Positions 1 to 64,000 of a DNA stretch of 64,000 bases are shown here, piece by piece. The notes beneath the pieces are model-generated. The model worked only from the letters and a program-made list of their open reading frames with translations. It was not told the DNA's origin and did not search any database. Position numbers and translations under genes: made by a program. How positions within the stretch are numbered: the first letter of the stretch is position 1; each line of letters opens with the position of its first letter. This stretch comes from Escherichia phage EcNP1: the sequence record NC_054910.1. One strand, written 5' to 3'.

Positions 1-998
1 CATACACTGCCCAGTTTCCAACTGGGCGTGCTAGTGGTAATGACACTACAGGGGACTTCCAGGTAACAGATCTATATAAGAATGGATTATTATTTACTGC
101 ATACAATATGTCATCTAGGGATTCTGGAAGTCTTAGATCGATGAGATCTAACTACTCTTCTTCATCTTCGAGTATTTTACGCACAGCCAGAAACACTATC
201 AGTAATACAGTATCAAAACTGTCAAATGGATTAATATCAGATAATAATTCAGGAACAATAAGTAAAGCCCCTGTTGCAAATATTCTTTTACCAAGATCTA
301 AATCTGACGTTGATACGTCATCACATAGATTTAATGATGTTCAAGAAAGTCTTATCAGCAGAGGCGGAGGTACTGCTACTGGTGTGCTAAGTAATATTGC
401 TTCAACTGCAGTCTTTGGAGCACTGGAAAGTATAACACAAGGTATAATGGCTGATAATAATGAACAGATTTATACGACAGCCAGAAGTATGTATGGTGGT
501 GCTGAGAATAGAACTAAAGTGTTTACATGGGATTTGACTCCACGTTCCACAGAAGATTTAATGGCTATTATTAATATCTATCAATATTTTAACTATTTTT
601 CTTATGGTGAAACGGGTAAATCTCAATATGCTGCTGAAATAAAGGGGTATTTAGATGATTGGTATCGTTCTACGTTAATTGAACCTTTATCTCCGGAAGA
701 CGCAGCTAAAAATAAAACACTATTTGAGAAAATGACATCGAGTTTAACTAACGTTCTAGTAGTTTCAAACCCGACAATTTGGATGGTGAAAAACTTTGGT
801 GCAACATCTAAGTTTGATGGAAAAACTGAAATATTTGGTCCATGCCAAATACAGAGTATCAGATTTGATAAAACACCTAATGGTAACTTTAACGGATTAG
901 CTATTGCTCCAAACCTCCCTAGTACATTTACTCTTGAGATTACTATGAGAGAAATTATCACGTTAAACCGTGCTTCTTTATATGCGGGGACTTTTTAA
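1..998 (+). CDS. 48: baseplate/tail-tube protein gp48 (5' end upstream of window)
   Basis: Frame is open from the window start to the stop at 996-998, so track ORF 108..998 is an internal-Met remnant; stop overlaps next ATG; lies directly upstream of a gp54-sized ORF as in the T4 late operon. Confidence 0.65.
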   Translation, partial: YTAQFPTGRASGNDTTGDFQVTDLYKNGLLFTAYNMSSRDSGSLRSMRSNYSSSSSSILRTARNTISNTVSKLSNGLISDNNSGTISKAPVANILLPRSKSDVDTSSHRFNDVQESLISRGGGTATGVLSNIASTAVFGALESITQGIMADNNEQIYTTARSMYGGAENRTKVFTWDLTPRSTEDLMAIINIYQYFNYFSYGETGKSQYAAEIKGYLDDWYRSTLIEPLSPEDAAKNKTLFEKMTSSLTNVLVVSNPTIWMVKNFGATSKFDGKTEIFGPCQIQSIRFDKTPNGNFNGLAIAPNLPSTFTLEITMREIITLNRASLYAGTF

Positions 999-1963
999 TG
1001 TATTCTTTAGAGGAATTTAATAATCAAGCAATAAACGCAGATTTCCAACGTAATAATATGTTTAGCTGCGTTTTTGCGACAACTCCATCAACTAAAAGCT
1101 CTTCGTTGATAAGTTCAATTAGCAACTTTTCTTATAATAACTTGGGTCTAAATTCAGATTGGTTAGGATTGACTCAAGGCGATATTAATCAGGGAATTAC
1201 CACGCTAATTACTGCTGGCACACAAAAACTGATAAGAAAATCAGGAGTTAGTAAATATCTTATTGGTGCCATGAGTCAACGTACAGTTCAAAGTTTATTG
1301 GGCTCATTTACAGTTGGTACATATTTAATTGACTTCTTTAACATGGCATATAACTCATCTGGATTGATGATATATTCTGTAAAAATGCCAGAGAATAGAT
1401 TATCCTATGAAACTGACTGGAACTATAATTCTCCTAATATTCGTATAACTGGGAGAGAATTAGACCCTTTGGTTATTTCATTTAGAATGGATTCAGAAGC
1501 ATGTAATTATCGCGCAATGCAAGACTGGGTTAATGCTGTTCAAGACCCAGTAACTGGACTGCGTGCTTTGCCGCAAGATGTCGAGGCAGATATTCAGGTT
1601 AATCTTCATGCTCGTAATGGATTACCTCATACTGCAGTGATGTTCACCGGATGCATTCCAGTGTCAGTGAGCGCTCCTGAGTTATCATATGATGGAGATA
1701 ACCAAATAACTACATTTGATGTTACTTTTGCGTATAGAGTCATGCAGGCTGGAGCGGTTGATAGACAAGCTGCGCTTGAGTGGCTTGAATCTGCTGCTAT
1801 AAATGGCATTCAAAGCGTTCTCGGAAATAGTGGAGGCGTTACTGGACTATCTAATTCGCTTTCACGACTTAGTAGATTAGGAGGAACTGCGGGAAGCATT
1901 TCAAACATTAATACTATGACGGGAATTGTCAATTCGCAAAGTAAAATATTAGGAGCAATATAA
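998..1963 (+). CDS. 54: baseplate tail-tube initiator gp54
   Basis: 321 aa (T4 gp54 is 320 aa); position 48-54 next to alt as in T4; followed by a strong terminator. Confidence 0.7.
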   Translation: MYSLEEFNNQAINADFQRNNMFSCVFATTPSTKSSSLISSISNFSYNNLGLNSDWLGLTQGDINQGITTLITAGTQKLIRKSGVSKYLIGAMSQRTVQSLLGSFTVGTYLIDFFNMAYNSSGLMIYSVKMPENRLSYETDWNYNSPNIRITGRELDPLVISFRMDSEACNYRAMQDWVNAVQDPVTGLRALPQDVEADIQVNLHARNGLPHTAVMFTGCIPVSVSAPELSYDGDNQITTFDVTFAYRVMQAGAVDRQAALEWLESAAINGIQSVLGNSGGVTGLSNSLSRLSRLGGTAGSISNINTMTGIVNSQSKILGAI

Positions 1964-1967
1964 CAAT

Positions 1968-1997
1968 GGGGACCTTTCGGTCCCCATATTTTTATTT
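1968..1997 (+). terminator. intrinsic terminator after gene 54
   Basis: GGGGACC-TTTC-GGTCCCC perfect 7-bp stem followed by ATATTTTTATTT. Confidence 0.7.
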
Positions 1998-2282
1998 ACG
2001 GAATGAAATAAAAGCAGCAACTGAAGCAACTAAACTGTCTTCAATATAAACTTCAATTTTTACCGGAGCTTCTGACTCAAATTTACCTGTTACTACACCT
2101 TGGAAAATGCTTTCAGTCTGTTCTGGCTTTGAAAAATTTTCAGAAGGAAAAATTCCGAACTTTTTATCTGTTCCAAAAATTTTAATAAATTCATCGTAAA
2201 CTGCTTCATTAAAAGCGTTATCAGCAGGAATAACGCCTTCAACTACAAGTTCTTGACCTAAAAAGCGCAAAGAAGATTTCAT
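1992..2282 (-). CDS. hypothetical protein (96 aa)
   Basis: Track ORF between gene 54 terminator and alt paralog; preceded by an early-promoter-like element. Confidence 0.45.
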   Translation of the reverse strand: MKSSLRFLGQELVVEGVIPADNAFNEAVYDEFIKIFGTDKKFGIFPSENFSKPEQTESIFQGVVTGKFESEAPVKIEVYIEDSLVASVAAFISFRK

Positions 2283-2309
2283 TTTATGTTCCTCATGTTA
2301 TGTCAGTAA

Positions 2310-2344
2310 GATTATTATAACACAACACGAGGGACTTGTAAACT
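2310..2344 (-). promoter_or_regulatory. T4-type early (sigma70) promoter, copy A of a dispersed ~60-bp element
   Basis: On minus strand GTTTAC, ~18-nt spacer, TATAAT; flanked by imperfect 13-bp inverted repeat; coordinates approximate (+/-2). Confidence 0.5.
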
Positions 2345-4400
2345 ACATTTTGAACTTTTTAGACATTCCGTTGATATTAACCAAAGAAGCCAAGATTTGA
2401 GAAACTTCGTTTTCCTCTTCTTTTGATTCTTCTACAAGGAATTGGTTAAATCCAGTCATTGGACGAACTTCACCAGTTTCCATTAGATGGTCGCCATCAT
2501 ATACCGATTCTTCTAATTGTTCAGAAGGAGGAACGATTGTGCCTTCGATTAGATACTTGTTATAAGCAGTTTCTTTCATCATGTACGTACTCACTTTATT
2601 AATCTTCAGCAAAATTCCACGTGGTAAAATAACTTCAGCTTCTGATGGAAATCCTGATAAATGTCCTGGAACGATAACTTTGATTCGCTCAGCTCCTTTA
2701 ATTACCATACCCACGCTAGTTTCAGCATCTTCATTGGCATACGCAGAATGACTACCCATATGCATTAAATCTTCAGCGTCAACAGAACCTTCTCCTTCAC
2801 CAGAAAATACTGCACCGGAATCATCTAGAGCCATATAGTTTTTACCATACTCACCGAAGATATTTGGTTTAAGTGATGTGGATACGAAGTTCTTGAAATA
2901 GAACATTTTATTTTCAATATTATGACGTAAAGTTTTAAAGGTAACTTCTTGGCCACGGTAAAGCGTAGTTCCTGGAGGAAGAACTGATCCTTTGGCAAAA
3001 GCAGAATCCATCGTCTCGATGTGTTTAATAGCTCGTTCCATATATTCTTCACGAGTAGAATCCGGTTTACCTAAAAGGAACGAGTTCATTTCAACATATG
3101 AATCTGCACAATAATCTTCAATTACATCAGACTCAGCCTGAGTTAATCCTTTTGGAGTTACTTCAGTACTTGCATATTCATACGCTTGAGAAGCAGACTC
3201 ATTAATCAATTTATAAACGCCATTCATGACAAATTGAATAATAGCTACCTTTTCATCTGGCGTGGCTTTAGAACCTTTAACTAAATCATTGACGATTTTC
3301 TTAATAACATCAAAGCTATTAGAAATATTAATGTCAGCAAGATCGCTTAAAATTTTATCAGTTTTATAATCAAAAAATTCTTTATTCTTTAAATATTCTT
3401 GAGAACCTTGATATGTTATATCGCTCTGTAATTTAATAGATGGATCACGTAAACGCGCATGGGCCAATGCAATATGATTTCGGAAGCTTTCTAGTTCATA
3501 ATCACTAGATTTAAAACGAGAAGCACTCCTCATACTACCGATAGCTCCTTTGCTGAAGTTTGAACCAACCTGAATAACGCCGGAGTTCATTGGTCCTTCT
3601 GCTTTATATACTGGAACTTTAGATTCAAACTCTTGATATTTCTTAGCAGCGAAGCTATCACCCTGAAGTGAAGCATCGACAGTAGAGTATTGAGCTTGTG
3701 CTGCTAATCGACGACTAATTTTAGTTTTCTGAATAACAGCTTGATCCGTGCGCTTATCATTTTCTAAGGCAATAGAAGCAGCAACAGCAACAGCTTTAGG
3801 AACAGCATTGCCTGTTTTAACATCTACATAAACATCACCAACCTTTGATTCAACCTTTGTGAATAACTCAGTTGAAATAGGAGGTACACCTGGAATGTCT
3901 TCTAAATTGGCATTTTTACGGTAAACCATAATATATGCATACTTTTTATCATAATCCCAGATTTCCTTTAAAAGAACATATCGACCTGCTCCTTTAGTAC
4001 GTACTAAACGGTCGGCAATAACTTGCATTTGACGAGCAGCTCCATTTGTTTTGCTCTTTAGTACGCGGAATAAGCATGCATCAATTTTATACTGTTTCAT
4101 TGTTTGAAGAGCAGTATCAAAAACCGCATTAATGACACCAATTGGATTTCCACCTAAGTTTTTAAGTTTAACTAATGATAGCTTTTCATTGACACCTATC
4201 ATTACGATATGCATCATTTTATCGCCTGGCTTAACGTTTTTATTTGTATCACCGCCAGAGGTGTATGTACAAAATCTAAATCCAGGAAGCACGCTTTCTT
4301 CACCTGCTTGAATAGCAAAAATTTGAGGTATTTTATGCTTCGGGTTTAAGTTAACAACCGGCGCCGAAGCGCCGTCAAATAATTCTGTAATAAGTTCCAT
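2343..4400 (-). CDS. Alt-like mono-ADP-ribosyltransferase, paralog 2
   Basis: 685 aa; N-terminal ~230 aa collinear with the adjacent Alt (MELITELFD...); ART R-S-E motifs LYRGQ / FVSTSL / SEAEVILPRG; shared C-terminal YDGDHLMETGEV; central segment unrelated to paralog 1. Confidence 0.8.
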   Translation of the reverse strand: MELITELFDGASAPVVNLNPKHKIPQIFAIQAGEESVLPGFRFCTYTSGGDTNKNVKPGDKMMHIVMIGVNEKLSLVKLKNLGGNPIGVINAVFDTALQTMKQYKIDACLFRVLKSKTNGAARQMQVIADRLVRTKGAGRYVLLKEIWDYDKKYAYIMVYRKNANLEDIPGVPPISTELFTKVESKVGDVYVDVKTGNAVPKAVAVAASIALENDKRTDQAVIQKTKISRRLAAQAQYSTVDASLQGDSFAAKKYQEFESKVPVYKAEGPMNSGVIQVGSNFSKGAIGSMRSASRFKSSDYELESFRNHIALAHARLRDPSIKLQSDITYQGSQEYLKNKEFFDYKTDKILSDLADINISNSFDVIKKIVNDLVKGSKATPDEKVAIIQFVMNGVYKLINESASQAYEYASTEVTPKGLTQAESDVIEDYCADSYVEMNSFLLGKPDSTREEYMERAIKHIETMDSAFAKGSVLPPGTTLYRGQEVTFKTLRHNIENKMFYFKNFVSTSLKPNIFGEYGKNYMALDDSGAVFSGEGEGSVDAEDLMHMGSHSAYANEDAETSVGMVIKGAERIKVIVPGHLSGFPSEAEVILPRGILLKINKVSTYMMKETAYNKYLIEGTIVPPSEQLEESVYDGDHLMETGEVRPMTGFNQFLVEESKEEENEVSQILASLVNINGMSKKFKM

Positions 4401-4403
4401 GAT

Positions 4404-6500
4404 TTATCCTTGAACGAACTTGTAAGGCATGTTTGTAATATCTATGCAAGACGCAATAATTCCAAGAGATGATTCTACTTTCTGTTTAACGTTTGATGAA
4501 ACAAATGATGCAAAGTCAACTCTGTCTTCTATTTCAATATCACCTGTCATTGCAACTACTTCACCAGTTTCCATTAAATGGTCTCCATCATAAATTACTG
4601 ATTCGGTGAGTTCTTCTGTAGTCATAACTTCAGCTTGAATGAGTTTTGTATTATTAGATGTTGTTCCGTCATTATTAGAAGCATCAGTTATTTTATTAAC
4701 TTTGACCATCAATCCGCGCGGTAGAATAACTTCAGCTTCTGTTGCTATTCCGAGACTTCCTGGATATACAACATTAACTTTATGAGCTCCATCAATTGCC
4801 CATCCTATTTGAACTTTAACGTATTCAGGATTTTCTTTATACGCTCTTATTTCGTTTGGATTAATAGTTATTCCTTCTTCATTTTTATCAACTGTCAATT
4901 CATTACGAGCTTCTGGTTCTAAAAGACCAATACCAGCATGTGTAATTCCAAAACGTCCAAAAATGATAGGAGTTAAAGAAGTAGATACAAAATTTCTGAA
5001 ATAGAACACTTTATTTTTAACTAGTGCTTCGTATATAGGAGCAGTCATACTTTGAGCACGATAAACTGTAATGCCTTCTGGTATACGGTCACCATTTTCA
5101 AAAGCTGAATCTAAGTTATTTATAGCAGATTCAATTTCTTTTTCACTCATTACATCATATCGTTCTGGATTGTAGCGGCCTAAAAGAAGATTATTGATGT
5201 CAGTATATCCTGATCCACAATACTCTCTAATGCCGCGCTTTTGCGATGGAGTATATTTAGAACCATCGCGTGCAATGGTAATATCAATCATTGGACCTGC
5301 ACCAATTCCAGAAAAACTATAAATCATTCGTTTGAGGAATTTAGTTTTTGCTGCGTTCCAGGAATTTTTAGTTATTTCTTCCCAGACTTCATCTGGCTGT
5401 CCTTTACGGGTTTTATTATGTTTATCAAGCCATTTATCTTTGTATTCTTCAAAGAATTTATTAACAGCTGCTGCGTATTTCTCTAAACATTTTATTGAAG
5501 TAGTTGGTTCATTTTTAATCGCATTAAGAATTACATCTTTAATTTTTTCAGAAACTTCATTAACCTCACTTTTTGAAAAGAATTTATAGTCATAGTGAAG
5601 TTCATCTGCAGTTCCTTCAGCAATAATTTTTGCTGCCTTAGTTTTAGAAGCTAATGAATTAATTCCAAGCTTCATTTCTTCTGCTTCTGGAATTAAAGGA
5701 GCAGTAGCAGGTTTATTGAAATTAGCTGCAGTAGATTCATACTTCTGGAATAATTCGCTTTCAAATCTAGAAGATTCTAATGATTGACTTTGCGCAATTG
5801 CTCTACGGGAAATTTTAACTTTAACGATTACAGCTTGGTCAGAGCGTTTATCATTTTCTTGCGCAATAGATGCTGCAATTGCCTCATTTTTAGTTACTTG
5901 AGCACCAGTATCTTTATTGATATAAACATCGCCGACTTTTGATTCAACTTTAGTAAAGAGCTCGGTACTAATTTCCGGAACTCCCGGAATGTCTTCTAGT
6001 GATACATTTTTACGATGTATAAGAATATATGCATACTTTTTATCATAATCCCAGAGTTCCTTAAGAAGGACGTATCTGCCACCTGAACGACTACGGATAA
6101 GTCTATCAGCAATAACTTGAATTTGTCGAGCTTGACCAGCAGTTTTAGACTTAAGAATACGGAGCATACAGGCATCAATTTTATACTGACGCATCGTCTG
6201 CATTGCAACAGTAAAAACTGAATTGATATAATTAATTGGGCTTGGACCGAGACCTTTTAATTTAGCAATTGAACCTTTAGCAGTTAATGTAAAAGGAACA
6301 ATATGCATCATTTTATCGCCCATTTTTAAATCGCGATTAGTATCACCTCCAGATGTATAGGTACATAAACGAAAGCCTGGTTGTTCAATTGCGTCATCGA
6401 CATGAACTGAAAAAATTTGCGGTATTTTCTTCTTTGGATTTAAGTTTGTAATCGGAAGAGTAGTATCTTCGTCAAATAATTCTGTAATGAGTTCCATCAT
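4404..6500 (-). CDS. alt: Alt ADP-ribosyltransferase (head-packaged, injected)
   Basis: 698 aa (T4 Alt 682 aa); ART motifs VYRAQ / FVSTSL / TEAEVILPRG; position between gene 54 and gene 30 as in T4. Confidence 0.85.
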   Translation of the reverse strand: MMELITELFDEDTTLPITNLNPKKKIPQIFSVHVDDAIEQPGFRLCTYTSGGDTNRDLKMGDKMMHIVPFTLTAKGSIAKLKGLGPSPINYINSVFTVAMQTMRQYKIDACMLRILKSKTAGQARQIQVIADRLIRSRSGGRYVLLKELWDYDKKYAYILIHRKNVSLEDIPGVPEISTELFTKVESKVGDVYINKDTGAQVTKNEAIAASIAQENDKRSDQAVIVKVKISRRAIAQSQSLESSRFESELFQKYESTAANFNKPATAPLIPEAEEMKLGINSLASKTKAAKIIAEGTADELHYDYKFFSKSEVNEVSEKIKDVILNAIKNEPTTSIKCLEKYAAAVNKFFEEYKDKWLDKHNKTRKGQPDEVWEEITKNSWNAAKTKFLKRMIYSFSGIGAGPMIDITIARDGSKYTPSQKRGIREYCGSGYTDINNLLLGRYNPERYDVMSEKEIESAINNLDSAFENGDRIPEGITVYRAQSMTAPIYEALVKNKVFYFRNFVSTSLTPIIFGRFGITHAGIGLLEPEARNELTVDKNEEGITINPNEIRAYKENPEYVKVQIGWAIDGAHKVNVVYPGSLGIATEAEVILPRGLMVKVNKITDASNNDGTTSNNTKLIQAEVMTTEELTESVIYDGDHLMETGEVVAMTGDIEIEDRVDFASFVSSNVKQKVESSLGIIASCIDITNMPYKFVQG

Positions 6501-6533
6501 ATCCTCTCTAGTGTTTATTCTATTTATAAAATT

Positions 6534-6551
6534 AAAGGCCCGAAGGCCTTT
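6534..6551 (-). terminator. UUCG-tetraloop hairpin / terminator
   Basis: AAAGGCC-CGAA-GGCCTTT on plus strand, i.e. GGCC-UUCG-GGCC in minus-strand RNA, followed by U-rich tract. Confidence 0.55.
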
Positions 6552-6738
6552 AATAATCTAGTGGTAAGAGAGTACGGTATATTTCAAACTTCGGACCTTT
6601 TTCATAGGCATCAAATGTTTCTGTAAATTTATTATAAGCATATGCATCTACAAATTCAAGAACGATTTGTGATACAGAAGTAGAAACATCTCCACCTTCT
6701 TTTTGAGCAACGACAATTGTTTCTAAGTAAGCTTTCAT
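6550..6738 (-). CDS. hypothetical protein (62 aa)
   Basis: Track ORF, start overlaps ligase stop region; no recognisable motif. Confidence 0.45.
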   Translation of the reverse strand: MKAYLETIVVAQKEGGDVSTSVSQIVLEFVDAYAYNKFTETFDAYEKGPKFEIYRTLLPLDY

Positions 6739-8195
6739 AGACCAGTTACCTCATGAAAATCACCAAATACATCCTCGAATGTATTAGCTTTAGTTTTATC
6801 TTCACGTAAACGAATCGCAATTGGAAGAAATAATTTAACGTAATCAGTGCGGCCATCAGATTTTAACCAACCATTGCATTCGCACTCTAGAATTTTTCCA
6901 ATATAATAATTTTGGTTTTCCATAATGCGAGTACGGTCAAGTTCATGTGATTTTACACCAGCTTTATCTTTTAAACCTGAACCAGCGTTTACTTTAATTT
7001 TTCCGCATTCTGATTCAAGAATAAATCCACCTGCTTTAGTAGGGTCTTTACGGTGAGGATAAATTCCTACAATTTTTAAATCAACATCAATTACTTCTTT
7101 AAATTTATAGAGATTTTTTGAACGAGCATTTTCCCACAATCCATCGGTATTTTTGAGAATAATACCTTCAAGACCTCGGTCAATATATTTTTTATAAATT
7201 ACCTTAGCTTCATCTAGGTTATTTACTACCTGGTTTTCAATTAAAATTACTTTATCATATCCTGATGTCATTTGTTCTAGTTTAGAAAAACGTACATCAT
7301 ATTTTAAACGAAACGCCGGAAGACCGTATATTTCTACCAACGGGACATAATCCCAGACCTGAAACTTCATGCATTTGGCTTCTTTTTCAGAAATGGTTCC
7401 CTTTAAAGATTTATTGGCAATTCCATTAGAAGCAGTACGAGATTCAGCTACTTCGGCAAACTCTTTAGCTTTACTGATTTCAGGAGCATCAAAAAGAAAA
7501 TCTAGGCCTTCTGGTTCCTTTTCAACTTGCTCATGGTATACTAATTCGCCATCAATTAACACACCTTCTGGATGAATCTGGCGGGCTTCAGCAGTCATTT
7601 TGATTAACTCTTCCTTAAGAAGATCTAATCCTAGATATTCATTACCAGCTCGCGATAAAAGACGAACATCATCTAATTCATCGCCTCGGACTTCAGCAAA
7701 ACACCGAGCTCCATCTGCTTTTAACTGCGCAAAAGCTGGAAACTTGATATTCTTACTAATGCCTTTTTCATCATAAGAACTTGCCAGCATTTGAGGTTGT
7801 TCAGGAATTAAACCTGGCCAAACTTTGTTTGCAATAGATACTGAAGCACCACATTCAAGGTCTCGCATCATAACTCGACGCAAAACTTCAACATCATCCT
7901 TTTTACCATCGGTGATATATCCAGTTAATTCCTCAATTGCTGCATTGCCAGTTAATTTCCGAGTAGCTAACGTGAATTCAATGAAGTCAAGCATATCGGT
8001 AATAGTCAGCATTCCAAAACTCTGGGTAGCAATACCAGGTTTAGGCCATTTCTTGATATAATACTGTAACCCACGAGAATAAGTCAGACGATATACTCGT
8101 TTAAGCAATTCATTATCTTTATTCTTTTCAAGAATTGCTTGCTTCTGCTTAGTTGATCCGATAGATGCTATTTCATTCAGAATTTTAAGAATCAT
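6735..8195 (-). CDS. 30: ATP-dependent DNA ligase gp30
   Basis: 486 aa (T4 ligase 487 aa); adenylation motif KADGARC; T4-like N-terminus MILKILNEIASIGSTKQK. Confidence 0.95.
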   Translation of the reverse strand: MILKILNEIASIGSTKQKQAILEKNKDNELLKRVYRLTYSRGLQYYIKKWPKPGIATQSFGMLTITDMLDFIEFTLATRKLTGNAAIEELTGYITDGKKDDVEVLRRVMMRDLECGASVSIANKVWPGLIPEQPQMLASSYDEKGISKNIKFPAFAQLKADGARCFAEVRGDELDDVRLLSRAGNEYLGLDLLKEELIKMTAEARQIHPEGVLIDGELVYHEQVEKEPEGLDFLFDAPEISKAKEFAEVAESRTASNGIANKSLKGTISEKEAKCMKFQVWDYVPLVEIYGLPAFRLKYDVRFSKLEQMTSGYDKVILIENQVVNNLDEAKVIYKKYIDRGLEGIILKNTDGLWENARSKNLYKFKEVIDVDLKIVGIYPHRKDPTKAGGFILESECGKIKVNAGSGLKDKAGVKSHELDRTRIMENQNYYIGKILECECNGWLKSDGRTDYVKLFLPIAIRLREDKTKANTFEDVFGDFHEVTGL

Positions 8196-8461
8196 TGCTC
8201 ATCCTTCAAGGTTTGGTTTACAGCTCTATTATAAATCAATTCATCATTAAGCTCAGGCAAAGACTTATGATATGTAGTTCTAACTTTATTTCCTTGCATC
8301 CAGTGCTTGACGTAAATGAAACCTTGCTCTACACATTTTTTAAAAATTCGTTCGTCTTTTTGAGCTCGAAATTCTGGATTGCATCTAAAAAATTGATTTA
8401 CGTGACCGTAATCACGTGTAGTATTACCTTCATTTTCATAAATAGTGTGAACGACAAACAT
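8192..8461 (-). CDS. hypothetical protein (89 aa, 30.1-like position)
   Basis: Track ORF, 4-nt overlap with ligase start. Confidence 0.5.
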   Translation of the reverse strand: MFVVHTIYENEGNTTRDYGHVNQFFRCNPEFRAQKDERIFKKCVEQGFIYVKHWMQGNKVRTTYHKSLPELNDELIYNRAVNQTLKDEQ

Positions 8462-9300
8462 TAGAATGCTCCTTGAAAAATATTATCACCACTAGTAGGT
8501 CTATTATACAAATACTCTATGCCACCAGGTTTAATATAGTTCCATGTCTGAAACGGATGTGTCTGATATGGATGATATAGATGATTATAAGGATTTAATC
8601 CAAGCGTTCTCCAGGTAGTGTTCCAAGGAAAAGAATCGTTTTTAACCATCTTCTCAATTAAATCTTTTATAGCTTTTTCACTATCAAAACTTTCTTTATT
8701 TTCCTTCGGCGAAAAAAGCTTATTTTCTACATCATTCCATGTATAAACTCGCTGCGCAGTTTTTGGAATATTGTCACGCTCTCCTCGAGCCATCCAATAA
8801 ACTGGAACATTTAATATTTCACTCGCATGATCGCAGTGATGAGCGAGATCGTCAATATAACAAATTACGTTATATTTCTCTTTTGCCTTTTTGAACAGCT
8901 CTTCTTTTGAAGAATCATGACCACACATCATTACTTCTGAGAAGGCACCGGGAAAAAGAGCATTCAAATTAAATTGACGATTCAACAGAGCGTCAATAGA
9001 ATCACCCAATGCTGTAACAGCTACAAAATTATAATCTTCTTTTAATTTGTTAATTACACACAGGGCATCTTTATACGGAGACAAGTAACGAATAAAATCT
9101 GAACGATTGTATTTTTCAATTAACTTGACGCCAAGTTCTTCGTCACAATTAAAGAGTTTACCTGGAGAAATAAATTTCTCATCTTGGATCATTTTTAAAA
9201 TATGTTCTAATGGAAGATTATATTTTTGAGCAAAATAAGGAAGGCCTGATTGCCAGCTTAAACAAACTCCATCAATATCAGTTAAAATAGTTGGCTTCAT
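8461..9300 (-). CDS. HAD-superfamily hydrolase-like protein
   Basis: 279 aa; N-terminal ILTDIDGV matches HAD motif I (DxDGV). Confidence 0.55.
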   Translation of the reverse strand: MKPTILTDIDGVCLSWQSGLPYFAQKYNLPLEHILKMIQDEKFISPGKLFNCDEELGVKLIEKYNRSDFIRYLSPYKDALCVINKLKEDYNFVAVTALGDSIDALLNRQFNLNALFPGAFSEVMMCGHDSSKEELFKKAKEKYNVICYIDDLAHHCDHASEILNVPVYWMARGERDNIPKTAQRVYTWNDVENKLFSPKENKESFDSEKAIKDLIEKMVKNDSFPWNTTWRTLGLNPYNHLYHPYQTHPFQTWNYIKPGGIEYLYNRPTSGDNIFQGAF

Positions 9301-9761
9301 AGAGAGTCTCTTAATAGGTTTAACACATCAATAAATTCAGCTTCGGTTAGTATTGTATCATCTTTTGTTAGACCACTAGCCATGCTGTGCTTCAAAACTT
9401 TTCCTTTCGAGGCTTGTAATGCATCACGAAAGCCCCTGTTTTGGATCGCTGCTTCAAAATATGCATTTGTGTATAATTCTTTCCATGCTGGAGAGTATCT
9501 TGAAAATGGAACTCCAAGCCAGAACAACGTGCCACGGTCCTGAGCTCTAGCATAAGCTCGTCCAGCTTTTTGCGCGTCCAATCCGGACATCCCAAATATA
9601 CGTCTTTGCTGTTCAACATTTTTCACCTTACATCCTTGGAGGAATCCTTCGAGACCTCCAAATTGGATACCATCCATAACGAAAGGCCATTGGGCGAAAT
9701 TGCTTAATGCACATGATGGCCATCTAAAATTGCTTCTAATCTCTAGCTCAGACATTTTCAA
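9297..9761 (-). CDS. NADAR / YbiA-like (DUF1768) protein
   Basis: 154 aa; SNFAQWPFVMDGIQFGGLEGFLQGCK resembles the NADAR core SNF..PF..DG..F...E..FQ..K. Confidence 0.55.
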   Translation of the reverse strand: MKMSELEIRSNFRWPSCALSNFAQWPFVMDGIQFGGLEGFLQGCKVKNVEQQRRIFGMSGLDAQKAGRAYARAQDRGTLFWLGVPFSRYSPAWKELYTNAYFEAAIQNRGFRDALQASKGKVLKHSMASGLTKDDTILTEAEFIDVLNLLRDSL

Positions 9762-9954
9762 TACTTATAATTTCAACATCAGCCCAATGACCATAGCAAG
9801 GAAGACGAAATTCAATTGGCCAGTTAGGGTCCTTTTCTAATATAATAGACTTAACTTGCGGTTCTTCATGTTCATCGGTATACGGACCTTTATATGTTAC
9901 TTTATATGTAACCTTAATGTACTGAATTCCAAAAATCTTATTAATTATATTCAT
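9748..9954 (-). CDS. hypothetical protein (68 aa)
   Basis: Track ORF in overlapping co-directional array. Confidence 0.45.
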   Translation of the reverse strand: MNIINKIFGIQYIKVTYKVTYKGPYTDEHEEPQVKSIILEKDPNWPIEFRLPCYGHWADVEIISIENV

Positions 9955-10148
9955 ACTAATTCCTTTAATCCATAGATAGGAGATAATTCATCACCCATAC
10001 GAAGGTCTTCATTTCCATCTACCCAGGAAACAATATAAGCTTCTTTTATTTGAACGTCTCTCCATTTAAATGGAGGTAGAACCTTAGAAATTAATCCAGG
10101 TATACCGACTCCCTTTAATTCAACAGTTTGACCTAAAAAGAATTTCAT
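9951..10148 (-). CDS. hypothetical protein (65 aa)
   Basis: Track ORF in overlapping co-directional array. Confidence 0.45.
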   Translation of the reverse strand: MKFFLGQTVELKGVGIPGLISKVLPPFKWRDVQIKEAYIVSWVDGNEDLRMGDELSPIYGLKELV

Positions 10149-10486
10149 TAGAACCTCATCTGAAAACCGTGCGATTTAACATTACCGCCGCCAATGTCAG
10201 AAATGTTAATTTCACGCGCAATTGAAGGGTCAATGTCAATTTCACGATTGAGTTTAGTGATAGCTAGAGTATCACGCCCATTTACAGTACGGAACTCTAA
10301 GGGGCAGACTACATTGACGTAGTTTTTAATCGATTCACTGGTAGGTTGCAAATGAGCAGGAAGGTCTTTAGGCGCCTTAGAGAAAACTACTTCACAGAAA
10401 TTTTTGCGGGTATCAAAATAAGTAGTCATAAACACAGTATTTTCCTCAGTAAGGGGCCGAAGCCCCTGTTTTATTTTAAATATCAA
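10148..10486 (-). CDS. hypothetical protein (true start possibly internal Met near 10429)
   Basis: Track ORF; a GC hairpin with CGAA loop at ~10452-10470 lies inside the annotated 5' end, suggesting a later start. Confidence 0.45.
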   Translation of the reverse strand: MIFKIKQGLRPLTEENTVFMTTYFDTRKNFCEVVFSKAPKDLPAHLQPTSESIKNYVNVVCPLEFRTVNGRDTLAITKLNREIDIDPSIAREINISDIGGGNVKSHGFQMRF

Positions 10487-10841
10487 ATTCGTTAAGAACT
10501 ACATCAAAGATTGCTTCAAGATGCTCAGGTTTAGCTCTGTTACTCAGAATATGACGAATCCAAGTTTTAACCAGAAGCTTACGATTAACGCCGTTCCAGC
10601 AAGGATGGGTACCTAAATCACGTTGACGAAAATCATCATCTAATGCGATTTTAAAAGAAGAACCTTCTTTCGTGATTGAAACCGTGATGCCATTTTCAAA
10701 TCGCATATAAACGTAATTAGGAGTCATATACTGTTCAATTTCGCATACTGATCCATTTTGATGTTTCCAAAGGCAGATAGTATCAATAGAACCTGCAATA
10801 CCATTAGAAACATATTTACGTTCAAAGTTGATGTAGTTCAT
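10476..10841 (-). CDS. hypothetical protein (121 aa)
   Basis: Track ORF downstream of an early promoter. Confidence 0.5.
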   Translation of the reverse strand: MNYINFERKYVSNGIAGSIDTICLWKHQNGSVCEIEQYMTPNYVYMRFENGITVSITKEGSSFKIALDDDFRQRDLGTHPCWNGVNRKLLVKTWIRHILSNRAKPEHLEAIFDVVLNEFDI

Positions 10842-10867
10842 TTTTATTCTCCGAGATGTTTAATTGC

Positions 10868-10907
10868 GGTACAGGTATATAATATCATATCCTGTACCAA
10901 AGTAAAC
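10868..10907 (-). promoter_or_regulatory. T4-type early promoter with -10 inside an 8-bp inverted repeat
   Basis: Minus strand GTTTAC then GGTACAGG-(15 nt containing TATTAT)-CCTGTACC. Confidence 0.5.
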
Positions 10908-10909
10908 AA

Positions 10910-11242
10910 TTATTTTACTACTTTCCAGTGCTGCATGTCAAGTTTGCCAACTTTTTTCATCTTCTCAATTAAGCGTTCTGCACGTTGGCGAGCTGTAACA
11001 TAATACCATTCACCTAATTCATTTTGTTCAATTTTTCCAACGATTACTGTATTCAATTCATAAATCCAACCGGTAAAGAAATTATGAACTTGAATTGTAA
11101 AGGTGAAATCTGTTCCCATACCTTCTGTTGTTTCTACTTCAATAATATCACCTTCAACTGCCATTAAGAACCACATAGTTTCGTTATATTCACCATTGAA
11201 ACATTTAGCTTTAACCGCAGCGTTCAGATTAATCGTTTTCAT
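10910..11242 (-). CDS. hypothetical protein (110 aa)
   Basis: Track ORF. Confidence 0.5.
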   Translation of the reverse strand: MKTINLNAAVKAKCFNGEYNETMWFLMAVEGDIIEVETTEGMGTDFTFTIQVHNFFTGWIYELNTVIVGKIEQNELGEWYYVTARQRAERLIEKMKKVGKLDMQHWKVVK

Positions 11243-11269
11243 TTTATTCTCCTTTGTTTGTGTAAGATA

Positions 11270-11299
11270 ATATTATCACAAAGGAACCATACTGTAAAC
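11270..11299 (-). promoter_or_regulatory. T4-type early promoter
   Basis: Minus strand GTTTAC + ~18 nt + TAATAT-like -10. Confidence 0.45.
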
Positions 11300-11321
11300 A
11301 ACTTTGTGCAATCTTTGGAAA

Positions 11322-11347
11322 ATAAAAAAGGACTCCCGAAGGAGTCC
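11322..11347 (-). terminator. intrinsic terminator (UUCG tetraloop)
   Basis: GGACTCC-CGAA-GGAGTCC on plus; minus RNA has GGACUCC-UUCG-GGAGUCC followed by UUUUUU. Confidence 0.65.
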
Positions 11348-11352
11348 TCAAC

Positions 11353-11529
11353 TTATGCTTTCTGCTTACCAAAACGAGAAGCATCATCTCGAAGAACCGC
11401 ACGTGCTCGGCGCATGATCTTCTCAACAGTTTGATTGATACGAGAGTTCGACCCACGCTTGTAGCCAGCGCGTTTAGAATCACCAACTTTCTTTTCAACT
11501 GCTTTCTTTGCTTTAGCTTGTTTTGCCAT
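11353..11529 (-). CDS. small basic protein (58 aa; track ORF extended to 11571)
   Basis: ATG at 11527-11529 gives MAKQAKAKKAVEKK..., Lys/Arg rich. Confidence 0.45.
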   Translation of the reverse strand: MAKQAKAKKAVEKKVGDSKRAGYKRGSNSRINQTVEKIMRRARAVLRDDASRFGKQKA

Positions 11530-11649
11530 TATAAATTCTCTTTTAAATGAAAATGCAGGACTTATTGGCATTGCCTGCGCAAGCCCTCAAGGGGAACATA
11601 GGTTTTTGAATATTTAACGACCAGGATAACCATAAACCCGTCATCATAC

Positions 11650-11898
11650 TTACTTCAGTGTTACCACAAAGTGACGAACTGCTTTTCGTGCGGCAGAAGC
11701 CAAAGGCTTAGCATATTTAAGTTCATCTTTTTCCTGAAGCTCAGCAGCTAATGCAGTTTGAGCAGGATTCAGATGTTTGAAATAACGCAGGATTTCAAGA
11801 GCTTCGGCTTCAACATCAATAGATGCGCCATAGTTTTCGTGACCATTATTCCATGCGTTTCGTTGCAGTTCAAGAGCGTGTTGTAATTGTTTAATCAT
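11650..11898 (-). CDS. rIII: lysis-inhibition accessory protein RIII
   Basis: 82 aa (T4 RIII 82 aa); position between 30.x genes and gene 31. Confidence 0.7.
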   Translation of the reverse strand: MIKQLQHALELQRNAWNNGHENYGASIDVEAEALEILRYFKHLNPAQTALAAELQEKDELKYAKPLASAARKAVRHFVVTLK

Positions 11899-12045
11899 TT
11901 AAAAATTCTCGTTAGAGATTAAAACTCGGTAGTCACGTTCTTCTGAATTTCATCTTCTTTCGACAGATCTCTCAGTTGTAGACTACCACGTAGAATTGTT
12001 CGGTTAACTTATTATTCCGACACCCAATTCATATTATTATTTATA

Positions 12046-12381
12046 TCACTTATAAAGACACGGAATAGCTTTATAGTGACAGGTAACGAATTTTTGTTTA
12101 ATTTCTTTTGGCTGCTTAAGTCCCAGAGCTACAAAAGGATGCGGAACGTTTCGAATTTGACCAACTGGAAGAGAAGTCAAATCACCAACTTCGCAGAAAC
12201 CTTCAGGAACATCAGGACCAACGGAGTGAACTACACACAGTTCAGGAACTTCACCTTGAACACGTTTACCGATAATAAGTCCTGATTCTGTAACTTCTTC
12301 ATCACCGGCTTGCGCAGGTTCAGAAACTAAAATAACGTATTCACCGACAGCACGAATTGGTAGCTGTTGTACTTCAGACAT
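12046..12381 (-). CDS. 31: co-chaperonin gp31 (GroES analogue for capsid folding)
   Basis: 111 aa (T4 gp31 111 aa); position upstream of rIII. Confidence 0.85.
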
Positions 12382-12437
12382 CGTTTTTCCTTTTTGTTAA
12401 CAGATGAATTAATAATAACAAATAATTCTTAAAGCAT

Positions 12438-12746
12438 TTATTTACCAATAAATTGAAGCAAATGCTCAACTTTCATACCATTAACGGAAATCAATTTGTC
12501 AATAGAAAAACCTCGCCATGCACCAAGCTCAACATCAAATACTGGAATCATATCAGTAGATTCTTTCCGAGTAGATTCAGTCAATTTACCGGTTTGCATG
12601 GTTGGCATAAAATCGGCATCACGAGTACCTTTCATAGTACGAATAGTACCATCAGACTTTTCAAAAACTATGTTTGAAATACCCATGGACAATTTAGTTT
12701 TCAAAATTTCACGAATTGCTACTTTTTGTTCAGTTGTCAGTTTCAT
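12438..12746 (-). CDS. hypothetical protein (102 aa, 31.1-like)
   Basis: Track ORF. Confidence 0.5.
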   Translation of the reverse strand: MKLTTEQKVAIREILKTKLSMGISNIVFEKSDGTIRTMKGTRDADFMPTMQTGKLTESTRKESTDMIPVFDVELGAWRGFSIDKLISVNGMKVEHLLQFIGK

Positions 12747-12983
12747 TTATTTACCTATTACAGTTTTAATATGGGTTGTTCCACGTTCTTTAAGAGTGGA
12801 AAGCAATTTTTGGCATTTTTCTAAATCAGATTTCCAACTATACGGCCTATCAATACTAGTCCAATCAGTTTTATAATACTGTTTCCATTTAGAGAAAAAA
12901 TACTTCTTATACTCTACAGCAAATGAAATGTTCTCATTAGAATAAGAACTAATTGCTGTGAGCTGTACCAAACGAAATTTCAT
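12747..12983 (-). CDS. hypothetical protein (78 aa, 31.2-like)
   Basis: Track ORF; start overlaps cd stop. Confidence 0.5.
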   Translation of the reverse strand: MKFRLVQLTAISSYSNENISFAVEYKKYFFSKWKQYYKTDWTSIDRPYSWKSDLEKCQKLLSTLKERGTTHIKTVIGK

Positions 12984-13564
12984 TATTCACCACAGAATTC
13001 GTTGATATTTTCCCAGTTTAACTTATTTAAGTTTTTCTTAGGAACATTAAACACTTCAATACCTGCATTTCGCAGAATATCATCCCAGCCAGGTTTATTT
13101 TTATCGTATGTTTCGCAATAAACCAGCTTTTTAATACCAGATTGAGCTATCGCTTTTGCGCAATCTGGGCAAGGAGAAAGTGTTACATACATAATAGCAC
13201 CTTCAATTGAAGAACCGTTTCGTGCAGCAAACAAAATCGCATTTAGTTCAGCATGAATTTCATTTTTAGACGACCATTCAGAGTGCGCGCTACGGTGTTC
13301 TTTCGCCAAGACAAAACGATCAGTTGAACCAAACGATACACATTCAGGCTTATGACCTTGAATGATAGTATGTTTAGGCTTATTCAGCAACCAGCCTTGT
13401 TCAGCAGCATAATCACAGCAATTCACACCGCCTGCAGGCGAACCGTTATATCCAGTAGAAATAATACGTCCATTCTTTTCAATTACTGCTCCTACCTTCC
13501 AGGAGCAACATTTGGATTCTTGTGATACTAAATATGCAATTTGAAGTACTGTACTCGCTTTCAT
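12983..13564 (-). CDS. cd: dCMP deaminase
   Basis: 193 aa (T4 Cd 193 aa); zinc-deaminase motifs HAELNAI and SPCPDC. Confidence 0.92.
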   Translation of the reverse strand: MKASTVLQIAYLVSQESKCCSWKVGAVIEKNGRIISTGYNGSPAGGVNCCDYAAEQGWLLNKPKHTIIQGHKPECVSFGSTDRFVLAKEHRSAHSEWSSKNEIHAELNAILFAARNGSSIEGAIMYVTLSPCPDCAKAIAQSGIKKLVYCETYDKNKPGWDDILRNAGIEVFNVPKKNLNKLNWENINEFCGE

Positions 13565-13899
13565 TTCATAATCACCAGATAAGCAGATTTAGCAGTTTCA
13601 ACACGATAAATTTCATGACGAAGTTTAGTTATACTTTTAATAACAGAACTAATTATATTCTGCCCATCTTTAAAGCGGTTTTTCTTATCAATAAAAATTG
13701 CGCCAACCATCTTTTTGTGAAGCTCAACTGGATACTTCGTCACAATAATAGCATCATACACAGAAGGATGAATACTATTCACTAGAGTATCATTCATTAA
13801 AGTTATTCTAATGAACTGAGCTGTTTCAGAATCAAGCGCTCTATGATCGCCAGTATCATTTTCAAGACAATTATCAATTATATCAGTTAAATTCATCAT
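13561..13899 (-). CDS. hypothetical protein (112 aa)
   Basis: Track ORF, 4-nt overlaps with neighbours. Confidence 0.5.
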   Translation of the reverse strand: MMNLTDIIDNCLENDTGDHRALDSETAQFIRITLMNDTLVNSIHPSVYDAIIVTKYPVELHKKMVGAIFIDKKNRFKDGQNIISSVIKSITKLRHEIYRVETAKSAYLVIMK

Positions 13900-14132
13900 A
13901 GTACGCCATACACCCTTTGTGCTTCAACTAATCCATCAAAATCCAATTTGAGATGTGTTATTTGGTCACCATCGCCTGGATTCACAATTACTAATACTGA
14001 ACGAGGAGTTTCGGTAATAACACGAACCGACGTTTCAGGAAATCGTTCAGAAACCTTATTTACCAATTCTTGAGCAAATAGTTTAACTTTTTCTTGGAAT
14101 TCTTTAACAGTAATTGGTTTTTCACTTAGCAT
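13896..14132 (-). CDS. hypothetical protein (78 aa)
   Basis: Track ORF. Confidence 0.5.
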   Translation of the reverse strand: MLSEKPITVKEFQEKVKLFAQELVNKVSERFPETSVRVITETPRSVLVIVNPGDGDQITHLKLDFDGLVEAQRVYGVL

Positions 14133-14653
14133 GTTGATCCTAGCTCCTTACTTTCAACGTTTTTAACTAATTTGACAGAAACTAATTCAGCATCTTGAGT
14201 AATCATTACCGGACCTTCTTCATACTCTTCAAGATATTCTAGAGCTTTCTTTTTAGCTTCTTCCTTCGTATCAGTTTGAGCATAGATATAAAACATACAA
14301 CCAGTAATACCTACTACTTTCCACTTAATTTCTTTATCAGTTTTAATTTCAAATTTACTAACAGAATCATCTTTTTGAACTTCTTCGAAAAAAGAATATT
14401 CTAACATATAAGCAATTGAAAATAACGGACTAACTTTATAGGATTCACCCATTACATCAACAGCTTTATACCAACAATCATCAATTTCGCGTTTAATGCT
14501 AATAACATTTTTCGCAGGATCTATTTTTACTTTAAATGAATTTTCCCCAATAAACTGGGCAATTCGTTTATTAGCCCCGCAAGTTTCATTAAAAATATCT
14601 TTATATCCAGCTTTAAAGCGATAAACCTTATCTTCTTCAAACCATTCGCTCAT
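14126..14653 (-). CDS. hypothetical acidic protein (175 aa)
   Basis: Track ORF downstream of an early promoter. Confidence 0.5.
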   Translation of the reverse strand: MSEWFEEDKVYRFKAGYKDIFNETCGANKRIAQFIGENSFKVKIDPAKNVISIKREIDDCWYKAVDVMGESYKVSPLFSIAYMLEYSFFEEVQKDDSVSKFEIKTDKEIKWKVVGITGCMFYIYAQTDTKEEAKKKALEYLEEYEEGPVMITQDAELVSVKLVKNVESKELGSTC

Positions 14654-14675
14654 TTCAATTTCCTCATTTGTTTTT

Positions 14676-14714
14676 GGTAGAGCTATAATATCACAACTCT
14701 ACCGTAAAGTAAAC
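14676..14714 (-). promoter_or_regulatory. T4-type early promoter with -10 inside a 7-bp inverted repeat
   Basis: Minus strand GTTTAC then GGTAGAG-(TATTAT region)-CTCTACC. Confidence 0.5.
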
Positions 14715-14716
14715 TA

Positions 14717-14992
14717 TTAAATTGCCTTGAATTCTGATGTCTGTGATTCAAAGCGAATATCGCCTTTGATGACTAGCTCAGCATCAAGACCGAATACGAC
14801 GATGATATGCGCGGAACCTGGATACAGCGTAATTGCAATAGAATCCACTTGGTCTGGAAGCAAAGCGTTCAATACATGAGTCACTTGAGCGTGGATTCGA
14901 AGTTCAGCTGCATTATCAAGCTTTTCAAACATGTTATTAGCGATAATTTGGCTAAACACTACTTCTACGATTTTAGAGTAAGTCGGAAACAT
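14717..14992 (-). CDS. hypothetical protein (91 aa)
   Basis: Track ORF. Confidence 0.5.
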   Translation of the reverse strand: MFPTYSKIVEVVFSQIIANNMFEKLDNAAELRIHAQVTHVLNALLPDQVDSIAITLYPGSAHIIVVFGLDAELVIKGDIRFESQTSEFKAI

Positions 14993-14994
14993 AT

Positions 14995-15195
14995 TTACCT
15001 CACATAATTTTCTTCAAGCCAATCAATAACATCCAAAGCGTTATCAAAAATTGAACCATCTACTTTGTCTTCTGTTTCATAATCAAGAACATCTAAGCCT
15101 ACTCTTCCATCTACAATAGGCCATAAACAAAATAGATATTTCTTTTCTTTTTCAATTTTATCACAAAGTCGATAAATCTTTTCTAGATTATTCAT
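14995..15195 (-). CDS. hypothetical protein (66 aa)
   Basis: Track ORF. Confidence 0.45.
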   Translation of the reverse strand: MNNLEKIYRLCDKIEKEKKYLFCLWPIVDGRVGLDVLDYETEDKVDGSIFDNALDVIDWLEENYVR

Positions 15196-15384
15196 AAGTT
15201 TTCCATGGTAAAGGCAGTTTAGTTTTCTTTACTGTTAGTTCAACATCAGGATTCTTTTCTCTTAATTTAAGACATTCCTCCCAAGCTCTGTTTTCACTAG
15301 TGAAAACACAAAATTGCCCATTACTAGTACCAACTAAACCGCTATTTACAATAACAATAGACCAAGTTTCATGATGCCAAGCCA

Positions 15385-15385
<1 letters not shown>
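15188..15385 (-). CDS. hypothetical protein (65 aa)
   Basis: Track ORF; start adjoins pseT stop. Confidence 0.45.
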
Positions 15386-16603
<1,218 letters not shown>

Positions 16604-16607
<4 letters not shown>

Positions 16608-16834
16608 TTATTTTTCTCAACCAATGATTGAATATAATCATGCAGGTCTTTAGATGCTTTACCCCACTTATTTTGATATTCATTTTTAAGATTAGCCCGA
16701 GATTGAGCTAATAAAACGTCATTAGTTGGAGGTAAAGATTCTAATCGTTGAATCTGACGTCCATAAATCATTGCAGCCATCTCAGATTCATAAATCAATC
16801 CTTTGAGATGTTCAAATTGATGCCATGAAATCAT
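16604..16834 (-). CDS. hypothetical protein (76 aa)
   Basis: Track ORF. Confidence 0.5.
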
Positions 16835-17130
16835 TTACATTTATCCTCTTTTAGCTCTTGACGATAATAACATATCATAGTTTTTTGGTCATGTACATAT
16901 CGTTTTACATCATTAAGCCAAATACGAAATTCCTGGGAATCTTCAAATGGCATACCGACCCAAGCTTTACCATCAATAACTTTAACTTGCCAAGATAGTT
17001 TAGCTTCATCGTATGACTTTATTTGCACAGGCCAATTAGGATGAACTGTTTCTTTCTTTACTTCTAGAGGCTTTGTCGAACAACCAACTAGAAGACCAAT
17101 AGATAATATTACTGCTGATAGTTTAATCAT
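16831..17130 (-). CDS. o-spanin (outer-membrane lipoprotein, pseT.2-like)
   Basis: 99 aa; signal peptide with lipobox LLVGC; directly downstream of, and overlapping, an i-spanin-like ORF. Confidence 0.65.
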   Translation of the reverse strand: MIKLSAVILSIGLLVGCSTKPLEVKKETVHPNWPVQIKSYDEAKLSWQVKVIDGKAWVGMPFEDSQEFRIWLNDVKRYVHDQKTMICYYRQELKEDKCK

Positions 17131-17480
17131 TTAGAAAGGTCCTGGATGTCTTCTGCGAACTTGTTGAAGGAGTTGTTGATTTGTTTTTCAACCAATCCTG
17201 GCTTATGAGCCACCACATCCGCCTTCTTTGCATCTTTGCGCAGTTTTTCATTTTCACGCTCAATAGCAGCAATTGCCTCACGATTTTTATTATTCATCGC
17301 ATCAATATAATTATACTGAATTCGCAAATTATCTAATGCTAAAGCGTTTTCATTGGCCGTTTTTGTAATTTCTACAACAGACGTTTCTAATCTTTCAATT
17401 TTACTTTTTAAAATTAAAGAAGTTCCGCCCAATGCAATTACAATTAATAACAAGCCTGCTGTCGTATTACTTAATTGCAT
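17127..17480 (-). CDS. i-spanin (inner-membrane anchored, pseT.3-like)
   Basis: 117 aa; N-terminal TM helix AGLLLIVIALGGTSLIL then coiled-coil-like periplasmic region. Confidence 0.65.
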   Translation of the reverse strand: MQLSNTTAGLLLIVIALGGTSLILKSKIERLETSVVEITKTANENALALDNLRIQYNYIDAMNNKNREAIAAIERENEKLRKDAKKADVVAHKPGLVEKQINNSFNKFAEDIQDLSK

Positions 17481-17974
17481 AAAGTTTTAATAACCTCTAC
17501 AATATCGTCTTGAGAAAGACCGTTAATTAAAATATGATGTTCAGCCGGAGATTTAGAAATTTTAAAGCATGCCTCAACATCTTCTGCCATATCTGACGCG
17601 TTACGATTTGGATTACTAATTCCAAGACGATGTTTTCCCGTCAAAGGATTAACGATGATGTAGCATTTACAGTTGTTAATATGAACATTAGGTTGAGTCT
17701 GATTAATAAACACTTCACAATCATATTTAGCAAGCTGATTTTCTAAAAAGACTTTCATCTCCTCAACTGCATCAGGAAGCATATCACGGGCTTGCTCAAG
17801 ACGACGATTTCGATATTCTTTAATGGTCGTTTTCCGCTTGACTTGCTTAGCTAAATCTTTCTTAAGATCGGTGATATATCCAACTCGACGATTTCCTTTA
17901 AATACAGAAATCCCATCTGTAGTATCACCGTATGCTTCAACGACCATTTCAGTAGTAATAAGCTGTAAATCCAT
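17471..17974 (-). CDS. alc: Alc-like protein (transcription termination on dC-DNA), by position
   Basis: 167-168 aa matching T4 Alc size; position between gene 63 and the spanins as in T4. Confidence 0.55.
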   Translation of the reverse strand: MDLQLITTEMVVEAYGDTTDGISVFKGNRRVGYITDLKKDLAKQVKRKTTIKEYRNRRLEQARDMLPDAVEEMKVFLENQLAKYDCEVFINQTQPNVHINNCKCYIIVNPLTGKHRLGISNPNRNASDMAEDVEACFKISKSPAEHHILINGLSQDDIVEVIKTLCN

Positions 17975-17982
17975 CATAAAGT

Positions 17983-18035
17983 CCTCATGTTGTGTCAGTA
18001 AGTCTACTGTAACACAACATGAGGGACTTGTAAAC
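17983..18035 (-). repeat. copy B of dispersed ~60-bp element: 13-bp perfect inverted repeat plus GTTTAC box
   Basis: CCTCATGTTGTGT-(16 nt)-ACACAACATGAGG then GGACTTGTAAAC; near-identical to the element at 2285-2345. Confidence 0.7.
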
Positions 18036-18038
18036 AGC

Positions 18039-19626
<1,588 letters not shown>

Positions 19627-19653
19627 AATAAAATGGGCCTTGCGGCCCACTCC

Positions 19654-20823
19654 TTAAAAATATTTTTTAAAACTCATCATAACTTTATCATCAACATCAT
19701 TATCAATCTGTGCAACAAGGTAAGATGACAGTTCTACTTCTTGCGGCGCGGATTGAACATTATCAGAATTAAGATATTCACGAATCCAAGGATACGGATG
19801 TTTAACCGGAGCATCGGTAATTGGGCATGGAAGACCGCACTGTTTCATACGAGATACAGTTAAGTAATCAATAAAGCTCCACATGCTATTTGTATTTAAT
19901 CCAGGAACATCGCCATCTTTAAATAAATGAACTGCCCAGTCTTTTTCTTGGCGGTTAACTTCCATGAAAATATCAACTGCTTCTTGTTCACACTCTTGAG
20001 CAATTTTAACCCATTCATCACCATCTGTGCCAAGTTGAAGTTGACGAATAATATATTGGGTGCCTTTAAGGTGTAGCTGTTCATCACGTGCAATGAACTT
20101 CATAATCTTAGCATTACCTTCCATGATTTCCATGTTTTTATGGAAGTTAAAGGTGCATGCGAAAGATACATAAAAACGAATAGCTTCCAAGGCGTTGATT
20201 ACATGCAAGCAGAGGTAAAGAGATTTCATTAATGCTCGTTTAGTACATTCAACAACTTTGCCTAACTCTTCTTTACGAAATCCTTCTGATAAAATTCCTT
20301 CATAATCTTCAACCGCATTCTGATATTCACGAGTCTTAACTAGAACATCATCATAATAGCGACCAATGGACTCGGCACGTTTCATAATAGCTTTATCTAA
20401 TACAATCTCATCAAATACCTTTGACGGATCAGTATAAAGATTTCGCATGATATGAGTATATGAACGGCTGTGAATAGTTTCACTAAAAGTCCATGTAGCA
20501 ACCCATGTATCAAGACTTGGGTCTGAAATTAATGACATAAGTACAGCAGACGGTGCACGACCCTGAATGCTATCCAAAAGTGATTGATACTTCAGATTAT
20601 TAGTAAAAATATCTTGCTGATACTGAGGAAGCTTGTTAAATTGTGCAGCATCCATCATCAAGTTTACTTCTTCAGGACGCCAGAAAAATGACAACTGCTT
20701 TTCGGTTAAATCTTCAAAAACTTTATGACGTTGAATATCGTAACGCGCAATACCAAGACCTGAACCGAAGAACATAGGTTCTTTTAAAACATCAACTGGA
20801 TTTGTATTAAAAACTGTGCTCAT
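19654..20823 (-). CDS. nrdB: ribonucleotide reductase small subunit (uninterrupted)
   Basis: 389 aa (T4 NrdB 388 aa); continuous ORF, no intron. Confidence 0.93.
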   Translation of the reverse strand: MSTVFNTNPVDVLKEPMFFGSGLGIARYDIQRHKVFEDLTEKQLSFFWRPEEVNLMMDAAQFNKLPQYQQDIFTNNLKYQSLLDSIQGRAPSAVLMSLISDPSLDTWVATWTFSETIHSRSYTHIMRNLYTDPSKVFDEIVLDKAIMKRAESIGRYYDDVLVKTREYQNAVEDYEGILSEGFRKEELGKVVECTKRALMKSLYLCLHVINALEAIRFYVSFACTFNFHKNMEIMEGNAKIMKFIARDEQLHLKGTQYIIRQLQLGTDGDEWVKIAQECEQEAVDIFMEVNRQEKDWAVHLFKDGDVPGLNTNSMWSFIDYLTVSRMKQCGLPCPITDAPVKHPYPWIREYLNSDNVQSAPQEVELSSYLVAQIDNDVDDKVMMSFKKYF

Positions 20824-20874
20824 AAATTTTCCGCTTAGTTAATAGATAGTGACTCGTCCGTGAGTCAAATTATA

Positions 20875-23139
20875 TCATAATTTACAGGATGAACAATCTT
20901 CAGCTTTTGGAGTTTCTATTTCATAATCATCAGTACCAGAACCATCACGGGTATTATGATAATAGAAATTTTTTCCGCCAAAATACCAAAAGTACAAAAG
21001 GTCATCAATCATTACAGACATTGGAACCTTTCCTTTTGGAAAAATCTGCGGGTCATAATATGTATTCGCTGAAGCTGATTGACATACCCATTTCAGCATA
21101 ATAGCTACTTGCGTAAGATAAGGTTTATTACCTTTCTTAGCTAATTTCCATGTATAATCATAGAGGTCTATGTTATGTTCAATATTGGGCACGACTTGAT
21201 TAAAGGAACCCTCTTTTGATTCTTTAACCGAGACTGGTCCACGTGGAGGCTCGATACCGTTTGTACTGTTAGAAACTTGGGAAGATGACTCACATGGCAT
21301 AAGTGCTGATAATGTGCTATTACGGATGCCAAAGAGCTTAAGGTCTTCCCGCAGCGACGACCAGTCACAAACGTATTTTGGAGCTGCGATTTGGTCAATC
21401 TTTTTATTGTACCAGTCGATAGGTAATTCGCCTCGAGACCAACGAGTGTCTGAATAATATTCGCAAGGTCCTTTTTCTTTGGCGAGCTTAATGGATGCTT
21501 TGATGAGTCCATACTGTAATCTCTCAAATAGTTCATGTGTTAAATCGTTAGCATCTTCATAAGAAGCAAAGTTACTTGCCAGCCAAGCTGCATAGTTAGT
21601 AACACCTACACCAAGATTTCGACGCTTTTTAGCTTTTTCTGCTTCAGGAACTGGATATCCTTGGTAATCCAAAAGATTATCAAGAGCGCGAACTTGAACT
21701 TCTGCTAATTCATTAATTTTATCTTGGTCTTGCCAATCGAAGTTATCCAACACAAATGCAGATAACGTACACAATCCAATTTCAGCATCAGGGCTATTCA
21801 CATCATTTGTTGGAATAGCAATTTCACAACACAAGTTACTCTGACGAATAGGTGCCTTTTCACGAATAAATGGAGTATAGTTATTCGTATTATCAATGAA
21901 CTGCACATAAATCCTTGCTGTTCCTGAACGTTCAGTCATGAGTAATTCAAACAGTTCACGTGCTTTAATACGCTTTTTACGAATATTAGGGTCTTTTTCT
22001 GCGGCTTCATACAATTCACGGAAACGGTCTTGGTCTTTAAAATAAGAATAATAAAGTTCGCCACCCATTTCATGCGGACTGAACAAAGTAATGTAATCAT
22101 TCTTTCCGAATCGTTCCATCATTAGGTCATTCAGCTGGACGCCATAATCCATATGACGGATACGGTTTTCTTCTACACCTTTGTTATTTTTCAAAACGAG
22201 AAGATTTTCAACTTCCAAATGCCAAATAGGATAATAAGCAGTAGCAGCGCCGCCACGAATTCCACCCTGTGAACATGATTTAACAGCAGTCTGAAAATGT
22301 TTCCAAAAAGGAATAACACCAGTATGACGCACTTCACCTGTGCCAATCTTAGAACCTTCGGCACGAATCATACCAACGTTAATGCCGATTCCAGCTCGTT
22401 TGGAGATATATTCAACAATTGAAGCAGAAGCTTTGTTAATAGACTTCAGCGAATCACCTGCTTCAATAACAACGCATGAACTAAACTGTCGAGTTGGAGT
22501 ACGACATCCAGCCATAATAGGAGTTGGCAGTGAAATCTGTCGAGTAGATACTGCTTCATAAAAACGAATAACATGTTTTAATCTGTCAACAGGTTCATCT
22601 TGATGCAATGCCATTCCAATAGTCATAAATGCAAACTGCGGAGTTTCATAAATTTGACCAGTGGTTTTATCTTTAACGAGATATTTTTCTTTTAATTGCA
22701 TCGCCCCGGAATAAGTAAATTCCATATCCCGCTCGTGCTTAATTTTTGATTCTAAAAATGTAATTTCTTCTGCTGAATATTTTGACAACAGTTCAGGGTC
22801 GTATTTACCTTCATTTACACAGTAAGAAATATGGTCAATAAATGAACGCGGTTCATACTGTCCGTAAACATGCTTACGAAGAGCAAACATTAAACAGCGA
22901 GCGGCTACGTATTGATAATCAGGCTCTTCAACTGAAATAGAATTCGCAGCAGCCTTAATGACAATAGTCTGAATGTCGTCAGTTGTCATTCCATCACGGA
23001 GATATGATTTAATATTTTCATATAATTCATAAGGATCTACAGATGTTCCTTCAGCTGCCCAAGATAAAACTTTAATAATTTTTTGCGGGTAAAAGCTCTG
23101 AGAAACACCACTACTTTTGATAACATTAATTAATTGCAT
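20875..23139 (-). CDS. nrdA: ribonucleotide reductase large subunit
   Basis: 754 aa (T4 NrdA 754 aa); N-terminal ATP-cone, class I RNR active-site region CEIAIPT. Confidence 0.95.
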   Translation of the reverse strand: MQLINVIKSSGVSQSFYPQKIIKVLSWAAEGTSVDPYELYENIKSYLRDGMTTDDIQTIVIKAAANSISVEEPDYQYVAARCLMFALRKHVYGQYEPRSFIDHISYCVNEGKYDPELLSKYSAEEITFLESKIKHERDMEFTYSGAMQLKEKYLVKDKTTGQIYETPQFAFMTIGMALHQDEPVDRLKHVIRFYEAVSTRQISLPTPIMAGCRTPTRQFSSCVVIEAGDSLKSINKASASIVEYISKRAGIGINVGMIRAEGSKIGTGEVRHTGVIPFWKHFQTAVKSCSQGGIRGGAATAYYPIWHLEVENLLVLKNNKGVEENRIRHMDYGVQLNDLMMERFGKNDYITLFSPHEMGGELYYSYFKDQDRFRELYEAAEKDPNIRKKRIKARELFELLMTERSGTARIYVQFIDNTNNYTPFIREKAPIRQSNLCCEIAIPTNDVNSPDAEIGLCTLSAFVLDNFDWQDQDKINELAEVQVRALDNLLDYQGYPVPEAEKAKKRRNLGVGVTNYAAWLASNFASYEDANDLTHELFERLQYGLIKASIKLAKEKGPCEYYSDTRWSRGELPIDWYNKKIDQIAAPKYVCDWSSLREDLKLFGIRNSTLSALMPCESSSQVSNSTNGIEPPRGPVSVKESKEGSFNQVVPNIEHNIDLYDYTWKLAKKGNKPYLTQVAIMLKWVCQSASANTYYDPQIFPKGKVPMSVMIDDLLYFWYFGGKNFYYHNTRDGSGTDDYEIETPKAEDCSSCKL

Positions 23140-23456
23140 AAGTCCTCAACTTGAAAATCGTCTTTAAACAATCGGTTAACTATATGAGCTATTATATCAC
23201 CATGACACGGCTTTGGTTTACATGTGCATCCTAGCCTCATTCCACGTAAAGGCTCTAAATGTGCTTTAGTTATTTCTCCGGATTTAATTCGACGTATAAA
23301 ATCTTTTTTGAATAATTCAATGGCAGCCTCCCGGCTGCCAGCATCTTTACCGACGTAATTTCCCCAAAATGTACCACGGTGAATATTAACATCAAAGTCG
23401 GATTTATATTTATTCACTACCTGGCATAGACGGCCCGCGCGGTGATAATTCGTCAT
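23130..23456 (-). CDS. hypothetical protein (108 aa) with CxC...CH motif
   Basis: Track ORF between td and nrdA; motif [12 protein letters not shown]. Confidence 0.5.
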
Positions 23457-23673
23457 ATTGTTTTTCCGTTAAAACAGTAATATCATAGTAACAATCTGAA
23501 GAAGTTTTAACTGTAGAAATTTTATTATCAAAATACTCACGAGTCATTTTATGAGTATAATATTTTTTGCCGTAAATGATAATAGGCTGATTTGGTCCTG
23601 GAACTTCTAACTCACTTGGATTAGGAAGTGTAAAAAGAACTACACCAGAAGTATCTTTAAATCGTAAAATCAT
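23410..23673 (-). CDS. hypothetical protein (87 aa)
   Basis: Track ORF; 3' end overlaps next ORF. Confidence 0.45.
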
Positions 23674-23696
23674 ATATCCTCACAATTAATAATTAA

Positions 23697-24556
23697 TTAC
23701 ACCGCCATTTTTCCTTTAATAGGAGGGTGTGATTCGTAACCTTTAAGAACGAAATCTTTAGGCCTGAGTTTAAGAACATATTCCAATTGTTCTTTAGTAG
23801 AAAGATAGCGGAATTTATAAGGCAATCCGCCTATTACCAGTTCACAAAGCTCTTTAGGTTCACGACGCAAAATTTCTTTACATTGTTCTACGTGATTCAT
23901 ATAAATATGAGTATTACCGCCAGAAAATATCAAATCTCCTGGAATAAGATTACACATCTTAGCTACAATATGAACTAATGCAGCATATGATGCAATATTA
24001 AATGGAAGACCGAGGAAAACATCTACCGAACGTTGATACCACTGCAAATCCAAATAGCCATTACGCACATTAAACTGATAGAACATATGACAAGGCGGTA
24101 ATGCCATATATTTAAGTTCAGCTGGATTCCATGCAGAAACAATTTGACGCCTATCATTTGGTAGTTTTTTAATACGATCAACAACTTCTATAATTTGGTC
24201 TACACCGCCAAAATCACGCCATTGTTTTCCATAAATTGGACCAAGTTCACCACTATGATATCCTAAATCTTTTGCTTGATTTTCGTAATTTTCATCCCAG
24301 ACTGTTTTGCCTTGAATTAATGAATCATGTTGAATTAATCGCAAATCATTGACATTTATGCTTCCCGATAAAAACCAAAGGAGCTCAGCAATGCAAGCTT
24401 TCCAGGCGAGCTTCTTAGTTGTTACTGCAGGAAAACCTTTACTTAAATCCCAGCGCAATTTAGTACCAAACAAAGCAATTGTTCCTGTGCCTGTTCGGTC
24501 ATCGGTTTCGTAACCATTTTCCAGGATATCTTTAATTAAAAATTGGTATTGTTTCA

Positions 24557-24557
<1 letters not shown>
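23697..24557 (-). CDS. td: thymidylate synthase (intronless)
   Basis: 286 aa from ATG at 24557 (T4 Td 286 aa, MKQYQ...); catalytic region PPCH present; continuous reading frame. Confidence 0.95.
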
Positions 24558-25586
<1,029 letters not shown>

Positions 25587-25594
25587 ATTATCTC

Positions 25595-25930
25595 CTAATA
25601 TAAAGGATCGGGAACATATCCACTGGCTTTAATCATTTTAATTAACGTTAACATTCCTTTATTAACTGCTCGTGAGATTTCATCAAAAACTTCATCACTA
25701 AAAAGTTCTAACACGCCCTTCTGAACTTTTAATTTACAGCCAACAATTTCGTCATCGCCTATAGTAAATTCGTTTCCGCCAATTCCACCAAAAAACTTAA
25801 TTGCACCAGTCAACTGTCTTCCACGAGAATATGGGTCGTGTGATAAAGTAATATGAGTCACCCCAGGTACAGTTTTAAATTGGCAACGGATGTTTACTTG
25901 GGCAATTCCAGTTACGTGAATGTCAGACAT
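25595..25930 (-). CDS. hypothetical protein (111 aa)
   Basis: Track ORF. Confidence 0.5.
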   Translation of the reverse strand: MSDIHVTGIAQVNIRCQFKTVPGVTHITLSHDPYSRGRQLTGAIKFFGGIGGNEFTIGDDEIVGCKLKVQKGVLELFSDEVFDEISRAVNKGMLTLIKMIKASGYVPDPLY

Positions 25931-25940
25931 AATATTTTCC

Positions 25941-26183
25941 TCAAACAGACTTTTTCACAATTTTCCAATCAGCTTTAAACTGATCGACGTCAGAATGATA
26001 AATCCAGAATCCTGCGCTTTCTCCATCCTCATAAAGAGGGCATCCATCACATTCATCTTCCCATCCCATATCACGTAAAAGATGTTCAGCTTTTTCAACG
26101 AGTTCAGAATCTTTACCGATGATATTAAAATACCATTTACCTCTAACTTCTGAATCTTTGATGCTCTGGCGTTGTAATCTCAT
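25941..26183 (-). CDS. hypothetical protein (about 80 aa; track ORF extends to 26282)
   Basis: ATG at 26181-26183 follows GAGGAG RBS and lies downstream of an early promoter. Confidence 0.45.
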   Translation of the reverse strand: MRLQRQSIKDSEVRGKWYFNIIGKDSELVEKAEHLLRDMGWEDECDGCPLYEDGESAGFWIYHSDVDQFKADWKIVKKSV

Positions 26184-26212
26184 TTTTATTCTCCTCAGTA
26201 ATTGATAGGGTA

Positions 26213-26242
26213 ATAGTATCACACTACTACCCAGAAGTAAAC
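26213..26242 (-). promoter_or_regulatory. T4-type early promoter
   Basis: Minus strand GTTTAC + 18 nt + TACTAT. Confidence 0.5.
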
Positions 26243-26643
26243 TACTTTTTGAAAGTTTTTCGCAAAAGTTCAATGATTTCATCTACATTGTTTTCGTCTA
26301 CAATGCAGTGAATTTTTGTTACGCCAGAAATCTTATCTTCGACTTCATCTTCTTCAGAAGTTGGTTCTTTATACTCGCGGAAACAATAAAACTCTTCTTC
26401 ACTAAGTTCAAAATAATCATTACCCATACCATCATCATTATAGATTTCGCCATTAGCACAAATGATTTCAGTTACATAATCAAAGCCATCTAAACTTGAT
26501 ACTGATTTAACTTCAAACCAACCACCATTTTCTTGAATGATGCCGACCATATTAGCATTTGATGAACTAATATCAATGAAAGATTTAATACGATGTGGAT
26601 TTAACTCATATTTTTTGCCGATTTCCATTTTGATTTTCCTCAT
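26242..26643 (-). CDS. hypothetical acidic protein (133 aa)
   Basis: Track ORF. Confidence 0.5.
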   Translation of the reverse strand: MRKIKMEIGKKYELNPHRIKSFIDISSSNANMVGIIQENGGWFEVKSVSSLDGFDYVTEIICANGEIYNDDGMGNDYFELSEEEFYCFREYKEPTSEEDEVEDKISGVTKIHCIVDENNVDEIIELLRKTFKK

Positions 26644-26673
26644 TTTGATAGGGGCTTGACAGCCCCTTGATAA

Positions 26674-26901
26674 TTATTGTTCAATCAGTCCCATGTAAAA
26701 TTCTGCGTCTTCAGCATCCATACCATCACAATATTCATTAGCCATAAAGCGGGTGAGGTCTTCAAGAGGACCTTCAATAACAATTTGAATGCTCCAAAAC
26801 TTAGAATCTTGCACACTTGTAATACTAAGTTCAGGATAACGATTACGAATAATTTCTTCAATATACTCAAAATCAACGATGTCAATATCAACTTTAGCCA
26901 T
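26674..26901 (-). CDS. hypothetical acidic protein (75 aa)
   Basis: Track ORF just downstream of gene 32 terminator. Confidence 0.5.
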
Positions 26902-26984
26902 ATTATTTTCCTCTTTAATCGTCAGCAGTATTGCCGATAGTTGTATAGTACCATGGAAGAACAGGGATGTAAACTGTTTTGTGA

Positions 26985-27024
26985 AAAAATTTTTGAAATA
27001 AAAAAGGGGACCTCTAGGGTCCCC
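26985..27024 (-). terminator. gene 32 intrinsic terminator
   Basis: Minus RNA GGGGACC-CUAGA-GGUCCCC followed by UUUUUAUUU. Confidence 0.7.
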
Positions 27025-27046
27025 AATTAATTAGTAATATAATCTA

Positions 27047-27955
27047 TTAAAGGTCATTCAAAAGGTCATCCAGGTCCGTGTCATCAGCACTAGATGAACT
27101 GCTAGAGCTTGAGCTCATAAAATCATCTTCAGTTTTTGTTTTGAAGTCATCAACATTGAATGCATCCAAATCATCAGCAACTTTATCAGCTTTCTTAGCA
27201 GCAGTTGCTGCGGCACCACCCATAGCAGCAGTTCCCATAACTTGACTGAACTTAGTGCTCAGTTCTTCAAACGATTTGAATTTATCTTTAGAAGTCATTT
27301 CAGAAAGGTCAACCATCTGTTCAAACAGTTCTTTCTGGAAAGATTCATCATCAATGTTTGGAATCGCAGATTGATTCAGGAATTTAGATTCGTCGTAGTT
27401 ACTAAAACCAGAAACTTGTTTAACTTTCAGTACAAAGTTAGCACCTTCCCACGGACAAGTTACATCAACTGGGGTTTCACCCATTTCAACATCAACTGCA
27501 ATCATTGCGTTGATTTTATCCCAGATTTTCTTACCGAAACGATATTTAAATACTTTACCTTCATTTTCTGGAGCAGCTGGGTCTTTTACTACAAGAATGT
27601 TAGCCCAGTAAGAAGTTTTACGTTTAACAAGACCGTACTCTTTATTGTCAGTGTTATACAAATCATTTTTACTGATGTACTGACATACTGGACAAGAATC
27701 GTAATCACCGTGGGTAGATGAACAGTTTTCAATATACCATTTACCATTTTTCTTGAAACCGTGATTTACAAGAATTGCGAATGGTGCTTGTTCATCATTT
27801 TTAGACGGAAGAAAACGAATTACTGCTTGACCGTTACCCGCATTATCGAGTTTCAGTTTCCACTCGCCTTTATCTTCAGAAGAAAAACCACCTTTATTTC
27901 CAGCCAGTTTAGCCATTTGTGCAGCGAGTTCAGCAGTAGATTTACGTTTAAACAT
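27047..27955 (-). CDS. 32: single-stranded DNA-binding protein gp32
   Basis: 302 aa (T4 gp32 301 aa); T4-like N-terminus [17 protein letters not shown], acidic Ser/Asp-rich C-terminal tail. Confidence 0.97.
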
Positions 27956-28036
27956 TTTTATTTCCTTTTTAATTTAATTAACAGTTGGTGCTATGACGAT
28001 GTATGACCTCATAGCTGGTCAGTGAGATAATTATAA
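27956..28036 (-). promoter_or_regulatory. gene 32 leader: late promoter, pseudoknot and autoregulatory operator
   Basis: Minus strand TATAAATA at ~28029-28036; pseudoknot-forming UGACCAGCUAUGAGGUCAUACAUCGUCAUAGC at ~27980-28011; AU-rich unstructured stretch up to the ATG. Confidence 0.7.
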
Positions 28037-28054
28037 TCTATTTATAATAAGCAA

Positions 28055-28708
28055 TTAATACTTGCAAGATTTCACAGTTTCAATGAAAACACTTTTGGCT
28101 TTCTGTGAATCAATATTTAAAATTTTTCTATAAGCCTTTAACTTTATAGAATAATTATTCCAGACTAAATTATCAGTCTGTTCATCATGTTTATCAATTA
28201 TATTTAAAAACGAATCAAGCAAGATAAACGTCTCAAACGAAATTATATTCGATTGAAGTAGTTTAAAAATATAACTTGATTGAACTTTTGGATTATACTC
28301 AAAGATTTCTTTAAAAGCAGAAACTTCAACTTTTTTACTAAAATAATAAATGTTGCGAATATCTTCTTCAAACTTAAATTTAATTTGCTTTAAGCGTCCA
28401 ATATATTCACGATAAAATACAAGTGCATCAGCGTCAGAGATGTCACCAATCCAAGCATCTTGGTTAGCAACAAGATTGCTTATAAAGATTAAAGCAAGTT
28501 CCTTTAATTTATATTTTTCTGATAACTTCTGGAAAAAATACTTATCCCTTCGCTTTTGATAAGCGGCATCAGACACCCGCATGCACCAATTATACTTAAT
28601 TACATCATACTTTCCATTCATATGTTGTTTTATCATTAAGTATAATTTATAAACTGATTTACCATCAATGTATCTTTCACCACCAGCAGGCATGCGGAGT
28701 TTAATCAT
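28055..28708 (-). CDS. 59: helicase loader gp59
   Basis: 217 aa (T4 gp59 217 aa); position between 33 and 32. Confidence 0.88.
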   Translation of the reverse strand: MIKLRMPAGGERYIDGKSVYKLYLMIKQHMNGKYDVIKYNWCMRVSDAAYQKRRDKYFFQKLSEKYKLKELALIFISNLVANQDAWIGDISDADALVFYREYIGRLKQIKFKFEEDIRNIYYFSKKVEVSAFKEIFEYNPKVQSSYIFKLLQSNIISFETFILLDSFLNIIDKHDEQTDNLVWNNYSIKLKAYRKILNIDSQKAKSVFIETVKSCKY

Positions 28709-29043
28709 AATAGAAAATCTAATGTATTAGTTTTTTCACAACGAACAACAGAAGGACGTAAAAGATTTTCGTCAATAGCTTCTGACTGAATTTTTTCAAT
28801 TATACCCGAAGGAATAAATTTAGCAAATTGAGTTTCAGGAATAGAATTTTCTTCCAAGAATGCTGTTGTAGCTTCAAGATAACTCATTCCAAACTCTTCT
28901 ACCATTTTTTCGATAATAAATCCATTTTCTTGGCGGTCAAGAAGCTTTGCTATTTCATCCTTTTCTTTCTTAATTGAAAGTTCTTTTTCTGAAAGACCGG
29001 TCTCATCGACCGGACGAATATCATTTAGAGAAAACTGTGTCAT
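28705..29043 (-). CDS. 33: late transcription co-activator gp33
   Basis: 112 aa from ATG at 29043 (T4 gp33 112 aa, MTQFSLNDIRPVDE...); track ORF is 3 codons longer. Confidence 0.85.
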   Translation of the reverse strand: MTQFSLNDIRPVDETGLSEKELSIKKEKDEIAKLLDRQENGFIIEKMVEEFGMSYLEATTAFLEENSIPETQFAKFIPSGIIEKIQSEAIDENLLRPSVVRCEKTNTLDFLL

Positions 29044-29290
29044 AAAGTTCAACTACCTCTTCAGTTTCAGCTTCAAACACATCACGGTTATCTTTATGAT
29101 ACAAAGCTAACAGACGATTAAACATCTTACCATCAACGCCAAGTTCATCTTTGGCGCGAATTCGAATATCTTTAATCAATTCATTATAACCAGAAATTTT
29201 CAGTTTATGATCAGATGCTTCTTTAATAAATTTAGCCAAGTCTTCGCCATGGATAGCTTCATCAAATTCAACCATTTCTTTTTTAGCCAT
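29021..29290 (-). CDS. dsbA: dsDNA-binding protein DsbA
   Basis: 89 aa (T4 DsbA 89 aa); position between rnh and 33. Confidence 0.75.
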   Translation of the reverse strand: MAKKEMVEFDEAIHGEDLAKFIKEASDHKLKISGYNELIKDIRIRAKDELGVDGKMFNRLLALYHKDNRDVFEAETEEVVELYDTVFSK

Positions 29291-29298
29291 TATTCACC

Positions 29299-30216
29299 TC
29301 AAAATTCATTAATGCTATTAGTTAATTTAGAAAGACCCGCTTTTACAAAATATGAATAAATTTTGCCACGCGGTGGTAATTTATATGAATTATAGTAATT
29401 CACAATGTTTGAAGCAATATTATCAGGAATATAATCAAAATCAATTAGAACTAAATTTTCCTTATATCGATTATATTCAGATTCAGTGAGAAGCGCCTTA
29501 GCTTGCTCACGGTCATTAGCAATAGCTTCAACAATAGAAGTTTTCATTGAAGGAGTTCGTTCACCTTCAACTCTGGTAAACCAAAAGTCAGATCGTACTT
29601 TAACTGAAGCGACGTTATCCTTTTTATCACCCTTAAGAATTTTAGTCATGCAGTCAATTTCAGCAGAACCGCTTTTAATTTTAACCCATTTCTTGTGCAT
29701 CGGTGACCATTGCTTAACATTTGGATACTTATGAAGTTGGGTAAAGTCACCATCCGATGAAATGATTAAAATCTTATGTCCTTCTAAAGAAAACTTTTTA
29801 ACAAGAACAGCAATGTGATCATCTGCTTCATACTTATCAATATCCATAACAATGTATGGCATATAAGCTTTCAATTCATCTATAACTTTATGACTGGATT
29901 CAAAATAACCTTCCCAGTCCCAAGTAGATTCTTCTCGCGCTTTTCCACGGTTTTTCTTATAGTAATAAGCGAAATCACGACGCCAGTATCCAGATTTCGC
30001 GTTATCGATACACAGTATAATTTTAGTGTATCCAAGAGTTTTTGCTTTTTTGACATTAAACTTAATTGAGTTCAATATCAAATGACGAACCATTGATAAA
30101 TTAATTTTTTCTTTATCTGGGAAGTTTACCAAAGCAGTTGAAAGCGCAATTTGACTAAAGTCAATTAAGCAAATTCCTTCTTTGTAATCTTCATCCAGCA
30201 TCATTTCTAAATCCAT
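29299..30216 (-). CDS. rnh: RNase H / 5'-3' flap exonuclease
   Basis: 305 aa from ATG at 30216 (T4 RNase H 305 aa, MDLEMMLDED...); the track start at 30231 is a TTG codon. Confidence 0.9.
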   Translation of the reverse strand: MDLEMMLDEDYKEGICLIDFSQIALSTALVNFPDKEKINLSMVRHLILNSIKFNVKKAKTLGYTKIILCIDNAKSGYWRRDFAYYYKKNRGKAREESTWDWEGYFESSHKVIDELKAYMPYIVMDIDKYEADDHIAVLVKKFSLEGHKILIISSDGDFTQLHKYPNVKQWSPMHKKWVKIKSGSAEIDCMTKILKGDKKDNVASVKVRSDFWFTRVEGERTPSMKTSIVEAIANDREQAKALLTESEYNRYKENLVLIDFDYIPDNIASNIVNYYNSYKLPPRGKIYSYFVKAGLSKLTNSINEF

Positions 30217-30278
30217 ATGAACCTCGTTCAATTAGTGAGATTTCTATTATATACCATCCGAATCTTAAAGTAAACAAG

Positions 30279-30286
30279 TATAAATA
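30279..30286 (+). promoter_or_regulatory. late promoter (TATAAATA) for tail-fibre gene 34
   Basis: Exact TATAAATA ~35 nt upstream of the gene 34 ATG. Confidence 0.7.
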
Positions 30287-30320
30287 CTTATTATTGAAAA
30301 CACAATAGGAGCCCGGGAGA

Positions 30321-33300
30321 ATGGCCGAGATTAAAAGAAAGTTCAGAGCAGAAGACGGTCTGGACGCAGGTGGCGATAAAATAATCAACGTAGCTTTAGC
30401 TGATCGTACCGTAGGAACTGACGGTGTTAACGTTGATTACTTAATTCAAGAAAACACAGTTCAACAATATGATCCAACTCGTGGATATTTAAAAGATTTT
30501 GTAATCATTTATAATAATCGTTTTTGGGCAGCAACGGATAATATTCCAAAACCTGCTGGAAGTTTTAATAGAATTCGTTGGAAAGCATTACGTACTGATG
30601 CCGTATATACAACCGTATCATCTGGACCATATCAATTAAAATCCGGAGAAGCAATTTCAGTAGATACATCAGTTGGTAATGACATTGAGTTTAATTTACC
30701 ACCTTCTCCGCTTGATGGAGAAACCGTAATAATTCAAGATATTGGTGGAAAACCTGGTATAAATCAGGTTAAAATAAATTCTTCAAATCAGAGTATTGTT
30801 AATTTTAGAGGTGAACAAGTACGTTCAGTTCTAATGACTCATCCAAAGTCACAGATGATATTCATTTTTAATAATCGTTTGTGGCAAATGTATGTTGCTG
30901 ATTATAGCAGAGAAGCTGCGATTGTTACTCCATCGACTGCATATCAAGCACAATCTAATGATTTTATCGTGCGTAGATTTACTTCCGCTGCGCCGATTAA
31001 TATTAAACTTCCGAGATTTGCTAATCATGGCGATATTATTAATTTCGTTGATTTAGATAAATTAAATCCACTTTATCATACAATTGTCACGACATATGAT
31101 GAAACAACTTCAGTACAAGAAGTTGGAACTCATTCTATTGAAGGCCGTACATCAATTGACGGTTTCTTGATGTTTGATGATAATGAAAAATTATGGAGAT
31201 TGTTTGACGGGGATAGTAAAGCACGTTTACGCATTATAACAACTAATTCTAATATTCGTCCAAATGAAGAAGTTATGGTATTTGGTGCGAATAACGGAAC
31301 AGCCCAAACAATTGAACTTCAACTTCCAACCGATATTTCCATTGGTGATACTGTTAAAATTTCCATGAATTACATGAGAAAAGGACAAACAGTTAAAATC
31401 AAAGCTGCCGGTGAAGATAAAATTGCTTCTTCAGTTCAATTGCTGCAATTCCCAAAACGTTCAGAATATCCGCCTGAAGCTGAATGGGTGACTGTCCAAG
31501 AATTAGTTTTCAATGGTGAAACTAATTATGTTCCGGTTTTACAACTTGCTTATATAGAAGATTCTGACGGAAAATACTGGGTTGTACAACAAAACGTTCC
31601 AACGGTTGAAAGAGTCGATTCTTTAAATAATTCTACTAGAGCAAGATTAGGCGTAATTGCTTTAGCTACACAAGCTCAAGCTAACGTCGATTTAGAAAAT
31701 TCTCCACAAAAAGAATTAGCAATTACACCAGAAACATTAGCTAACCGTACTGCTACAGAAACTCGTAGAGGTATCGCAAGAATAGCAACTACTGCTCAAG
31801 TGAATCAGAACACCACATTCTCTTTTGCTGATGATATTATCGTCACTCCTAAAAAGCTGAATGAAAGAACTGCTACAGAAACTCGTAGAGGTGTTGCTGA
31901 AATTGCTACACAGCAAGAAACTAATGCAGGTACTGATGATACTACAATCATCACTCCTAAAAAGCTTCAAGCTCGTCAAGGTTCTGAATCATTATCTGGT
32001 ATTGTAACCTTTGTATCTACTGCAGGAGCTACTCCAGCTTCTAGTCGTGAATTAAATGGTACAAATGTTTATAATAAAAACACTAATAATTTAGTTGTTT
32101 CGCCTAAAGCTTTGGATCAGTATAAAGCTACTCCAACGCAACAAGGTGCAGTAATTTTAGCAGTTGAAAGTGAAGTAATTGCTGGACAAAGCCAAGAAGG
32201 ATGGGCAAATGCGGTTGTAACGCCAGAAACGTTACATAAAAAGACATCAACTGATGGAAGAATTGGTTTAATCGAAATTGCTACGCAAAGTGAAGTTAAT
32301 ACAGGAACTGATTATACTCGTGCAGTCACTCCTAAAACTTTAAATGACCGTAAAGCAACTGAAAGTTTAAGTGGTATAGCTGAAATTGCTACGCAAGTTG
32401 AATTCGACGCAGGCGTCGACGATACTCGTATCTCTACACCATTAAAAATTAAAACTAGATTTGATAGTACTGATCGTACTTCTGTTGTTGCTCTATCTGG
32501 ATTAGTTGAATCAGGAACTCTCTGGGACCATTATACCCTTAATATTCTTGAAGCAAATGAGACACAACGTGGTACACTTCGTGTAGCTACACAAGTTGAA
32601 GCTGCTGCAGGAACATTGGATAATGTTCTAATAACTCCTAAAAAGCTTTTAGGTACTAAATCTACCGAATCGCAGGAAGGTGTTATTAAAGTTGCAACTC
32701 GGTCTGAAACTGTAGCTGGAACGTCAGCAAATACTGCTGTATCTCCAAAAAATTTAAAATGGATTGTGCAGAGTGAACCTACTTGGGCAGCTACTACTGC
32801 GATAAGAGGTTTTGTTAAAACCTCATCTGGTTCAATTACGTTCGTTGGTAATGATACAGCGGGTTCTACGCAGGACTTAGAACTATATGAGAAAAATAAC
32901 TATGCAGTATCACCATATGAATTAAACCGCGTATTAGCAAATTATTTGCCGTTAAAAGCAAAAGCTGTAGATAGTAATTTATTAGATGGTTTAGATTCAC
33001 TCCAGTTCATTCGTAGGGATATTGCGCAGACGGTTAATGGTTCACTAACCTTAACGCAACAAACGAATCTGAGTGCCCCTCTTGTATCATCTAGTACTGC
33101 TACGTTTGGTGGATCAGTTTCGGCAAATAGTACATTAACTATTTCTAATACTGGAACGGCAACTCGTCTGATTTTTGAGAAAGGACCTCAAACTGGGACG
33201 AACCCAGCTCAAACGATGACAGTCAGAGTGTGGGGAAATCAATTCAGCGGTGAATCGGACACAACACGTTCTACTGTATTTGAAGTTAGTGATGAAACGT

Positions 33301-34190
33301 CTAGTCACTTTTATTCTCAGCGTAATAAAGCTGGTAATATAACATTTAATATCAATGGTACAGTAACACCGATAAATGTGAATGCTTCAGGCACATTGAA
33401 TGTGAATGGCGTAGCAACATTCGGCAGTTCGGTTACTGCTAATGGCGAATTTATCAGTAAATCATCGAATGCTTTTAGAGCAATAAACGGTGATTATGGA
33501 TTCTTTATTCGTAATGATGGTGCTAACACCTATTTTATGCTTACTGCATCGGGTGATCAGACCGGTGGATTTAATGGATTACGTCCTTTAACTATTAATA
33601 ATGCATCTGGTCAAGTAACGATTGGTGAAAGCTTAATCATTGCCAAAGGTGCTACTATAAGTTCAGGTGGTTTAACTGTTAACTCGAGAATTCGTTCTCA
33701 GGGTACTAAAACCTCTGATTTATATACCCGTGCGCCAACATCTGATACTGTAGGATTCTGGTCAATCGATATTAATGATTCAGCCACTTATAACCAGTTC
33801 CCGGGTTATTTTAAAATGGTTGAAAAAACTAATGAAGTGACTGGACTTCCATACTTAGAACGTGGCGAAGAAGTTAAATCTCCTGGTACATTGACTCAGT
33901 TTGGTAACACACTTGATTCGCTTTACCAAGATTGGATTACTTATCCAACTACCCCAGAAGCACGTACCACTCGCTGGACACGTACATGGCAGAAAACCAA
34001 AAACTCTTGGTCAAGTTTTGTTCAGGTATTTGACGGAGGTAACCCTCCTCAACCTTCAGATATAGGAGCGATCCCATCTGATAATGGAATAATAGGTAAT
34101 CTTACTATTCGCGATTTCTTGCGAATTGGTAATGTTCGCATTATTCCTGACCCAGTGAATAAAACTGTTAAATTTGAGTGGATTGAATAA
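30321..34190 (+). CDS. 34: long tail fibre proximal subunit gp34
   Basis: 1289 aa (T4 gp34 1289 aa); six tandem ~39-aa repeats (ITPETLANRTATETRRG... family); first gene of 34-35-36-37 operon. Confidence 0.97.
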   Translation: MAEIKRKFRAEDGLDAGGDKIINVALADRTVGTDGVNVDYLIQENTVQQYDPTRGYLKDFVIIYNNRFWAATDNIPKPAGSFNRIRWKALRTDAVYTTVSSGPYQLKSGEAISVDTSVGNDIEFNLPPSPLDGETVIIQDIGGKPGINQVKINSSNQSIVNFRGEQVRSVLMTHPKSQMIFIFNNRLWQMYVADYSREAAIVTPSTAYQAQSNDFIVRRFTSAAPINIKLPRFANHGDIINFVDLDKLNPLYHTIVTTYDETTSVQEVGTHSIEGRTSIDGFLMFDDNEKLWRLFDGDSKARLRIITTNSNIRPNEEVMVFGANNGTAQTIELQLPTDISIGDTVKISMNYMRKGQTVKIKAAGEDKIASSVQLLQFPKRSEYPPEAEWVTVQELVFNGETNYVPVLQLAYIEDSDGKYWVVQQNVPTVERVDSLNNSTRARLGVIALATQAQANVDLENSPQKELAITPETLANRTATETRRGIARIATTAQVNQNTTFSFADDIIVTPKKLNERTATETRRGVAEIATQQETNAGTDDTTIITPKKLQARQGSESLSGIVTFVSTAGATPASSRELNGTNVYNKNTNNLVVSPKALDQYKATPTQQGAVILAVESEVIAGQSQEGWANAVVTPETLHKKTSTDGRIGLIEIATQSEVNTGTDYTRAVTPKTLNDRKATESLSGIAEIATQVEFDAGVDDTRISTPLKIKTRFDSTDRTSVVALSGLVESGTLWDHYTLNILEANETQRGTLRVATQVEAAAGTLDNVLITPKKLLGTKSTESQEGVIKVATRSETVAGTSANTAVSPKNLKWIVQSEPTWAATTAIRGFVKTSSGSITFVGNDTAGSTQDLELYEKNNYAVSPYELNRVLANYLPLKAKAVDSNLLDGLDSLQFIRRDIAQTVNGSLTLTQQTNLSAPLVSSSTATFGGSVSANSTLTISNTGTATRLIFEKGPQTGTNPAQTMTVRVWGNQFSGESDTTRSTVFEVSDETSSHFYSQRNKAGNITFNINGTVTPINVNASGTLNVNGVATFGSSVTANGEFISKSSNAFRAINGDYGFFIRNDGANTYFMLTASGDQTGGFNGLRPLTINNASGQVTIGESLIIAKGATISSGGLTVNSRIRSQGTKTSDLYTRAPTSDTVGFWSIDINDSATYNQFPGYFKMVEKTNEVTGLPYLERGEEVKSPGTLTQFGNTLDSLYQDWITYPTTPEARTTRWTRTWQKTKNSWSSFVQVFDGGNPPQPSDIGAIPSDNGIIGNLTIRDFLRIGNVRIIPDPVNKTVKFEWIE

Positions 34191-34198
34191 GAGGTATT

Positions 34199-35314
34199 AT
34201 GGAAAAATTTATGGCAGAGTTTGGACAAGGATATGTCCAAACGCCATTTTTATCGGAAAGTAATTCAGTAAGATACAAAATAAGCATAGCGGGTTCTTGC
34301 CCGCTTTCTACAGCAGGACCATATGTTAAATTTCAGGATAACCCTGTCGGAAATCAAACATTTAGTGCAGGTCTTCATTTAAGAGTTTTTGACCCTTCAA
34401 CAGGAGCATTAGTTGATAGTAAGTCATATGCTTTTTCTACTTCAAATAATACTACATCAGCTGCTTTTGTTAGTTTCATGAATTCTTTGTCAAACAATAG
34501 ACTTGTTGCTATATTAACTAGCGGAAAGGTTAATTTTCCTCCTGAAGTGGTATCTTGGTTAAGGGGAGCAGGAACTTCAGTTTTTCCATCAGATTCAGTA
34601 TTGTCAAGATTTGACGTATCATATGCTGCTTTTTATACTTCTTCTAAAAGAGCTATTGCATTAGAGCATGTTAAACTAAGTAATAGAAAAAGCACAGATG
34701 ATTATCAAACTATTTTAGATGTTGTATTTGATAGTTTAGAAGACGTCGGAGCTACGGGATTTCCTAAAAGAACATATGAAAGTGTCGAGCAATTTATGTC
34801 AGCGGTTGGTGGAACTAATAACGAAATTGCGCGATTGCCAACTTCAGCTGCTATAAGTAAACTTTCTGACTATAATTTAATTCCTGGTGATGTTCTTTAT
34901 CTTAAAGCACAGTTATATGCTGATGCTGATTTACTTGATCTTGGAACTACAAACATATCCATTCGTTTTTATGATGCATCAAATGGTTATATTTCCTCTA
35001 CCCAAGCTGAATTTACTGGGCAAGCTGGGTCTTGGGAATTAAAGGAAGATTATGTAGTTGTTCCTGAAAATGCAGTCGGATTTACTATATATGCGCAGAG
35101 AACTGCTCAAGCTGGTCAAGGAGGAATGAGGAATTTAAGCTTTTCTGAAGTATCAAGAAATGGCGGCATTTCAAAACCTGCCGAATTTGGCGTCAACGGT
35201 ATTCGCGTTAATTATGTCTGTGAATCGGCTTCACCTCCAGATATAATGGTACTTCCTACACAAGCCTCTTCTAAAACTGGCAAAGTGTTTGGGCAAGAAT
35301 TTAGAGAAGTTTAA
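34199..35314 (+). CDS. 35: long tail fibre hinge protein gp35
   Basis: 371 aa (T4 gp35 372 aa); 8 nt after gene 34. Confidence 0.9.
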   Translation: MEKFMAEFGQGYVQTPFLSESNSVRYKISIAGSCPLSTAGPYVKFQDNPVGNQTFSAGLHLRVFDPSTGALVDSKSYAFSTSNNTTSAAFVSFMNSLSNNRLVAILTSGKVNFPPEVVSWLRGAGTSVFPSDSVLSRFDVSYAAFYTSSKRAIALEHVKLSNRKSTDDYQTILDVVFDSLEDVGATGFPKRTYESVEQFMSAVGGTNNEIARLPTSAAISKLSDYNLIPGDVLYLKAQLYADADLLDLGTTNISIRFYDASNGYISSTQAEFTGQAGSWELKEDYVVVPENAVGFTIYAQRTAQAGQGGMRNLSFSEVSRNGGISKPAEFGVNGIRVNYVCESASPPDIMVLPTQASSKTGKVFGQEFREV

Positions 35315-35319
35315 ACTGA

Positions 35320-35345
35320 GGGAGCCTTTGGGTTCCCTTTTTCTT
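35320..35345 (+). terminator. hairpin terminator after gene 35
   Basis: GGGAGCC-TTTG-GGTTCCC (one G-U pair) followed by TTTTTCTTT. Confidence 0.55.
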
Positions 35346-35353
35346 TATAAATA
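35346..35353 (+). promoter_or_regulatory. late promoter (TATAAATA) for gene 36
   Basis: Exact TATAAATA ~24 nt upstream of the gene 36 ATG. Confidence 0.65.
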
Positions 35354-35376
35354 ATATTAAAATAAAGGGGCATATA

Positions 35377-36027
35377 ATGGCTGATTTAAAAGTAGGTTCA
35401 ACTGTGGGTGGATCTGTCATTTGGCATCAAGGAAATTTTCCATTGAATTCAGCCGGTGACGATGTACTCTACAAATCATTTAAAATATATTCAGAATATA
35501 ATAAACCGCAGGCAGCTGATAACGATTTCGTTTCTAAAGCTAATGGTGGTACTTACACCGGTCCAATTACTATTAATTACGGGGTAAATAGTTATCTTCA
35601 ATTAAGTAATAATGAAACCCCTATCCGAATTCGTTCTGGTGGCGGCACCGGTAATACTCTTGTAATTGGTGGATCTTCTGGTGGTATTAGTTTTAGACCT
35701 GCAGGTAGTGAAATCACTACTGGACAAATTACTATTACGCCAGAAGGTTTGACAACATTCACCAAAGCTGTAAAGGCTCCATCTGTAACTGTTACATCTA
35801 CTCCTTCCGCAGCATCAGATGCTACTCGTAAAGATTATGTTGATGGAGCAATAAATACTGTTACAGCAAATGCAAACTCTAGAGTGTTACGATCTGGTGA
35901 CACCATGACAGGAAATTTAACTGCGCCAAACCTTTTTTCACAGAATCCTGCATCTCAACCTTCACACGTTCCACGATTTGACCAAATCGTAATTAAGGAT
36001 TCTGTTCAAGATTTCGGCTATTATTAA
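35377..36027 (+). CDS. 36: long tail fibre distal connector gp36
   Basis: 216 aa (T4 gp36 221 aa); N-terminus [24 protein letters not shown]. Confidence 0.9.
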
Positions 36028-36035
36028 GAGGACTT

Positions 36036-39020
36036 ATGGCTACTTTAAAACAAATACAATTTAAAAGAAGCAAAACTGCAGGTCAACTTCCTGCCGCTTC
36101 AGTATTAGCCGAAGGTGAATTGGCTATTAATTTAAAAGATAAAACAATTTTCACAAAAGATGACTCAGGCAATGTTATAGAATTAGGTTTAAAATATGGA
36201 GGAACAATTGATGGTTCTTTAACTGTTAATGGAAATATAATTGGAAATTTAACAGGTAACGCTGCAACTGCAACCAAATTAAAAACAGCACGAAAAATTA
36301 ATGGTATATCCTTTGATGGGTCAAAAGATATCACGCTAACTCCATCCGACATAAATGTCAATAGCACAACGTTTATAAAAAATAACGGCGAATTACCTGT
36401 TGATGCTAATTTAGATACGTATGGGCCTGTTGAAGAATATCTTGGAGTTTGGTCGAAAGCAACTTCAACCAACGCTCAACCAGCAAATAAATTTCCAGAA
36501 GACAATGCTGTAGGTGTGCTAGAAGTATTTGTGGCCGGTCAATTTGCTGGTACTCAGAGATATACAACTAGATACGGAAATGTTTATATTCGTTCCTTGA
36601 CTGCTACATGGAACGGAGTAAATGGTCCGTGGAGTGTGTGGCGAAATATTCAATCTGGTACTCGTCCACTGTCAACAACAATTGATCTTAATGATCTAGG
36701 AGGCGCTGAACACTTTGGTTTGTGGCGAAATAGTTCAAATTCCATTGCTACATTTGACAGAAATTTCCCAGAAGAGGGGTCGTCAGCTCAAGGTCTTTTG
36801 GAAGTATATGAAGGTGGAAACTATTCTCGTACACAAAGATATACAACCAGATTTGGTGTTGTTTATACTCGTTGTCTTGCTGCCGCGTGGGATTCTACTG
36901 CGCCTAAATGGGGACCGTGGCAACAAGTCGGTAATGTCACACCAGCGACTTTTTATGATGGAGATCTGAATGATTTTAAAACTCCTGGGTTATATAATAT
37001 TTTAGGCACTGATGCCGTTATTAATTGTCCTACAGGCGAAGGTTTACCAGCCGTTATTGTTGGTTTGCTGGAAGTTAAACAGCGTGCTTCTGGTGGTGCT
37101 ATTTTCCAAAAATTTACTACTGCCGGAACAGGTGCAACTACCCGCGATCGTATTTTTGAGCGCGCATATACCGGCGGTGTGTGGGGTGAATGGAACGAAG
37201 TATACACATCTTATTCTCTACCAATTACTTTGGGTATGGGCGGTATTAAATCTAACTTAGCAGAGTTAGACTGGCAAACATTTGATTTTGTTCCTGGTAG
37301 TATGTTTAGCGTTCCTTTGAACAAAATAAAGAACATGCCAGCTAATATGGATTGGGGTACGATTGACGGAAACTTAATTATGTTTTCTGTTGGTCCTAGC
37401 GAGCACACCAGCACAGGACGTACTGTTCAGGTTTGGCGTGGTACTGTATCCCAGACAAACTACCGTTATTTTGTCGTTCGTGTATTCGGTAATTCAGGAA
37501 ATAGAACTTGCACAGTTCGTCGCGTTGTTCTTGAAGATGGTCGCCACAAATGGACAGCGCAACAAGATTTTAATGGCGCAGTTAACTTCGGTGCTCCTAC
37601 CAATTTTAACTCTACTGTTAACCTTAATAACACTACCACTTTTAAAACAGAAGTTAAATTTCGCTCATTGAATGCATTCCGTATGTATGGCGGAAAATTT
37701 GGTACAATTTTCCGTAATGATGGAGAGAGTCTTTATATTCTTTCCACCGACGAAGATGACCAAGATGGAAACTTTAATACAAATAGACCTTTCCGTTATG
37801 AATTGAGAACTGGCGATGTTACTTTAGGCGGTACTAGTGGTGCTAACGTTTTAAAATTAAAACGTGATTCTCTCACCGCATTTTTTGGCGGTGATATTAA
37901 CATGAAAGGCGTGCTGACTTTTGACGCCGGACGTTTAGGATCACGAGATTATTTTAAATTTAACCATTGGGGTGATAGTAATAATGCGCGTGATAACATT
38001 ATTCAGTTAGAAGACAGCAAAGGCGCTCATTTTTCCACTGAACGTACTTTAGCGACTGGTGCAATTAAGACTAAATTTTTTGGTGAAATTGAATCCGATG
38101 GTAAATTGGTTATTAAACGTCCGGGTGATTCTATTGTATTATCAACAACTGCTAGTAATTCTTTGCATATTCGTGGTGACATAGACGGGACTGGTAACTG
38201 GTATATTGGTAAGGGTGGTGCTGATAATGGATTAGCGTTATATAGTTATGCTACTAATGCTGGTGTATACATTACAAACGCAGGAGATATCACGCTAAGT
38301 CCAAAAGGCGTCGAAATGGCTCATGTTAATAACGTTCGATTATATGTTCATGGTGAACGTTGGACTGCTAGTCAACCAGGTGATTGGGGTAGTCAGTGGC
38401 AAGTGGAAGCGCCAATATTCGTCGATCATGGTTATGTTTCACAGGATTGTTATTATCCAATTATTAAAGGAAGAAGTGTAATCACCAATCAAGGGTTTGT
38501 AACTGCCGTCGATCTTGGTATTCGTCGTGTCAATAACAATTGGGGACAAGCAATTATTCGTGTTGGATCTGCGGAGGCATCGCCAGCGGCTGGACACCCT
38601 AACGCGGTATTTGAATTTCATTACGACGGTACTTTCTATTCTCCTGGTAATGGTAACTTTAACGATGTGTATATTCGTTCCGATGGTCGACTTAAGATCA
38701 ATAAAGAAGAGTTAGAAAACGGAGCACTTGAAAAAGTTTGCCGACTGAAAGTTTATATTTACGATAAAGTTAAGTCTATTAAAGACCGTAGTGTTATTAA
38801 ACGTGAAGTTGGTATTATTGCTCAGGACCTTGAAAAGGAATTACCGGAAGCTGTATCTAAAGTTGAAGTTGATGGATCTGATGTTCTGACAATTTCTAAC
38901 TCTGCTGTGAATGCTCTTTTAATTAAGGCTATTCAGGAAATGAGTGAAGAAATTAAAGAATTGAAAACGCCTTTCTTCACTAAAATTGCTCGCAAAATTA
39001 GTAATTATTTTAAATTCTAA
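36036..39020 (+). CDS. 37: long tail fibre distal subunit gp37 with C-terminal intramolecular-chaperone-like domain
   Basis: 994 aa; conserved N-terminus [35 protein letters not shown]; C-terminal ~113 aa (from ~38679) has SDGRLK motif and [25 protein letters not shown] typical of autocleaving fibre/tailspike chaperone domains. Confidence 0.93.
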
Positions 39021-39052
39021 CAACAAGGGGCTTTGCCCCTTTGGAGAAAATT

Positions 39053-39853
39053 ATGGCAGTAGTTGGTGTTCCCGGCTGGATTGGAAGTTCATCCGTAAAT
39101 GAAACAGGACAACGATGGATGAGTCAAGCGGCTGGTCAATTAAGATTGGGTGTTCCTTGCTGGATGAGCCAATTCGCCGGACGCTCAAGAGAGATTATTC
39201 ATACCGTAACAGCAAACCATAACTTTAATGGTCAATGGTTCCGTGATAGGTGCTTTGAAGCTGGCGGTGCACCCATTGTATTCAATATTGTTGGTGATAT
39301 CGTTTCTTATTCTAAAGATGTGCCACTTTTCTTTATGTATGGGGATACGCCTAATGAATATGTTGTTCTTAATATTCATGGTGGTGTTCATATGTGGGGT
39401 CGTGGTGGTAATGGTGGATACACTCACTCAGGAGGCGACGGTAACGGTACACAAGGCGGTCATGTTATTCAAAATGATATCGGTGGACGGCTTCGTATTT
39501 GGAACTACGGTGTTATAGCTGCTGGGGGTGGCGGCGGCGGTGGTATTGCATATCGTCCACACTCAGGGGCAAACTGGCAAGATATCGGTGGCGGCGGCGG
39601 TCGACCTTTCGGTGGTGCTGGCGGTGGCGGTTATTCCGGTGGTGCTGCTTCGTATGAAGGTCCGGGTGGTGGTTATGACTATGGTAACGCACACTCCGGC
39701 GCAGGTGGTAATGCTGGTGCTGCTGGTCAGAATGCATGGTCTGACGGCGGTAAAGTTCTTAAAGTTGGTGTTGGTGGTGCGTCTGGTCATGCAGTGTTTG
39801 GGTCTTCTCCAACTTGGGGTGCTGTTGGAACAATTTACGGACCAAGAGTATAA
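39053..39853 (+). CDS. 38: T2-type receptor-binding adhesin gp38 (glycine-rich motifs + hypervariable segments)
   Basis: 266 aa from ATG 39053 (track start 39041 is TTG); N-terminus [13 protein letters not shown]; poly-Gly motifs [38 protein letters not shown] separated by short variable segments. Confidence 0.88.
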
Positions 39854-39857
39854 TTTG

Positions 39858-39865
39858 AATAAATA
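39858..39865 (+). promoter_or_regulatory. possible late promoter for holin gene t (AATAAATA)
   Basis: One mismatch to TATAAATA, ~20 nt upstream of the t ATG. Confidence 0.35.
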
Positions 39866-39883
39866 TCCTTAAAAGGAGGGTCT

Positions 39884-40540
39884 ATGGCAGCACCTAGAAT
39901 ATCATTTTCGCCCTCTGATATTCTGTTGGGTGTTCTAGATCGCTTGTTCAAAGATAATGCTACCGGGAAAGTTCTTGCTTCCCGGGTAGCTGTCGTAATT
40001 CTTTTGTTTATAATGGCGATTGTTTGGTATAGGGGAGATAGTTTCTTTGAGTACTATAAGCAATCAAAGTATGAAACATACAGCGAAATTATTGAAAAGG
40101 AAAGAAATGCACGCTTTGAATCTGTCGCCCTGGAACAACTCCAGATAGTTCATATATCATCTGAGGCAGACTTTAGTGCGGTGTATTCTTTCCGCCCTAA
40201 AAACTTAAACTATTTTGTTGATATTATAGCATATGAAGGAAAATTACCTTCAACAATAAGTGAAAAATCACTTGGAGGATATCCTGTTGATAAAACTATG
40301 GATGAATATGCAGTTCATTTAAATGGACGTCATTATTATTCCGACTCAAAATTTGCTTTTTTACCAACTAAAAAGCCTACTCCCGAAATAAATTACATGT
40401 ACAGTTGTCCATATTTCAATTTGGATAATATCTATGCTGGAACAATAACCATGTACTGGTATAGAAATGATCATATAAGTAATGACCGCCTTGAATCAAT
40501 ATGTTCTCAGGCGGCCAGAATATTAGGAAGGGCTAAATAA
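39884..40540 (+). CDS. t: holin T
   Basis: 218 aa (T4 holin 218 aa); N-terminus MAAPRISFSPSDIL, single TM segment VAVVILLFIMAIVWY. Confidence 0.95.
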   Translation: MAAPRISFSPSDILLGVLDRLFKDNATGKVLASRVAVVILLFIMAIVWYRGDSFFEYYKQSKYETYSEIIEKERNARFESVALEQLQIVHISSEADFSAVYSFRPKNLNYFVDIIAYEGKLPSTISEKSLGGYPVDKTMDEYAVHLNGRHYYSDSKFAFLPTKKPTPEINYMYSCPYFNLDNIYAGTITMYWYRNDHISNDRLESICSQAARILGRAK

Positions 40541-40813
40541 TTATTTGTTTGTATACATTTCTAGATATCGATATACACCCTCAAAACCCTCATTGAATTC
40601 GTCGATGAGGGTTTTCTTATCTTCTTGGGTTAATTCAGAAACAATTTTACGGAATGAATTCTGATTTAACTTTCTACCTTCATATGTTACTCCAATCTCA
40701 TTCAGAAATGCAATAAAATTAGCACGATTCTCAACAATATCTTCTCTGGAAAATTTAATCAAAATAGACGCAACAGTAATAATTTCACGAACTGTATCAA
40801 TGTTTTTATTCAT
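40541..40813 (-). CDS. asiA: anti-sigma70 protein AsiA
   Basis: 90 aa; sequence MNKNIDTVREIITVASILIKFSREDIVENRANFIAFLNEIGVTYEGRKLNQNSFRKIVSEL... matches T4 AsiA. Confidence 0.95.
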   Translation of the reverse strand: MNKNIDTVREIITVASILIKFSREDIVENRANFIAFLNEIGVTYEGRKLNQNSFRKIVSELTQEDKKTLIDEFNEGFEGVYRYLEMYTNK

Positions 40814-40825
40814 TAACTATACCAC

Positions 40826-40978
40826 TCAATTAGTTGACTTTATTATAATATCATCAGACACTTGATTTGTAAACTGGTCTGTGTTATTTTCTTCAAAAAT
40901 TTTTTCTGCGAATTCCTTGAACGACTCGCGTTCCTGAGCTACATTATGCTCGATTACCATTTCAAGATTATGACTCAT
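40826..40978 (-). CDS. small acidic ORF (~50 aa) containing the asiA promoter
   Basis: Not in track (<60 aa); ATG overlaps the upstream ORF stop (ATGA). Confidence 0.3.
   Translation of the reverse strand: MSHNLEMVIEHNVAQERESFKEFAEKIFEENNTDQFTNQVSDDIIIKSTN
40845..40874 (-). promoter_or_regulatory. T4-type early promoter for asiA
   Basis: Minus strand GTTTAC + 18 nt + TATTAT, ~30 nt upstream of the asiA ATG. Confidence 0.55.
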
Positions 40979-41253
40979 TCGAAATAATCTTCAATTTCGT
41001 AATCATGGACGTAAATCATTATAGTTTTTAATACATCATCAATACTTTTTCCTGGAGCTGGAATTACGTAAAAATATCCTGCTTTTGAGAGGTCTTTATA
41101 AGTTCCAACCAAGAAATCATTATTCTCGAGATGTAGTTCTTCAACTAATTCATTAACAATTGAGTGGTATAAATTTGGTAGAAGCTTATATAGCTTTTCT
41201 AGAATATCAATTTTGATTGTATATTGAACCACAGATTGAGAATCAATAATCAT
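40975..41253 (-). CDS. arn: Arn-like anti-restriction protein (McrBC inhibitor), by size and position
   Basis: 92 aa acidic protein (T4 Arn 92 aa) immediately upstream of asiA as in T4. Confidence 0.55.
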   Translation of the reverse strand: MIIDSQSVVQYTIKIDILEKLYKLLPNLYHSIVNELVEELHLENNDFLVGTYKDLSKAGYFYVIPAPGKSIDDVLKTIMIYVHDYEIEDYFE

Positions 41254-41336
41254 AGACCTTCCCCTTATGTTTCTGTTTGCGATTAGATTCTTTAAACGCT
41301 TTCTTCTTATCCTTATGGACAGAAGCTTTATTAAAA

Positions 41337-41555
41337 TTATGTTTTGCGACTAAATTGTTCATAGTGCTGAATTACCTCTCTTAAACATTTGCATGTGAAT
41401 GAAAACTTTTTAGCTACACCACATTCAAATATATGTTCTCTTAAATCACGTGTGTCAGTATATCCCATCTCAACAATAAAATGCCGTATTAGATTTTTAT
41501 CTTTATCATTGAGAGAGTTAAAATAATCGGATTTTGAATTAATTTCCCTGGCCAA
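41337..41555 (-). CDS. hypothetical protein (72 aa)
   Basis: Track ORF in the arn-motA interval. Confidence 0.45.
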   Translation of the reverse strand: MAREINSKSDYFNSLNDKDKNLIRHFIVEMGYTDTRDLREHIFECGVAKKFSFTCKCLREVIQHYEQFSRKT

Positions 41556-41835
41556 ATTGAATCACCTTCAGTTGACGTTTTAGTTCTTTTATCATTTCTT
41601 CGTTCATCGCAATATAAAGATCACGTAAAGCAGGTTTTAGCATTCCATTTATTGGGGAACTAAATGGACATACATAATCTTTTCCTACGAGCTTTTTAGT
41701 GAATTCCATATTACAGAACTGAAATGCCGGCTCATTGGCATAAATTCCCCATTTGGTTGACATCATTTTATTGGCATATTCCAATGCTTGGATTTGATTC
41801 ATAATTCCATCAATTTGAAACTTTTTAATATTCAT
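41539..41835 (-). CDS. hypothetical protein (98 aa)
   Basis: Track ORF. Confidence 0.5.
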   Translation of the reverse strand: MNIKKFQIDGIMNQIQALEYANKMMSTKWGIYANEPAFQFCNMEFTKKLVGKDYVCPFSSPINGMLKPALRDLYIAMNEEMIKELKRQLKVIQFGQGN

Positions 41836-42296
41836 TAGTAAAGGTCCTCAGAGTAAAGTTCTTTTTCACTACCGCCACGTTCAATACGTACTTGTCCAGC
41901 GTAAGTTGCAATAATCATTGCTTCTTCGCGGGTCCAATAATTACTATATTGGTCAATAAATCCTTGGTCATCATCACAAACTTGTTGAGTAACTAATTGA
42001 GGTTTAACTACATCTAAAACTTCTGCCATATCTTTAGAATAATGACGAGCACCTGGAATAACAAGAGTTCGTCCATCTTTTAATTTAAAACGGTTGGCTG
42101 CGCAAACAATTCGTCGTTGATATTTTTGATTTTCGTCCCAATATGCAGACTGCCAACAAATTTCAGGAACTTCATCTAAAACATTTTGTTCTGTGTATTC
42201 ACCACTGTAAGAAGCTAATTTAGCAGCCAAACTTTCTGGGGTCTCACGTGACAAAGCTTTATCTAACAGAGCTAAACGTTCTTTAAAAGTTTTCAT
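41835..42296 (-). CDS. hypothetical protein (153 aa)
   Basis: Track ORF. Confidence 0.5.
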
Positions 42297-42622
42297 TTAA
42301 ACCATCCTTTAATACGCTGCCACAAAGTTTTCTGTTGAGCTTTGTTAACACCAATTGAGCGAATAACTGGTTGAGATTCCTGGAATTCTTTATAATCAGC
42401 AAGGTAAATTTCGTAAGCTGAATCTGTAAAGGAACTTATCGCTGCCATGAAATTATTGCGAATACCTACTGGAGCATCTTTACTTTCACGAATAATCATG
42501 TATTTGCCAGTCTTAATCTTTACGATGGTTCCAAGATAAGCTCCATGGTACCAGATATCCCACCCCTCTTGAGTGGGTTCTGCACAACGACGAAGTTCAT
42601 TGATAATTTCTAACTTGTTCAT
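42293..42622 (-). CDS. hypothetical protein (109 aa)
   Basis: Track ORF. Confidence 0.5.
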
Positions 42623-42632
42623 TATTTATTCC

Positions 42633-43268
42633 TCACAGTTCAGATGCTACGGTGATTACAGCTTCAATGTTTTCTGCCGAGCGTTTAATGTCAAGATACA
42701 CATTACCATTTTTAGCGATTTTACATGACATTCCGATATCAGTAAATTTCTGAATATGATGTTCCATCATTTTGTATCCAAAAATTCGCATATTTCCATT
42801 GTTGTTAATTTCAAAATTACGAATTCCGTGAGTGCGTTTTTCTAAAATAGCAAGATAGTTACTACGATAAGTTTCAACCTTTTTAAGAACAAATCCATTT
42901 TCATCTAAAAGTTTTAGCATGAGGTCTTTATCTTCTTCCATATCGGAAGTAATCTCGCGAGCTTTACGAGTTGCTCGTTTTTTCAGCAGTTCCGGAGCAT
43001 TTTCCTGCGCGTATAAAGTTGCTGCATTTGAAATAATATCCTGAGCTTCACCAGTAATGATTAATCCATCACCAGATTTCTCCACCAGGCCTTTTTTAAT
43101 CAATACCCCAATATTACTATTAACTACTGCATTACCTAAATCTGGATGCACCTCACGAACTTCTGCAGCTGTAATGAAATCTTTCTTAGCAATGGTAATT
43201 AAAATCGCAGCAGTTTTTTCATTCAGAACATCGTTAGAAGCTTTGATGATGTAAGTTACTTTAGACAT
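42633..43268 (-). CDS. motA: middle-transcription activator MotA
   Basis: 211 aa (T4 MotA 211 aa); N-terminus MSKVTYIIKASNDVLNEKTAAILITIAKKDFITAAEV. Confidence 0.95.
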   Translation of the reverse strand: MSKVTYIIKASNDVLNEKTAAILITIAKKDFITAAEVREVHPDLGNAVVNSNIGVLIKKGLVEKSGDGLIITGEAQDIISNAATLYAQENAPELLKKRATRKAREITSDMEEDKDLMLKLLDENGFVLKKVETYRSNYLAILEKRTHGIRNFEINNNGNMRIFGYKMMEHHIQKFTDIGMSCKIAKNGNVYLDIKRSAENIEAVITVASEL

Positions 43269-43307
43269 TTTCTAATCTCCGTAATTCTGTATCAGTAGTT
43301 GATAGTT

Positions 43308-43339
43308 GTATAGTACCACAGTATGCTTTGGTTGTAAAC
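43308..43339 (-). promoter_or_regulatory. T4-type early promoter for motA
   Basis: Minus strand GTTTAC + ~18 nt + TACTAT, then conserved leader ACAACTATCAACTACTGATAC. Confidence 0.55.
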
Positions 43340-43357
43340 CGTTTTGTGAAAAAATTT

Positions 43358-43389
43358 TAAAATAAAAAAGGGAGAGCCGAGGCTCTCCC
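43358..43389 (-). terminator. intrinsic terminator
   Basis: GGGAGAGC-CGAG-GCTCTCCC 8-bp stem; minus RNA followed by UUUUUU. Confidence 0.65.
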
Positions 43390-43394
43390 TAAAA

Positions 43395-43544
43395 TTACTG
43401 CATGACTGTGATAACTGTCATGATAACACGTTGAATGCCGAACGCAAGAAGACCTCCTGCTACAGCTGGAACAACACCTAAACCCGCCAGTAAAATGCCA
43501 CCGGATACTAATGCAGCGCTTGTAATACCTATGAATGGACTCAT
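43395..43544 (-). CDS. small hydrophobic membrane peptide (49 aa, motA.1-like position)
   Basis: Not in track; ATG overlaps gene 52 stop; MSPFIGITSAALVSGGILLAGLGVVPAVAGGLLAFGIQRVIMTVITVMQ. Confidence 0.4.
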   Translation of the reverse strand: MSPFIGITSAALVSGGILLAGLGVVPAVAGGLLAFGIQRVIMTVITVMQ

Positions 43545-44869
43545 TTGATTTCCTCTAAATCTTTGGTGTATTCTGTAACTACATCAGTAGTTTTCCAATA
43601 TTCGTTTTCTTCTTTCTTAGCTTTAGCTTCTTCAGCAAGTTTCTTTGCTTCGTCGGAAGTCATATGAAAAATATTCATTCCGACTAGTTTATCAACATAA
43701 GAAGAATACATATCAATTTTAGAAAGTTCTTCGGTCAGTTCTTTGCGAGTTTTACCTTGTACAACAATTTCACCTGAAATTACTTTCTTAATGAAATGTG
43801 CCTTGGCAAAGGCTAAACGAAATGCTGATTCAGTTTCTTTGATTTTGTTATCAATTCGTTTTTGGACATAAGTTTTACGAACTTCAACGAAGTCTTTGAT
43901 TAAATCAACTACGTTATCGTAAACTTGTAGCTTTCCTTTCTCGTTGATGACTGTAATATTTTGGGAACGACGCTCAATCAACCCGAAGTCTTTCATGATT
44001 TTTGCATGGCGTTCTTCTTCGTTATCACTCAAAGAGTATTCTTTGCGGAATTTAACTTTAAAGCCAAAACCATGCTCACCACAAGCATCATCCCATGTAA
44101 TGAAGCCTTTATCTTCAAGCGGGTCTAAGATTTTACTCACATAAGTTTCACGATCATACTTATACGGAATCTCAGTGATATTCATTTGAGTTCGTGAAGT
44201 AAACTTGTACGTTCCACGAATTTCATATTGGCCATCAATTTCAACGACTTCACCACGAAATTCTGGAAATTCTACCTTCGGTTTAGTTACTTTCTTTCCT
44301 TGAAGAGCTTGTAGTACAGCTTTCTTGACAGAAGAAACACTATGAGGAAGAATGTAAGTTGCATAACCAGTTGCAATACCGGAAACACCATTAAGAAGAA
44401 CAGTAGGAATAATAGGCAAATAGAAAGCAGGAGGAATGTGTTCTTTATCTTGATGTACCGGAGCATATTCAGTATCTTTATATACGTTATAGAAATTTTT
44501 ACTTACACGAGCAAAAATATAACGACTCGCCGCTGCTTTTTGAACGGTACGAGAACCAAAGTTTCCTTGACCATCTAACAAAGGAAAGTTATTATTCCAA
44601 GTGTTAGCCATCAAAGCCCCCGCATCTTGTGCAGAGTTTTCACCATGATGATATCCAAGGTCAGCTACACCACCTGCAATAGAAGCAAGTTTGTGAAACT
44701 TATCTTTATTTCCTCGCGCCAAATCAAGAGCTCGAGCAATAACAAATCGTTGAACTGGCTTAAATCCATCAATCATATTTGGAATAGCACGATTTTCAAC
44801 CGTGTACATAGCATAAGCCAGTGCTTCATTATCAATGATACTTTTTAAATCGCGATTATTCAGTTGCAT
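43541..44869 (-). CDS. 52: DNA topoisomerase II medium subunit gp52
   Basis: 442 aa (T4 gp52 442 aa); GyrA-like N-terminus with PNMIDGFKPVQRFV. Confidence 0.95.
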   Translation of the reverse strand: MQLNNRDLKSIIDNEALAYAMYTVENRAIPNMIDGFKPVQRFVIARALDLARGNKDKFHKLASIAGGVADLGYHHGENSAQDAGALMANTWNNNFPLLDGQGNFGSRTVQKAAASRYIFARVSKNFYNVYKDTEYAPVHQDKEHIPPAFYLPIIPTVLLNGVSGIATGYATYILPHSVSSVKKAVLQALQGKKVTKPKVEFPEFRGEVVEIDGQYEIRGTYKFTSRTQMNITEIPYKYDRETYVSKILDPLEDKGFITWDDACGEHGFGFKVKFRKEYSLSDNEEERHAKIMKDFGLIERRSQNITVINEKGKLQVYDNVVDLIKDFVEVRKTYVQKRIDNKIKETESAFRLAFAKAHFIKKVISGEIVVQGKTRKELTEELSKIDMYSSYVDKLVGMNIFHMTSDEAKKLAEEAKAKKEENEYWKTTDVVTEYTKDLEEIK

Positions 44870-44873
44870 AAAT

Positions 44874-45014
44874 TTACCATACTAGTGAATGTAGTGCCAT
44901 AATAACATCAGAAATGAAAAGCACGACTTGAATTAATCCGAACATTACTCCATAATATAGCGCTACCAATAAAGTAGCAAGGGCTAATGAATAGCCCAAG
45001 ATTTTCTTAATCAT
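44874..45014 (-). CDS. small membrane peptide (46 aa, 52.1-like)
   Basis: Not in track; hydrophobic MIKKILGYSLALATLLVALYYGVMFGLIQVVLFISDVIMALHSLVW. Confidence 0.4.
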   Translation of the reverse strand: MIKKILGYSLALATLLVALYYGVMFGLIQVVLFISDVIMALHSLVW

Positions 45015-45165
45015 TGGTAGATAACAACACAAATGTTAAATATGCACACATACCCTGGGCTAAAGCTTGTGAAAACACACTGCTAGCATCGATACAGATA
45101 GTTAAAACACATGCTACTATCCAACAAATAAATGAAATAACTCCTAATAATTTTGCGATATTCAT
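45007..45165 (-). CDS. ac: small membrane peptide (52 aa), candidate Ac (acridine sensitivity)
   Basis: Not in track; hydrophobic; position between 52 and stp as in T4 (Ac 51 aa). Confidence 0.4.
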   Translation of the reverse strand: MNIAKLLGVISFICWIVACVLTICIDASSVFSQALAQGMCAYLTFVLLSTND

Positions 45166-45172
45166 ATTTTCC

Positions 45173-45253
45173 TCACTGGCGTCCGAAGACGCCTTTAGTT
45201 TTAAGATTGTTACGATAGAACTGCATTACATGTTCGTTATGGAAATTACTCAT
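45173..45253 (-). CDS. stp: Stp peptide (26 aa), activator of the host PrrC anticodon nuclease
   Basis: Not in track; translation [26 protein letters not shown] matches T4 Stp as I recall it; ATG overlaps ndd stop. Confidence 0.75.
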
Positions 45254-45708
45254 TAATATGCCTGCAAAACAAATTTAAAGTTATCAGCCAACATACGATT
45301 CATTTCTTCAAGCGTTTGATACTCAGAATGATGATTACGAGTAAACGCTAAAGCTAACTGACCTTTTCCAAATCCCGTCGTCAGAGGTTTCATCTTAGAA
45401 GCAGGTAGATAAAATACCGTGTATGGAACATTGTTATTTGCAATAGTACGCGCAAGCTGAGATCGACGCTGGCGAATATGACTTAGAACTGCACTGAATC
45501 CTTGCTTAGAACGCTGATTACCTACATAAAATCGCGCAGATACACACGGACTATCAAATGGACCACCAAATTTGCTTACTAAAAAGTAAAATCCAGGGTT
45601 AGACAAAATGTCTTTATGTGGAGTTCCAAAAACCCATTCACCGCCTTTGATTGTACCAATAACAGTTGCGCCTGCATTATTCAAATCAGTAACAGTCATA
45701 TATTTCAT
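45253..45708 (-). CDS. ndd: nucleoid disruption protein Ndd
   Basis: 151 aa (T4 Ndd 151 aa); position between denB-side ORFs and stp. Confidence 0.75.
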
Positions 45709-45767
45709 GTTATTTTCCTCTAATTATTTTCTACTCCAAGGCCGCATGAATACACACGGCCGATAAA

Positions 45768-45983
45768 TTAATCGTCGCAGTCGACGCTCAATTCCCAGAA
45801 CTCTTCTACAGTATAAGTTTTAGTATCATTTTCAATACAGAAACGTTCATTACTGTTATTTGCTAAAGTAGCGTTAACTGTCATTTTCTCGCTAGTGCTT
45901 TTAAGAGGTGAAATACGAATTAACTGATCACCATTATCTAAACAGAAAATTTCACCGACCTTTACATCTTTAAAAATTTTCAT
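45768..45983 (-). CDS. hypothetical protein (71 aa)
   Basis: Track ORF. Confidence 0.45.
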   Translation of the reverse strand: MKIFKDVKVGEIFCLDNGDQLIRISPLKSTSEKMTVNATLANNSNERFCIENDTKTYTVEEFWELSVDCDD

Positions 45984-46098
45984 AATTCACCTCAAGGAGT
46001 ATAAAATCCAAACGCAGTTGTTGACCATCCCATCCAGTATGGGAAATTTGCACCAATGTAAAACATAAGAATATAAAACCAAATGCTTAGTAAATTCA

Positions 46099-46317
46099 TT
46101 ATTTTACACCATTCCAAATTGTTTCAACCACAGATTTTAAGCCATTTTGATGAATGTCCATTCCGACAACCGTCATCAAATAGATTCCAACCACAACTGA
46201 ACCCAAGGCGAAAATCAGCCAGAAAATGAATAAAGCTGGAAAAATATTATCGAAAAACCATTCAATAAATGTAAAAGCACTACGTTTACGCTTCATATTT
46301 TCCTCACATAAATCCAA
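46099..46317 (-). CDS. hypothetical membrane protein (72 aa)
   Basis: Track ORF; two hydrophobic helices. Confidence 0.45.
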   Translation of the reverse strand: MDLCEENMKRKRSAFTFIEWFFDNIFPALFIFWLIFALGSVVVGIYLMTVVGMDIHQNGLKSVVETIWNGVK

Positions 46318-46445
46318 AGTAAGCGTTTAATACATCAATCATTAAAACGATTGGGAATATACTCAAAACTACTAGTATTATAACTACATTCCATATAGCT
46401 TTAACAATCTTTTTCATTTTCTGTTCCTCCGTAGTTGATAGAGTA

Positions 46446-46475
46446 ATAATACCACAGAGGAACAGTCTTGTAAAC
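46446..46475 (-). promoter_or_regulatory. T4-type early promoter
   Basis: Minus strand GTTTAC + 18 nt + TATTAT. Confidence 0.5.
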
Positions 46476-46664
46476 AACTTTTTTTTTTAAAAATATTCGT
46501 AATAAATGTGAATACCAATCACCACTGCCGAAACTTGCGCAACCCACCACGCACAAGCAATAAGTACAGAATTCAAAATTTTCATAATAACCTCATCACA
46601 AAAGTAAATGTTAAACAAATTAATGGAATACTAATTAACCAAACGAAACACCACCATAATGAAC

Positions 46665-46937
46665 TCATAGTTCAATCTCAGCGATTTTCATTTCATTACT
46701 ATTAATAGCCGCTTTAAGACTATCTGAAAGAATTACATTCCAGTGGTCATTCATATGACCATTAACTAAGCGTGTAATTTCTTCGGGAGTTGAAAAATAA
46801 GGCGTATCAGACTCCCAGTGCGATAGTCCCAAGCGAGTATAAATCATACCTTCATCATCGATAGAATATTCAACTGACACAAACTCATCAGTTATTTTAT
46901 GTTTAGCGTAATAAAATTTAAATTTCATTTTACTCAA
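46665..46937 (-). CDS. hypothetical protein (90 aa)
   Basis: Track ORF. Confidence 0.5.
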   Translation of the reverse strand: MSKMKFKFYYAKHKITDEFVSVEYSIDDEGMIYTRLGLSHWESDTPYFSTPEEITRLVNGHMNDHWNVILSDSLKAAINSNEMKIAEIEL

Positions 46938-47140
46938 TAATCCGCTAAAAGATCGACAATTGCATCACGAAGACACTTATTCGCAATACGTTTAAGAGCA
47001 ATTTCAGTTTCTGGAGCATTTTGAATAATCATTGAATTCAATTCAGCCTCAGCAAACTGAAGTTCTTTAACTAATTCAGCTTTATATTTTCCTTGCCCTT
47101 TCTTAGCTTTTGCTCGTTTTAATTCAGCTGTAGTAAACAT
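46934..47140 (-). CDS. hypothetical protein (68 aa; track ORF extends to 47239)
   Basis: ATG at 47138-47140 lies downstream of the early promoter at 47175-47204. Confidence 0.45.
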   Translation of the reverse strand: MFTTAELKRAKAKKGQGKYKAELVKELQFAEAELNSMIIQNAPETEIALKRIANKCLRDAIVDLLADY

Positions 47141-47174
47141 TTTATTCTCCAAATCCGTATCAGTTGATAGTTGT

Positions 47175-47204
47175 ATAGTACCACAGTCCTTGTGGTATGT
47201 AAAC
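47175..47204 (-). promoter_or_regulatory. T4-type early promoter
   Basis: Minus strand GTTTAC + 18 nt + TACTAT with ACCACA/TGTGGT inverted repeat in the spacer. Confidence 0.5.
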
Positions 47205-47220
47205 TGTTTTGTGAAAATTT

Positions 47221-47778
47221 TTAAATGGAAAGATACCATCCGCTGTAGTTGCTTTTTCTTACAACCTTACGAAGGTCTTCTCTATCACCGATGAACTTCG
47301 GAGTGTACTGGATGACACCTGGATGAATTTCTTTAGTGTTGAATATAATTATACAGTCAGCGACTTGATGATTTAGAATGGGCCCTAGATTTATTCCAGA
47401 ACCGTATGGATACTCTCCGCTGCATCCGGTTGTTACCGAAATCCAACGTGAGTCAGTTTGATGTGTTTTGACTTCTACACGAAGCCCGCAGTATTTTGGA
47501 TGCGCCAGTACATCCCACGCATATGTATACGGGTCATTAACATCCTCTTGGCCTTTGTTAACATACCCGCTTAGCCAATCTGCTACAAAAAACTCTGCGT
47601 ACACCGCGATACGGCATCTTTCGATAACTTCTGCTTTATCCTGATTTGGATTTTGTTTTAAAGAGTATCTTGCTGTATCAGCAATTTTGACCTTCATTTC
47701 ACTAGTCAAGTCACTGTTCGATAGGGTAAATGTCGGAATCTGAAATAGTCTCTGTAAACCCGGATTCGTTTTCTGCAT
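47221..47778 (-). CDS. denB: endonuclease IV (DenB), by size and position
   Basis: 185 aa (T4 DenB 185 aa); between ndd cluster and rIIB. Confidence 0.7.
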   Translation of the reverse strand: MQKTNPGLQRLFQIPTFTLSNSDLTSEMKVKIADTARYSLKQNPNQDKAEVIERCRIAVYAEFFVADWLSGYVNKGQEDVNDPYTYAWDVLAHPKYCGLRVEVKTHQTDSRWISVTTGCSGEYPYGSGINLGPILNHQVADCIIIFNTKEIHPGVIQYTPKFIGDREDLRKVVRKSNYSGWYLSI

Positions 47779-48031
47779 TTAGACTTTCCTTTTTACCGCT
47801 GAGATAAGCGTTATATACTTTAAGAGTACCATAATAAATTCTGTCATTTTCATCTAAAGACTCACGGTCGAGTTCCTTTTTATCCATGACTATAACATCA
47901 TTACAGTAAAGAAACCCAAGTTTTTCGTGACCAAACTCAAATTTATTGCAGTACACAATATTAGCGTGATGATTTCCGTGTAGATTAATCTCTTTTATGT
48001 CGGAATCACCGATATTCATACAATAAATCAT
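47711..48031 (-). CDS. hypothetical protein (106 aa)
   Basis: Track ORF; 68-nt overlap with denB start suggests one of the two starts is misplaced. Confidence 0.4.
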   Translation of the reverse strand: MIYCMNIGDSDIKEINLHGNHHANIVYCNKFEFGHEKLGFLYCNDVIVMDKKELDRESLDENDRIYYGTLKVYNAYLSGKKESLNAENESGFTETISDSDIYPIEQ

Positions 48032-48039
48032 AATTTCCC

Positions 48040-48064
48040 TTAAAACAAAAGGGCCGAAGCCCTT
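48040..48064 (-). terminator. UUCG-tetraloop hairpin terminator
   Basis: GGGC-CGAA-GCCC on plus; minus RNA followed by UUUUGUUUU. Confidence 0.55.
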
Positions 48065-48067
48065 ATT

Positions 48068-48262
48068 TTATTTGAATTGTGCAATTCTTTTCTCTAAACA
48101 ATCTGCGTAAGATTTCATTGAGATAAATTGTGAAAGCAACAGTTCTTGTTCAACTTCATTAATCGTTATAAACTTTGTGCTTTCTAAAAATTTGCTCAGT
48201 GCATTAATTTTGAGCATTAATTGATCGTATTCTTCTTTTACTCGTGCTTGATAACCTAACAT
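48068..48262 (-). CDS. hypothetical protein (64 aa)
   Basis: Track ORF bracketed by two UUCG hairpins. Confidence 0.45.
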   Translation of the reverse strand: MLGYQARVKEEYDQLMLKINALSKFLESTKFITINEVEQELLLSQFISMKSYADCLEKRIAQFK

Positions 48263-48290
48263 AATTTTCCTTAGTTAAGGGCCGAAGCCC

Positions 48291-49229
48291 TTATTTGAAT
48301 TGTTCAGTAACGTCTTCAATTACTTCGTATTGGCAGGTACGCATTTTAGCATCGTTGTAATCAATCGGAATTGATACTACATCGCGAGGATGTACTTTAA
48401 CTTTTACAACTCGGCTGGTTGAACTGCCAAAGTGACGAATATAAGATTTAGAACACACATGCAGACCACGAGAACAAGTTTGTGTATCATCGTCATTCAC
48501 ACGAGTACGTGGCATTTTAACTACTTTGCCAGGACTGTTATCAAAAGTATTTGAATGACAGTCAAAGTAATTACTGCGAACTACTTTCCAAGCATAGAAG
48601 TAACCGTCTTCTGTAATTTCAATATCGTTTGCTACCAAGAAATCAAAGAGTCGAGATACCGCTTTTTGGCTCGGGTTTTCCAACAGATTTTCCAAGAACG
48701 GAAAATAAAATTCAAAGTTTTCACCTTTTTCCATCGAATCGAGAATACGATCAACTAAACCAGACCGCAATTCAATATTTTGATAGAACAAGCTTCCACC
48801 TTCAATTCGAACATCACCGGAAATATATTTTTCAACAGCGCGACGAACGTTAATTTTTTGCGCTGCTTCTTCCAATTTATCTGCAACAAGCAGATTAAGA
48901 ATTTCCTGGAAGTTTGAATGAGTATTAGGAGTTGCGTTATAAGTTACACCGTCAACAGTAATTGAAATGAATTTTTTAGATGCATTCCAAATAATGTCAG
49001 ATTTAGCAACTGGAGCAATAGCTGCATCACTCTTAACTGTAACTGTAATGTCACCGCTAATGGTAACTTTGGAGCGCTCAGCTTCTTCAGCATTTTTCAA
49101 AACACGACGGATTGTGTCCACCGATACACCTTGCCAATCAGCCAATTCCTGTTGGGTATAATTACCGCTTGAATACAATTTAACAATTTCAGCTTGTTCG
49201 TTTTTGGTCAGGCATTTAATATTGTACAT
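48291..49229 (-). CDS. rIIB: RIIB (rapid-lysis / Rex exclusion-related)
   Basis: 312 aa (T4 RIIB 312 aa); directly downstream of rIIA. Confidence 0.9.
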   Translation of the reverse strand: MYNIKCLTKNEQAEIVKLYSSGNYTQQELADWQGVSVDTIRRVLKNAEEAERSKVTISGDITVTVKSDAAIAPVAKSDIIWNASKKFISITVDGVTYNATPNTHSNFQEILNLLVADKLEEAAQKINVRRAVEKYISGDVRIEGGSLFYQNIELRSGLVDRILDSMEKGENFEFYFPFLENLLENPSQKAVSRLFDFLVANDIEITEDGYFYAWKVVRSNYFDCHSNTFDNSPGKVVKMPRTRVNDDDTQTCSRGLHVCSKSYIRHFGSSTSRVVKVKVHPRDVVSIPIDYNDAKMRTCQYEVIEDVTEQFK

Positions 49230-49240
49230 AATTTTCCTTA

Positions 49241-51418
49241 TTAGGCCGCAAGGGCCTTCATAGTTTTAGCGATTTGGGAAACTTCATCATCACTTAAAGA
49301 ATTGCGATAACCGATGAAGTCGGAAACAATACGGAATTTCTTGGTAAACTCAGCAACCATTTTATCACTGTTTTTTGAAGCATTATTTGATAATACATCA
49401 AAAAGATTAGTTACCGTCCAGATGTCATGACCGATGGTATCTTTTCCACCGTTGAAATATACACCCTGTAATGAACTAACCATATTAGCGAGTCGTGTAT
49501 ATTCTTCGGAAACTTCATCTACACTGAAGTACTTCATCATAAAATCTAACTCAGGATACTTGATAATTTTATCAATATATCGTTTAGCTGAACTTGAATA
49601 ACCTACATACTTATCATAATCTACATCATCAAAAGCATCTACATATAAATCACGCAAAGTTTCAAAAATACATTGACACTGACCAAGTTCTTTTACCTTT
49701 TTCTGTAAAAGTGGACGAATAACATAAAATTCATTAATGCCAATAAGATTAGCCATACGAGTCAAAATACTCGTAGATGGATGACAAAGCGATGTAGTAC
49801 CATCCATAGAGAAAATATCAGAACGATGCATGTATGCTACATAACCAGTAATTTCATCTGCTTCTGATGTGAGCGTAAACAATTCCTCTTTTTCCCAGCG
49901 CCCGTCTTTAATTTCAAACTTAAATGCAGTAGCAGTTTTAGGACGAGGAGCTGTACTTTTTACTGCCTTTGGAATATAACTTTTAACTAAAGCTTCAATT
50001 TCTGACAGATAATGAATGTTAACTTCATCACTTTCAAACATTGCGATAATATCAGGAAGCAAATCAATCTGCGATTCTACTTCCGGATTAATAAACAGAA
50101 GACGCTCATTGTGATGAATATTCAAAGTGTTATTAAATTCACTATCATCTAATGCACGTGCTAATCCACGGACAATATTAACACGATTTTTAATATTATC
50201 AATGACGATATTAATTTTTGTTGTGTTAATACCAAACAGACGATAACTTGATGCAACGGCTGAAGTTTCATGGCTTTGCTTAATGCGTTTCAGTCGAGGG
50301 TCAAGATTTACTTCATACACAACCCCTGCATTGCATAACTTACTATCAGGCTCAAACATGCTTTGCATCTTCTTATATGACAGATTTTTAGTCGTGAATT
50401 TGACCGAATTACTAATCATATAATCTCGAGCAGAATATCCCATCTTCATCAATTCACGGTATGTATGACGAGGAGATGTAGATTCTTTAAATCGTTTTAC
50501 ATCTTCATTGAATGCCTTCTCACTAAGCTCTTTAACACGCTCAATAATATTTTTACGAGTACGATCATCTAGTGAAAGAGCCTCACGCGATGGAGCAATA
50601 TCAAGTGAACCCATTGGAAACTTAATATAATTCACTTCATTGCGAATGCTTAACCAGTTACGGTCTCTAATAACACCATCGATAGGATAAACAATACCGC
50701 CATAGATAGCGTACAATCCACCACGATCTGGCCAGTATCTTTCTGGATTTACACCGTAATAGTCATCAAAATCCGGAAAATAATCAATTTCGCGGTCAAG
50801 ACCATTAATGATAGCCAAATCTTTGAATGGTCGCATGATATAAGAAACTTCATAAGCAAAGTTTCTAAAGTCTTTTTCTTCAACTGGAACTACGATTTCA
50901 ATACCAGTTTTATCATCTGGATCCATTTCTTTTACGAATGTAGGTTTAATCTGCGGACCATCACCATCCATGTAAGCTACATAACCGCGAATTTCACCTT
51001 TATGGTACGAAGTAATACTAAACGTATCAGTATAACTAAACGGAGATTTAGAACCTAAACCAAATCCACCAATGAAATCGTTAGATTCAGCCTTAGATGA
51101 ACTGAAGTATGAATTATACAACCCAGGAGAATTATCATCACCCTGAATATCAAAATCGCTCATACCCGGACCAAAATCTCGGCAAACAAATCGCGGATCT
51201 AATCGTCCTGGAACTTGAATGATAAATTTTTCAGGATTTCCATTGAGAGCATGGGCATCAATCATGTTGGTAATCAATTCACGTACTACTGCGCGAATCT
51301 TGTTTGTGTACAAATCAGATGATAGAATTTTAAATACTTTAGGAGATGCTGTGATGCTAAATGCTTTTGATTTAGAACCATTACCAAGAATTGTTTCTTT
51401 TTCAGTGGTGATAATCAT
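49241..51418 (-). CDS. rIIA: RIIA
   Basis: 725 aa (T4 RIIA 725 aa); N-terminal GHKL/HSP90-like ATPase fold motifs. Confidence 0.93.
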
Positions 51419-51428
51419 AATTTCCTCA

Positions 51429-51632
51429 TTAATTCATATTGCGTTTAATAACTTCAGCAACTTCTAGTAGTTCATCTTTAGTTGCGGTGTCGGATTGAAT
51501 TTTATCTCTAATATCCTTAAAGCGGTTTTTAAACTCTTCGGCTTCTCCCATATCGAAAAAGCGTTGAATGATTCTATATTCTCGATGAACTGCTTTATCA
51601 AAAAGTTCTAAATTTACTCTATATGATTTCAT
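51429..51632 (-). CDS. hypothetical protein (67 aa, rIIA.1-like)
   Basis: Track ORF between promoter and rIIA. Confidence 0.55.
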
Positions 51633-51657
51633 TTCAATATCCTCATTTGCCCAATTA

Positions 51658-51687
51658 ATTATACCACATCCTTGTGGTAAAGTAAAC
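51658..51687 (-). promoter_or_regulatory. T4-type early promoter for the rIIA operon
   Basis: Minus strand GTTTAC (overlapping gene 39 stop) + 18 nt + TATAAT with TGG extended -10; CCACA/TGTGG inverted repeat in spacer. Confidence 0.6.
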
Positions 51688-53507
51688 TATTGGCTCATCC
51701 ATTCTTTACGAAGGTCAGCATTATCTCCCATGAGCATTTCAAAAAGCTCTTTCCAGTTCTCAGGAAGTTTAACAACATCATATACTGGGTTTTGAATCAT
51801 CTCACGATATTCAGATTTTTCCAAAGAGCCAAGTCCCTTAATATAACGGATGCTATGTTTAGGTAGAGCATCTTTAGCACTCTCATATTCAGCGACTGTA
51901 TAAAACCATTCTTGTTTTTTACCGACCTGAGCGATGATTACAGGAGTTTTGACAAAGCGAATTCTTCCTTGTTCAAACAGTTCTGGCCAATTACTAAAAA
52001 ATCCGAGCAGAGAAGGATAAATGCTTCCTAGACCATCATGGTCAGCATCAGTCATAATAGCAATATTATGATAATTCAAGTTTTCGGCTTTTTCACCAAG
52101 AACTAATCCAGTGATTGCGCAAATATCAAACAGCTCTTTGTTTTTAAGCATATCAGCATATGACATACCCCAGCTGTTAAGAACTTTACCACGCAATGGA
52201 TAACCGCCATGAAGTTCTTTATCACGAACATCAATAAGATATCCGATAGCAGAATCACCCTCAGTCAAGAAAAGAGTAGTGTCAGCATCTTTACCACAAA
52301 GATTCGCTTTAATATGTTTATGAACCTTAGCTTTAGAGGCCTTTTTAGCTGCTTTAGTTTCTGCTGCTTTTTCTGCCGCCAATTTACGAGCCAAGGCAGC
52401 TTCAATGATTGGCATTAAAATTGCTTCATTATTTAAAATAGCACGTGAAATCTTTTTAGCATCAAGCTGAATATGACTACGAATTTCACCAAATGGAGAA
52501 GTCAAACGCTCTTTAGTTTGAGAATCAAATCGCATGTTTTTCATATCACGAACAAACATAACGATAGTCAAACATTCTTTAACACGTGCTTTAGTTACAT
52601 CAATTTTGAATTTACGTTTGATTTGTGGAATAAGGTCTTCACAAATATCATCCATAACACAATCAATATGATGGCCACCATTCTTGGTATGAATGTTATT
52701 GACGTATGTTAATTGACGAAAACCATCCGGTGAACGACCGACCGCAATAGAACAATTTTCTTGTTCTTGAACGATAGCATGTTCATCATATTGGCGTGCA
52801 TATTTCTTAAAATTACCCTGAACCTTTTTACCATTAAAGGTAAATTGAATATCAGGATAAACTACTGCAAGTGTCTGGAGACGATCCAGTGTAATGTCAA
52901 GATAAACTTGAGATAGCTCATTAGTTTCAAATGACATAAAATCAGGAATAAAAGTAACGCGAGTTCCTTTCCATTTTCCAGGAATATCTTCCCATGATTT
53001 ATTTTCCATGCCATTCGAGCAGCGAACTACAATATTATTTTGACCGTCGCCAGTTTCACCGACAAACATCACAGAAAAAATGTTAGTTAAACTAGAACCA
53101 ACACCGTTCATACCGCCAGTGACGCGTTCTTTATCATCACCAAAGTTACCACCTGCTTTTGGAATAGTCCATGCAGCAACAGGACCAGGAATTTCTTCAC
53201 CGGTAGGTGTTTTAACCATCGCCTGTGGAATACCACGACCGTTATCTTCAACTGTTACTTGATTGTTTTTGATAGTAACATTAATTTTATTTGCGAATTT
53301 AAACTTAGTACGAATACCTTCATCTACTGAGTTATCAATAATTTCATCAATAAGCTTAACAAGACCAGGTACATACTGAACACTTTCCCATTTACCAAAC
53401 AGAAAGCGCTCATGCATTTCATTAGCAGAAGAGCCAATATACATGCCGCTACGCTTTTTGATATGTTCAATATCGCTCAGAATTTTAATTTCATTCTTAA
53501 TCATCAC
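51687..53507 (-). CDS. 39: DNA topoisomerase II large subunit, unsplit (T4 gp39 + gp60 equivalent)
   Basis: 606 aa single ORF; GyrB-type ATPase motif VEDNGRGIP; no internal stop, bypass gap or inserted gene. Confidence 0.92.
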   Translation of the reverse strand: MMIKNEIKILSDIEHIKKRSGMYIGSSANEMHERFLFGKWESVQYVPGLVKLIDEIIDNSVDEGIRTKFKFANKINVTIKNNQVTVEDNGRGIPQAMVKTPTGEEIPGPVAAWTIPKAGGNFGDDKERVTGGMNGVGSSLTNIFSVMFVGETGDGQNNIVVRCSNGMENKSWEDIPGKWKGTRVTFIPDFMSFETNELSQVYLDITLDRLQTLAVVYPDIQFTFNGKKVQGNFKKYARQYDEHAIVQEQENCSIAVGRSPDGFRQLTYVNNIHTKNGGHHIDCVMDDICEDLIPQIKRKFKIDVTKARVKECLTIVMFVRDMKNMRFDSQTKERLTSPFGEIRSHIQLDAKKISRAILNNEAILMPIIEAALARKLAAEKAAETKAAKKASKAKVHKHIKANLCGKDADTTLFLTEGDSAIGYLIDVRDKELHGGYPLRGKVLNSWGMSYADMLKNKELFDICAITGLVLGEKAENLNYHNIAIMTDADHDGLGSIYPSLLGFFSNWPELFEQGRIRFVKTPVIIAQVGKKQEWFYTVAEYESAKDALPKHSIRYIKGLGSLEKSEYREMIQNPVYDVVKLPENWKELFEMLMGDNADLRKEWMSQ

Positions 53508-53573
53508 TTATCCTCGTTTGGTTTCGGGAATATTATACTCCAGTAATCATAAAGCTAAAGGCCCGAAGGCCTT

Positions 53574-53843
53574 TTATTTAAAACGGATAGTCGAATCCTT
53601 GAAGAATAGACCAGAACATACTGTTCCTTCTACTTTCTGCCCGGTAGGTCCAATAGCACGAAATCCAGTGTGTTGGAAATCATTTTCAGAGCAACCGAAC
53701 CAATTATATCCAGTGATTTCAATATTAGTAAAACCACTTGAAGACAAAACTTTGGTTGCATTATCGGCATCAGTACATCCTACTAAAGATACTGCTAATA
53801 CTAATGCCGCGATAGAACGATTAACATATTTCATAATTTTCAC
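53574..53843 (-). CDS. predicted lipoprotein (89 aa)
   Basis: Signal peptide with lipobox AVSLVGC; Cys-containing mature region. Confidence 0.6.
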   Translation of the reverse strand: MKIMKYVNRSIAALVLAVSLVGCTDADNATKVLSSSGFTNIEITGYNWFGCSENDFQHTGFRAIGPTGQKVEGTVCSGLFFKDSTIRFK

Positions 53844-54217
53844 TTAAATTTAATGGCTTGAAGGAGACTAATAATTCTCAAGCGACTTCTTTCATCTTTA
53901 ACTGTAAAAGAAAGAGGGTCACCAGATTTCATAGTGATGGTGCATCCAAAATCAAAATCTTCTGTAACTTCTTCGAATAGGTCAAATTCTTCATCATAAA
54001 TTAGAACATTACTCTGAAAACTGTGAAGAATTTTTCCATCATTTCCAGATGCTGTACTAATCATTGTAACATTATTACCCTTCATATCTTCAACGATAAA
54101 TTCGCCTGTAGATATTACATTACTAATAGAACCATTCCTATAAATAGCAGAAAATAGATATTTCTTTTCTTCACCTTCGCGAATGCGATATTTCTTACCG
54201 ATTTTAAACATAATCAT
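53840..54217 (-). CDS. hypothetical protein (125 aa)
   Basis: Track ORF. Confidence 0.5.
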   Translation of the reverse strand: MIMFKIGKKYRIREGEEKKYLFSAIYRNGSISNVISTGEFIVEDMKGNNVTMISTASGNDGKILHSFQSNVLIYDEEFDLFEEVTEDFDFGCTITMKSGDPLSFTVKDERSRLRIISLLQAIKFK

Positions 54218-54390
54218 CCTTTAAGTAAGTCGTAAAATCCACCATTCACATGCTTAGGAGCAGAAGGCCGACGAGTAGACAAACGATGACATTTAGGGCA
54301 AACATCATTTTCTCGTTCAGAAATCTTTTTAATTTTTTCATATTCATGCCCGCAATCTTCGGATTGGCATTTATAATCATACATTGGCAT
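54214..54390 (-). CDS. zinc-ribbon protein (58 aa, FmdB-like CxxC...CPxC)
   Basis: Not in track; MPMYDYKCQSEDCGHEYEKIKKISERENDVCPKCH...; ATGA overlaps with both neighbours. Confidence 0.5.
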   Translation of the reverse strand: MPMYDYKCQSEDCGHEYEKIKKISERENDVCPKCHRLSTRRPSAPKHVNGGFYDLLKG

Positions 54391-54392
54391 AA

Positions 54393-54812
54393 TTATTCCT
54401 TAAAGTGTGCTTTCAACATCTGATACAAGGACCATGCCTGTTCATTATTTTCAATAGTAACTTTCATTACCGGGAATTCTGTGAAATCTTCTATTTGTTC
54501 TTGCTCTTCCTGCTCTTGTTCTTCAGCAGCCTGATATGGATTTTCCACTTCATCAAAGAACCTAGCTTCACTTTTTGAAAGCCAAATAAAGTCTTCATCC
54601 AAAACATCTTTACCAGAAGATAGTACTAAATTTCCAGTAGATGACAAAATTTTAATAGGACGCCCAAGAGCGTCCACATCTAAAATTTTAAAAGGATACA
54701 TTCGTAAACGTCGCGCATAGATTCCGTTATCAGTATGGTCTTTAATAAAATTTTCTTGAGCTTGTTTATTTTTAAATTGATACCATTTATTAACTTCAAA
54801 TTTAATAGCCAT
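54393..54812 (-). CDS. hypothetical protein (139 aa; possibly goF-like by size/position)
   Basis: Track ORF; acidic Glu/Gln-rich segment. Confidence 0.45.
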
Positions 54813-55027
54813 TAATAAATTTCCTTCCAGTAAGTTGTGCCATCTTCAGTAATTTCACGAAATACACCGTAAATTGGCTGTTTATCACCAACCTTTTCAT
54901 ACACATAAACCGAAGTCAAGTGAGTAAACTTAACGGTATGTTCCTTTTGAACCACTACCAAATCTGGATCGAATAATACATCTTCAAATTCGTCATTAGT
55001 GCAGTTCTGAACAATTTTACGTTTCAT
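54812..55027 (-). CDS. hypothetical protein (71 aa; possibly cef-like by size/position)
   Basis: Track ORF. Confidence 0.4.
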
Positions 55028-55040
55028 TACAATTTCCTCA

Positions 55041-55322
55041 TTAATTGAACAGTGGAGCGATGCGTTTCAGAAGAGTAGCAGCACCTTTGGCAAATTTTAC
55101 ATCATGAAAAACAGTTTCTTCTTCCGTTACAACACGAACTTTAATGTTTTCACAATCCCAATTTTTGCGAACAATCTTCAAAAGCTGCAGTAAATCTTTA
55201 CATTCAGCAATATCGATAACACACCCACGAGAATCTTCCATTATCGCACGATAACCGTAAGCCATACCATAATCGTTGAAAGATTGCTCGATGATAATTA
55301 AGTTTTCCATTTTATTCTCCAA
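55041..55322 (-). CDS. hypothetical protein (93 aa)
   Basis: Track ORF. Confidence 0.5.
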   Translation of the reverse strand: MENKMENLIIIEQSFNDYGMAYGYRAIMEDSRGCVIDIAECKDLLQLLKIVRKNWDCENIKVRVVTEEETVFHDVKFAKGAATLLKRIAPLFN

Positions 55323-55407
55323 GTTGTTTTCTGTATCAGTAGTTGATATTGATATAGTACCATAATCAACTACTGATGTATATAGTTTTATGAAAAAATT
55401 TTAAACT

Positions 55408-55896
55408 TTATGCATAGAGAGCTTTGCTATAGTGTTTAATCCAACTTTCAGGAATGACTTTGTATGTTCCTAAAAATACCACGTTATACAACTTAACGCC
55501 ATCTTCTACCCACTGATCGGTAATGTATGCGCACATAGCACGAGTATAAACAGCCGCTCCATCATCTTTGATAAATTTAAATTCACAAGGAGAAACGAAC
55601 TTAATAGCCTGACCGAGTTTCCACTTAAAATCTACACCTACATGTGAAGTATCAATCGTTTCAATTCCTTTAGCAGGAACAGCTTTCAAAAACGCAGATT
55701 CAAGAAATTTCGCACGAACATAGCCAAACTGAGGTTTAGACTTTCCATCTTTAGGAATGATACGCACTTTTACTTCAGAATCTTCATCTTTAACGCCATG
55801 TTTAAGCTGAATGCTTACAATTTCGACCAATTTTCCTGCTGCTTTAGAACGGGATTTATCAGATACACGAGCAATTTCACCAATATTAATAATCAT
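55408..55896 (-). CDS. motB: MotB-like protein
   Basis: 162 aa (T4 MotB 162 aa); position between gene 39 side and dexA. Confidence 0.55.
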   Translation of the reverse strand: MIINIGEIARVSDKSRSKAAGKLVEIVSIQLKHGVKDEDSEVKVRIIPKDGKSKPQFGYVRAKFLESAFLKAVPAKGIETIDTSHVGVDFKWKLGQAIKFVSPCEFKFIKDDGAAVYTRAMCAYITDQWVEDGVKLYNVVFLGTYKVIPESWIKHYSKALYA

Positions 55897-55940
55897 AGTT
55901 ATCTCTCACTTGTTAAAAAGATTTTATACTCCACGGGACC

Positions 55941-55970
55941 ATTATACTCTGGTCCCAAGAGTTTGTAAAC
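55941..55970 (-). promoter_or_regulatory. T4-type early promoter
   Basis: Minus strand GTTTAC + 18 nt + TATAAT flanked by GGGACC/GGTCCC inverted repeat. Confidence 0.55.
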
Positions 55971-55972
55971 TA

Positions 55973-56512
55973 TTAATTTAAAATAGCTACCACTGCACTA
56001 CGAGGTACTACACTAAAATCACCTGCATGAACAACGTTCAGAAGTTCAACACCATCTTCAATCCACTGGTCTGTTACCCAACCACAGACCGAAATAAATG
56101 GAGTCTTGATAGCTACCGCACGAGTCAAAAGGTCAGTAGGATCGCATTCTTGGAAGAGGATGAACTCTGCTTCAAAGACTATAGTTTTAATTACTTCATC
56201 ATTATCTAAACGGTGTACTCGAATCACGTAAGCTTTATTCTTATCATGCCAGTTACTTTTTGAAAAGCTTTTAACCACAAACTCGCCTTCACCAAAAACA
56301 TTAGTCAATGCTTTATAACCCAAATTTAGTTCAGTAGTTTTAATTTCAGTTTCAACCAGTTTGTAGATTTTGCCGATTTCAATAGCGGTAGTCATAGTAG
56401 GTTCCTTAATTTCCAGTGGTTTAACAGGGCATACATAAGTGCTTACAACATCAAAATCAATCAGTTTAGCTACCGGATTCGGTGTGTATTCAGGATTATA
56501 ATTAAATTTCAT
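55973..56512 (-). CDS. MotB paralog (179 aa)
   Basis: C-terminal (I/V)TDQW(V/I)EDGV.L.NVV segment shared with the adjacent MotB-like ORF. Confidence 0.5.
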   Translation of the reverse strand: MKFNYNPEYTPNPVAKLIDFDVVSTYVCPVKPLEIKEPTMTTAIEIGKIYKLVETEIKTTELNLGYKALTNVFGEGEFVVKSFSKSNWHDKNKAYVIRVHRLDNDEVIKTIVFEAEFILFQECDPTDLLTRAVAIKTPFISVCGWVTDQWIEDGVELLNVVHAGDFSVVPRSAVVAILN

Positions 56513-56514
56513 AA

Positions 56515-57015
56515 TTATCTCATTTCAATAAAATCTACGAGTTCAGCATGGGATTTGCGGAACATTACTTGGTGTCCACCAATGACAACTTGATCATCTG
56601 GCACTTCGTATACAGCAAGATAAAATCCTTTAGAAGATAATTCTTCACGCTCTTCTCGTGTGAACCATCTCATCATATCATATTCGCTAGCGAAAGCAAA
56701 ATGATAAAGAGCTATAAACCATCCTGGAATATGATATTCTACTCCAACATAATCTTTCTTGAACTTAGTATTAATTACTATATTAGCGTTTTTAACTAAT
56801 AGTTTATCTTCGTGTGGTAAAGGAATTCTTTTATTATTATCGCTATGATGCATAAAATTAGGTCTGTCATAACCTACGTGTAATAGCCACTCTTCGCTCC
56901 ATGAATCTATTATACTCCTGTACGGCGTTATTTGAACACAAAGATTTCGACGTATTGTTATAGCATCTTCATAATCAAGAATACTAAACGATGACTCAAC
57001 ACGATAAATTTTCAT
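56515..57015 (-). CDS. hypothetical protein (about 166 aa; track ORF extends to 57054)
   Basis: ATG at 57013-57015 lies downstream of the early promoter at 57043-57072. Confidence 0.45.
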   Translation of the reverse strand: MKIYRVESSFSILDYEDAITIRRNLCVQITPYRSIIDSWSEEWLLHVGYDRPNFMHHSDNNKRIPLPHEDKLLVKNANIVINTKFKKDYVGVEYHIPGWFIALYHFAFASEYDMMRWFTREEREELSSKGFYLAVYEVPDDQVVIGGHQVMFRKSHAELVDFIEMR

Positions 57016-57042
57016 TTTATTATCCTCAGTAGCTATGGTGTT

Positions 57043-57072
57043 ATAATACCACAACTAACCGAGGAAGTAAAC
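57043..57072 (-). promoter_or_regulatory. T4-type early promoter
   Basis: Minus strand GTTTAC + 18 nt + TATTAT. Confidence 0.5.
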
Positions 57073-57078
57073 AACTTT

Positions 57079-57762
57079 TTATCGTTTTGTTGGAAGAGAT
57101 AGAGGATCGCATTCTTCCTCTGACGGAGCATCTTCAAGACCCATAGCATATCGCAAAGCATACTTCATCATCAGGATGTCTTTCGCACAGTCATGAATAG
57201 AATCATGTGCAACGAATCCATCCAAAGTTCCCTTTGGAAGAGGACACGTGGTCATATCACGAACAAGGAGAAGTGCTTCAATTCTGGTACGAATATCACG
57301 CTGATTCCAGAATTTACATGGTTCTAACTTAAATGTGTCAAGCTCATTCTCAGAAACGCCATTAAGACGTTGAATATCACGAATGAGATCGACTAAAATT
57401 GGAAAATCAAACGACATTCCACGGCACCAGCCATGAGATTTCCAAGGATCGATGTTATGTGCATTGATGTAATCATTAAATTTTACAATACCATCGATAG
57501 TGCTTACATCTTCATCTGATGATGCAATATTTTTTCGAGCTTCAGGAGACTGATTTTTCCACCATTCAATAGTGCTTTTAGTAAAAAGACGATGTCCTTT
57601 TTGGCTTTTTAAATCAAACTTGATTTTAATGCCGCGTGAAACTAATTCATCGAATGTTTCAACTACTTCTGGATTAGGGTCAAAGGCAATAACAGCCAAA
57701 TCAATAACAGCTGCCTTTTCACCGCTTCCCATTGTTTCAAAATCTATAATAAAATCAAACAT
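57079..57762 (-). CDS. dexA: exonuclease A (DEDD 3'-5' exonuclease)
   Basis: 227 aa (T4 DexA 227 aa); N-terminal exo motif I FDFIIDFETMG. Confidence 0.88.
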   Translation of the reverse strand: MFDFIIDFETMGSGEKAAVIDLAVIAFDPNPEVVETFDELVSRGIKIKFDLKSQKGHRLFTKSTIEWWKNQSPEARKNIASSDEDVSTIDGIVKFNDYINAHNIDPWKSHGWCRGMSFDFPILVDLIRDIQRLNGVSENELDTFKLEPCKFWNQRDIRTRIEALLLVRDMTTCPLPKGTLDGFVAHDSIHDCAKDILMMKYALRYAMGLEDAPSEEECDPLSLPTKR

Positions 57763-58037
57763 TAAATTTTCCTCGCTAAATCACGAATTTGACCTACAGT
57801 ATAATCTTGGATATAAACTTTATTAATGGGCTCATCAATAAATTTTGCCATAGATTCAATATCTTTTTGTATCTCTTCAAGACTGTATACTATCTTTAAA
57901 GCTTTTTCGCGAATAGTAACATTATCAAGTCCTGAATTTTCTTGAATGACAGCTTTAACATTTGCCATAAGAGATTTAAACTGATGCAAACTTAATTCAA
58001 TCATTAATAACCGCCTTATAAAGATGGCTAATTTCAC
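57762..58037 (-). CDS. hypothetical protein (91 aa)
   Basis: Track ORF; weak similarity to the next ORF. Confidence 0.45.
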   Translation of the reverse strand: MKLAIFIRRLLMIELSLHQFKSLMANVKAVIQENSGLDNVTIREKALKIVYSLEEIQKDIESMAKFIDEPINKVYIQDYTVGQIRDLARKI

Positions 58038-58242
58038 CTAAAACATAATCACTGATTGTAACAGTTTTCACTTCACCGCAAAAGAATTCTAATGCAATCA
58101 AATCTCGTTCAATTTCTTCCAATTGAAGCATTAACTTTCCCGATTCAATTTTCACGTTTTTGCGATTTTTACTATAAGCTATTTCATAAATTTCGCTCAC
58201 TTTATCTTGAAGTAGATAAAACTGGTCTTTAGTTATTTCCAC
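57997..58242 (-). CDS. hypothetical protein (81 aa)
   Basis: Track ORF. Confidence 0.45.
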   Translation of the reverse strand: MEITKDQFYLLQDKVSEIYEIAYSKNRKNVKIESGKLMLQLEEIERDLIALEFFCGEVKTVTISDYVLGEISHLYKAVIND

Positions 58243-58263
58243 GAATAGCTTCCTCGAATTTAA

Positions 58264-59583
58264 TCATACGTAAAACACATCATAACGACCACGAGTGACA
58301 CCAACATAAAGAAGCTGCTGAGCTAGTTCAGCATCTGCATAATGGATACAAGGCGTATAGATAAAAGCACGGTCTACAGACATGCCCTGAGCTTTATGGA
58401 ATGTTGATGCAGGAAGTGCTTTCACTTTACTAAACTGCGATTTAGCATCCCAAAAATCACTCCACGGAGCTTTTCCACCTTTATTCCAATTTTTATAAGT
58501 TTCTGCCGTTTTACCTAAAAATAAGTTAAACTTATACAGCTCTTCATCAGATGAAATTATTTTAATCTTTTCACGATAATATTCATCATCGCCGTAAGTT
58601 TCTACTGTTAAATCCCAATGACGAATTAGATATTCTCCAGAAACACCACGAGCTTTAACAAACGTCGATGTATACTCTGCTTCTATAATACGAACTAATT
58701 GTCCATTATTAAAAATAATTTCTGACACAGGCTTTCCATCAATTTTATATGTTTTAATTAATGGTTCCTGCATTACAATAATTTCACCAACGATAAAATC
58801 TTTATCAGTTTCAAAAATCTTTTTGCGAATAATGCTATTTAACTTATCAACAGATTTATTCGTAAATGCCATTACACGATTTTCAAACAAATCATCTAGT
58901 GATTTTACGATTGAAAAATAATTTACCATAAAATCGCGTAAAGCGGTATCACCAGTAAATCCACGTACTCCATGCCCGTCAACAACTTTATCATAAATCC
59001 ACTTACCGTTGCGAACATCAGTAGCTACATCAATAATAGGAGCATTACTGCGTTTAACTTCAGTGAGTTCACACTGATAAAAATCTTTGTGCGTAAAGAA
59101 TGGACTGATATAAGCAGTGTTTTCTCCTGGGTCAACAGGTCTAATTTGCTTATTATCGCCTATTCCAATTATAGTACACCAAGGTGGAATAGTTGAAAGC
59201 AGAATTTTAAATAGCTTTCTATCGTACATTGACACTTCGTCGCAGATTAATACTCTACATTTAGCCAAATCCGGTACTTCTTTTTGTTCAAAAAGAACGT
59301 TTTCTTCATATGTTACTGGGTTAATTTTAAGAATACTGTGAATAGTACTCGCTTCTTTCCCTGATAGTTTTGAAAGAATCTTTTTAGCTGCATGTGTAGG
59401 AGCTGCTAAAATAATGCCAGTTTCGCCTGTAGATATTAAAGCTTCAATGATGAACTTGGTAAGAGTAGTCTTACCGGTACCAGCAGGTCCATTAATAGTT
59501 ACATGATGTTTCTTTTCTTTAATAGCCCTCATAACGATGTTAAAGGCATTTTTCTGGCCTTCAGTCAAATCATCAAATGTCAT
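58264..59583 (-). CDS. dda: Dda DNA helicase (SF1B)
   Basis: 439 aa (T4 Dda 439 aa); Walker A GPAGTGKTT, Walker B LICDEVSM. Confidence 0.93.
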   Translation of the reverse strand: MTFDDLTEGQKNAFNIVMRAIKEKKHHVTINGPAGTGKTTLTKFIIEALISTGETGIILAAPTHAAKKILSKLSGKEASTIHSILKINPVTYEENVLFEQKEVPDLAKCRVLICDEVSMYDRKLFKILLSTIPPWCTIIGIGDNKQIRPVDPGENTAYISPFFTHKDFYQCELTEVKRSNAPIIDVATDVRNGKWIYDKVVDGHGVRGFTGDTALRDFMVNYFSIVKSLDDLFENRVMAFTNKSVDKLNSIIRKKIFETDKDFIVGEIIVMQEPLIKTYKIDGKPVSEIIFNNGQLVRIIEAEYTSTFVKARGVSGEYLIRHWDLTVETYGDDEYYREKIKIISSDEELYKFNLFLGKTAETYKNWNKGGKAPWSDFWDAKSQFSKVKALPASTFHKAQGMSVDRAFIYTPCIHYADAELAQQLLYVGVTRGRYDVFYV

Positions 59584-59891
59584 CGTAAATTCCCTGCAAT
59601 TGGTATACTAACAATACGCCCAGTATCTAAAATTCGTCGATATAATCTTTGTGTGTCTACATCAGGCTTAACATGTTTAACTTCTATTTTATTAAACCAA
59701 AACTTGCGTGGAGTCTCGACTAATCTCGGAATTCCCATACCTAAAGCTAGTCGATACTGATCTTTAAGAGTTGTAAATACTTTATCAGCAATCTCCCTTT
59801 CAAAAAATACAGCAGGACGATGTTCATCAAGAGGAACAGGCACCGCAAATCCATCTTTATCTCTATACACTATCGCATATACATAAAACAT
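59580..59891 (-). CDS. hypothetical protein (103 aa, dda.1-like)
   Basis: Track ORF; 4-nt overlap with dda start. Confidence 0.5.
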   Translation of the reverse strand: MFYVYAIVYRDKDGFAVPVPLDEHRPAVFFEREIADKVFTTLKDQYRLALGMGIPRLVETPRKFWFNKIEVKHVKPDVDTQRLYRRILDTGRIVSIPIAGNLR

Positions 59892-59892
59892 A

Positions 59893-60639
59893 TTATCCTC
59901 GGATAAGTTTAAAAATTGAACAATTTAGCGGGTATCCTCTTTTCAGTTTAAGTTTATCAATAAAAGACAAATTTTGATACCGCTCTACACCTTGAATAAT
60001 TTTATCACACATATCATATTGCATTTCTGCTTCTGACAATTTTTTCACAGTTTTCCAATCCGAGCCTTTAAGAAGAACGTTTAGTTTAACAACTTCAGCG
60101 CCTTCTGCTATACGAGAACCATCAATACGAGCTTTAAGTGCTATAATCGTTAGCTTAACGTCAGAAGTTTGTTTTGATTTAGAAAGCTGAGAAATATGCT
60201 CAATTCGGTTTTCACGTTTTTTCTGTATAGCTTTAATTTGATTATAAGTCTTTTTGATTTTAGCCCATTTCTTTTCATCTAAATTTAGTTTATGAACTTT
60301 TTTCGCAGATGAACGACCAATTCGCAAAGCAAATAAATCACGCTTTTCAATCAACTCTTCTAAAGTATAATCAGAACGAAATGTATTATACTTTTTCTTT
60401 ACTGCAATAACATTCCCTTTAATGTATCCAACGTTATTATCAAAACGTTCTAACGATAATTTCTCTCCTTCAATACGATTATCAAAAGGTTCTCCTGAGT
60501 AAGCGCAAACTTTCTGATCTAAAATGTTCTTAATGTAATTGAAGTCTAAGTTAAAATCTTTAGAACGTCTTTTAGCTGATGCCTGAGTGTGCTCTAAACG
60601 ACGTGTAATTTTACGAATTTGATTTTTAGACAGTTTCAT
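59893..60639 (-). CDS. srd: Srd-like protein, by size and position
   Basis: 248 aa basic protein between dda.1 and modA as in T4. Confidence 0.45.
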   Translation of the reverse strand: MKLSKNQIRKITRRLEHTQASAKRRSKDFNLDFNYIKNILDQKVCAYSGEPFDNRIEGEKLSLERFDNNVGYIKGNVIAVKKKYNTFRSDYTLEELIEKRDLFALRIGRSSAKKVHKLNLDEKKWAKIKKTYNQIKAIQKKRENRIEHISQLSKSKQTSDVKLTIIALKARIDGSRIAEGAEVVKLNVLLKGSDWKTVKKLSEAEMQYDMCDKIIQGVERYQNLSFIDKLKLKRGYPLNCSIFKLIRG

Positions 60640-60668
60640 ATTTTTCTCACGGACGGGTAACTACTTAT

Positions 60669-60698
60669 ACTATAACATTTTTACTTCAGCTTGTAAAC
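60669..60698 (-). promoter_or_regulatory. T4-type early promoter
   Basis: Minus strand GTTTAC + 18 nt + TATAGT. Confidence 0.45.
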
Positions 60699-60754
60699 AA
60701 CTTTATGAAAAATGCTTTAAAACTTTCATGGTATAATGAATCTAAGTCCTTCCA

Positions 60755-61357
60755 TTATAGATTAAATCCTTCAAAATCAAGAGTATAGATAGTGTATGTT
60801 GAATACTTTTTATACTCATATCTATCTGCAATTCTAAATACACTTCCAGCTGGTATCATTACTTCTTGTTCATCTGAAACTAATTCCATATTACGATAGC
60901 GATGGCTATCTGGAAATTTAAAACTCGGACTATATTCTTTACAACGTAAAGCTTTTATAGCATACTCCTGGAAATTAAATACCATAGGAGCTTTGAATTC
61001 AAAAATAACTTGCGTGTTGTATTCTAATCCAGAAGCAAAATGCAGAGCTATATTTTTATCATATGAAGCTGATACTACTTTATCAAATGTAATAATATCA
61101 ATTCCTTGATTTAATACCTGCTTAGTCTCAACTGGAACACCTCTCCAAAGAGGTTTATCGTTTGGAACCAAACGAGATTTGATTATTTCATTTAACCAAG
61201 AATGATCGTCTGGCTTATTAGTAATACAATGAATTAAAAGTTCAATTTCAGATAAATTAAATCCTTCAGAAAGTAATTCTTCACGAATAGAAGCACGCAC
61301 CGATGCATCCATTGATTTGATTTTAAAATCTTTTAATTGCATTGCTGAATATTTCAT
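60755..61357 (-). CDS. modA: ModA-like ADP-ribosyltransferase
   Basis: 200 aa (T4 ModA 200 aa); ART-like elements LWRG, SASYD, QEVMIPAG. Confidence 0.65.
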   Translation of the reverse strand: MKYSAMQLKDFKIKSMDASVRASIREELLSEGFNLSEIELLIHCITNKPDDHSWLNEIIKSRLVPNDKPLWRGVPVETKQVLNQGIDIITFDKVVSASYDKNIALHFASGLEYNTQVIFEFKAPMVFNFQEYAIKALRCKEYSPSFKFPDSHRYRNMELVSDEQEVMIPAGSVFRIADRYEYKKYSTYTIYTLDFEGFNL

Positions 61358-61989
61358 TCAACTACCTCAATATCATACACTTTAAATGTTCCAAATGAAT
61401 CGTGTAATTTTTCTTTTGAAATAGAAGTTATTTTATACTTTCCAATTGGAATCATCCATTCTTGTTCACGTACAATCATCATTAAGTTATCAGTACGTTC
61501 TGAATCTAATCCATCAGTATCTTCATATGTATACTTAAACTCAGTATTAGGAGAAGAAAGTATAATATCGCTGATATGGTCAGAGTAATTAAAAGCTTTA
61601 TCAGTTTTTAAGCGAAATATTATTTCAGTGGAATATTCAACATAAGAAAAACCGCATGCTGTGTGCAAACTAGTAGTAAATGAATCTACTCTGTTCGTTG
61701 AAAACACTTCTCCAACTTGTAAATCTTTAATGAGTTCTTTTGTCGATTTTGATATACCACGATATAACTGATAAGGTGATTCAGTTAAATGCTTTTTAAC
61801 GATTTTATTCAACTGCCGATGAAGAGCTTCATTCTTTTTGGCTTCCATACATTGCCAAAGAACTGACTGTTCAAAGTCAGTAAATTTTTCACAGACCTTT
61901 TTATACATATCATATTGAAAATCAACACTTTCAGCTTTTATAGATAACTGTTCAACATCTGCAAGATTAATAATCATGATAGCCTCCAT
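61354..61989 (-). CDS. modB: ModB-like ADP-ribosyltransferase
   Basis: 211 aa (T4 ModB 207 aa); LYRG, FST, QEWMIPIG; tandem with modA. Confidence 0.65.
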   Translation of the reverse strand: MEAIMIINLADVEQLSIKAESVDFQYDMYKKVCEKFTDFEQSVLWQCMEAKKNEALHRQLNKIVKKHLTESPYQLYRGISKSTKELIKDLQVGEVFSTNRVDSFTTSLHTACGFSYVEYSTEIIFRLKTDKAFNYSDHISDIILSSPNTEFKYTYEDTDGLDSERTDNLMMIVREQEWMIPIGKYKITSISKEKLHDSFGTFKVYDIEVVE

Positions 61990-62003
61990 ATACTTCAGAA
62001 GCT

Positions 62004-62033
62004 ATCATATCATTGTTAGGAAGGAAAGTAAAC
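62004..62033 (-). promoter_or_regulatory. T4-type early promoter for modB-modA
   Basis: Minus strand GTTTAC + 18 nt + TATGAT. Confidence 0.45.
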
Positions 62034-62044
62034 AACTTTTTGAA

Positions 62045-62227
62045 TTATTTTGCCCAGGGAGCCCAGGGCGGAGGGTCAAGATGGTATGAAGCTAGTTCTT
62101 CTAGAAGAGCATCTGGGGCTTCAATTCCATAATTCTGTAATACTATACGGTACTCTTTCTTATAATCACTAGAATCATTCTGGATATTCGTAGAATGATT
62201 ATCTTCTAACATCTCAAATAAATCCAT
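62045..62227 (-). CDS. hypothetical protein (60 aa)
   Basis: Track ORF. Confidence 0.4.
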   Translation of the reverse strand: MDLFEMLEDNHSTNIQNDSSDYKKEYRIVLQNYGIEAPDALLEELASYHLDPPPWAPWAK

Positions 62228-62235
62228 ATTAATTC

Positions 62236-62718
62236 CTAGCGATAAAAACCAAAATAACGATTAGCTTCAATAATTTTTCTTTCTTCTTCGGACATTCTCC
62301 AGCGTAGTCCAACATCAAAATGAGCCCAGACCATCTTAACAAATGCATTTATATCTTTAATATCTTCAATAATGAATGTTTTACTTTTAGAAGGTTGACC
62401 TGCTAAATTAAGTGCTAATTTAACGTTATCATCTTCAAACAGGTCAAAAAGACCATATTCATGAGCTCTTTTATAGCCTTTGATAGTTAAAGCTTCAGAA
62501 GAAGAAAATGGTGAATCAGTATTCTGCAAAATATCTTCAGTATGCTTTATAATTAGAATAACATTTTCTGGATATTTTCTTTCTTTTATATCTTTAATTA
62601 AAATATCCGGATTTTCTGCTAAAGGAATAATTAATGAGCATTTTTTATCAAGTGTATTTACTGATTTACCTTCTTTAGACATAAATTCTATTGAATAATG
62701 TTTTGCTACTTCAATCAT
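62236..62718 (-). CDS. hypothetical protein (160 aa)
   Basis: Track ORF. Confidence 0.5.
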
Positions 62719-62871
62719 GTGATTTCCTCTTGCCTACTAACGGGCCGTCAGGAATTTTGTTTTCCTGGATATATTTCTCATTTTCTTCCATCATTTTACT
62801 ACCGATTTTAAGAAGCAAATCCAATGCTTCATTTGCTTTAGCCTTGGCCTCTTCTAGCGTCATATCTCTGT

Positions 62872-63075
62872 TCATGATTTATCCCCATAGATGTCTCTCA
62901 TCAATTTAAGTACTGAGCGTTCTAGTTTCTTTTCTTTCTCAGCACTAATCATTGATTTCATCCATTCTTCTGATTCATTCTGCATTTCTTTATTTGCTTG
63001 TTCAACCCAACCATCGTCAATGTACATTGAGTTTGGTCTATTGAACCATTCAAACATTTTCTTCAGAACTTTCAT
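62872..63075 (-). CDS. hypothetical protein (67 aa)
   Basis: Track ORF. Confidence 0.45.
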
Positions 63076-63547
63076 TTGTTTTACCTAAAACAACAGTAGG
63101 AGCATCATCAAATTCATGAATTTTTAGCAAATTTGGATGTAAACTATTCCATATAGAAGAAATAAAGTATGATAAAGCATCTTCACTTGCAATTATAAAT
63201 TTATTTCCTTTATCTATTTTCCAGTTATATACTGAATCGTACGAATAAAAAGATAAAGGCTTATCATTATATTGTTCTGCGCTAACATTAATGTATTCGG
63301 ATTTAGTAAATGCTTCAATTGCTCTAAACGGAATATTTGGTACAGTTTCAATAATACCAATCTTTTTAAGTTTTATTTCAGCATCTTCTGGAACTGGCAT
63401 TGAAACGAAATTTTCTACGAGATACATTGGGTCACAATAACCCTTATCAATCATTACTGCTACTGTAATTGGAACATCTTTAGCAAACGACATACTATTA
63501 CTGCTAATATACATTTCAAACAAAATCGCTTCCATAATTTTCCTCAA
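63050..63547 (-). CDS. hypothetical protein (165 aa)
   Basis: Track ORF. Confidence 0.5.
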
Positions 63548-63876
63548 TCACAAGATGTAGATGAACAACTAGAATCACAAGAACTTCCACATGAATCGCC
63601 CGCCCATACATGAACAGGAACATTAGTGTCATATGAATCAGAACTAGACTGTGTATTAGATGATGCAGTAGGTGTTGACCAGCGCCAAGGATTTTTATAA
63701 TATTCTTGGGCTTCTTCATAAGTCATAGTAACTGCTTCTACTGTTCCATCTCCCATATAAACATATTCAACTACAGTTAAAGGAAGGTAGTCGTTTGAAA
63801 TAGGAACTACACCTTCTCCAGGAGCTGTAGAGAAAAAATCCGTAAAGAAATTTTTAAACCAATTAAAGATAAACAT
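63544..63876 (-). CDS. hypothetical protein with Cys/Ser-rich C-terminal tail (110 aa)
   Basis: Track ORF; C-terminus [19 protein letters not shown]. Confidence 0.5.
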
Positions 63877-64000
63877 TACAAAAAGCCTCTCTTGAATTCA
63901 ACTTGCTTCTCGCCATAATCATATCGAATCTCTGCATTAAATTCGACAGAACCATCTGCGTACATCATAAATGAATGCACAACAACTTCTGTAGACCATG
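63877..64000 (-). CDS. hypothetical protein, 3' end only (5' end beyond window)
   Basis: Open minus-strand frame from window end to TAA at 63877-63879, directly upstream of the next ATG. Confidence 0.35.

Follow-up and report, generated by a model that had tools for sequence, protein, structure and literature searches.

We have analyzed the long tail fibre locus of Escherichia phage EcNP1, taking as the window a stretch of 64,000 nucleotides from sequence record NC_054910.1. The window belongs to a Tequatrovirus, and in this region it is 99.9% identical to Escherichia phage vB_EcoM_Nami. The genes g36 (35377–36027), g37 (36036–39020), g38 (39053–39853) and t (39884–40540) follow each other on the + strand, which carries all the features described here. 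g36 encodes the small distal subunit of the fibre, which links gp35 with gp37, and was identified by Pfam Phage_T4_gp36 (27.7 bits) and by synteny with Nami, T2, S16 and T4. The fibre module ends at gene t, which encodes the holin (Pfam Phage_holin_T, 390.9 bits). g38 lies directly 3' of g37 and 5' of t, and the same order is found in Nami, Ox2, T2, S16, RB32 and PP01.

An exact match to the T4-type late promoter motif TATAAATA is present at 35346–35353, 24 nt 5' of the start of g36, and a predicted late promoter is annotated at the same position in phages fPS-2 and fPS-65. Over the whole window the motif is found 8 times against 9.5 expected. As the count is at the level of chance, its frequency was dropped as statistical evidence and the argument for a late promoter is drawn from position alone; only the occurrences 5' of g34 and g36 are informative. 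The motif at 35346 is likely to be the start of a late transcript comprising g36, g37 and g38.

g37 encodes the precursor of the distal subunit of the long tail fibre, a protein of 994 amino acids that matches PHROG 1699 ('long tail fiber protein distal subunit') over its full length with E = 1.5e-225. Residues 1–66 (36036–36233) are a conserved N-terminal segment common to the gp37 proteins of T2 and T4, with 76% and 79% identity respectively over the first 66–67 residues, and we infer that it forms the junction with gp36. Residues ~113–400 (36372–37235) contain three tandem repeats of ~93 amino acids, aligned as three segments using MAFFT, with the motif G(L/V)LEV...Q(R/K)(Y/F)TT...R...W..W; the sequence RYTTR occurs at residues 175 and 268. 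Residues 106–325 match PHROG 4618 ('tail collar fiber protein', E = 2.8e-40). Residues 521–587 (37596–37796) form a domain related to the C-terminal trimerization domain of gp34 (Pfam Gp34_trimer, 45.8 bits), and a sequence search of the PDB with gp37 matches the T4 gp34 entries 5NXH and 4UXE.

The C-terminal section of gp37, residues 882–994 (38679–39017), is an intramolecular chaperone domain of the Peptidase_S74 family. The preliminary description of this locus, made from the sequence without database searches, had noted a segment of ~113 amino acids containing SDGRLK at the end of the 994-residue protein, and had likened it to the self-cleaving chaperone domains of phage fibres and tailspikes. 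The open reading frame has exactly 113 residues from Ser882 to the C-terminus with SDGRLK at 882–887, and the likeness was borne out by Pfam, profile and fold comparisons. PF13884 matches residues 882–940 with 43 bits, against a cut-off of 22, over profile positions 1–57 of 58, so that the chaperone domain occupies the extreme C-terminus of the fibre subunit. A serine and a lysine located five residues downstream are the catalytic pair of the S74 chaperone family. The putative catalytic residues of EcNP1 gp37 are Ser882 (38679–38681) and Lys887 (38694–38696), contained within a conserved S-D-x-R-x-K motif. These two residues and Asp883 are invariant in 27 diverse homologues that have differing upstream domains.

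A search of the PDB with the single sequence of the gp37 C-terminus matched S16 gp37 only, and weakly (E = 3.6e-4). A four-sequence profile matched the self-cleaving MyRF intramolecular chaperone (ICA) 7DC3 with E = 7.6e-8 and the tail fibre 8JOV with E = 1.6e-7; the profile match to 6F45_A (E = 1.6e-51) involves the S16 sequence that is itself part of the profile. The chaperone part of the AlphaFold (AF2) model has pLDDT of 80–92, and a fold search with it gave nothing but chaperone domains among the best 11 PDB matches (7DC3, 3GUD, 4UW8 and 3GW6). The strongest was 7DC3, with E = 2e-4 and a target-normalized TM-score of 0.67, while the other three were weaker (E = 0.06–0.3), the comparison being one of a monomer model and not of trimeric packing. 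The chaperones of endosialidase K1F (3GW6), GA-1 (3GUD), T5 pb1 (4UW8) and MyRF share with the EcNP1 domain their place at the C-terminal end of a trimeric fibre, the S-D-x-R-x-K sequence at the start of the domain, and a similar fold in which β-hairpins are followed by a long C-terminal helix. Yet their identity to it is only 11–22%, and 7DC3 alone gave E < 0.001 in the fold search. Residues 953–977 had been described as an amphipathic helix. In the AlphaFold model they do belong to a long helix (212–248 of the modelled fragment, corresponding to gp37 955–991), but the amphipathic character is not above chance, with a hydrophobic moment of 0.246 that was reached by 23% of shuffled sequences.

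The predicted autocleavage site is Arg881^Ser882 (38676–38681), which aligns with DLNVS^SDRRIKK in S16 and with NVYIR-SDIRLK in T2. A cut before Ser ~882 had been proposed in the preliminary description, and this position coincides with the conserved serine, with the lysine five residues later, and with a prediction already in print. The sequence DVYIR^SDGRLKI is identical in the Yersinia phages fPS-65, fPS-2 and fPS-90, and was predicted as the cleavage site of their near-identical gp37 proteins (Salem et al. 2021, PMC7917993). The gp37 of fPS-65 also has 994 amino acids and is 87.8% identical to that of EcNP1. In that paper the site was assigned by analogy to S16, where a chaperone of 113 residues is autocleaved. 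The chaperone domain of T2 gp37 is 45% identical to that of EcNP1 over 125 residues, although the T2 protein differs in having 1341 amino acids and another shaft and tip. Processing of T2 gp37 with removal of ~100–120 C-terminal residues was reported in 1986 (Drexler, Riede and Henning, as recounted in PMC3157838). For the findings of Drexler 1986, Drexler 1989 and Dunne 2018 we follow the accounts in PMC3157838, PMC7917993, PMC6851490 and PMC12892980. By analogy with these proteins, EcNP1 gp37 is predicted to cleave itself between Arg881 and Ser882.

Residues 744–881 (38265–38678), immediately preceding this site, are an Ox2-type distal domain and the predicted end of the mature fibre. The domain is 98% identical to the C-terminal fragment of gp37 of phage Ox2 (X05675, from the Henning laboratory, and OmpA-specific). 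That level of identity extends over the last 251 residues of the Ox2 protein, including the chaperone domain and DVYIR^SDGRLK, with four substitutions in the fragment. The domain cannot be aligned with the gp37 of T2 or S16 until ~10 residues before the cleavage site. In an AlphaFold monomer model it has low confidence (pLDDT 34–57), and with pLDDT below 57 the model was set aside as a structure of the tip. The last strand, DVYIR, is predicted to be the docking surface for gp38, by analogy with the S16 tip, whose structure is described in PMC7917993 and PMC6851490. The domain, which is of the Ox2/fPS-65 type, has no sequence relationship to the tips of S16 and T2. There is a small chance that it provides a structurally new docking platform for gp38, and it may add a second specificity, such as the dependence on LPS that is reported for Ox2 and RB32. 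Its junction with the conserved chaperone lies only ~10 residues ahead of the cut; if this reading were true, so tight a recombination point would allow tips to be swapped independently of adhesins.

The interval between g37 and g38 (39026–39046) contains a hairpin with the stem GGGGC/GCCCC at 39027–39039, followed by the Shine-Dalgarno sequence GGAG of g38 at 39043–39046. The calculated folding energy of the hairpin is −14.5 kcal/mol, its z-score of −1.63 is not significant, and a terminator scan made no call there. A role of the hairpin at 39026–39040 as a terminator or regulator is not supported by these results. The annotation of fPS-65 has a terminator in the equivalent intergenic place, on the opposite strand. 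We take the start of g38 as the ATG at 39053, downstream of GGAG, in place of the TTG at 39041 given by a mechanical list of open reading frames. This yields a protein of 266 amino acids, as annotated in Nami and Ox2.

gp38 is a receptor-recognizing adhesin of the T2/Ox2 type, as the preliminary description had proposed for the gene following g37. It matches the Pfam families GP38 (PF05268, 223.5 bits) and Gp38_N (PF21721, 69.1 bits), for each of which the cut-off is 25, and no further Pfam family at E ≤ 0.01. It matches PHROG 2056 with E = 8e-108. Among sequences in the PDB, HMMER matched the gp38 proteins of PP01 (E = 2e-61) and S16 (E = 2e-43). The AF2 model has pLDDT of 84.9, and its only significant PDB matches are the structures of PP01 and S16 gp38, 9V85 and 6F45_D, with target-normalized TM-scores of 0.87 and 0.79 respectively. 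On the basis of this model the protein probably adopts a fold comprising a β-helix and a polyglycine-II sandwich. Residues 1–42 (39053–39178), identified by Gp38_N, form the N-terminal attachment domain. This contains Trp9, Trp22 and Trp37, which are invariant in comparison with Ox2, T2 and S16 and reach a conservation of at least 90% among 68 sequences. From the role of their counterparts in the S16 structure they would act as prongs inserted into gp37. The C-terminal 156 residues are 36% glycine, with runs at 158–164 (G7), 179–183 (G5), 190–193 (G4) and 205–207 (G3).

The specificity region of gp38, residues 116–240 (39398–39772), was delimited by column entropy over 68 homologues. Within it lie glycine-rich motifs at 116–121, 158–164, 179–190 and 216–225, and hypervariable segments at 122–134, 165–178, 191–204, 208–215 and 226–240. 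The mean column entropy is 0.15–1.0 bits in the glycine motifs versus 1.7–2.5 bits in the variable segments. The variability is thus concentrated between the glycine motifs, in keeping with the earlier account of polyglycine motifs separated by variable segments.

The variable segments were compared with those of adhesins of known receptor, as the preliminary description had proposed. Identity over the hypervariable segments is 97% to Ox2, 89% to RB32, 88% to FL08 and 89% to AV119, compared with 6–27% to T2, T6, PP01, S16, M1, FL18, fPS-2 and fPS-65, a set comprising users of Tsx, OmpC, OmpF/FadL and LPS together with a second OmpA group. The T2 segments (receptors FadL and OmpF) are 16% identical, and those of the fPS phages (LPS core, or OmpF plus LPS) are 11–27% identical. 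Infection by FL08, AV119 and Ox2 depends on OmpA (PMC12032242), and so does that by RB32 (PMC3157838). Since the hypervariable loops of EcNP1 gp38 are of the Ox2/RB32/FL08/AV119 type, its primary receptor is predicted from sequence most likely to be OmpA, bound by a 'type 1' adhesin.

An architecture as described above might nevertheless recognize a different primary receptor such as OmpC, Tsx, another outer-membrane protein, or LPS alone. This is conceivable, as gp38 can be retargeted by a few changes in its loops. Single loop substitutions are known to shift receptor use, according to what is related in PMC3157838 among other sources; changes of a few residues in HVS2 and HVS3 shift the receptor, and Ox2 and RB32 depend on multiple factors (Trojet et al., PMC3157838). 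Mutants of Ox2 gp38 with altered receptor specificity are reported to have been made by Henning's group. The gp38 of Ox2 also has 266 amino acids and is 96.6% identical to that of EcNP1, with nine substitutions. Six of these are in the N-terminal and β-helix part (positions 52, 53, 55, 72, 80 and 83), and the others are N174K, G193R and A257V. Two, at N174 and G193, fall within the specificity region, so that EcNP1 is unlike Ox2 there. However, both N174 and G193 are also present in AV119 and FL08, while RB32 has G193 but a lysine at 174 like Ox2, and all three phages are OmpA-dependent by experiment. Moreover, identity in the hypervariable segments is at most 27% to every non-OmpA adhesin compared. 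We therefore consider a primary receptor other than OmpA to be unlikely, and retain OmpA as the prediction. According to Trojet et al. (PMC3157838), both Ox2 and RB32 need LPS in addition to OmpA to be fully infective, so 'OmpA only' may be too simple a description. By analogy, infection by EcNP1 may depend on the composition of the LPS core as well.

Under a different reading the mature fibre would keep its S74 domain, either uncut or cut but not released, and gp38 would attach elsewhere or only transiently, serving chiefly in assembly like the gp38 of T4. Cleavage of EcNP1 gp37 is argued from its homologues, and in T2-like phages gp38 acts first as a chaperone and then stays attached (Salem et al., PMC7917993). 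Against this reading, the catalytic serine and lysine of gp37 are intact and invariant, the docking tryptophans of gp38 are kept, and processing has been demonstrated for the gp37 proteins of T2 and S16, according to the second-hand accounts cited above. S16 provides a structural parallel. As its tip is described in those accounts (PDB 6F45; Dunne et al. 2018), the crystal structure has one gp38 capping the cleaved end of a trimeric gp37 whose chaperone of 113 residues is autocleaved, and the gp38 has the same parts, i.e. the attachment domain with tryptophan prongs, the β-helix and the polyglycine-II sandwich. S16 differs in that its gp38 is 48% identical overall and 14% identical in the hypervariable segments, that its receptor is the OmpC of Salmonella, and that its gp37 cannot be aligned with the EcNP1 protein upstream of the cleavage site. 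The gp38 of T2 is likewise placed at the fibre tip in the work of Riede et al. (1987), as reported in the same accounts. T4 also has a gp38 gene between g37 and t, and shares the conserved N-terminus of gp37 and some shaft domains, but its gp37 has no stretch that can be aligned with the chaperone domain at 882–994, and EcNP1 gp38 has no similarity to T4 gp38 (best BLASTP E = 3.5), which rules it out as a T4-type assembly chaperone. In T4 the receptor is bound by gp37 itself. Retention of the S74 domain with gp38 as an assembly factor is thus very improbable for EcNP1. Finally, that the likeness to chaperone and adhesin arises by chance or from composition, such as the glycine-rich low complexity of gp38, whose glycine-rich half is masked by the BLAST filter in many matches, is refuted by Pfam scores far above the cut-offs, by the HMMER matches of gp38 to solved structures, by fold matches of the gp38 model confined to gp38 structures, and by the presence of gp38 sequences at least 95% identical in 36 phage records.

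We therefore regard it as highly probable that the locus is the distal receptor-recognition module of a long tail fibre of the T2/Ox2 type, in which gp37 is self-cleaved and capped by gp38, with OmpA as the predicted receptor. The gene structure, the domain membership, the conserved catalytic and docking residues, the fold models, the pattern of variability and the likeness to adhesins of known receptor are observed here; from the related phages we infer cleavage, a stoichiometry of one gp38 per gp37 trimer, and binding to OmpA. The module would operate as follows. g36, g37 and g38 would be expressed late, probably from the promoter at 35346. gp37 would be made as the 994-residue precursor, in which the chaperone (882–994) would nucleate trimerization and folding of the fibre. 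The chaperone would then cut itself off between Arg881 and Ser882, with Ser882 and Lys887 acting as the catalytic pair, exposing a new trimeric end of gp37 that finishes in the strand DVYIR. A single gp38 would cap this end, held by the three-helix attachment domain at its N-terminus, whose Trp9, Trp22 and Trp37 would be the prongs. The loops of the polyglycine-II sandwich, i.e. the hypervariable segments between the glycine motifs, would bind the host receptor. Being of the Ox2/RB32/FL08/AV119 type they would direct the phage to OmpA as its primary receptor, and the composition of the LPS core may also matter.

Both the observation and the interpretation given in the preliminary description are correct, and there is nothing new in either. 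The processing of gp37, the S74 chaperone, the polyglycine adhesin gp38, and the prediction of receptor from gp38 sequence have all been published already. In essence the adhesin is the one known from the classic phage Ox2, adhesins of exactly this type are present in dozens of sequenced phages, and the whole arrangement is textbook for T2-type phages. No new biology is added, and the practical result is the prediction of an OmpA 'type 1' adhesin, the broader-range kind. As the module fixes the primary host specificity of the phage, this is useful for annotation, and for the prediction of host range in phage therapy and typing.

The g37-g38 module belongs to a T-even (Tequatrovirus) long-tail-fibre block, in which g34 (30321-34190), g35 (34199-35314), g36 (35377-36027), g37 (36036-39020; 994 aa) and g38 (39053-39853) are followed by the holin gene t (39884-40540), with g36 to t on the plus strand. 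The late-promoter motif TATAAATA occurs just 5' of g34 (30279-30286) and again between g35 and g36, just 5' of the latter (35346-35353), where it is directly preceded by a terminator-like hairpin 3' of g35 (35318-35339). Features corresponding to both motifs and to the hairpin are annotated at matching places in the records of the Yersinia phages fPS-2 and fPS-65. A GC-rich hairpin, GGGGC-TTT-GCCCC, lies within 39026-39046, after the stop codon of g37 and before the Shine-Dalgarno sequence of g38, with a folding z-score of only −1.63. The TTG at 39041 that adjoins its stem at the 3' edge was called as the g38 start by the ORF lister, but this is an artefact; the true start is the ATG at 39053 following GGAG, giving 266 aa, the same length as in the phages Nami and Ox2. 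Residues 58-112 of gp35 match the Pfam ILEI domain PF15711 (33.7 bits, cut-off 27), which we take to be the previously described 'GG domain' that connects gp35 of phages with FAM3-like proteins.

The module is ordinary, well populated and already known. Over its 3818 bases the g37-g38 stretch differs from Escherichia phage vB_EcoM_Nami at two nucleotides (99.9% identity) and is 90-96% identical to many further coliphages, with at least 80% of it covered in 96 phage records; a gp38 at least 95% identical is found in at least 36. One record, OR584013.1, gives Pseudomonas coronafaciens as the host and is titled 'Pseudomonas phage PsgM02F'. Its whole module is 94.9% identical, and its gp38 shares 97.4% identity with the OmpA-type coliphage adhesin described here; the stated host seems questionable.

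By sequence and predicted fold the C-terminus of gp37 is an S74 intramolecular chaperone, as the preliminary description had proposed. SDGRLK occupies residues 882-887, and the 113 residues from Ser882 to the end include a Pfam Peptidase_S74 match at residues 882-940 (43 bits, cut-off 22) that begins at profile position 1. An alignment with Ox2, T2 and S16 shows no change at the S, D, R or K of S-D-x-R-x-K. V-Y-I-R-S-D-x-R-L-K is kept across 27 more diverse homologues that have several unrelated upstream domains, with S882, D883 and K887 unchanged in every one. A profile of four such domains retrieves from the PDB 7DC3, the ICA domain of MyRF, which cleaves itself (E 7.6e-8), as well as the phage tail fibre 8JOV (E 1.6e-7). 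AlphaFold pLDDT is 80-92 across the domain, and a PDB fold search with the model gives nothing but chaperone domains among its best 11 matches (7DC3, E 2e-4; 3GUD, 4UW8, 3GW6). Residues 953-977, described earlier as an amphipathic helix, do fall within a long helix of the model; their hydrophobic moment is not above that of shuffled sequences, and 'amphipathic' is the sole element of that description to fail a test. The N-terminus and shaft domains are common to T4 gp37, in which residues 882-994 find no aligned counterpart.

This reading of gp37 is already published. In S16 the last 113 residues are a chaperone autocleaved at DLNVS^SDRRIKK, exposing the gp38 docking surface, and in the fPS phages a cut was predicted at DVYIR^SDGRLKI (Salem et al. 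2021, PMC7917993). The latter sequence is identical in the present gp37, and fPS-65 gp37, also 994 aa, is 87.8% identical overall. Processing of T2 gp37 goes back to a 1986 report, so far as it is relayed by Trojet et al. (PMC3157838).

Upstream of the cut the gp37 domain is Ox2/fPS-65-like; the alignment shows no relation to T2 or S16 except over the last ~10 residues before the site, a tight junction remarked on earlier by Salem et al. (PMC7917993). The monomer model of this domain is unreliable, and it is the only structurally uncharacterised part of the module. That is the basis for a modest novel reading, that residues ~744-881 form a structurally new docking platform for gp38, which we consider unlikely. 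Residues 782-881 (38379-38678) align weakly with T2 and T4 gp37 at ~690-790 (22-24% identity, E ~1e-5; motif APxFxD...YxPIxKxR), in an internal domain and not the tips, which suggests that the terminal domain is a shaft-type one put to new use. The N-terminal half of gp37 contains three tandem repeats of ~93 aa (residues ~113-400; 36372-37235) with the motif G-L-LEV...Q-R-Y-T-T-R...W..W. They match PHROG 4618 'tail collar fiber protein' (E 2.8e-40) and look like knob-type fibre domains, and this region gives no alignment with T2 or T4 gp37.

The preliminary description was also borne out for gp38. Pfam assigns it to the T2/S16-type adhesins (GP38, 223.5 bits; Gp38_N, 69.1 bits), and it has no similarity to T4 gp38 (E 3.5). 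Its glycine runs are G7, G5, G4 and G3, with glycine making up 36% of the C-terminal 156 residues. The sequence matches the solved PP01 gp38 RBD (9V85, 2e-61) and S16 gp38 (6F45_D, 2e-43), and these are the only PDB matches of the AlphaFold model (pLDDT 85; target-normalised TM-scores 0.87 and 0.79 respectively). In the S16 structure three gp38 tryptophans insert into gp37 (PMC6851490), and all three are kept here as W9, W22 and W37. The protein has a mosaic make-up: its first 115 residues share 99% identity with gp38 of the Tsx phage T6, whereas its specificity region is of the Ox2 type (98% identity to Ox2, only 49% to T6). A possible rearrangement is seen outside this DNA in P0077, a 303-aa protein from a 25.7-kb contig of an 'E. 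coli' assembly, in which the N-terminal half of a gp38 adhesin runs as far as the second glycine run and is joined there, with nothing between, to a chaperone domain with VYIRSDRRLK (PF13884, PF05268, PF21721). The fusion may have arisen by true recombination or deletion, or else in the assembly of the reads.

Variable segments do separate the glycine motifs. Column entropy over 68 homologues is 1.7-2.5 bits in the segments compared with 0.15-1.0 in the motifs, and defines five hypervariable segments at residues 122-134, 165-178, 191-204, 208-215 and 226-240, reproducing the published layout (PMC12032242). Over the whole protein gp38 is 96.6% identical to that of the classic OmpA phage Ox2 (X05675). 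In the hypervariable columns only, identity is 97% to Ox2 (OmpA), 89% to both RB32 (OmpA plus LPS) and AV119 (OmpA), and 88% to FL08 (OmpA). It falls to 27% for fPS-2 (OmpF plus LPS), 16% for each of T2 (FadL/OmpF), PP01 (OmpC) and M1 (OmpA, second group), 14% for S16 (Salmonella OmpC), 11% for fPS-65 (LPS core), 9% for T6 (Tsx) and 6% for FL18 (OmpA, type 2). The two differences from Ox2 in the specificity region, N174 and G193, are both present in AV119 and FL08; RB32 has G193, but Lys at 174 as in Ox2. AV119 and FL08 need OmpA, and their 'type 1' group tolerates all tested OmpA loop variants (Lutz et al. 2025, PMC12032242). RB32 and Ox2 depend additionally on LPS composition (Trojet et al., PMC3157838). 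Given the likeness of the loops to those of OmpA phages and the LPS dependence of RB32 and Ox2, OmpA is the predicted primary receptor, and infection may also depend on the LPS core.

The observation made earlier on the g37-g38 module is thus confirmed and its interpretation supported. The analysis contributes a specific receptor prediction (OmpA, type 1) and places the specificity loops and the predicted cleavage site, Arg881^Ser882, at exact coordinates.

Follow-up and report, generated by a model that had tools for sequence, protein, structure and literature searches.

Three tiny open reading frames lie between gene 52 and ndd in the 64,000-nt stretch of Escherichia phage EcNP1 DNA analysed here (NC_054910.1; hereafter the window). 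An initial annotation, made from the sequence alone, read one of them as Stp, the peptide that triggers the host anticodon nuclease PrrC, and took a polynucleotide kinase and an RNA ligase encoded elsewhere in the window for the enzymes that repair the resulting tRNA break. The question raised by this locus is whether the three frames are the orthologues of T4 52.1, ac and stp, and whether the trigger and the repair genes make up one dedicated set or are kept for separate reasons within one lineage.

T4 pnk and rli mutants are inviable on prr+ hosts, and stp was defined as the suppressor of this lethality; its product is necessary and sufficient for activating the latent tRNA-Lys anticodon nuclease PrrC (PMC3014915). 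The peptide acts by inhibiting the PrrC-associated type Ic enzyme EcoprrI, and also inhibits EcoR124I, not the type Ia enzymes; the cut tRNA is healed and sealed by Pnk and Rnl1, and stp, pnk and rli are all delayed-early genes (PMC3014915).

Three micro-genes in T-even order between gene 52 and ndd

All three frames were found at the coordinates claimed for them, and every gene named in the initial annotation, which gave no strand, was located on the minus strand. From high to low coordinates, the cluster and its surroundings comprise the following features.

45253–45708, minus strand: ndd, nucleoid disruption protein, upstream flank; 151 aa; Pfam Phage_T4_Ndd (E = 6.4e-89) and T4 synteny
45173–45253, minus strand: stp, 26 aa; T4 identity, Pfam PF08133 and phrog_6763
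45171–45174, minus strand: Shine-Dalgarno sequence GAGG of ac, read from the sequence, 5 nt before the ac ATG
45007–45165, minus strand: ac, hydrophobic membrane peptide of 52 aa; phrog_2501 and comparison with T4
44874–45014, minus strand: 52.1, 46 aa from the ATG; Pfam DUF7396 and T4 gp52.1
43541–44869, minus strand: gene 52, topoisomerase II medium subunit, downstream flank; 442 aa; Pfam DNA_topoisoIV (E = 1.6e-76) and T4 synteny
43369–43390, minus strand: terminator-like hairpin downstream of motA.1, with a 9-bp stem (6 GC pairs), a T-run and the tail TTTTTTATTTT; consensus match

The gene order ndd-stp-ac-52.1-52 is that of the T-even phages, and the junctions are extremely short: a single TAATG serves as ndd stop and stp start, the stp stop codon TGA (45173–45175) overlaps the Shine-Dalgarno sequence of ac, 52.1 begins within the final ac codons, its ATG creating an overlap of 8 nt (ATGATTAA), and the 52.1 stop codon is separated from the gene 52 ATG by 4 nt. 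This tight head-to-tail packing of early-strand genes would serve coupled translation. In the program-made list of open reading frames, 52.1 had been extended to a TTG, which gave a length of 52 aa. T4-early-like promoters were found upstream of ndd as consensus matches only, and the ndd-stp-ac-52.1-52-motA.1 transcription unit likely ends, by consensus match alone, at the hairpin at 43369–43390. From 41633 to 49375 the minus strand contains no match to the MotA box TGCTTNA, thus no sign of a middle promoter was seen within the cluster; in the whole window this motif was barely enriched (74 occurrences vs 57 ± 7).

Judged by its sequence, the window is part of a Tequatrovirus (T4-like) genome. 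The 501-bp region 44800–45300 was found in 551 phage records, in 461 of them near full length, and its best match was that to vB_EcoM_Nami (MZ502380; 99.8% identity, with one mismatch at 44809 in gene 52), which was also 99.5% identical to the window over 14000–20000. T4 (NC_000866 165209–165585; NP_049876–NP_049878) has the same gene order, strand, overlaps and 52 and ndd flanks, as well as the same C(UUCG)G hairpin and ac ribosome-binding site. Over a 421-nt stretch, the DNA of the window differed from that of T4 by 7 substitutions and one in-frame 3-nt insertion, which adds a Thr to Ac; three of the four substitutions in ac and 52.1 are synonymous, and a functional consequence is evident for none of the differences. 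Special synonymous constraint on the cluster was considered and rejected: synonymous differences from T4 were fewer there (5 of 124 codons) than in the flanks (78 of 595; Fisher p 0.003), but in a 100-nt mismatch profile the block of low divergence was seen to continue into the 5′ half of gene 52, so that it is a mosaic recombination block.

In the Nami record (161302–161684), the micro-genes are present but the interval between gene 52 and ndd is unannotated, and among the Stp tblastn matches listed, most records show only ndd under the match; these micro-genes are thus commonly missed by annotation pipelines.

The 26-aa peptide is identical to T4 Stp

Alignment with T4 Stp (NP_049878), the check that had been asked for, gave 26 of 26 identical residues and so bore out the reading of the 26-aa peptide as Stp. 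The peptide matched the Pfam family PF08133, 'Anticodon nuclease activator', over profile positions 1–26 of 26 (E = 2e-21, 75.3 bits, with a family cut-off of 25 bits), and phrog_6763 (E = 4.4e-21), and the stp DNA differs from that of T4 at 2 nucleotides, both synonymous. Its 18 N-proximal residues (18/18 identical to T4) cover the region to which loss-of-function mutations map. In T4 such mutations are clustered at residues 4–14, deletion of the last 8 stp codons lowers both Stp activities only moderately, and T-even relatives hardly vary in the N-terminal 18 residues but are polymorphic in the tail (PMC3014915). The Stp of the T2 record PV958097, for instance, has another C-terminal tail (NFGILGFKK), encoded without the hairpin described below. 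With 100% identity to the T4 peptide, Stp of this phage would be expected to inhibit EcoprrI and EcoR124I and to activate PrrC. The word trigger takes the host's view, and it is preferable to regard Stp as an anti-restriction peptide whose action the PrrC guard senses.

Ac and 52.1 are hydrophobic membrane peptides

The description of the other two frames as hydrophobic, 52.1-like and Ac-like peptides of 46 and 52 aa also held, as both matched their families and are strongly hydrophobic (GRAVY 1.68 for 52.1 and 1.42 for Ac); Stp is hydrophilic (GRAVY −1.03). Ac, for which no Pfam family exists, matched phrog_2501 (E = 3.7e-25) and is identical to T4 Ac save for the one inserted Thr codon, and the same 52-aa allele was found in phage TOPO13. 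Wild-type ac renders infection acriflavine-sensitive and loss of the gene confers resistance (bioRxiv 10.1101/2025.06.30.662393; PMC13250531), and going by this literature Ac would confer acriflavine sensitivity on infection here as well. A 2025 preprint, echoed in a 2026 PNAS paper, proposed that Ac inserts in the membrane and blocks AcrAB-TolC (bioRxiv 10.1101/2025.06.30.662393; PMC13250531); this model is only a proposal. In the T2 record PV958097 (L005, about 1590–1760), a stop codon breaks the ac frame shortly after its start.

52.1 matched Pfam DUF7396 over positions 1–46 of 46 (E = 3.5e-23), shares 45 of 46 residues (98%) with T4 gp52.1, and is a highly conserved membrane micro-protein. 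When Gaprivervirus VR7 (L004 1589–1889) was compared with the window at 44874–45165, gp52.1 was 89% identical and the peptide at the Ac position 31% identical. Between Tequatrovirus and Gaprivervirus, 52.1 is far more constrained than Ac.

Intact pseT and rnlA are encoded at a distance from stp

The two repair genes named in the initial annotation were both recovered, with matches to the T4 enzyme structures and intact catalytic motifs.

15385–16287, minus strand: pseT, polynucleotide 5′-kinase / 3′-phosphatase (Pnkp); PDB 1LTQ (E = 6.9e-170); Pfam AAA_33 and HAD_PNKP
18039–19163, minus strand: rnlA (gene 63), RNA ligase 1; PDB 2C5U (E = 1.8e-253); Pfam RNA_lig_T4_1 and T4_Rnl1_C

In the PseT kinase domain (AAA_33, E = 2e-23), the P-loop GCPGSGKST, Asp35, Arg38 and Arg126 (SKRGTK) of 1LTQ are kept. 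In the phosphatase domain (HAD_PNKP, E = 8.6e-57), IFDLDGTLA stands for T4 IFDVDGTLA, and the nucleophile motif DLDGT, SGRES and DDR are kept. RnlA, which matches T4 Rnl1 over its full length and differs at only a handful of residues, has TKEDGS (with the motif I lysine) and KIKSD identical to 2C5U (RNA_lig_T4_1, E = 1.6e-25), followed by the Rnl1-specific C-terminal domain at residues 253–374 (T4_Rnl1_C, E = 1.1e-39). Kinase and phosphatase activity of PseT on the broken tRNA would be expected from this homology. With Stp identical to that of T4 at 26 of 26 positions and pseT and rnlA intact, the claim that the window encodes the trigger as well as the repair genes was upheld, and for each of the five genes, stp, ac, 52.1, pseT and rnlA, the comparisons above establish identity, integrity, synteny and conservation. 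The repair genes lie 26–30 kb from stp, with plus-strand late tail-fibre genes in between, and further roles are documented for them. No tRNA genes were found in the window.

The PseT kinase domain is almost identical to that of T4, and phosphatase residues from about 160 to 260 are clearly more diverged, with many substitutions and a one-residue deletion relative to T4 but with the catalytic residues kept. The diverged phosphatase part falls within 15385–15820 (minus strand), and the contrast with the kinase domain suggests that pseT may be a mosaic allele; the diverged allele is common to P922, JE01 and PP01-type Tequatroviruses (97–98% DNA identity).

Several further features of the window set it apart from T4. 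Two full-length tandem Alt-like ADP-ribosyltransferase paralogues of 685 and 698 aa, which share 42% identity, are encoded at 2343–4400 and 4404–6500 (both minus strand), whereas the T4 alt region holds one alt and the short remnants alt.-1 and alt.-2. At the positions of T4 nrdB (19654–20823, minus strand) and td (23697–24569, minus strand), single uninterrupted frames of 389 and 290 aa were found, and by the ORF layout, which also covers 20823–20875 and about 27955–28055, the homing endonuclease genes mobE and segG and the group I introns of T4, with I-TevIII and I-TevI, appear to be absent. The gene 38 position (39041–39853, plus strand) carries a T2-type tail-fibre adhesin (phrog_2056, E = 8.5e-108), not a T4-type assembly chaperone. 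No same-sized T4 counterpart was seen for one minus-strand ORF in the cd.2-cd.3 region (14126–14653) and two in the ndd.4-ndd.6 region (46665–46937 and 46934–47239), which match the PHROGs of unknown function phrog_3710, phrog_2390 and phrog_4535, respectively.

A C(UUCG)G hairpin lies within the last codons of stp

Near its 3′ end, stp contains a hairpin of the C(UUCG)G class, which was first recognised in T4 mRNA (PMC4371310), and a layout consisting of a hairpin, 3–4 nt, the sequence (G/A)AGGAAAAT and a start codon was found in three copies in the window, on the early-gene strand.

45178–45193, minus strand: C(UUCG)G hairpin GGCGUC-UUCG-GACGCC in stp codons 21–25 (GVFGR), 3 nt upstream of the ac ribosome-binding site
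10467–10452, minus strand: intercistronic copy of hairpin plus Shine-Dalgarno sequence, before a 30.6-like gene
48293–48276, minus strand: copy of hairpin plus Shine-Dalgarno sequence, overlapping the rIIB stop codon, before a 66-aa ORF

The stp hairpin was predicted to fold with −11.5 kcal/mol, accounted for 98% of the ensemble (z −3.1), and on the plus strand scored as terminator-like. The 146-nt stp-ac junction is not unusually structured (z −0.5), so that the local hairpin alone stands out. Across the window the motif CTTCGG occurred 30 times against an expectation of 14.1 ± 3.7, a twofold enrichment. T4 has an unbroken stem, and so does Gaprivervirus VR7, with the loop UUUG and different residues in the surrounding tail. 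T2 and TOPO13, whose tails are different, lack the hairpin; K1ind2 and Rtp lack it too but retain GVFG, indicating that peptide and hairpin are separable. No covariation was detected, the stem being invariant where present, and Rfam gave nothing in the whole window at gathering thresholds nor in 44500–45800 at E ≤ 1.

Any function of the stp hairpin is conjecture. Tentatively, and with doubt prevailing, the last stp codons may be dual-coded, as a recurrent T-even intercistronic arrangement that sets the stability or translation of ac or stops antisense transcription; if true, this would explain why the T4 lineage has retained a Stp tail that is dispensable for function. What is slightly new at this locus is only the placement of a hairpin inside dispensable stp codons, just upstream of the ac ribosome-binding site.

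Stp occurs outside the T-even phages and is under purifying selection

In a tblastn search of 50,697 phage records, Stp matched 816, and 421 of these carried a peptide at least 99% identical. Beyond the Straboviridae, matches were found among small siphoviruses. The unrelated Kagunavirus K1ind2 contains an unannotated Stp-like ORF (L002 1501–1578; 23/25 residues identical) that follows the lysis genes and has no hairpin. Over the 25 codons shared with this siphovirus, 12 synonymous and 2 non-synonymous differences were counted, direct evidence that purifying selection acts on the Stp peptide. In Rtp, rtp6 is an annotated Stp homologue (L003 1483–1575; 80% identical, with a 5-residue N-terminal extension) that is situated among early genes, again without the hairpin, in a genome for which neither Rnl1 nor a Pnkp kinase domain is annotated. 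Two genes upstream, rtp4 (L003 495–1034, equivalent to L009 1444–1983), annotated as 'polynucleotide kinase', encodes a stand-alone HAD-type 3′-phosphatase with 31% identity to PseT residues 163–299 and a match to Pfam HAD_PNKP. The product of rtp1 was examined as a candidate for a separate Pnkp kinase domain and was rejected, as no similarity was found and rtp1 is a DUF7174 protein. Many Drexlerviridae showed a Stp match over the first 18–19 residues only, with weak E-values. Homologues of Rnl1 were found in 1851 phage records, compared with the 816 that have any Stp match. Among plasmids there was one Stp hit, to a 44-kb non-mobilizable record whose peptide resembles the K1ind2 type; it was discarded as evidence for Stp on plasmids since this 'plasmid' is probably a phage genome. 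These phage distributions fit a Stp selected as an anti-restriction peptide, in which case the full set of trigger and repair genes would belong to the T-even lineage and would not be an obligatory module.

Discussion

It is close to certain that 44874–45253 carries the orthologues of T4 52.1, ac and stp in a Tequatrovirus and that the T4-type Stp/PrrC/repair mechanism would be carried over with them; no sequence evidence against this explanation was encountered. As in T4 genetics and biochemistry, Stp would be made early and would bind and inhibit the host type Ic enzyme EcoprrI; in prr+ strains this inhibition would unmask PrrC, which would cut tRNA-Lys 5′ of the wobble base, after which Pnkp would heal the cut ends and Rnl1 would seal the healed tRNA. 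Ac, as a small membrane peptide, would let infected cells accumulate acridines. The biochemical activities, like the fate of infections on prr+ hosts, are expected here by analogy with T4. Since prr is an optional locus, not known in this phage's host, the conflict may rarely be played out.

Three other explanations were weighed against the T4-type one. Small ORFs are plentiful in the program-made list and Nami has nothing annotated here, as would be seen if the three micro-ORFs were chance frames in AT-rich DNA, or if the real gene were the 80-aa antisense ORF at 45014–45256 (plus strand). However, the family E-values between 1e-21 and 1e-25, a substitution pattern of purifying selection and T4 genetics that covers both stp and ac speak against chance frames, which the conservation data already refute and to which we attach practically no probability; the antisense ORF, tried as a gene, matched no PHROG family. 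We also consider it unlikely that constraint on the 3′ end of stp acts chiefly at the RNA level, with an incidental peptide tail, the hairpin serving mRNA stability, or nucleating a fold that presents the ac ribosome-binding site, or terminating antisense plus-strand transcripts. Such constraint would accord with the moderate effect of deleting the last 8 codons and the polymorphic tail of the T-evens, with the great stability of the hairpin and a stem that is intact in VR7 despite differing tail residues, with the same layout at 10467–10452 and 48293–48276 and the excess of CTTCGG, and with the terminator-like score on the plus strand. Yet the stem shows no covariation, the 146-nt region is unremarkable and without an Rfam match, and T2 and TOPO13 lack the hairpin although the 52-aa ac of TOPO13 is intact and the ac start region of T2 is kept; moreover, K1ind2 and Rtp retain GVFG without the hairpin, which argues that the amino acids themselves are selected.

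More weight falls on the possibility that there is no dedicated trigger-plus-repair module, with Stp kept for anti-restriction, pseT and rnlA kept for broader reasons, and their co-occurrence a matter of lineage inheritance, a possibility that we take seriously without judging it probable. The broader reasons could be other anticodon nucleases, the healing of RegB-cut mRNA ends for RNase E/G decay, or the attachment of tail fibres by gp63, and an mRNA-decay role for PNK is listed in the T4 review (PMC3014915). Separate retention is favoured by the Stp-like peptides of K1ind2, Rtp and other Drexlerviridae, by the stand-alone Pnkp-type phosphatase of Rtp with no annotated kinase or RNA ligase, by the larger number of records with Rnl1 homologues than with a Stp match, and by the 26–30 kb and plus-strand late genes that part stp from pseT and rnlA. 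On the other hand, it was precisely by suppression of the lethality of pseT and rnlA mutations on prr+ hosts that stp was defined in T4, so the link is experimentally real, and the T4 Stp is identical to the one encoded here. Inheritance by lineage therefore refines the T4-type explanation and does not exclude it.

The trigger and repair set found here is exactly the situation of T4, described since the 1980s–90s and reviewed in PMC3014915, and is thus already known; conceptually, an intact set in another T4-like phage adds nothing, and its value is one of annotation. Automated pipelines under-report stp, a known gene of anti-defence that also triggers defence; its presence predicts that pseT or rnlA mutants, and possibly therapeutic phage derivatives, are sensitive on prr+ strains. 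Host guards that sense a phage anti-restriction factor, and phage RNA repair as the counter-move, were first exemplified by the Stp/PrrC/Pnkp-Rnl1 system, and recent reviews place Stp/PrrC as the prototype of such guards alongside Ocr/PARIS and Ronin. The logic of T7 Ocr sensed by PARIS, and of Ronin, is the same, in that a phage anti-restriction factor triggers an abortive tRNA-cleaving or toxic response; the proteins of these systems are unrelated to those of the Stp system, and the likeness is one of mechanism only.

Follow-up and report, generated by a model that had tools for sequence, protein, structure and literature searches.

Unsplit gene 39 and empty homing-endonuclease sites in a T2-type segment of Escherichia phage EcNP1

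Compared with related phages, T4 has its topoisomerase gene split by a mobA insertion, and T4 is itself an outlier with 15 homing endonucleases, most of its relatives having few (PMC2988022). A gene 39 that reads through this junction, as in Escherichia phage EcNP1, raises two questions: whether the segment around it is free of such elements, and whether an empty site was never invaded or has lost what it once carried. We analysed a 64,000-nucleotide stretch of the EcNP1 record (NC_054910.1), referred to here as the window. Five T4 mobile insertions belong to this interval: MobA with 60.1 and the translational bypass, the I-TevI intron of td, the I-TevIII intron of nrdB, mobE with nrdB.1, and segG. 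All five are cleanly missing (Table 1). We conclude that EcNP1 is, almost certainly, a T2-type Tequatrovirus with uninvaded alleles at all five T4 homing-endonuclease loci of the interval. This conclusion covers 64 kb of a genome of ~165 kb, and homing endonucleases may lie elsewhere in the phage.

Table 1. Genes and empty insertion sites in the EcNP1 window
Feature	Coordinates	Strand	Basis
denA (endonuclease II), conserved host-DNA-degradation nuclease	19216..19650	-	99.3% identical to T4 DenA; Pfam GIY-YIG E = 5.4e-6
nrdB, intronless, 389 aa	19654..20823	-	ORF, Pfam Ribonuc_red_sm, T4 alignment
nrdA-nrdB spacer, 51 nt, with a 6-bp hairpin and the nrdB ribosome-binding region; empty mobE/nrdB.1 site	20824..20874	-	blastn against T4
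td (thymidylate synthase), intronless, 286 aa	23697..24557	-	ORF, Pfam, T4 alignment
gene 32/gene 59 spacer, 99 nt, empty segG site	27956..28054	-	blastn against T4
gene 52, GyrA-like cleavage/religation subunit, gp39 partner	43541..44869	-	Pfam DNA_topoisoIV E = 1.6e-76; collinear with T4 gene 52
Empty MobA-cassette site, 64 nt encoding ...A-ENLNYHNIAIMTDADHDGLG...	52023..52086	-	blastn against T4, T2 alignment
gene 39, unsplit topoisomerase II large subunit (GyrB-like ATPase/Toprim)	51687..53504	-	ORF, T4/T2 alignment, Pfam

Genomic context

The window is collinear with T4 (NC_000866) in the same orientation, matching in blastn a span that runs from ~120.7 kb to the end of the T4 record and on to ~15.1 kb, with DNA identity mostly about 92–96%. 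Among public records, natural Tequatrovirus isolates come closest: vB_EcoM_Nami shares 99.1% identity across the 13 kb that run from the rnlA/nrdB region to rnh, and vB_EcoM_JE01 shares 98.6% across the gene 39 region. At its tip, the tail fibre is of T2 type, and Pfam identifies a GP38 adhesin at 39041–39853. By sequence, the window is classed as a T2-type Tequatrovirus segment.

Two further regions deserve description in their own right. The receptor-binding module (36036–39853, plus strand) is T2-type, unlike the T4 gp37/gp38 arrangement; its gp37 (994 aa) ends in a Peptidase_S74 intramolecular-chaperone domain and is followed by the GP38 adhesin (270 aa). On the minus strand, 2343–4400 and 4404–6500 are two tandem full-length alt paralogues of 685 and 698 aa, both carrying an ADP-ribosyltransferase domain. 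T4 has a single alt copy and the short remnants alt.-1 and alt.-2 from an old duplication.

An undivided topoisomerase subunit

Gene 39 of the window is one unbroken open reading frame (51687–53507 when an upstream GTG is included). Numbered over the 606 codons of that frame, residues 2–474 correspond to T4 gp39 1–473 (466/473 identical, 98.5%) and residues 473–606 to T4 gp60 27–160 (128/134 identical, 95.5%). Both T4 proteins thus align onto a single frame, as the original prediction had it. That prediction also set the length at 606 aa, which needs correction, because it includes a GTG at position 53507, the codon before the likely start. The sequence upstream of the gene is GAGGATAAGTGATG, in which GAGG lies 7 nt 5' of the ATG at 53504; because this is Shine–Dalgarno spacing, the ATG is the likely start, giving 605 aa, a length also annotated for gene 39 of T2 and T4.

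Pfam recognizes HATPase_c at residues 47–149 of gp39 (38.3 bits; cutoff, 26.4), DNA_gyraseB at 250–384 (51.1 bits; cutoff, 27) and TOPRIM_C at 519–604 (30.7 bits; cutoff, 29). Toprim itself, at residues 410–492, scores 17.5 bits, under its cutoff of 23.1, and the Toprim motifs LTEGDSA and MTDADHDG are readable in the frame. The features of a type IIA GyrB-like subunit, namely a GHKL ATPase with its transducer, and a Toprim domain with the Toprim-associated C-terminal domain, are therefore found in one polypeptide. The flanks are those of T2, with rIIA.1 downstream and gene 39.1 upstream.

Gene 39 encodes a complete GyrB-like subunit, with ATPase, transducer and Toprim, as a single polypeptide. 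Its GyrA-like partner comes from gene 52, and the type II topoisomerase of the phage is therefore made of two subunits, gp39 and gp52, as opposed to the three in T4, with no translational bypass required.

The empty MobA site

The difference from T4 is confined to a short interval. Where T4 has 1,117 nt (2794–3910), comprising the gp39 tail, mobA, 60.1, the gp60 head and the 50-nt bypass gap, blastn aligns only the 64 nt listed in Table 1. T4 gp39 ends in a 43-residue C-terminal tail and gp60 begins with an N-terminal extension of ~31 residues; neither has an equivalent in the window, where the short linker ENLNYH stands instead. The position of the T4 coding gap falls between window positions 52032 and 52031, where the codons GGT and CTA adjoin. 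The window reads GAC CAT GAT GGT CTA GGA AGC without a break; T4, in contrast, reads GAT CAC GAT GGA, the last codon being Gly46 of gp60, then the 50-nt coding gap, then TTA GGT TCT. The T4 bypass has GGA as both take-off and landing codon, a UAG stop and a hairpin.

Traces of the cassette were sought by several routes. The 50-nt gap sequence has no fuzzy match anywhere in the window, MobA and gp60.1 give nothing below E = 0.9 in tblastn searches of the window, and an HNH profile gives nothing below E = 0.7 in its six frames (T4 control, 4e-19). The contiguous codons and the unmatched gap sequence uphold the earlier claim that the gene 60 bypass is missing, and the replacement of 1,117 nt by 64 nt, with no MobA match, does the same for the claim that gene 39 holds no inserted mob gene.

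The 64-nt segment is identical to that of T2. A preprint reports that the MobA element removes 64 nt from the Topo2L gene (bioRxiv 10.1101/2022.08.31.505936), a length that agrees with the 64 nt found in the window. In T4, the split and the bypass are located within the Toprim DxDxD motif (MTDADHDG/LG, the slash marking the break). Insertion of the MobA cassette into this conserved region gave rise to the three-subunit T4 enzyme and its 50-nt bypass; the cassette itself probably never entered the EcNP1 lineage.

Intron-free td and nrdB

Global alignment of td with its T4 counterpart leaves one 1,017-nt gap, equivalent to the intron with I-TevI, at a site between window positions 24009 and 24008; the td frame spans the full Pfam Thymidylat_synt model (1–266/266). 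The nrdB alignment leaves a 598-nt gap, equivalent to the intron with the I-TevIII remnant, between 20157 and 20156. Neither gene requires group I self-splicing, and both are translated directly.

The intron-free status of the two genes rests on reading-frame and alignment evidence. A group I intron scan with Rfam at its gathering threshold returned 0 matches in the window and also 0 on T4 td and nrdB, despite their real introns; the threshold misses these genuine ORF-bearing introns in the T4 control (positions 18000–27000 of the T4 stretch used). The Rfam negative is unusable for ruling out such introns because those of the T4 control went undetected.

Around the td intron site, 9/90 positions of the window differ from the joined T4 exons; the corresponding count for T2 is 8/90, and several of the differences are shared. 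The CAACG cleavage motif 5' of the site is kept. At nrdB, the exon-1 side (20157–20315) is ~83% identical to T4, with small indels, and the exon-2 side ~96%; gene conversion in the past may account for the divergence on the exon-1 side.

Intergenic sites and the search for endonucleases

Two further T4 elements are missing from between genes. At the nrdA-nrdB spacer, blastn shows the absence of 700 nt of T4 sequence with nrdB.1 and mobE. Between genes 32 and 59, T4 147919–148541 (623 nt, segG) is missing, a site that the original prediction overlooked. The hairpin of the nrdA-nrdB spacer (TGACTC-N6-GAGTCA) has a folding energy indistinguishable from that of shuffled sequences (z = -0.5); as its fold is no better than theirs, we assign it no function.

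We then considered the window as a whole. All 15 T4 homing endonucleases, gp60.1 and NrdB.1 were searched against it by tblastn and, DenA excepted, none gave a match better than E = 0.018. Profile HMMs of the Seg/I-Tev GIY-YIG and Mob HNH domains, run with filters off on all 1,183 frames of 25 aa or longer from a six-frame translation, reached at best E = 0.26, and that match is denA. The same profiles, applied to the corresponding T4 segment, recovered I-TevI, SegG, MobE and what remains of MobA, with E-values from 1e-19 to 1e-48. The sole GIY-YIG-domain protein in the window is denA, which is not a homing endonuclease. At none of the empty sites did tblastn or the six-frame profiles find scars or endonuclease remnants.

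The original prediction therefore fares well on its main points. It had stated that HNH and GIY-YIG homing endonuclease genes are missing from the window, and both searches are negative where the T4 controls are positive; that denA is the conserved endonuclease II, which its identity to T4 DenA bears out; that td and nrdB are uninterrupted, which agrees with the continuous frames, the Pfam matches and the exact absence of the T4 intron segments; and that the nrdA-nrdB spacer holds just a short hairpin where T4 has mobE, which is what we find in its 51 nt. It had also proposed aligning gene 39, td and nrdB with T4, and the alignments locate the insertion points and reveal no intron-like or endonuclease-gene insertions.

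Origin of the empty state

An endonuclease-free state could also be secondary, some of the elements (the introns, mobE, segG) having once been carried and then lost, whether deleted precisely or exchanged by recombination for the empty alleles of co-infecting phages. Recombination among T-even phages is free, and the distribution of introns and endonucleases among them is patchy, as our record counts (below) and earlier work (PMC2988022) show. The contrast in nrdB between the two sides of the intron site (83% versus 96% identity to T4) would likewise fit past gene-conversion traffic. Gene 39, however, argues against such a history, as MobA insertion removes 64 nt that the window keeps in a form identical to T2. 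Because the replaced 64 nt are intact, simple excision at gene 39 is excluded, and the site could be secondarily empty only if an uninvaded allele had replaced the invaded one. The lack of scars or remnants at any site also speaks against loss. Overall, we consider secondary loss unlikely and prefer alleles that were never invaded, and the distinction leaves the present-day identity of the loci unchanged.

Alternatively, such elements might be present in the window without having been recognised. Every window stretch that is non-collinear with T4 was inspected, and its ORFs have no nuclease family match in Pfam or PHROGs; they are PHROGs of unknown function, the alt paralogues, a motB-related ORF or the gp37/gp38 module. 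Several of the small ORFs are described here. Between frd and td lies a 68-aa ORF (24557–24763, minus strand) that belongs to phrog_9550, has no Pfam match and occurs in 135 phage records. In T4, the frd and td genes overlap at this junction; T2 differs again in having a 115-aa ORF there, so the junction is variable. Two minus-strand ORFs, at 14126–14653 and 53840–54217, are not at these positions in T4. They belong to the same PHROGs as each other (phrog_622 and phrog_3710), are weakly similar to goF-type proteins and appear to form a dispersed paralogous family. Other small minus-strand ORFs that are inserted or replaced relative to T4 lie at 16287–16607, 25341–25930, 46665–47239, 55041–55322 and 55973–56512; all belong to PHROGs of unknown function, and the last also has a MotB-like C-terminal segment.

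One of the T4-absent ORFs (for instance the 68-aa ORF, either of the two paralogues or 46665–47239) might be an unrecognised homing endonuclease or selfish element, given that they sit at variable junctions of conserved genes, are patchily distributed and have no assigned function. Such variable small ORFs are, however, ubiquitous in the hyperplastic regions of T4-like genomes. The candidates match no nuclease in Pfam or PHROGs, nor the T4 Seg, Mob and I-Tev profiles, and most are 68–125 aa, too short for a nuclease and a DNA-binding domain. We regard this explanation as very improbable. It is similarly hard to credit that a small, patchily distributed junction ORF, such as the 68-aa frd/td ORF or the phrog_622/phrog_3710 paralogues, belongs to a hitherto unrecognised class of selfish or mobile cassettes at sites like those of the free-standing T4 homing endonucleases.

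An engineered or laboratory T4 derivative with its introns and endonuclease genes deleted would fit the way in which all the T4 elements are missing, cleanly and in frame, but we reject it as practically inconceivable, as the window differs from T4 throughout (about 94–96% identical, that is, 4–6% divergence), carries the T2-type gp37/gp38 adhesin module, duplicated alt genes and several non-T4 ORFs, and has natural isolates such as vB_EcoM_Nami as its closest records.

Frequency of the empty alleles

We counted each state among 50,697 phage records, taking as the comparison base the roughly 550 records that match the gene 39 region. The unsplit gene 39 junction was found in 451 records, using a 191-nt probe placed on the junction and covered over at least 80% of its length, and the T4 MobA cassette in 41–43. 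The td intron occurs in 260 records (197 near full length), the nrdB intron in 191 (118 near full length), the mobE region in 143 (20 near full length) and segG in 142. Because these counts are set against the ~550 gene 39-region records, the empty allele is the majority state at each site, at gene 39 by roughly ten to one. The literature likewise has T4 as the exception, its homing endonucleases, introns and bypass cassette being missing from most relatives.

For annotation, gene 39 should be entered as one topoisomerase large subunit of 605 aa, and td and nrdB as simple ORFs.

Comparison with T2

T2 has long been used as the recipient in studies of intron homing (td and nrdB), of MobE, SegG and MobA, and of marker exclusion. 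It is a separate isolate from EcNP1, the closest record of which is vB_EcoM_Nami. The original prediction called EcNP1 a clean recipient background for the study of intron and endonuclease-gene invasion. As a proposal about recipient status this is reasonable, because the 64-nt segment equals that of T2 and the td site keeps CAACG and diverges from T4 much as T2 does; we infer from these sequences that the empty sites are probably still cleavable by MobA, I-TevI, MobE and SegG. The significance attached to the proposal was overstated, as the configuration is that of the majority, duplicates T2 and covers 64 kb alone. EcNP1 could replace T2 in homing crosses, with no evident advantage.

The expected behaviour follows that of T2. 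The MobA element homes into T2 according to Bonocora et al. 2011, as cited in a preprint (bioRxiv 10.1101/2022.08.31.505936), and the target sites of T4 endonucleases correspond to T2 markers that are excluded in T2 x T4 co-infections (PMC2988022). Were a T4-type phage to infect the same cell, the empty loci of EcNP1 would be converted to donor alleles, and EcNP1 markers would be lost.

Site by site, the two phages agree. In T2 (AP018813), the td, nrdB, nrdA/nrdB, 32/59 and gene 39 sites are empty as in the window, with an 861-nt td, a 51-nt nrdA-nrdB spacer and a 99-nt 32/59 spacer, the spacer lengths being equal in the two phages. The 1,818-nt gene 39 of T2 (2447–4264) encodes a protein of the same length, 605 aa, of which 604/605 residues are identical to those in the window; the genes differ by 72 synonymous or near-synonymous nucleotide differences in 1,818 nt, with one substitution, F70L. 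An unsplit gene 39 together with empty insertion sites is thus the ordinary T2-type configuration, which was already known.

Follow-up and report, generated by a model that had tools for sequence, protein, structure and literature searches.

Escherichia phage EcNP1 carries a small open reading frame on the minus strand between a goF-like gene and gene 39, and the question raised by this locus is what the product is and what it does in the infected cell. The window is the whole stretch of DNA that was analyzed, 64,000 nucleotides of record NC_054910.1. A sequence-only reading of this window described the product as a small phage lipoprotein and suggested superinfection exclusion or receptor masking as its role.

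The ORF is intact at 53574..53843 on the minus strand and encodes 89 aa when read from a GTG (MKIMKYVNRSIAALVLAVSLVGC followed by TDADN...). This GTG, at 53843, shares sequence with the TGA stop of its upstream neighbor, a 125-aa goF-like ORF, and the overlap suggests that the two genes are probably translationally coupled. An in-frame ATG at 53834 yields an 86-aa product, MKYVNRSIAALVLAVSLVGC-TDADNATKVLSSSGFTNIEITGYNWFGCSENDFQHTGFRAIGPTGQKVEGTVCSGLFFKDSTIRFK. In the alignment, most homologs begin with MKY or MKK at the position of this ATG, and the in-frame T4 codons directly 5' of the matching ATG contain no alternative start codon. For these two reasons, ATG 53834 is the likely start, favored over GTG 53843, and residues are numbered here on the 86-aa product. 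The gene, known as 39.1, and its surroundings are as follows.

54812-54393, minus strand: goF
54390-54214, minus strand: 39.2, a zinc-ribbon protein
54217-53840, minus strand: goF-like paralog, 125 aa, which hits PHROG 622 (E=1e-28) and, more weakly, goF families
53574..53834, minus strand: gene 39.1 coding sequence, 86 aa plus stop, matching PHROG 902 at E=3e-37 and annotated as 39.1 in T2 and AR1
53557..53574, minus strand: RNA hairpin AAAGGCC-UUCG-GGCCUUU with a UUCG tetraloop, sharing its first base with the end of the UAA stop, from RNA folding
53532..53559, minus strand: middle-promoter-like element for gene 39, TTTAGCTTTA, a 12 nt spacer and TATAAT, read from the sequence
51687..53507, minus strand: gene 39, topoisomerase II large subunit, a single 606-aa ORF
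51429-51632, minus strand: rIIA.1, directly after gene 39

The minus-strand order is thus goF, 39.2, the goF-like gene, 39.1, the UUCG hairpin, the middle-promoter-like element, gene 39, and rIIA.1. It follows that, read along the transcript, 39.1 comes before gene 39, on its 5' (upstream) side; its earlier placement "downstream of gene 39" is correct in plus-strand coordinates only. The arrangement is that of the T-even phages, in which 39.1 directly precedes gene 39 and follows 39.2/goF. The goF-like 125-aa gene is absent from T4 and is present in many Tequatrovirus genomes. Gene 39 of EcNP1 is one unbroken ORF followed by rIIA.1, and therefore the phage has neither the T4-type gene 39/60 split nor the mobA insertion, nor the translational-bypass region of gene 60.

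The hairpin sequence is identical in T4, and a 'terminator' is annotated at this position in vB_EcoM_G50 and fPS-2. A consensus terminator scan made no call at 53557..53574 because no T-run follows the stem. The UUCG hairpin either closes the 39.1 transcription unit or stabilizes the mRNA. On the far side of it, TTTAGCTTTA/TATAAT is a putative MotA-dependent promoter, assigned from the known consensus. In this arrangement, 39.1 would be the last cistron of an early unit composed of goF, 39.2, the goF-like gene, and 39.1, and the unit would end at the hairpin, just before the gene 39 promoter.

The N-terminus of gp39.1 has the features expected of a bacterial-type lipoprotein precursor.

53778..53834, minus strand: signal peptide, residues 1-19 (MKYVNRSIAALVLAVSLVG), with K2 and R6 in the n-region and an h-region from I8 to V18, by the rule check
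53775..53786, minus strand: lipobox L17-V18-G19-C20, with C20 as the predicted lipidated first mature residue

The rule applied is of the PROSITE PS51257 type and calls for K or R within the first 7 residues, an uncharged hydrophobic h-region, the motif [LIVMFWSTAG]2-[LIVMFYSTAGCQ]-[AGS]-C, and the Cys at position 15-35. For the membership test, the lipobox takes the form [LVI][ASTVI][GAS]C, again with the Cys at position 15-35. The protein conforms to the rule from both starts, which place the Cys at 20 or 23. Such matches are rare: the whole window, in six frames, offers 945 start/ORF combinations of 50 aa or longer, and 6 of them pass, two being the 39.1 ORF itself and one the Rz1 o-spanin. 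A 52-aa hydrophobic ORF (MNIAKLLGVISFICWIVAC...) at 45007-45165 on the minus strand also passes, with its Cys at 19. AF2 predicts a helix at residues 4-16, within the signal peptide.

Conservation among homologs points the same way. The C20 column holds Cys in 254 of the 275 family members and is invariant in the 21 T4-like sequences. The +2 residue is Thr in 235 of 275 members, and +3 is Asp or Asn in most. The signal peptide and LVGC lipobox first described for the 89-aa ORF are thus borne out by the rule check and by the conservation of the cysteine, and gp39.1 is well supported as a predicted small phage lipoprotein. By the same sequence rules, Sec would export the precursor, and Lgt, LspA, and Lnt would lipidate it at Cys20. 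The Thr at +2 would then sort it to the outer membrane, under a rule that is established for enterobacteria only.

Another lipoprotein in the window is the o-spanin Rz1, a 99-aa LVGC lipoprotein encoded at 16831..17130 on the minus strand. Its start overlaps the end of an i-spanin-like Rz ORF (17127..17480, 117 aa). Location of this Rz/Rz1 pair at 16831-17480 confirms the earlier statement that gp39.1 is separate from the o-spanin and lies outside the lysis cassette. Gene 39.1 is flanked by the goF-like gene and gene 39, and its mature region contains 1 Pro in 67 residues with a predicted alpha/beta fold. Spanin identity was rejected: the protein has a folded domain and no i-spanin partner, and the phage has its own Rz/Rz1 elsewhere. 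A looser connection to lysis, in which gp39.1 would be a second spanin-like component or a regulator of holin, antiholin, or spanin, draws on its likeness to Rz1 as an outer-membrane-type lipoprotein and on an endolysin gene found as one of 107 neighbors in other phages. This idea is scarcely credible, since an Rz/Rz1 pair is already in place, mature gp39.1 has a folded alpha/beta domain where an o-spanin would be extended and proline-rich, no i-spanin gene is adjacent to or embeds 39.1, and the gene is early rather than late with no conserved lysis neighbors.

Several observations show that 39.1 is a real and expressed gene. A tblastn search matched the gp39.1 protein in 1069 phage records. 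Compared with both close and distant T-even alleles, dN/dS is 0-0.14; one T-even allele (locus L007) has 17% synonymous differences and zero non-synonymous ones. By these comparisons, gene 39.1 is under strong purifying selection. T4 39.1 is classed as 'early-RNA_late-Protein' in a time course of T4-infected cells (PMC9697503 supplement), and its listing in that class means that the T4 protein was detected. An antisense or chance ORF was considered and is ruled out by the dN/dS values and the rarity of lipoprotein-rule matches. Taken jointly, the identity of the gene, its coding status, and its predicted lipoprotein nature are close to certain. Gene 39.1 is a known, annotated T-even gene, and its detection here is a re-discovery, not a new gene. 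Some phage records already label gp39.1 orthologs 'lipoprotein' or 'putative lipoprotein'.

The T4 reference gives a different picture. In NC_000866/AF158101, 39.1 is 65 aa without a signal peptide or lipobox, and 39.2 is cut to 45 aa. Comparison of NC_000866 (~5590-5760) with MT984581 (1688-2127) reveals clustered substitutions and two 1-nt insertions within ~170 nt of the reference. Nine T4 records (HM137666, KJ477684-6, MT984581, OL964735, OZ035787, and OZ209023/57) share one version, which is two bases shorter than the reference and 96.5% identical to it. Only M89919 and X06220, entries of the 1980s-90s, agree with the reference. Because nine records agree on the other version and only old entries match the reference, we conclude that the T4 reference is wrong at 39.1/39.2, most likely owing to legacy sequencing errors. 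The 65-aa T4 protein and the 86-aa EcNP1 protein thus differ through a record error, not through biology.

This error has consequences for work based on T4. In the annotation tables of a CRISPRi-ART study of T4, 39.1 (T4p007) is listed as function unknown and as a PHROG 'singleton', and in the screen itself it was scored 'Not Fit'. The guides were built on the erroneous reference start and carry one extra base relative to re-sequenced T4, and for this reason the 'Not Fit' score is weak evidence of dispensability. T4-based functional genomics has thus treated 39.1 as a 65-aa cytoplasmic singleton, with reagents designed on the wrong sequence. The demonstration that the T4 reference conceals a lipoprotein is the most useful by-product of this analysis.

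Following the lipidated cysteine is a compact domain, for which the following features were assigned.

53577..53777, minus strand: mature domain C20-K86, 67 residues, from the AF2 model and column conservation
53691..53693, minus strand: C48 codon, predicted disulfide partner of C73
53616..53618, minus strand: C73 codon, predicted disulfide partner of C48

The mature domain had been described as Cys-containing, and it indeed has two cysteines, C48 and C73 (86-aa numbering). Among 275 members, both are present in 266, neither in 4, and a single one in 5. A second pair, C74/C81, is optional; both positions are Cys in 28 members (~10%), and never just one. Cysteines that come and go in pairs speak for one obligatory and one optional disulfide, hence for folding in the periplasm. 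The 67-residue mature domain of gp39.1 would accordingly be oxidized in a DsbA-dependent manner to form one disulfide, C48-C73.

In 186 of 203 members, a TGF motif lies exactly 36 residues from the lipobox Cys, and the T-D pair that follows the Cys is kept even in members without a lipobox Cys. Since it is retained without the Cys, the T-D pair seems to cap the first helix at its N-terminus, leaving no flexible tether. With the helix N-cap T21-D22 directly after the acylated Cys, the domain would sit flush on the membrane and not span the periplasm. A periplasmic, disulfide-bonded domain held at the membrane surface is probable.

The AF2 model (mc35b501ef09d, built with 150 sequences) has a mean pLDDT of 80.7. 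It consists of the signal helix, the T21-D22 cap, a helix at 23-32, and strands at 36-43, 54-61, 67-74, and 81-85. The predicted fold is a generic, cystatin/PepSY-like one, in which one helix would pack on a four-stranded antiparallel sheet; homology is not implied. Foldseek found no match to the model in the PDB, and a search of PDB sequences with the family sequence profile found nothing. This helix-plus-sheet module is common and often binds or inhibits proteins, and the fold matches listed are mostly protein-binding modules. Nearly invariant columns of the family are D52, T56, F58, A60, G70, V72, K79, T82, and R84, of which D52, T56, K79, T82, and R84 are the conserved polar residues of the mature domain.

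The family to which gp39.1 belongs is large. The protein matches PHROG 902 over residues 3-89 of the 89-aa reading at E=3.2e-37; this PHROG is labelled function unknown and is the sole PHROG match at E<=0.01. Pfam, NCBIfam, and PADLOC scans of gp39.1 return no family. Across 150 family members, Pfam and NCBIfam match signal-peptide, lipobox, and pilin-leader motifs only and leave the mature domain unmatched. An exhaustive profile search collected 2039 clusters at 50% identity (E<=0.001), 866 of them at E<=1e-10, and nearly all are 80-110 aa long. This is, then, a very large phage family with no Pfam or NCBIfam model. The literature search on gp39.1, part of which was dominated by clinical lipoprotein papers, returned no functional study and no experiment on any family member.

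All named members are phage-borne, and their hosts are Gram-negative throughout. Hosts include Escherichia, Klebsiella, Serratia, Aeromonas, Stenotrophomonas, Pseudomonas, Rhodobacter, Synechococcus, Agrobacterium, and Edwardsiella, with 40-50% identity in phages of Rhodobacter, Synechococcus, Stenotrophomonas, and Agrobacterium. No contig represented in the best 120 of the 2039 clusters is longer than 236 kb, the length of the largest. A scan of bacterial genomes, whose patterns are biased to the T4-like subfamily so that chromosomal absence is not implied, returned 4 metagenome-assembled contigs only, and one of these resembles phage DNA, with genes for a DNA polymerase and a primase-helicase of phage type. 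The family is apparently confined to phages. A member is found at 3200-3448 of an 8.7-kb contig of small same-strand ORFs (L004), in a metagenome-assembled genome labelled 'Bacilli bacterium' and thus assigned to a Gram-positive lineage. This contig looks like phage DNA, and its assignment is probably a binning artefact; if genuine, it would be the sole sign of a host outside the Gram-negative bacteria.

The anchor of the domain varies. About 7% of relatives have a transmembrane or plain signal anchor instead of a lipobox, and so outer-membrane anchoring is not essential to function. In a subgroup of ~120 aa (P0061/P0113/P0159), a long cytoplasmic N-terminus precedes a transmembrane anchor, with no lipobox. 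In P0121 the domain is fused to a prepilin-type N-methylation leader, and P0063 (142 aa) has two tandem copies of the domain.

Gene neighbors do not recur. At 27 diverse viral loci with 107 neighbor ORFs, no PHROG family is common to more than 2. Neighbors encode DNA polymerase, primase-helicase, ribonucleotide reductase, Erf, RusA, and integrases, with an endolysin and a tail fibre as single cases. In Rhodobacter phage RcSimone-Hastad, the family gene stands at the end of a gene block encoding ribonucleotide reductase, dihydrofolate reductase, and dCMP deaminase. The non-recurrent neighbors therefore mark 39.1 as a mobile, stand-alone accessory gene, usually found in early/DNA-metabolism regions.

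What remains is the role of the protein. The best explanation as a whole, to which we assign a probability of roughly 0.4, is that gp39.1 is an early exported lipoprotein whose domain lies flush on the membrane and acts on a conserved envelope target. The notion of a conserved target comes from the 40-50% identity retained across phyla together with the near-invariant D52, T56, K79, T82, and R84. Such a pattern points to an invariant envelope target and not to a rapid contest with the host, which would be unusual for a phage lipoprotein. Tentatively, gp39.1 may be a binder or inhibitor of a conserved envelope component: alone, it would act stoichiometrically on an invariant, membrane-proximal component of the Gram-negative envelope. 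In doing so, it would condition or protect the envelope of the infected cell during the latent period, leaving the phage's own receptor unmasked.

A bolder form of the conserved-target explanation is that the family consists of phage effectors that, from the periplasmic leaflet, hit a universal outer-membrane machine or enzyme, e.g., BamA, LptDE, or the phospholipase OMPLA. We regard this form as improbable. If true, it would describe an envelope step of host takeover common to myo-, sipho-, podo-, and jumbo phages, and one overlooked because the T4 reference hides the signal peptide.

The same conserved residues also suit a target that is not a protein. Here, an invariant ligand at the membrane surface would dock on the D52/T56/K79/T82/R84 patch; it might be a phospholipid head group, a lipid A or lipid II intermediate, or a muropeptide, and its binding would alter envelope stability or signalling. 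Three observations are consistent with a ligand of this kind: charged and polar residues of the 67-residue domain stay nearly invariant from phylum to phylum, the domain would sit flush on the phospholipid leaflet, and function apparently persists after a switch between lipid and transmembrane anchors, which fits a target present on both periplasm-facing leaflets. The fold matches, however, are mostly protein-binding modules, and the gp39.1 family offers no precedent for lipid binding, so we consider a small-ligand or lipid binder unlikely.

Exclusion, the role first suggested for the protein, can take two forms. In the general, receptor-independent form, gp39.1 would block a common envelope step of incoming phages, e.g., the tail-tip peptidoglycan hydrolase or the DNA conduit, much like T4 Sp or Imm but lipid-anchored. 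In T4, superinfection immunity is attributed to imm and sp by classical genetics, and gp39.1 has no sequence relation to Sp/Imm, its sole PHROG match being 902. Exclusion factors also usually diversify fast and have a narrow range, whereas gp39.1 is under purifying selection and spans several phyla. On the other side, the protein is early, periplasmic, and stand-alone, and its fold class is rich in protein inhibitors. Some carriers are temperate, as judged by integrases among the neighbors, and temperate phages are the usual setting of exclusion 'moron' genes. Moreover, lipoproteins with very short tethers exclude in T5 and Rtp (PMC9586334; PMC12685063). A receptor-independent exclusion role of this kind is possible, though not likely, for gp39.1. 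In the literature searched, no exclusion or adsorption phenotype is reported for the gp39.1 family.

The second form is masking of the Llp/Cor/Rtp45 type, in which the lipoprotein would bind the periplasmic face of the phage's own receptor, alter its surface loops allosterically, and block adsorption. Size, lipid anchor, short tether, and early expression of gp39.1 all resemble Llp and Rtp45. T2, T4, and T6 differ in their receptors. Their gp39.1 proteins are nevertheless ~97-98% identical, and it is this near-identity despite different receptors that makes masking unlikely. The protein is also present in phages of cyanobacteria, alphaproteobacteria, and Stenotrophomonas. Its gene does not track the receptor and is not linked to receptor-binding or tail-fibre genes, lying instead in early/DNA-metabolism regions. 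With PHROG 902 as the sole PHROG match and none in Pfam or PADLOC, gp39.1 has no similarity to known exclusion lipoproteins, and the structures of Llp and Rtp45 are absent among the fold matches listed. Given this near-identity, host spread, purifying selection, and lack of similarity to Llp/Cor/Rtp45, the receptor masking proposed from the sequence is a poor fit and very improbable.

The early, membrane-flush lipoprotein with a conserved envelope target can be set beside several known systems. The closest are its own orthologs in T2, T4, T6, JS98, and relatives, which share the site 5' of gene 39 and the UUCG hairpin, with ~97-99% identity to T2, T6, and re-sequenced T4. EcNP1 gp39.1 is 97.8% identical to its T2 and 96.6% identical to its T6 counterpart and has few differences from re-sequenced T4. 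In predicted fold, it is likened to cystatin/PepSY/VirB8-like (half NTF2) small domains, including the colicin M immunity protein Cmi. T4 Rz1 (PseT.2), the o-spanin, is likewise an outer-membrane-type lipoprotein with the same LVGC lipobox; its gene overlaps Rz and its product works with Rz, whereas gp39.1 has no partner, a compact folded domain, and early expression.

Llp (T5), Rtp45 (Rtp), and Cor (T1, phi80, N15) are ~6-7 kDa phage-made lipoproteins anchored, by hardly any tether, in the outer membrane's inner leaflet; each is a stand-alone binder (PMC9586334; PMC12685063). Llp acts on FhuA and Rtp45 on LptDE, in each case the phage's own receptor (PMC9586334; PMC12685063). Like them, gp39.1 is a small, predicted lipoprotein with a short tether that stands alone. 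Unlike them, it is unlinked to a receptor-binding gene, conserved across receptors and hosts, and under purifying, not diversifying, selection.

What the first reader, a model, noticed from the sequence alone, without database searches (positions are those of the whole stretch)
54214..54390. Unannotated zinc-ribbon micro-protein in the gene 39-motB interval
A 58-aa ORF missed by the ORF track (below length cut-off) encodes CQSEDC...CPKC, the FmdB-type zinc-ribbon arrangement. Its start and stop overlap the flanking ORFs by ATGA, typical of translationally coupled phage early genes. Small zinc ribbons in phage early regions often act as regulators or host-factor binders.
Basis: seen in the sequence. 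Interest (0 to 1): 0.45.

Follow-up and report, generated by a model that had tools for sequence, protein, structure and literature searches.

The report
T4-type gene 39.2, GroEL modulator
The 58-codon reading frame is a real gene, but it is the long-known T-even phage gene 39.2, whose small zinc-ribbon product (NwgI) was reported in 2012 to tune the host GroEL protein-folding machine, so the finding is correct but not new.

Summary
The ORF at 54214..54390 (minus strand, 58 aa) exists as described. It is the orthologue of T-even phage gene 39.2. The identical protein is encoded in more than 200 deposited phage genomes. It is 93% identical to RB69 gp39.2 and 81% to re-sequenced T4 gp39.2. It lies in the conserved position goF – 39.2 – (39.1) – 39.

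It passes the curated cut-offs of Pfam Zn_ribbon_8 and TIGR02605 (FmdB family). Three of the four predicted zinc ligands are invariant in 41 homologues; the fourth is replaced only by His. dN/dS is about 0.1.

Ang & Georgopoulos (Genetics 2012) described the function. I could cite it only through two later papers. Gp39.2/NwgI shifts host GroEL towards its open, co-chaperonin-accepting state, and a T4 39.2 deletion cannot grow on certain groEL mutants.

"Unannotated" does not, and only the 3' junction is an ATGA overlap.

Two side results are my own:
- The M. tuberculosis redox chaperone Ruc belongs to the same Pfam family.
- In one clade of jumbo phages the 39.2-like gene sits directly upstream of a GroES gene.

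Both argue that the common database label "FmdB-like transcriptional regulator" is misleading.

Verdict: already known, low interest.

The parts
54214..54390 (-). Gene 39.2 coding sequence (58 aa plus TGA stop); FmdB/Zn_ribbon_8 family micro-protein, orthologue of T4/RB69 gp39.2 (NwgI)
   Evidence: ORF listed. Pfam PF09723 45.7 bits against a cut-off of 34.4. TIGR02605 44.9 bits against 31.3. 93% identical to RB69 gp39.2 and 81% to T4 MT984581 gp39.2. dN/dS 0.08-0.12.
54397..54401 (-). Shine-Dalgarno AAGGA, 6 nt upstream of the ATG, embedded in the last codons of goF
   Evidence: Read directly from the minus-strand sequence; inferred function.
54352..54369 (-). First zinc knuckle, Cys8-x4-Cys13 (CQSEDC)
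   Evidence: Cys8 is invariant. Cys13 is conserved except in Krischvirus-type homologues, which have CxxH. Zinc binding is inferred from the family; Ruc was shown to bind one Zn through its four Cys (PMC7448276).
54289..54300 (-). Second zinc knuckle, Cys31-x2-Cys34 (CPKC)
   Evidence: Both Cys are invariant in 41 homologues. Some lineages have CxC instead of CxxC.
54229..54264 (-). Conserved post-ribbon tail motif SAPKHVNGGFYD (residues 43-54), predicted unstructured
   Evidence: Conserved in Straboviridae and Vequintavirinae homologues. It aligns with the 'SAPxFxFKGSGFYxTDY' stretch of cellular FmdB-family proteins. The AF2 model has pLDDT 52-61 here.
54214..54217 (-). ATGA overlap: TGA stop of 39.2 and ATG start of the downstream 125-aa ORF
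54393..54812 (-). goF (comC-alpha), upstream neighbour; its stop lies 2 nt before the 39.2 start (context)
   Evidence: phrog_622 and goF PHROGs. The same order is seen in T4, RB69, JS10, fPS-90 and IME340.
53840..54217 (-). 125-aa ORF, a distant goF-family paralogue, downstream neighbour (context; absent from T4)
   Evidence: phrog_622 E 1e-28. Pairwise BLASTP against goF is not significant. Present in IME340 and ASO78A, absent in T4, JS10 and fPS-90.
12049..12381 (-). Gene 31, the phage co-chaperonin that replaces GroES on host GroEL; functional partner of the pathway that gp39.2 is reported to modulate

Best explanation
This is gene 39.2 of a T2/T4/T6-like phage (Tequatrovirus). It is read from the minus strand as part of the early/middle motB-cef-goF-39.2-...-39.1 gene string and is translated from its own Shine-Dalgarno, two bases after the goF stop.

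The 58-aa product has two parts:
- a four-stranded zinc ribbon, with Cys8/Cys13 and Cys31/Cys34 expected to hold one Zn;
- a short flexible tail carrying a conserved SAPKHVNGGFYD motif.

According to published genetics and biochemistry on the RB69 and T4 orthologues, the protein (NwgI) acts on the host chaperonin GroEL. It shifts GroEL towards the open conformation that accepts a co-chaperonin, either host GroES or the phage's own gp31 (gene 31 is at 12049..12381 in this window). GroEL-dependent folding, above all of the major capsid protein, is thereby kept efficient on hosts whose GroEL is suboptimal.

Shown here: gene identity, family membership, conservation, purifying selection, and the predicted fold. 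Taken from the literature: the GroEL effect. Inferred: that this allele behaves like the RB69 and T4 alleles, that zinc is bound, and that the conserved tail is the contact surface.
For: Identity:
- The exact protein is found in at least 214 phage records at 99% identity or more, with 884 records matching overall.
- 93% identity to RB69 gp39.2 and 81% to T4 gp39.2.
- Conserved synteny next to goF and upstream of gene 39 in Tequatrovirus, Mosigvirus, Dhakavirus, Tegunavirus, Krischvirus and Pseudotevenvirus.

Real gene:
- dN/dS 0.08-0.12.
- Invariant M1, P2, Y4, Y6, C8, R26, C31, C34.

Family: PF09723 and TIGR02605 above their cut-offs.

Fold: the AF2 model has pLDDT 75.6, four strands and a low-confidence tail.

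Function:
- Georgopoulos's own account says the T4 39.2 gene encodes a 58-aa peptide that is a subtle modulator of GroES/GroEL. It shifts GroEL to the open conformation, and a T4 39.2 deletion is blocked on specific groEL mutants (PMC5153855).
- The same conclusion is summarised in PMC4396842.

Independent genomic support found here:
- In Eneladusvirus-like jumbo phages the 39.2-like gene, with the same unusual Cx4C knuckle, lies immediately upstream of a Cpn10/GroES gene in all six loci examined.
- Another characterised member of the same Pfam family, M. tuberculosis Ruc, is a chaperone. It is co-regulated with groES/groEL by HrcA, and its homologues are often encoded next to chaperone genes (PMC7448276).
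Against: - The primary paper (Genetics 190:989, PMID 22234860) is not in the held library, so the experimental details come from two secondary descriptions and from my memory of the abstract.
- No experiment concerns this exact allele.
- No structure of gp39.2 or of a gp39.2-GroEL complex exists in the PDB copy searched, so the contact surface and stoichiometry are unknown.
- The GroES adjacency occurs in one clade only. None of 80 other viral loci has a GroES-like neighbour.
- Most database records call the protein an 'FmdB-like transcriptional regulator'.
Confidence: 0.8

Rival explanations
1. A Ruc-like redox-switched holdase. The zinc ribbon keeps the protein inactive. Oxidation or zinc loss then exposes a client-binding surface that holds unfolded phage proteins for DnaK or GroEL, rather than acting on GroEL itself.
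For: It belongs to the same Pfam family as Ruc. The Ruc N-terminus, reconstructed from the paper's primers, scores 51.1 bits on PF09723. Ruc binds one Zn through four Cys and becomes a holdase on oxidation. The post-ribbon motif is shared with cellular family members.
Against: Ruc residues 1-49, lacking the long disordered C-terminus, have no holdase activity. gp39.2 has only an 18-residue tail and lacks the long hydrophilic region seen in cellular members. The published description of gp39.2 is of an effect on the GroEL open/closed equilibrium and on co-chaperonin binding.
Confidence: 0.1
2. An FmdB-like transcriptional regulator. The zinc ribbon would bind DNA or RNA polymerase and alter early or middle transcription, like its neighbours motB, srd and modA.
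For: This is the database name carried by many records and by phrog_1076. The gene sits in a block rich in transcription and RNA modifiers. The top Foldseek matches include RNA-polymerase-binding zinc ribbons such as RbpA and RNAP subunit P, but at E of 0.4 or worse, which is not significant.
Against: The label is inherited from a family name, and I found no paper testing it. There is no DNA-binding domain beyond a 40-residue ribbon. The two family members for which I found experiments, gp39.2 and Ruc, both act in protein folding.
Confidence: 0.05
3. A chance open reading frame in an AT-rich genome that is not translated.
For: ORFs of this length arise about 28 times per 64 kb in shuffled sequence. 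Two other ORFs of 44 and 57 aa overlap it in other frames.
Against: dN/dS is about 0.1 in this frame. The HMM scores are above curated cut-offs. The frame is kept from T-even to Vequintavirinae and jumbo phages. A good Shine-Dalgarno is present. A deletion phenotype has been published.
Confidence: 0.01

Closest known systems
Gp39.2 / NwgI of phages T4, RB69, RB43, RB49 (Ang & Georgopoulos, Genetics 2012; PMID 22234860)
   Same: It is the same gene: 93% identical to RB69 and 81% to T4, the same 58-59 aa length, and the same position between goF and 39.1/39. The same Cys ligands and tail motif are present.
   Different: It is an allele of the RB69 type carried in a Tequatrovirus backbone. It is followed by an extra 125-aa goF-family ORF that T4 lacks. 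The activity of this allele has not been tested.
Ruc (Rv0991c) of Mycobacterium tuberculosis, a redox-regulated chaperone (PMC7448276)
   Same: It is in the same Pfam family, PF09723. It has the same N-terminal MPxYxYxC signature, two Cys pairs about 17-20 residues apart, and a post-ribbon G-x-G-aromatic-Tyr stretch in cellular relatives. Both are linked to the chaperone network: Ruc through the HrcA regulon and DnaK, gp39.2 through GroEL.
   Different: Ruc has a long disordered hydrophilic C-terminus that is required for holdase activity, and it is activated by oxidation. gp39.2 has only an 18-residue tail, a Cx4C first knuckle, and is described as acting on GroEL. The Ruc paper never uses the words 'phage' or 'FmdB'.
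FmdB family zinc ribbon proteins (Pfam PF09723 Zn_ribbon_8; TIGR02605 CxxC_CxxC_SSSS)
   Same: It scores above both curated cut-offs over residues 1-41.
   Different: The canonical family has CxxC...CxxC and usually a Ser-rich or hydrophilic tail. Here the first knuckle is Cx4C and the tail is short. The 'regulatory protein' name of the family appears untested: I found no paper testing it, and it is contradicted by the two members for which I found experiments.
Phage co-chaperonins gp31 (T4), CocO (RB49) and phage GroES
   Same: They belong to the same host-takeover theme, in which the phage adapts host GroEL to fold its capsid protein. gp31 is encoded in this window. In jumbo phages the 39.2-like gene is adjacent to GroES.
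   Different: gp31 and GroES are about 100-aa beta-barrel lids that form heptamers on GroEL. gp39.2 is an unrelated 58-aa zinc ribbon that modulates rather than replaces the lid.
Hsp33 (redox-regulated zinc chaperone)
   Same: A four-Cys zinc centre acts as a possible switch. This analogy is drawn for Ruc in PMC7448276.
   Different: The fold and size are unrelated. There is no evidence that gp39.2 is redox-controlled.

Membership tests
T-even gene 39.2 (NwgI) orthologous group | High sequence identity to the experimentally studied RB69 and T4 proteins over the full length | tested here: met
   53/57 identical to RB69; 47/58 identical to re-sequenced T4.
T-even gene 39.2 (NwgI) orthologous group | Conserved genomic position: downstream of goF, upstream of 39.1 and gene 39, same strand | tested here: met
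   Window order. The same order is seen in T4, RB69, JS10, fPS-90, IME340, ASO78A and moskry.
T-even gene 39.2 (NwgI) orthologous group | Modulates GroEL: suppresses groEL mutant phenotypes, and the deletion phage is blocked on groEL mutants | not testable with these tools
   Literature only, for T4 and RB69. The primary paper is not held.
FmdB family / Pfam Zn_ribbon_8 (PF09723), TIGR02605 | Profile HMM score above the curated cut-off | tested here: met
   PF09723: 45.7 bits against 34.4. TIGR02605: 44.9 bits against 31.3.
FmdB family / Pfam Zn_ribbon_8 (PF09723), TIGR02605 | Two Cys pairs (canonically CxxC ... CxxC) forming a zinc ribbon | tested here: met
   Two pairs are present and conserved, but the first is Cx4C rather than CxxC. 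The AF2 model gives four short strands as expected for a ribbon.
FmdB family / Pfam Zn_ribbon_8 (PF09723), TIGR02605 | N-terminal MPxYxYxC signature starting at residue 1 | tested here: met
   MPMYDYKC; M1, P2, Y4, Y6 and C8 are invariant.
FmdB family / Pfam Zn_ribbon_8 (PF09723), TIGR02605 | Binds one zinc ion through the four Cys | not testable with these tools
   Shown for Ruc only; inferred here.
FmdB family / Pfam Zn_ribbon_8 (PF09723), TIGR02605 | Acts as a transcriptional regulator (the meaning of the family's name) | not testable with these tools
   No supporting experiment was found in the library. This is not a defining sequence feature.
Ruc-type redox-regulated chaperones | N-terminal zinc-ribbon domain of the same family | tested here: met
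   Ruc residues 1-40, reconstructed from primers with 3 unknown and 1 assumed residue, score 51.1 bits on PF09723. Direct BLASTP of gp39.2 against Ruc is weak: 24% identity, E 9e-5 for the single comparison.
Ruc-type redox-regulated chaperones | Hydrophilic intrinsically disordered C-terminal region (7-61 residues in Ruc homologues), required for holdase activity | tested here: inconclusive
   gp39.2 ends 18 residues after the ribbon with a conserved motif rather than a variable hydrophilic tail. That length is within the range the paper quotes for Ruc homologues. RucNterm 1-49 is inactive.
Ruc-type redox-regulated chaperones | Chaperone activity switched on by Cys oxidation or zinc release | not testable with these tools
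   A biochemical assay is needed.

The most novel reading that the evidence does not exclude
The whole FmdB / Zn_ribbon_8 / Ruc family is present in most bacterial phyla and is still widely labelled 'regulatory protein'. It could be a family of chaperone-machine cofactors, with phage gp39.2 as its minimal form.

On this reading, the conserved post-ribbon Gly-Gly-aromatic-Tyr stretch is the docking peptide. That stretch reads NGGFYDLL here and KGSGFYxTDY in cellular members. It would insert into the GroEL apical-domain groove (or the DnaK substrate site) much as the GroES mobile loop AGGIVL does.

Several observations are compatible with this:
- Ruc and gp39.2 share one Pfam family.
- The 39.2-like gene is adjacent to GroES in jumbo phages.
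- The motif is conserved from phage to cellular members.

The resemblance to the mobile loop is my own recollection and is untested. I found no paper in the held library that mentions both Rv0991c and 39.2.
Probability: 0.15. Interest if true: 0.5.

Novelty: already known. Interest (0 to 1): 0.13.

Why it matters
For the scan, it does not matter much. This is a correct re-discovery of a catalogued gene with a published function, missed only because of a 60-aa ORF cut-off.

Two practical points follow:
- The widespread database label "FmdB-like transcriptional regulator" for this gene is probably wrong. The two members of the family for which I found experiments (gp39.2/NwgI and mycobacterial Ruc) both act in protein folding.
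- The old T4 reference sequence (NC_000866/AF158101) carries errors here. They truncate 39.2 to 45 aa and 39.1 to 65 aa, which can mislead comparisons.

If the family-wide chaperone-cofactor reading were true, it would give a function to a very widespread bacterial family of small proteins.

Tried and rejected
- Primary paper: look-ups by PMC id and by DOI both failed because it is not held. I used two secondary descriptions instead.
- Other citing papers only list the reference or the gene name.
- PDB sequence search gave only a chance-level bL31 match, E 0.78.
- Foldseek of the AF2 model against the PDB gave nothing below E 0.4, only assorted zinc ribbons, so no specific structural relative can be named.
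It was repeated with A2.
- A single-sequence word-index search found only 7 close relatives. The profile search found 90.
- GroES-like neighbours among 80 IMG/VR loci: none. The adjacency is restricted to one jumbo-phage clade and cannot be counted as several independent events.
- The sigma-70 promoter and terminator scan of 53400..56000 was not above shuffled expectation, and there was no site directly upstream of 39.2. The gene is most simply co-transcribed with goF. The one strong match (TTTACA-17-TATAAT, 55969..55941, minus strand) lies upstream of motB.
- Literature on FmdB zinc ribbons in phages: nothing.
- I considered that the frame is broken in T4, since the reference annotates 45 aa. 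I rejected this: all re-sequenced T4 genomes give 58 aa.

Full report
**1. What is in the sequence**

The minus strand of 54214..54390 carries an ATG-to-TGA ORF of 58 codons: MPMYDYKCQSEDCGHEYEKIKKISERENDVCPKCHRLSTRRPSAPKHVNGGFYDLLKG. The cysteines are at positions 8 and 13 (CQSEDC, spacing Cx4C) and at 31 and 34 (CPKC).

At the 5' end there is no overlap. The upstream ORF ends with TAA at 54395..54393, two bases follow, and the ATG is at 54390..54388. An AAGGA Shine-Dalgarno at 54401..54397 lies inside the last codons of the upstream gene.

Length alone is not evidence of a gene. Shuffles of this 36% G+C window give about 28 ATG ORFs of 58 aa or more per 64 kb, and two other ORFs of 44 and 57 aa overlap this one in other frames.

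**2. What it is**

The neighbours identify the region. Minus-strand order is:
- motB (55408..55896);
- a 93-aa ORF (55041..55322);
- cef (54812..55027; Pfam T4_Cef, 119 bits);
- goF (54393..54812);
- this ORF;
- a 125-aa goF-family ORF (53840..54217);
- 39.1 (53574..53843);
- an unsplit 606-aa gene 39 (51687..53507).

The window is a Tequatrovirus mosaic. Its best matches are 96-97% identical over 25 kb.

Three lines of evidence identify the gene:
- A tblastn search with the 58-aa protein hits 884 phage records. Of these, 850 cover at least 80% of it and 214 are at least 99% identical.
- In those records the ORF is annotated as '39.2', 'gp39.2', 'FmdB-like transcriptional regulator' or 'zinc ribbon domain protein'.
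- It is 93% identical to the RB69 protein and 81% identical to T4 gp39.2.

It is therefore gene 39.2. It is not unannotated except with respect to a 60-aa ORF cut-off.

**3. A trap in the T4 reference**

NC_000866/AF158101 annotates 39.2 as only 45 aa. Compared with the window, the reference has one extra T that brings a TAA into frame. The +1 frame continues with PKHGNNGFYDLLKG.

Only the old records (M89919, AF158101, NC_000866) carry this version. Every independently re-sequenced T4 listed (HM137666, KJ477684-6, MT984581, OL964735, the OZ records) differs from the old reference at about 3% of these 301 bases. In MT984581 the gene is 58 aa and 39.1 is a full 86-aa protein with a signal-peptide-like N-terminus.

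So the frame is not interrupted in T4.

**4. Is it a functional gene?**

Nei-Gojobori estimates against T4, ASO78A, fPS-90 and the Mosigvirus moskry give dN/dS of 0.08-0.12, with dS between 0.5 and 1.1. This is strong purifying selection in this frame.

Homologues keep the same position upstream of gene 39 in the following genera:

| Genus | Example phage |
|---|---|
| Mosigvirus | RB69, moskry |
| Dhakavirus | JS10 |
| Tegunavirus | TG1 |
| Krischvirus | RB49, Makalu_003 |
| Pseudotevenvirus | RB43 |

They also occur in other contexts in Vequintavirinae and in jumbo phages.

Residue conservation:
- In an alignment of 41 homologues, Y4, Y6, C8, R26, C31 and C34 are invariant, and M1, P2 and K22 are nearly so.
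- Cys13 is present in every row shown except the Krischvirus type, which reads C-E-E-H, so His probably serves as the ligand.
- The first knuckle is Cx4C in T-even-type and jumbo-phage proteins and CxxC elsewhere. The second knuckle is CxxC, or CxC in Vequintavirinae and RB43.

**5. Family and fold**

The protein scores 45.7 bits on Pfam Zn_ribbon_8 (PF09723, gathering cut-off 34.4). It scores 44.9 bits on TIGR02605 'FmdB family zinc ribbon protein' (cut-off 31.3). It also hits phrog_1076.

An AlphaFold2 model built on the 41-sequence alignment has mean pLDDT 75.6. It has four short strands (3-8, 16-20, 28-30, 37-40) and a low-confidence tail from about residue 41. This is what a zinc ribbon with a flexible tail should look like.

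Foldseek against the PDB finds nothing better than E 0.4. The list is a mixture of unrelated small zinc ribbons. No PDB chain is related by sequence.

The tail is predicted to be flexible yet is conserved. SAPKHVNGGFYD aligns with the 'SAPxFxFKGSGFYxTDY' stretch that follows the ribbon in cellular FmdB-family proteins. Those cellular proteins then continue into long hydrophilic tails that gp39.2 lacks.

**6. How it works**

The function has been published. Georgopoulos's own account states four things (PMC5153855):
- The T4 39.2 gene encodes a 58-amino-acid peptide.
- Genetic and biochemical data suggest that Gp39.2 shifts GroEL towards its open conformation, which can bind host and phage co-chaperonins.
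- A T4 39.2 deletion, unlike wild type, is completely blocked on specific groEL mutant hosts.

PMC4396842 summarises it the same way. The primary paper (Ang & Georgopoulos, Genetics 190:989, 2012) is not held. From memory of its abstract, the gene was first picked up from RB69, and the T4, RB43 and RB49 homologues behaved alike. If so, both the CxxH variant (RB49) and the CxC variant (RB43) are functional.

The phage's own co-chaperonin gene 31 is present in this window at 12049..12381.

The most likely mechanism for the window's protein is therefore a zinc-ribbon micro-protein that acts on host GroEL and favours the co-chaperonin-accepting state. This would secure gp31/GroEL-dependent folding of capsid protein. 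The assignment of this function to this allele is an inference from 93% identity to RB69 and 81% to T4.

**7. Two pieces of independent support found here**

First, synteny with GroES. In Eneladusvirus-like jumbo phages the 39.2-like gene is 66-69 aa and has the same unusual Cx4C knuckle (CQNEEC). It lies directly upstream of a Cpn10/GroES gene in all six loci examined:
- Klebsiella phage fENko-Kae01, where the neighbour scores 66.6 bits on Pfam Cpn10;
- Yersinia phage fHe-Yen9-04, where the neighbour is annotated 'co-chaperonin GroES';
- four metagenomic contigs.

These loci share their flanking genes, so this is one conserved block rather than several independent events. No GroES-like neighbour was found in 80 other viral loci.

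Second, the link to Ruc. M. tuberculosis Ruc (Rv0991c) is a chaperone whose N-terminal zinc-ribbon domain has the same signature. The N-terminal 40 residues were reconstructed from the primers printed in the paper (MPTYSYECTQCANRFDVV...DDALTTCERCSGRLRKLF, with three unknown and one assumed residue). They score 51.1 bits on PF09723.

What is known about Ruc:
- It binds one zinc through its four Cys.
- It becomes a holdase on oxidation and cooperates with DnaK/DnaJ/GrpE.
- It is repressed by HrcA together with groES/groEL.
- Its homologues are often encoded next to DnaK, ClpB, HrcA or GroES/GroEL genes.

That paper never uses the words 'phage' or 'FmdB', and no held paper contains both 'Rv0991c' and '39.2'. 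So the two family members for which I found experiments both act in proteostasis. The 'transcriptional regulator' label looks like a propagated name with no test behind it.

**8. Rivals**

- **Ruc-like redox holdase.** This is possible but less likely. Ruc without its long disordered tail is inactive, gp39.2 has only 18 residues after the ribbon, and the published description concerns the GroEL equilibrium.
- **DNA- or RNAP-binding regulator.** This has only the database name and non-significant fold matches in its favour.
- **Chance ORF.** This is excluded by selection and conservation.

**9. Verdict**

The ORF, the Cys pattern, the 3' ATGA overlap and the location all hold. The 5' overlap claim is wrong.

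The FmdB-type zinc ribbon and the host-factor-binder guess hold. 'Unannotated' and 'regulator' do not.

The feature is already known as gene 39.2/NwgI, so interest is low. The most novel reading not excluded is that the FmdB/Ruc family as a whole are chaperone-machine cofactors that use the conserved Gly-Gly-aromatic-Tyr stretch as a docking peptide. I rate this at about 15%.

Noticed in passing
L002 (NC_000866) 5398..5839 compared with L094 (MT984581) 662..1101 and window 53574..54390: The old T4 reference sequence has errors here. An extra T truncates 39.2 to 45 aa, and further differences cut 39.1 to 65 aa without its N-terminus. All re-sequenced T4 genomes differ at about 3% of 301 bases and give a 58-aa gp39.2 and an 86-aa gp39.1.
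   Followed up: yes
L010 2001..2494; L013 2001..2517; L096 3001..3516; L097 1949..2464; L098 3001..3516; L099 3001..3496: In Eneladusvirus-like jumbo phages (350-370 kb), a 66-69-aa gp39.2-like zinc ribbon with the same Cx4C knuckle lies immediately upstream of a Cpn10/GroES gene. In one locus the two genes overlap. The adjacency is conserved across all six loci looked at.
   Followed up: partly
Literature: PMC7448276 (Ruc/Rv0991c) compared with window 54214..54390: The mycobacterial redox-regulated chaperone Ruc falls in the same Pfam family (PF09723) as gp39.2. The Ruc paper never uses the words 'phage' or 'FmdB', and no held paper mentions both Rv0991c and 39.2. The database name 'FmdB-like transcriptional regulator' therefore looks misleading.
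   Followed up: partly
window 53840..54217 (-): A 125-aa ORF sits between 39.2 and 39.1, and its start overlaps the 39.2 stop. It matches the same PHROG as goF (phrog_622, E 1e-28), although pairwise BLASTP against goF is not significant. It is present in IME340 and ASO78A but absent from T4, JS10 and fPS-90. RB69 and moskry have a 140-aa ORF in the corresponding position.
   Followed up: partly
window 53574..53843 (-): Gene 39.1 here is 89 aa. It has a signal-peptide-like N-terminus ending in a lipobox-like LVGC (MKIMKYVNRSIAALVLAVSLVGCTDAD...), which suggests a small lipoprotein. Its function is unknown (phrog_902).
   Followed up: no
window 51687..53507 (-): Gene 39 is a single 606-aa topoisomerase II large subunit, with no split into 39 and 60 and no mobA or 60.1 insertion. 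It therefore also lacks the gene 60 translational-bypass segment of T4.
   Followed up: no
window 55041..55322 (-): A 93-aa ORF lies between cef and motB. It has a strong PHROG match of unknown function (phrog_3720, E 1e-46). T4 has only a 170-nt gap at this position.
   Followed up: no
window 55973..56512 (-) and 55408..55896 (-): The C-terminal ~55 residues of the 179-aa ORF upstream of motB match the MotB PHROG (phrog_1671, E 1.5e-16). MotB residues 82-152 in turn match that ORF's PHROG (phrog_2333). The two adjacent genes therefore share a C-terminal module.
   Followed up: no
window 12049..12381 (-): Gene 31, the phage co-chaperonin for GroEL, is in the window. It is 100% identical to the T4 gp31 sequence as I remembered it and matches phrog_931 'head morphogenesis'. 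It lies about 42 kb from 39.2, so the two GroEL-directed genes are not linked in T-even phages.
   Followed up: partly
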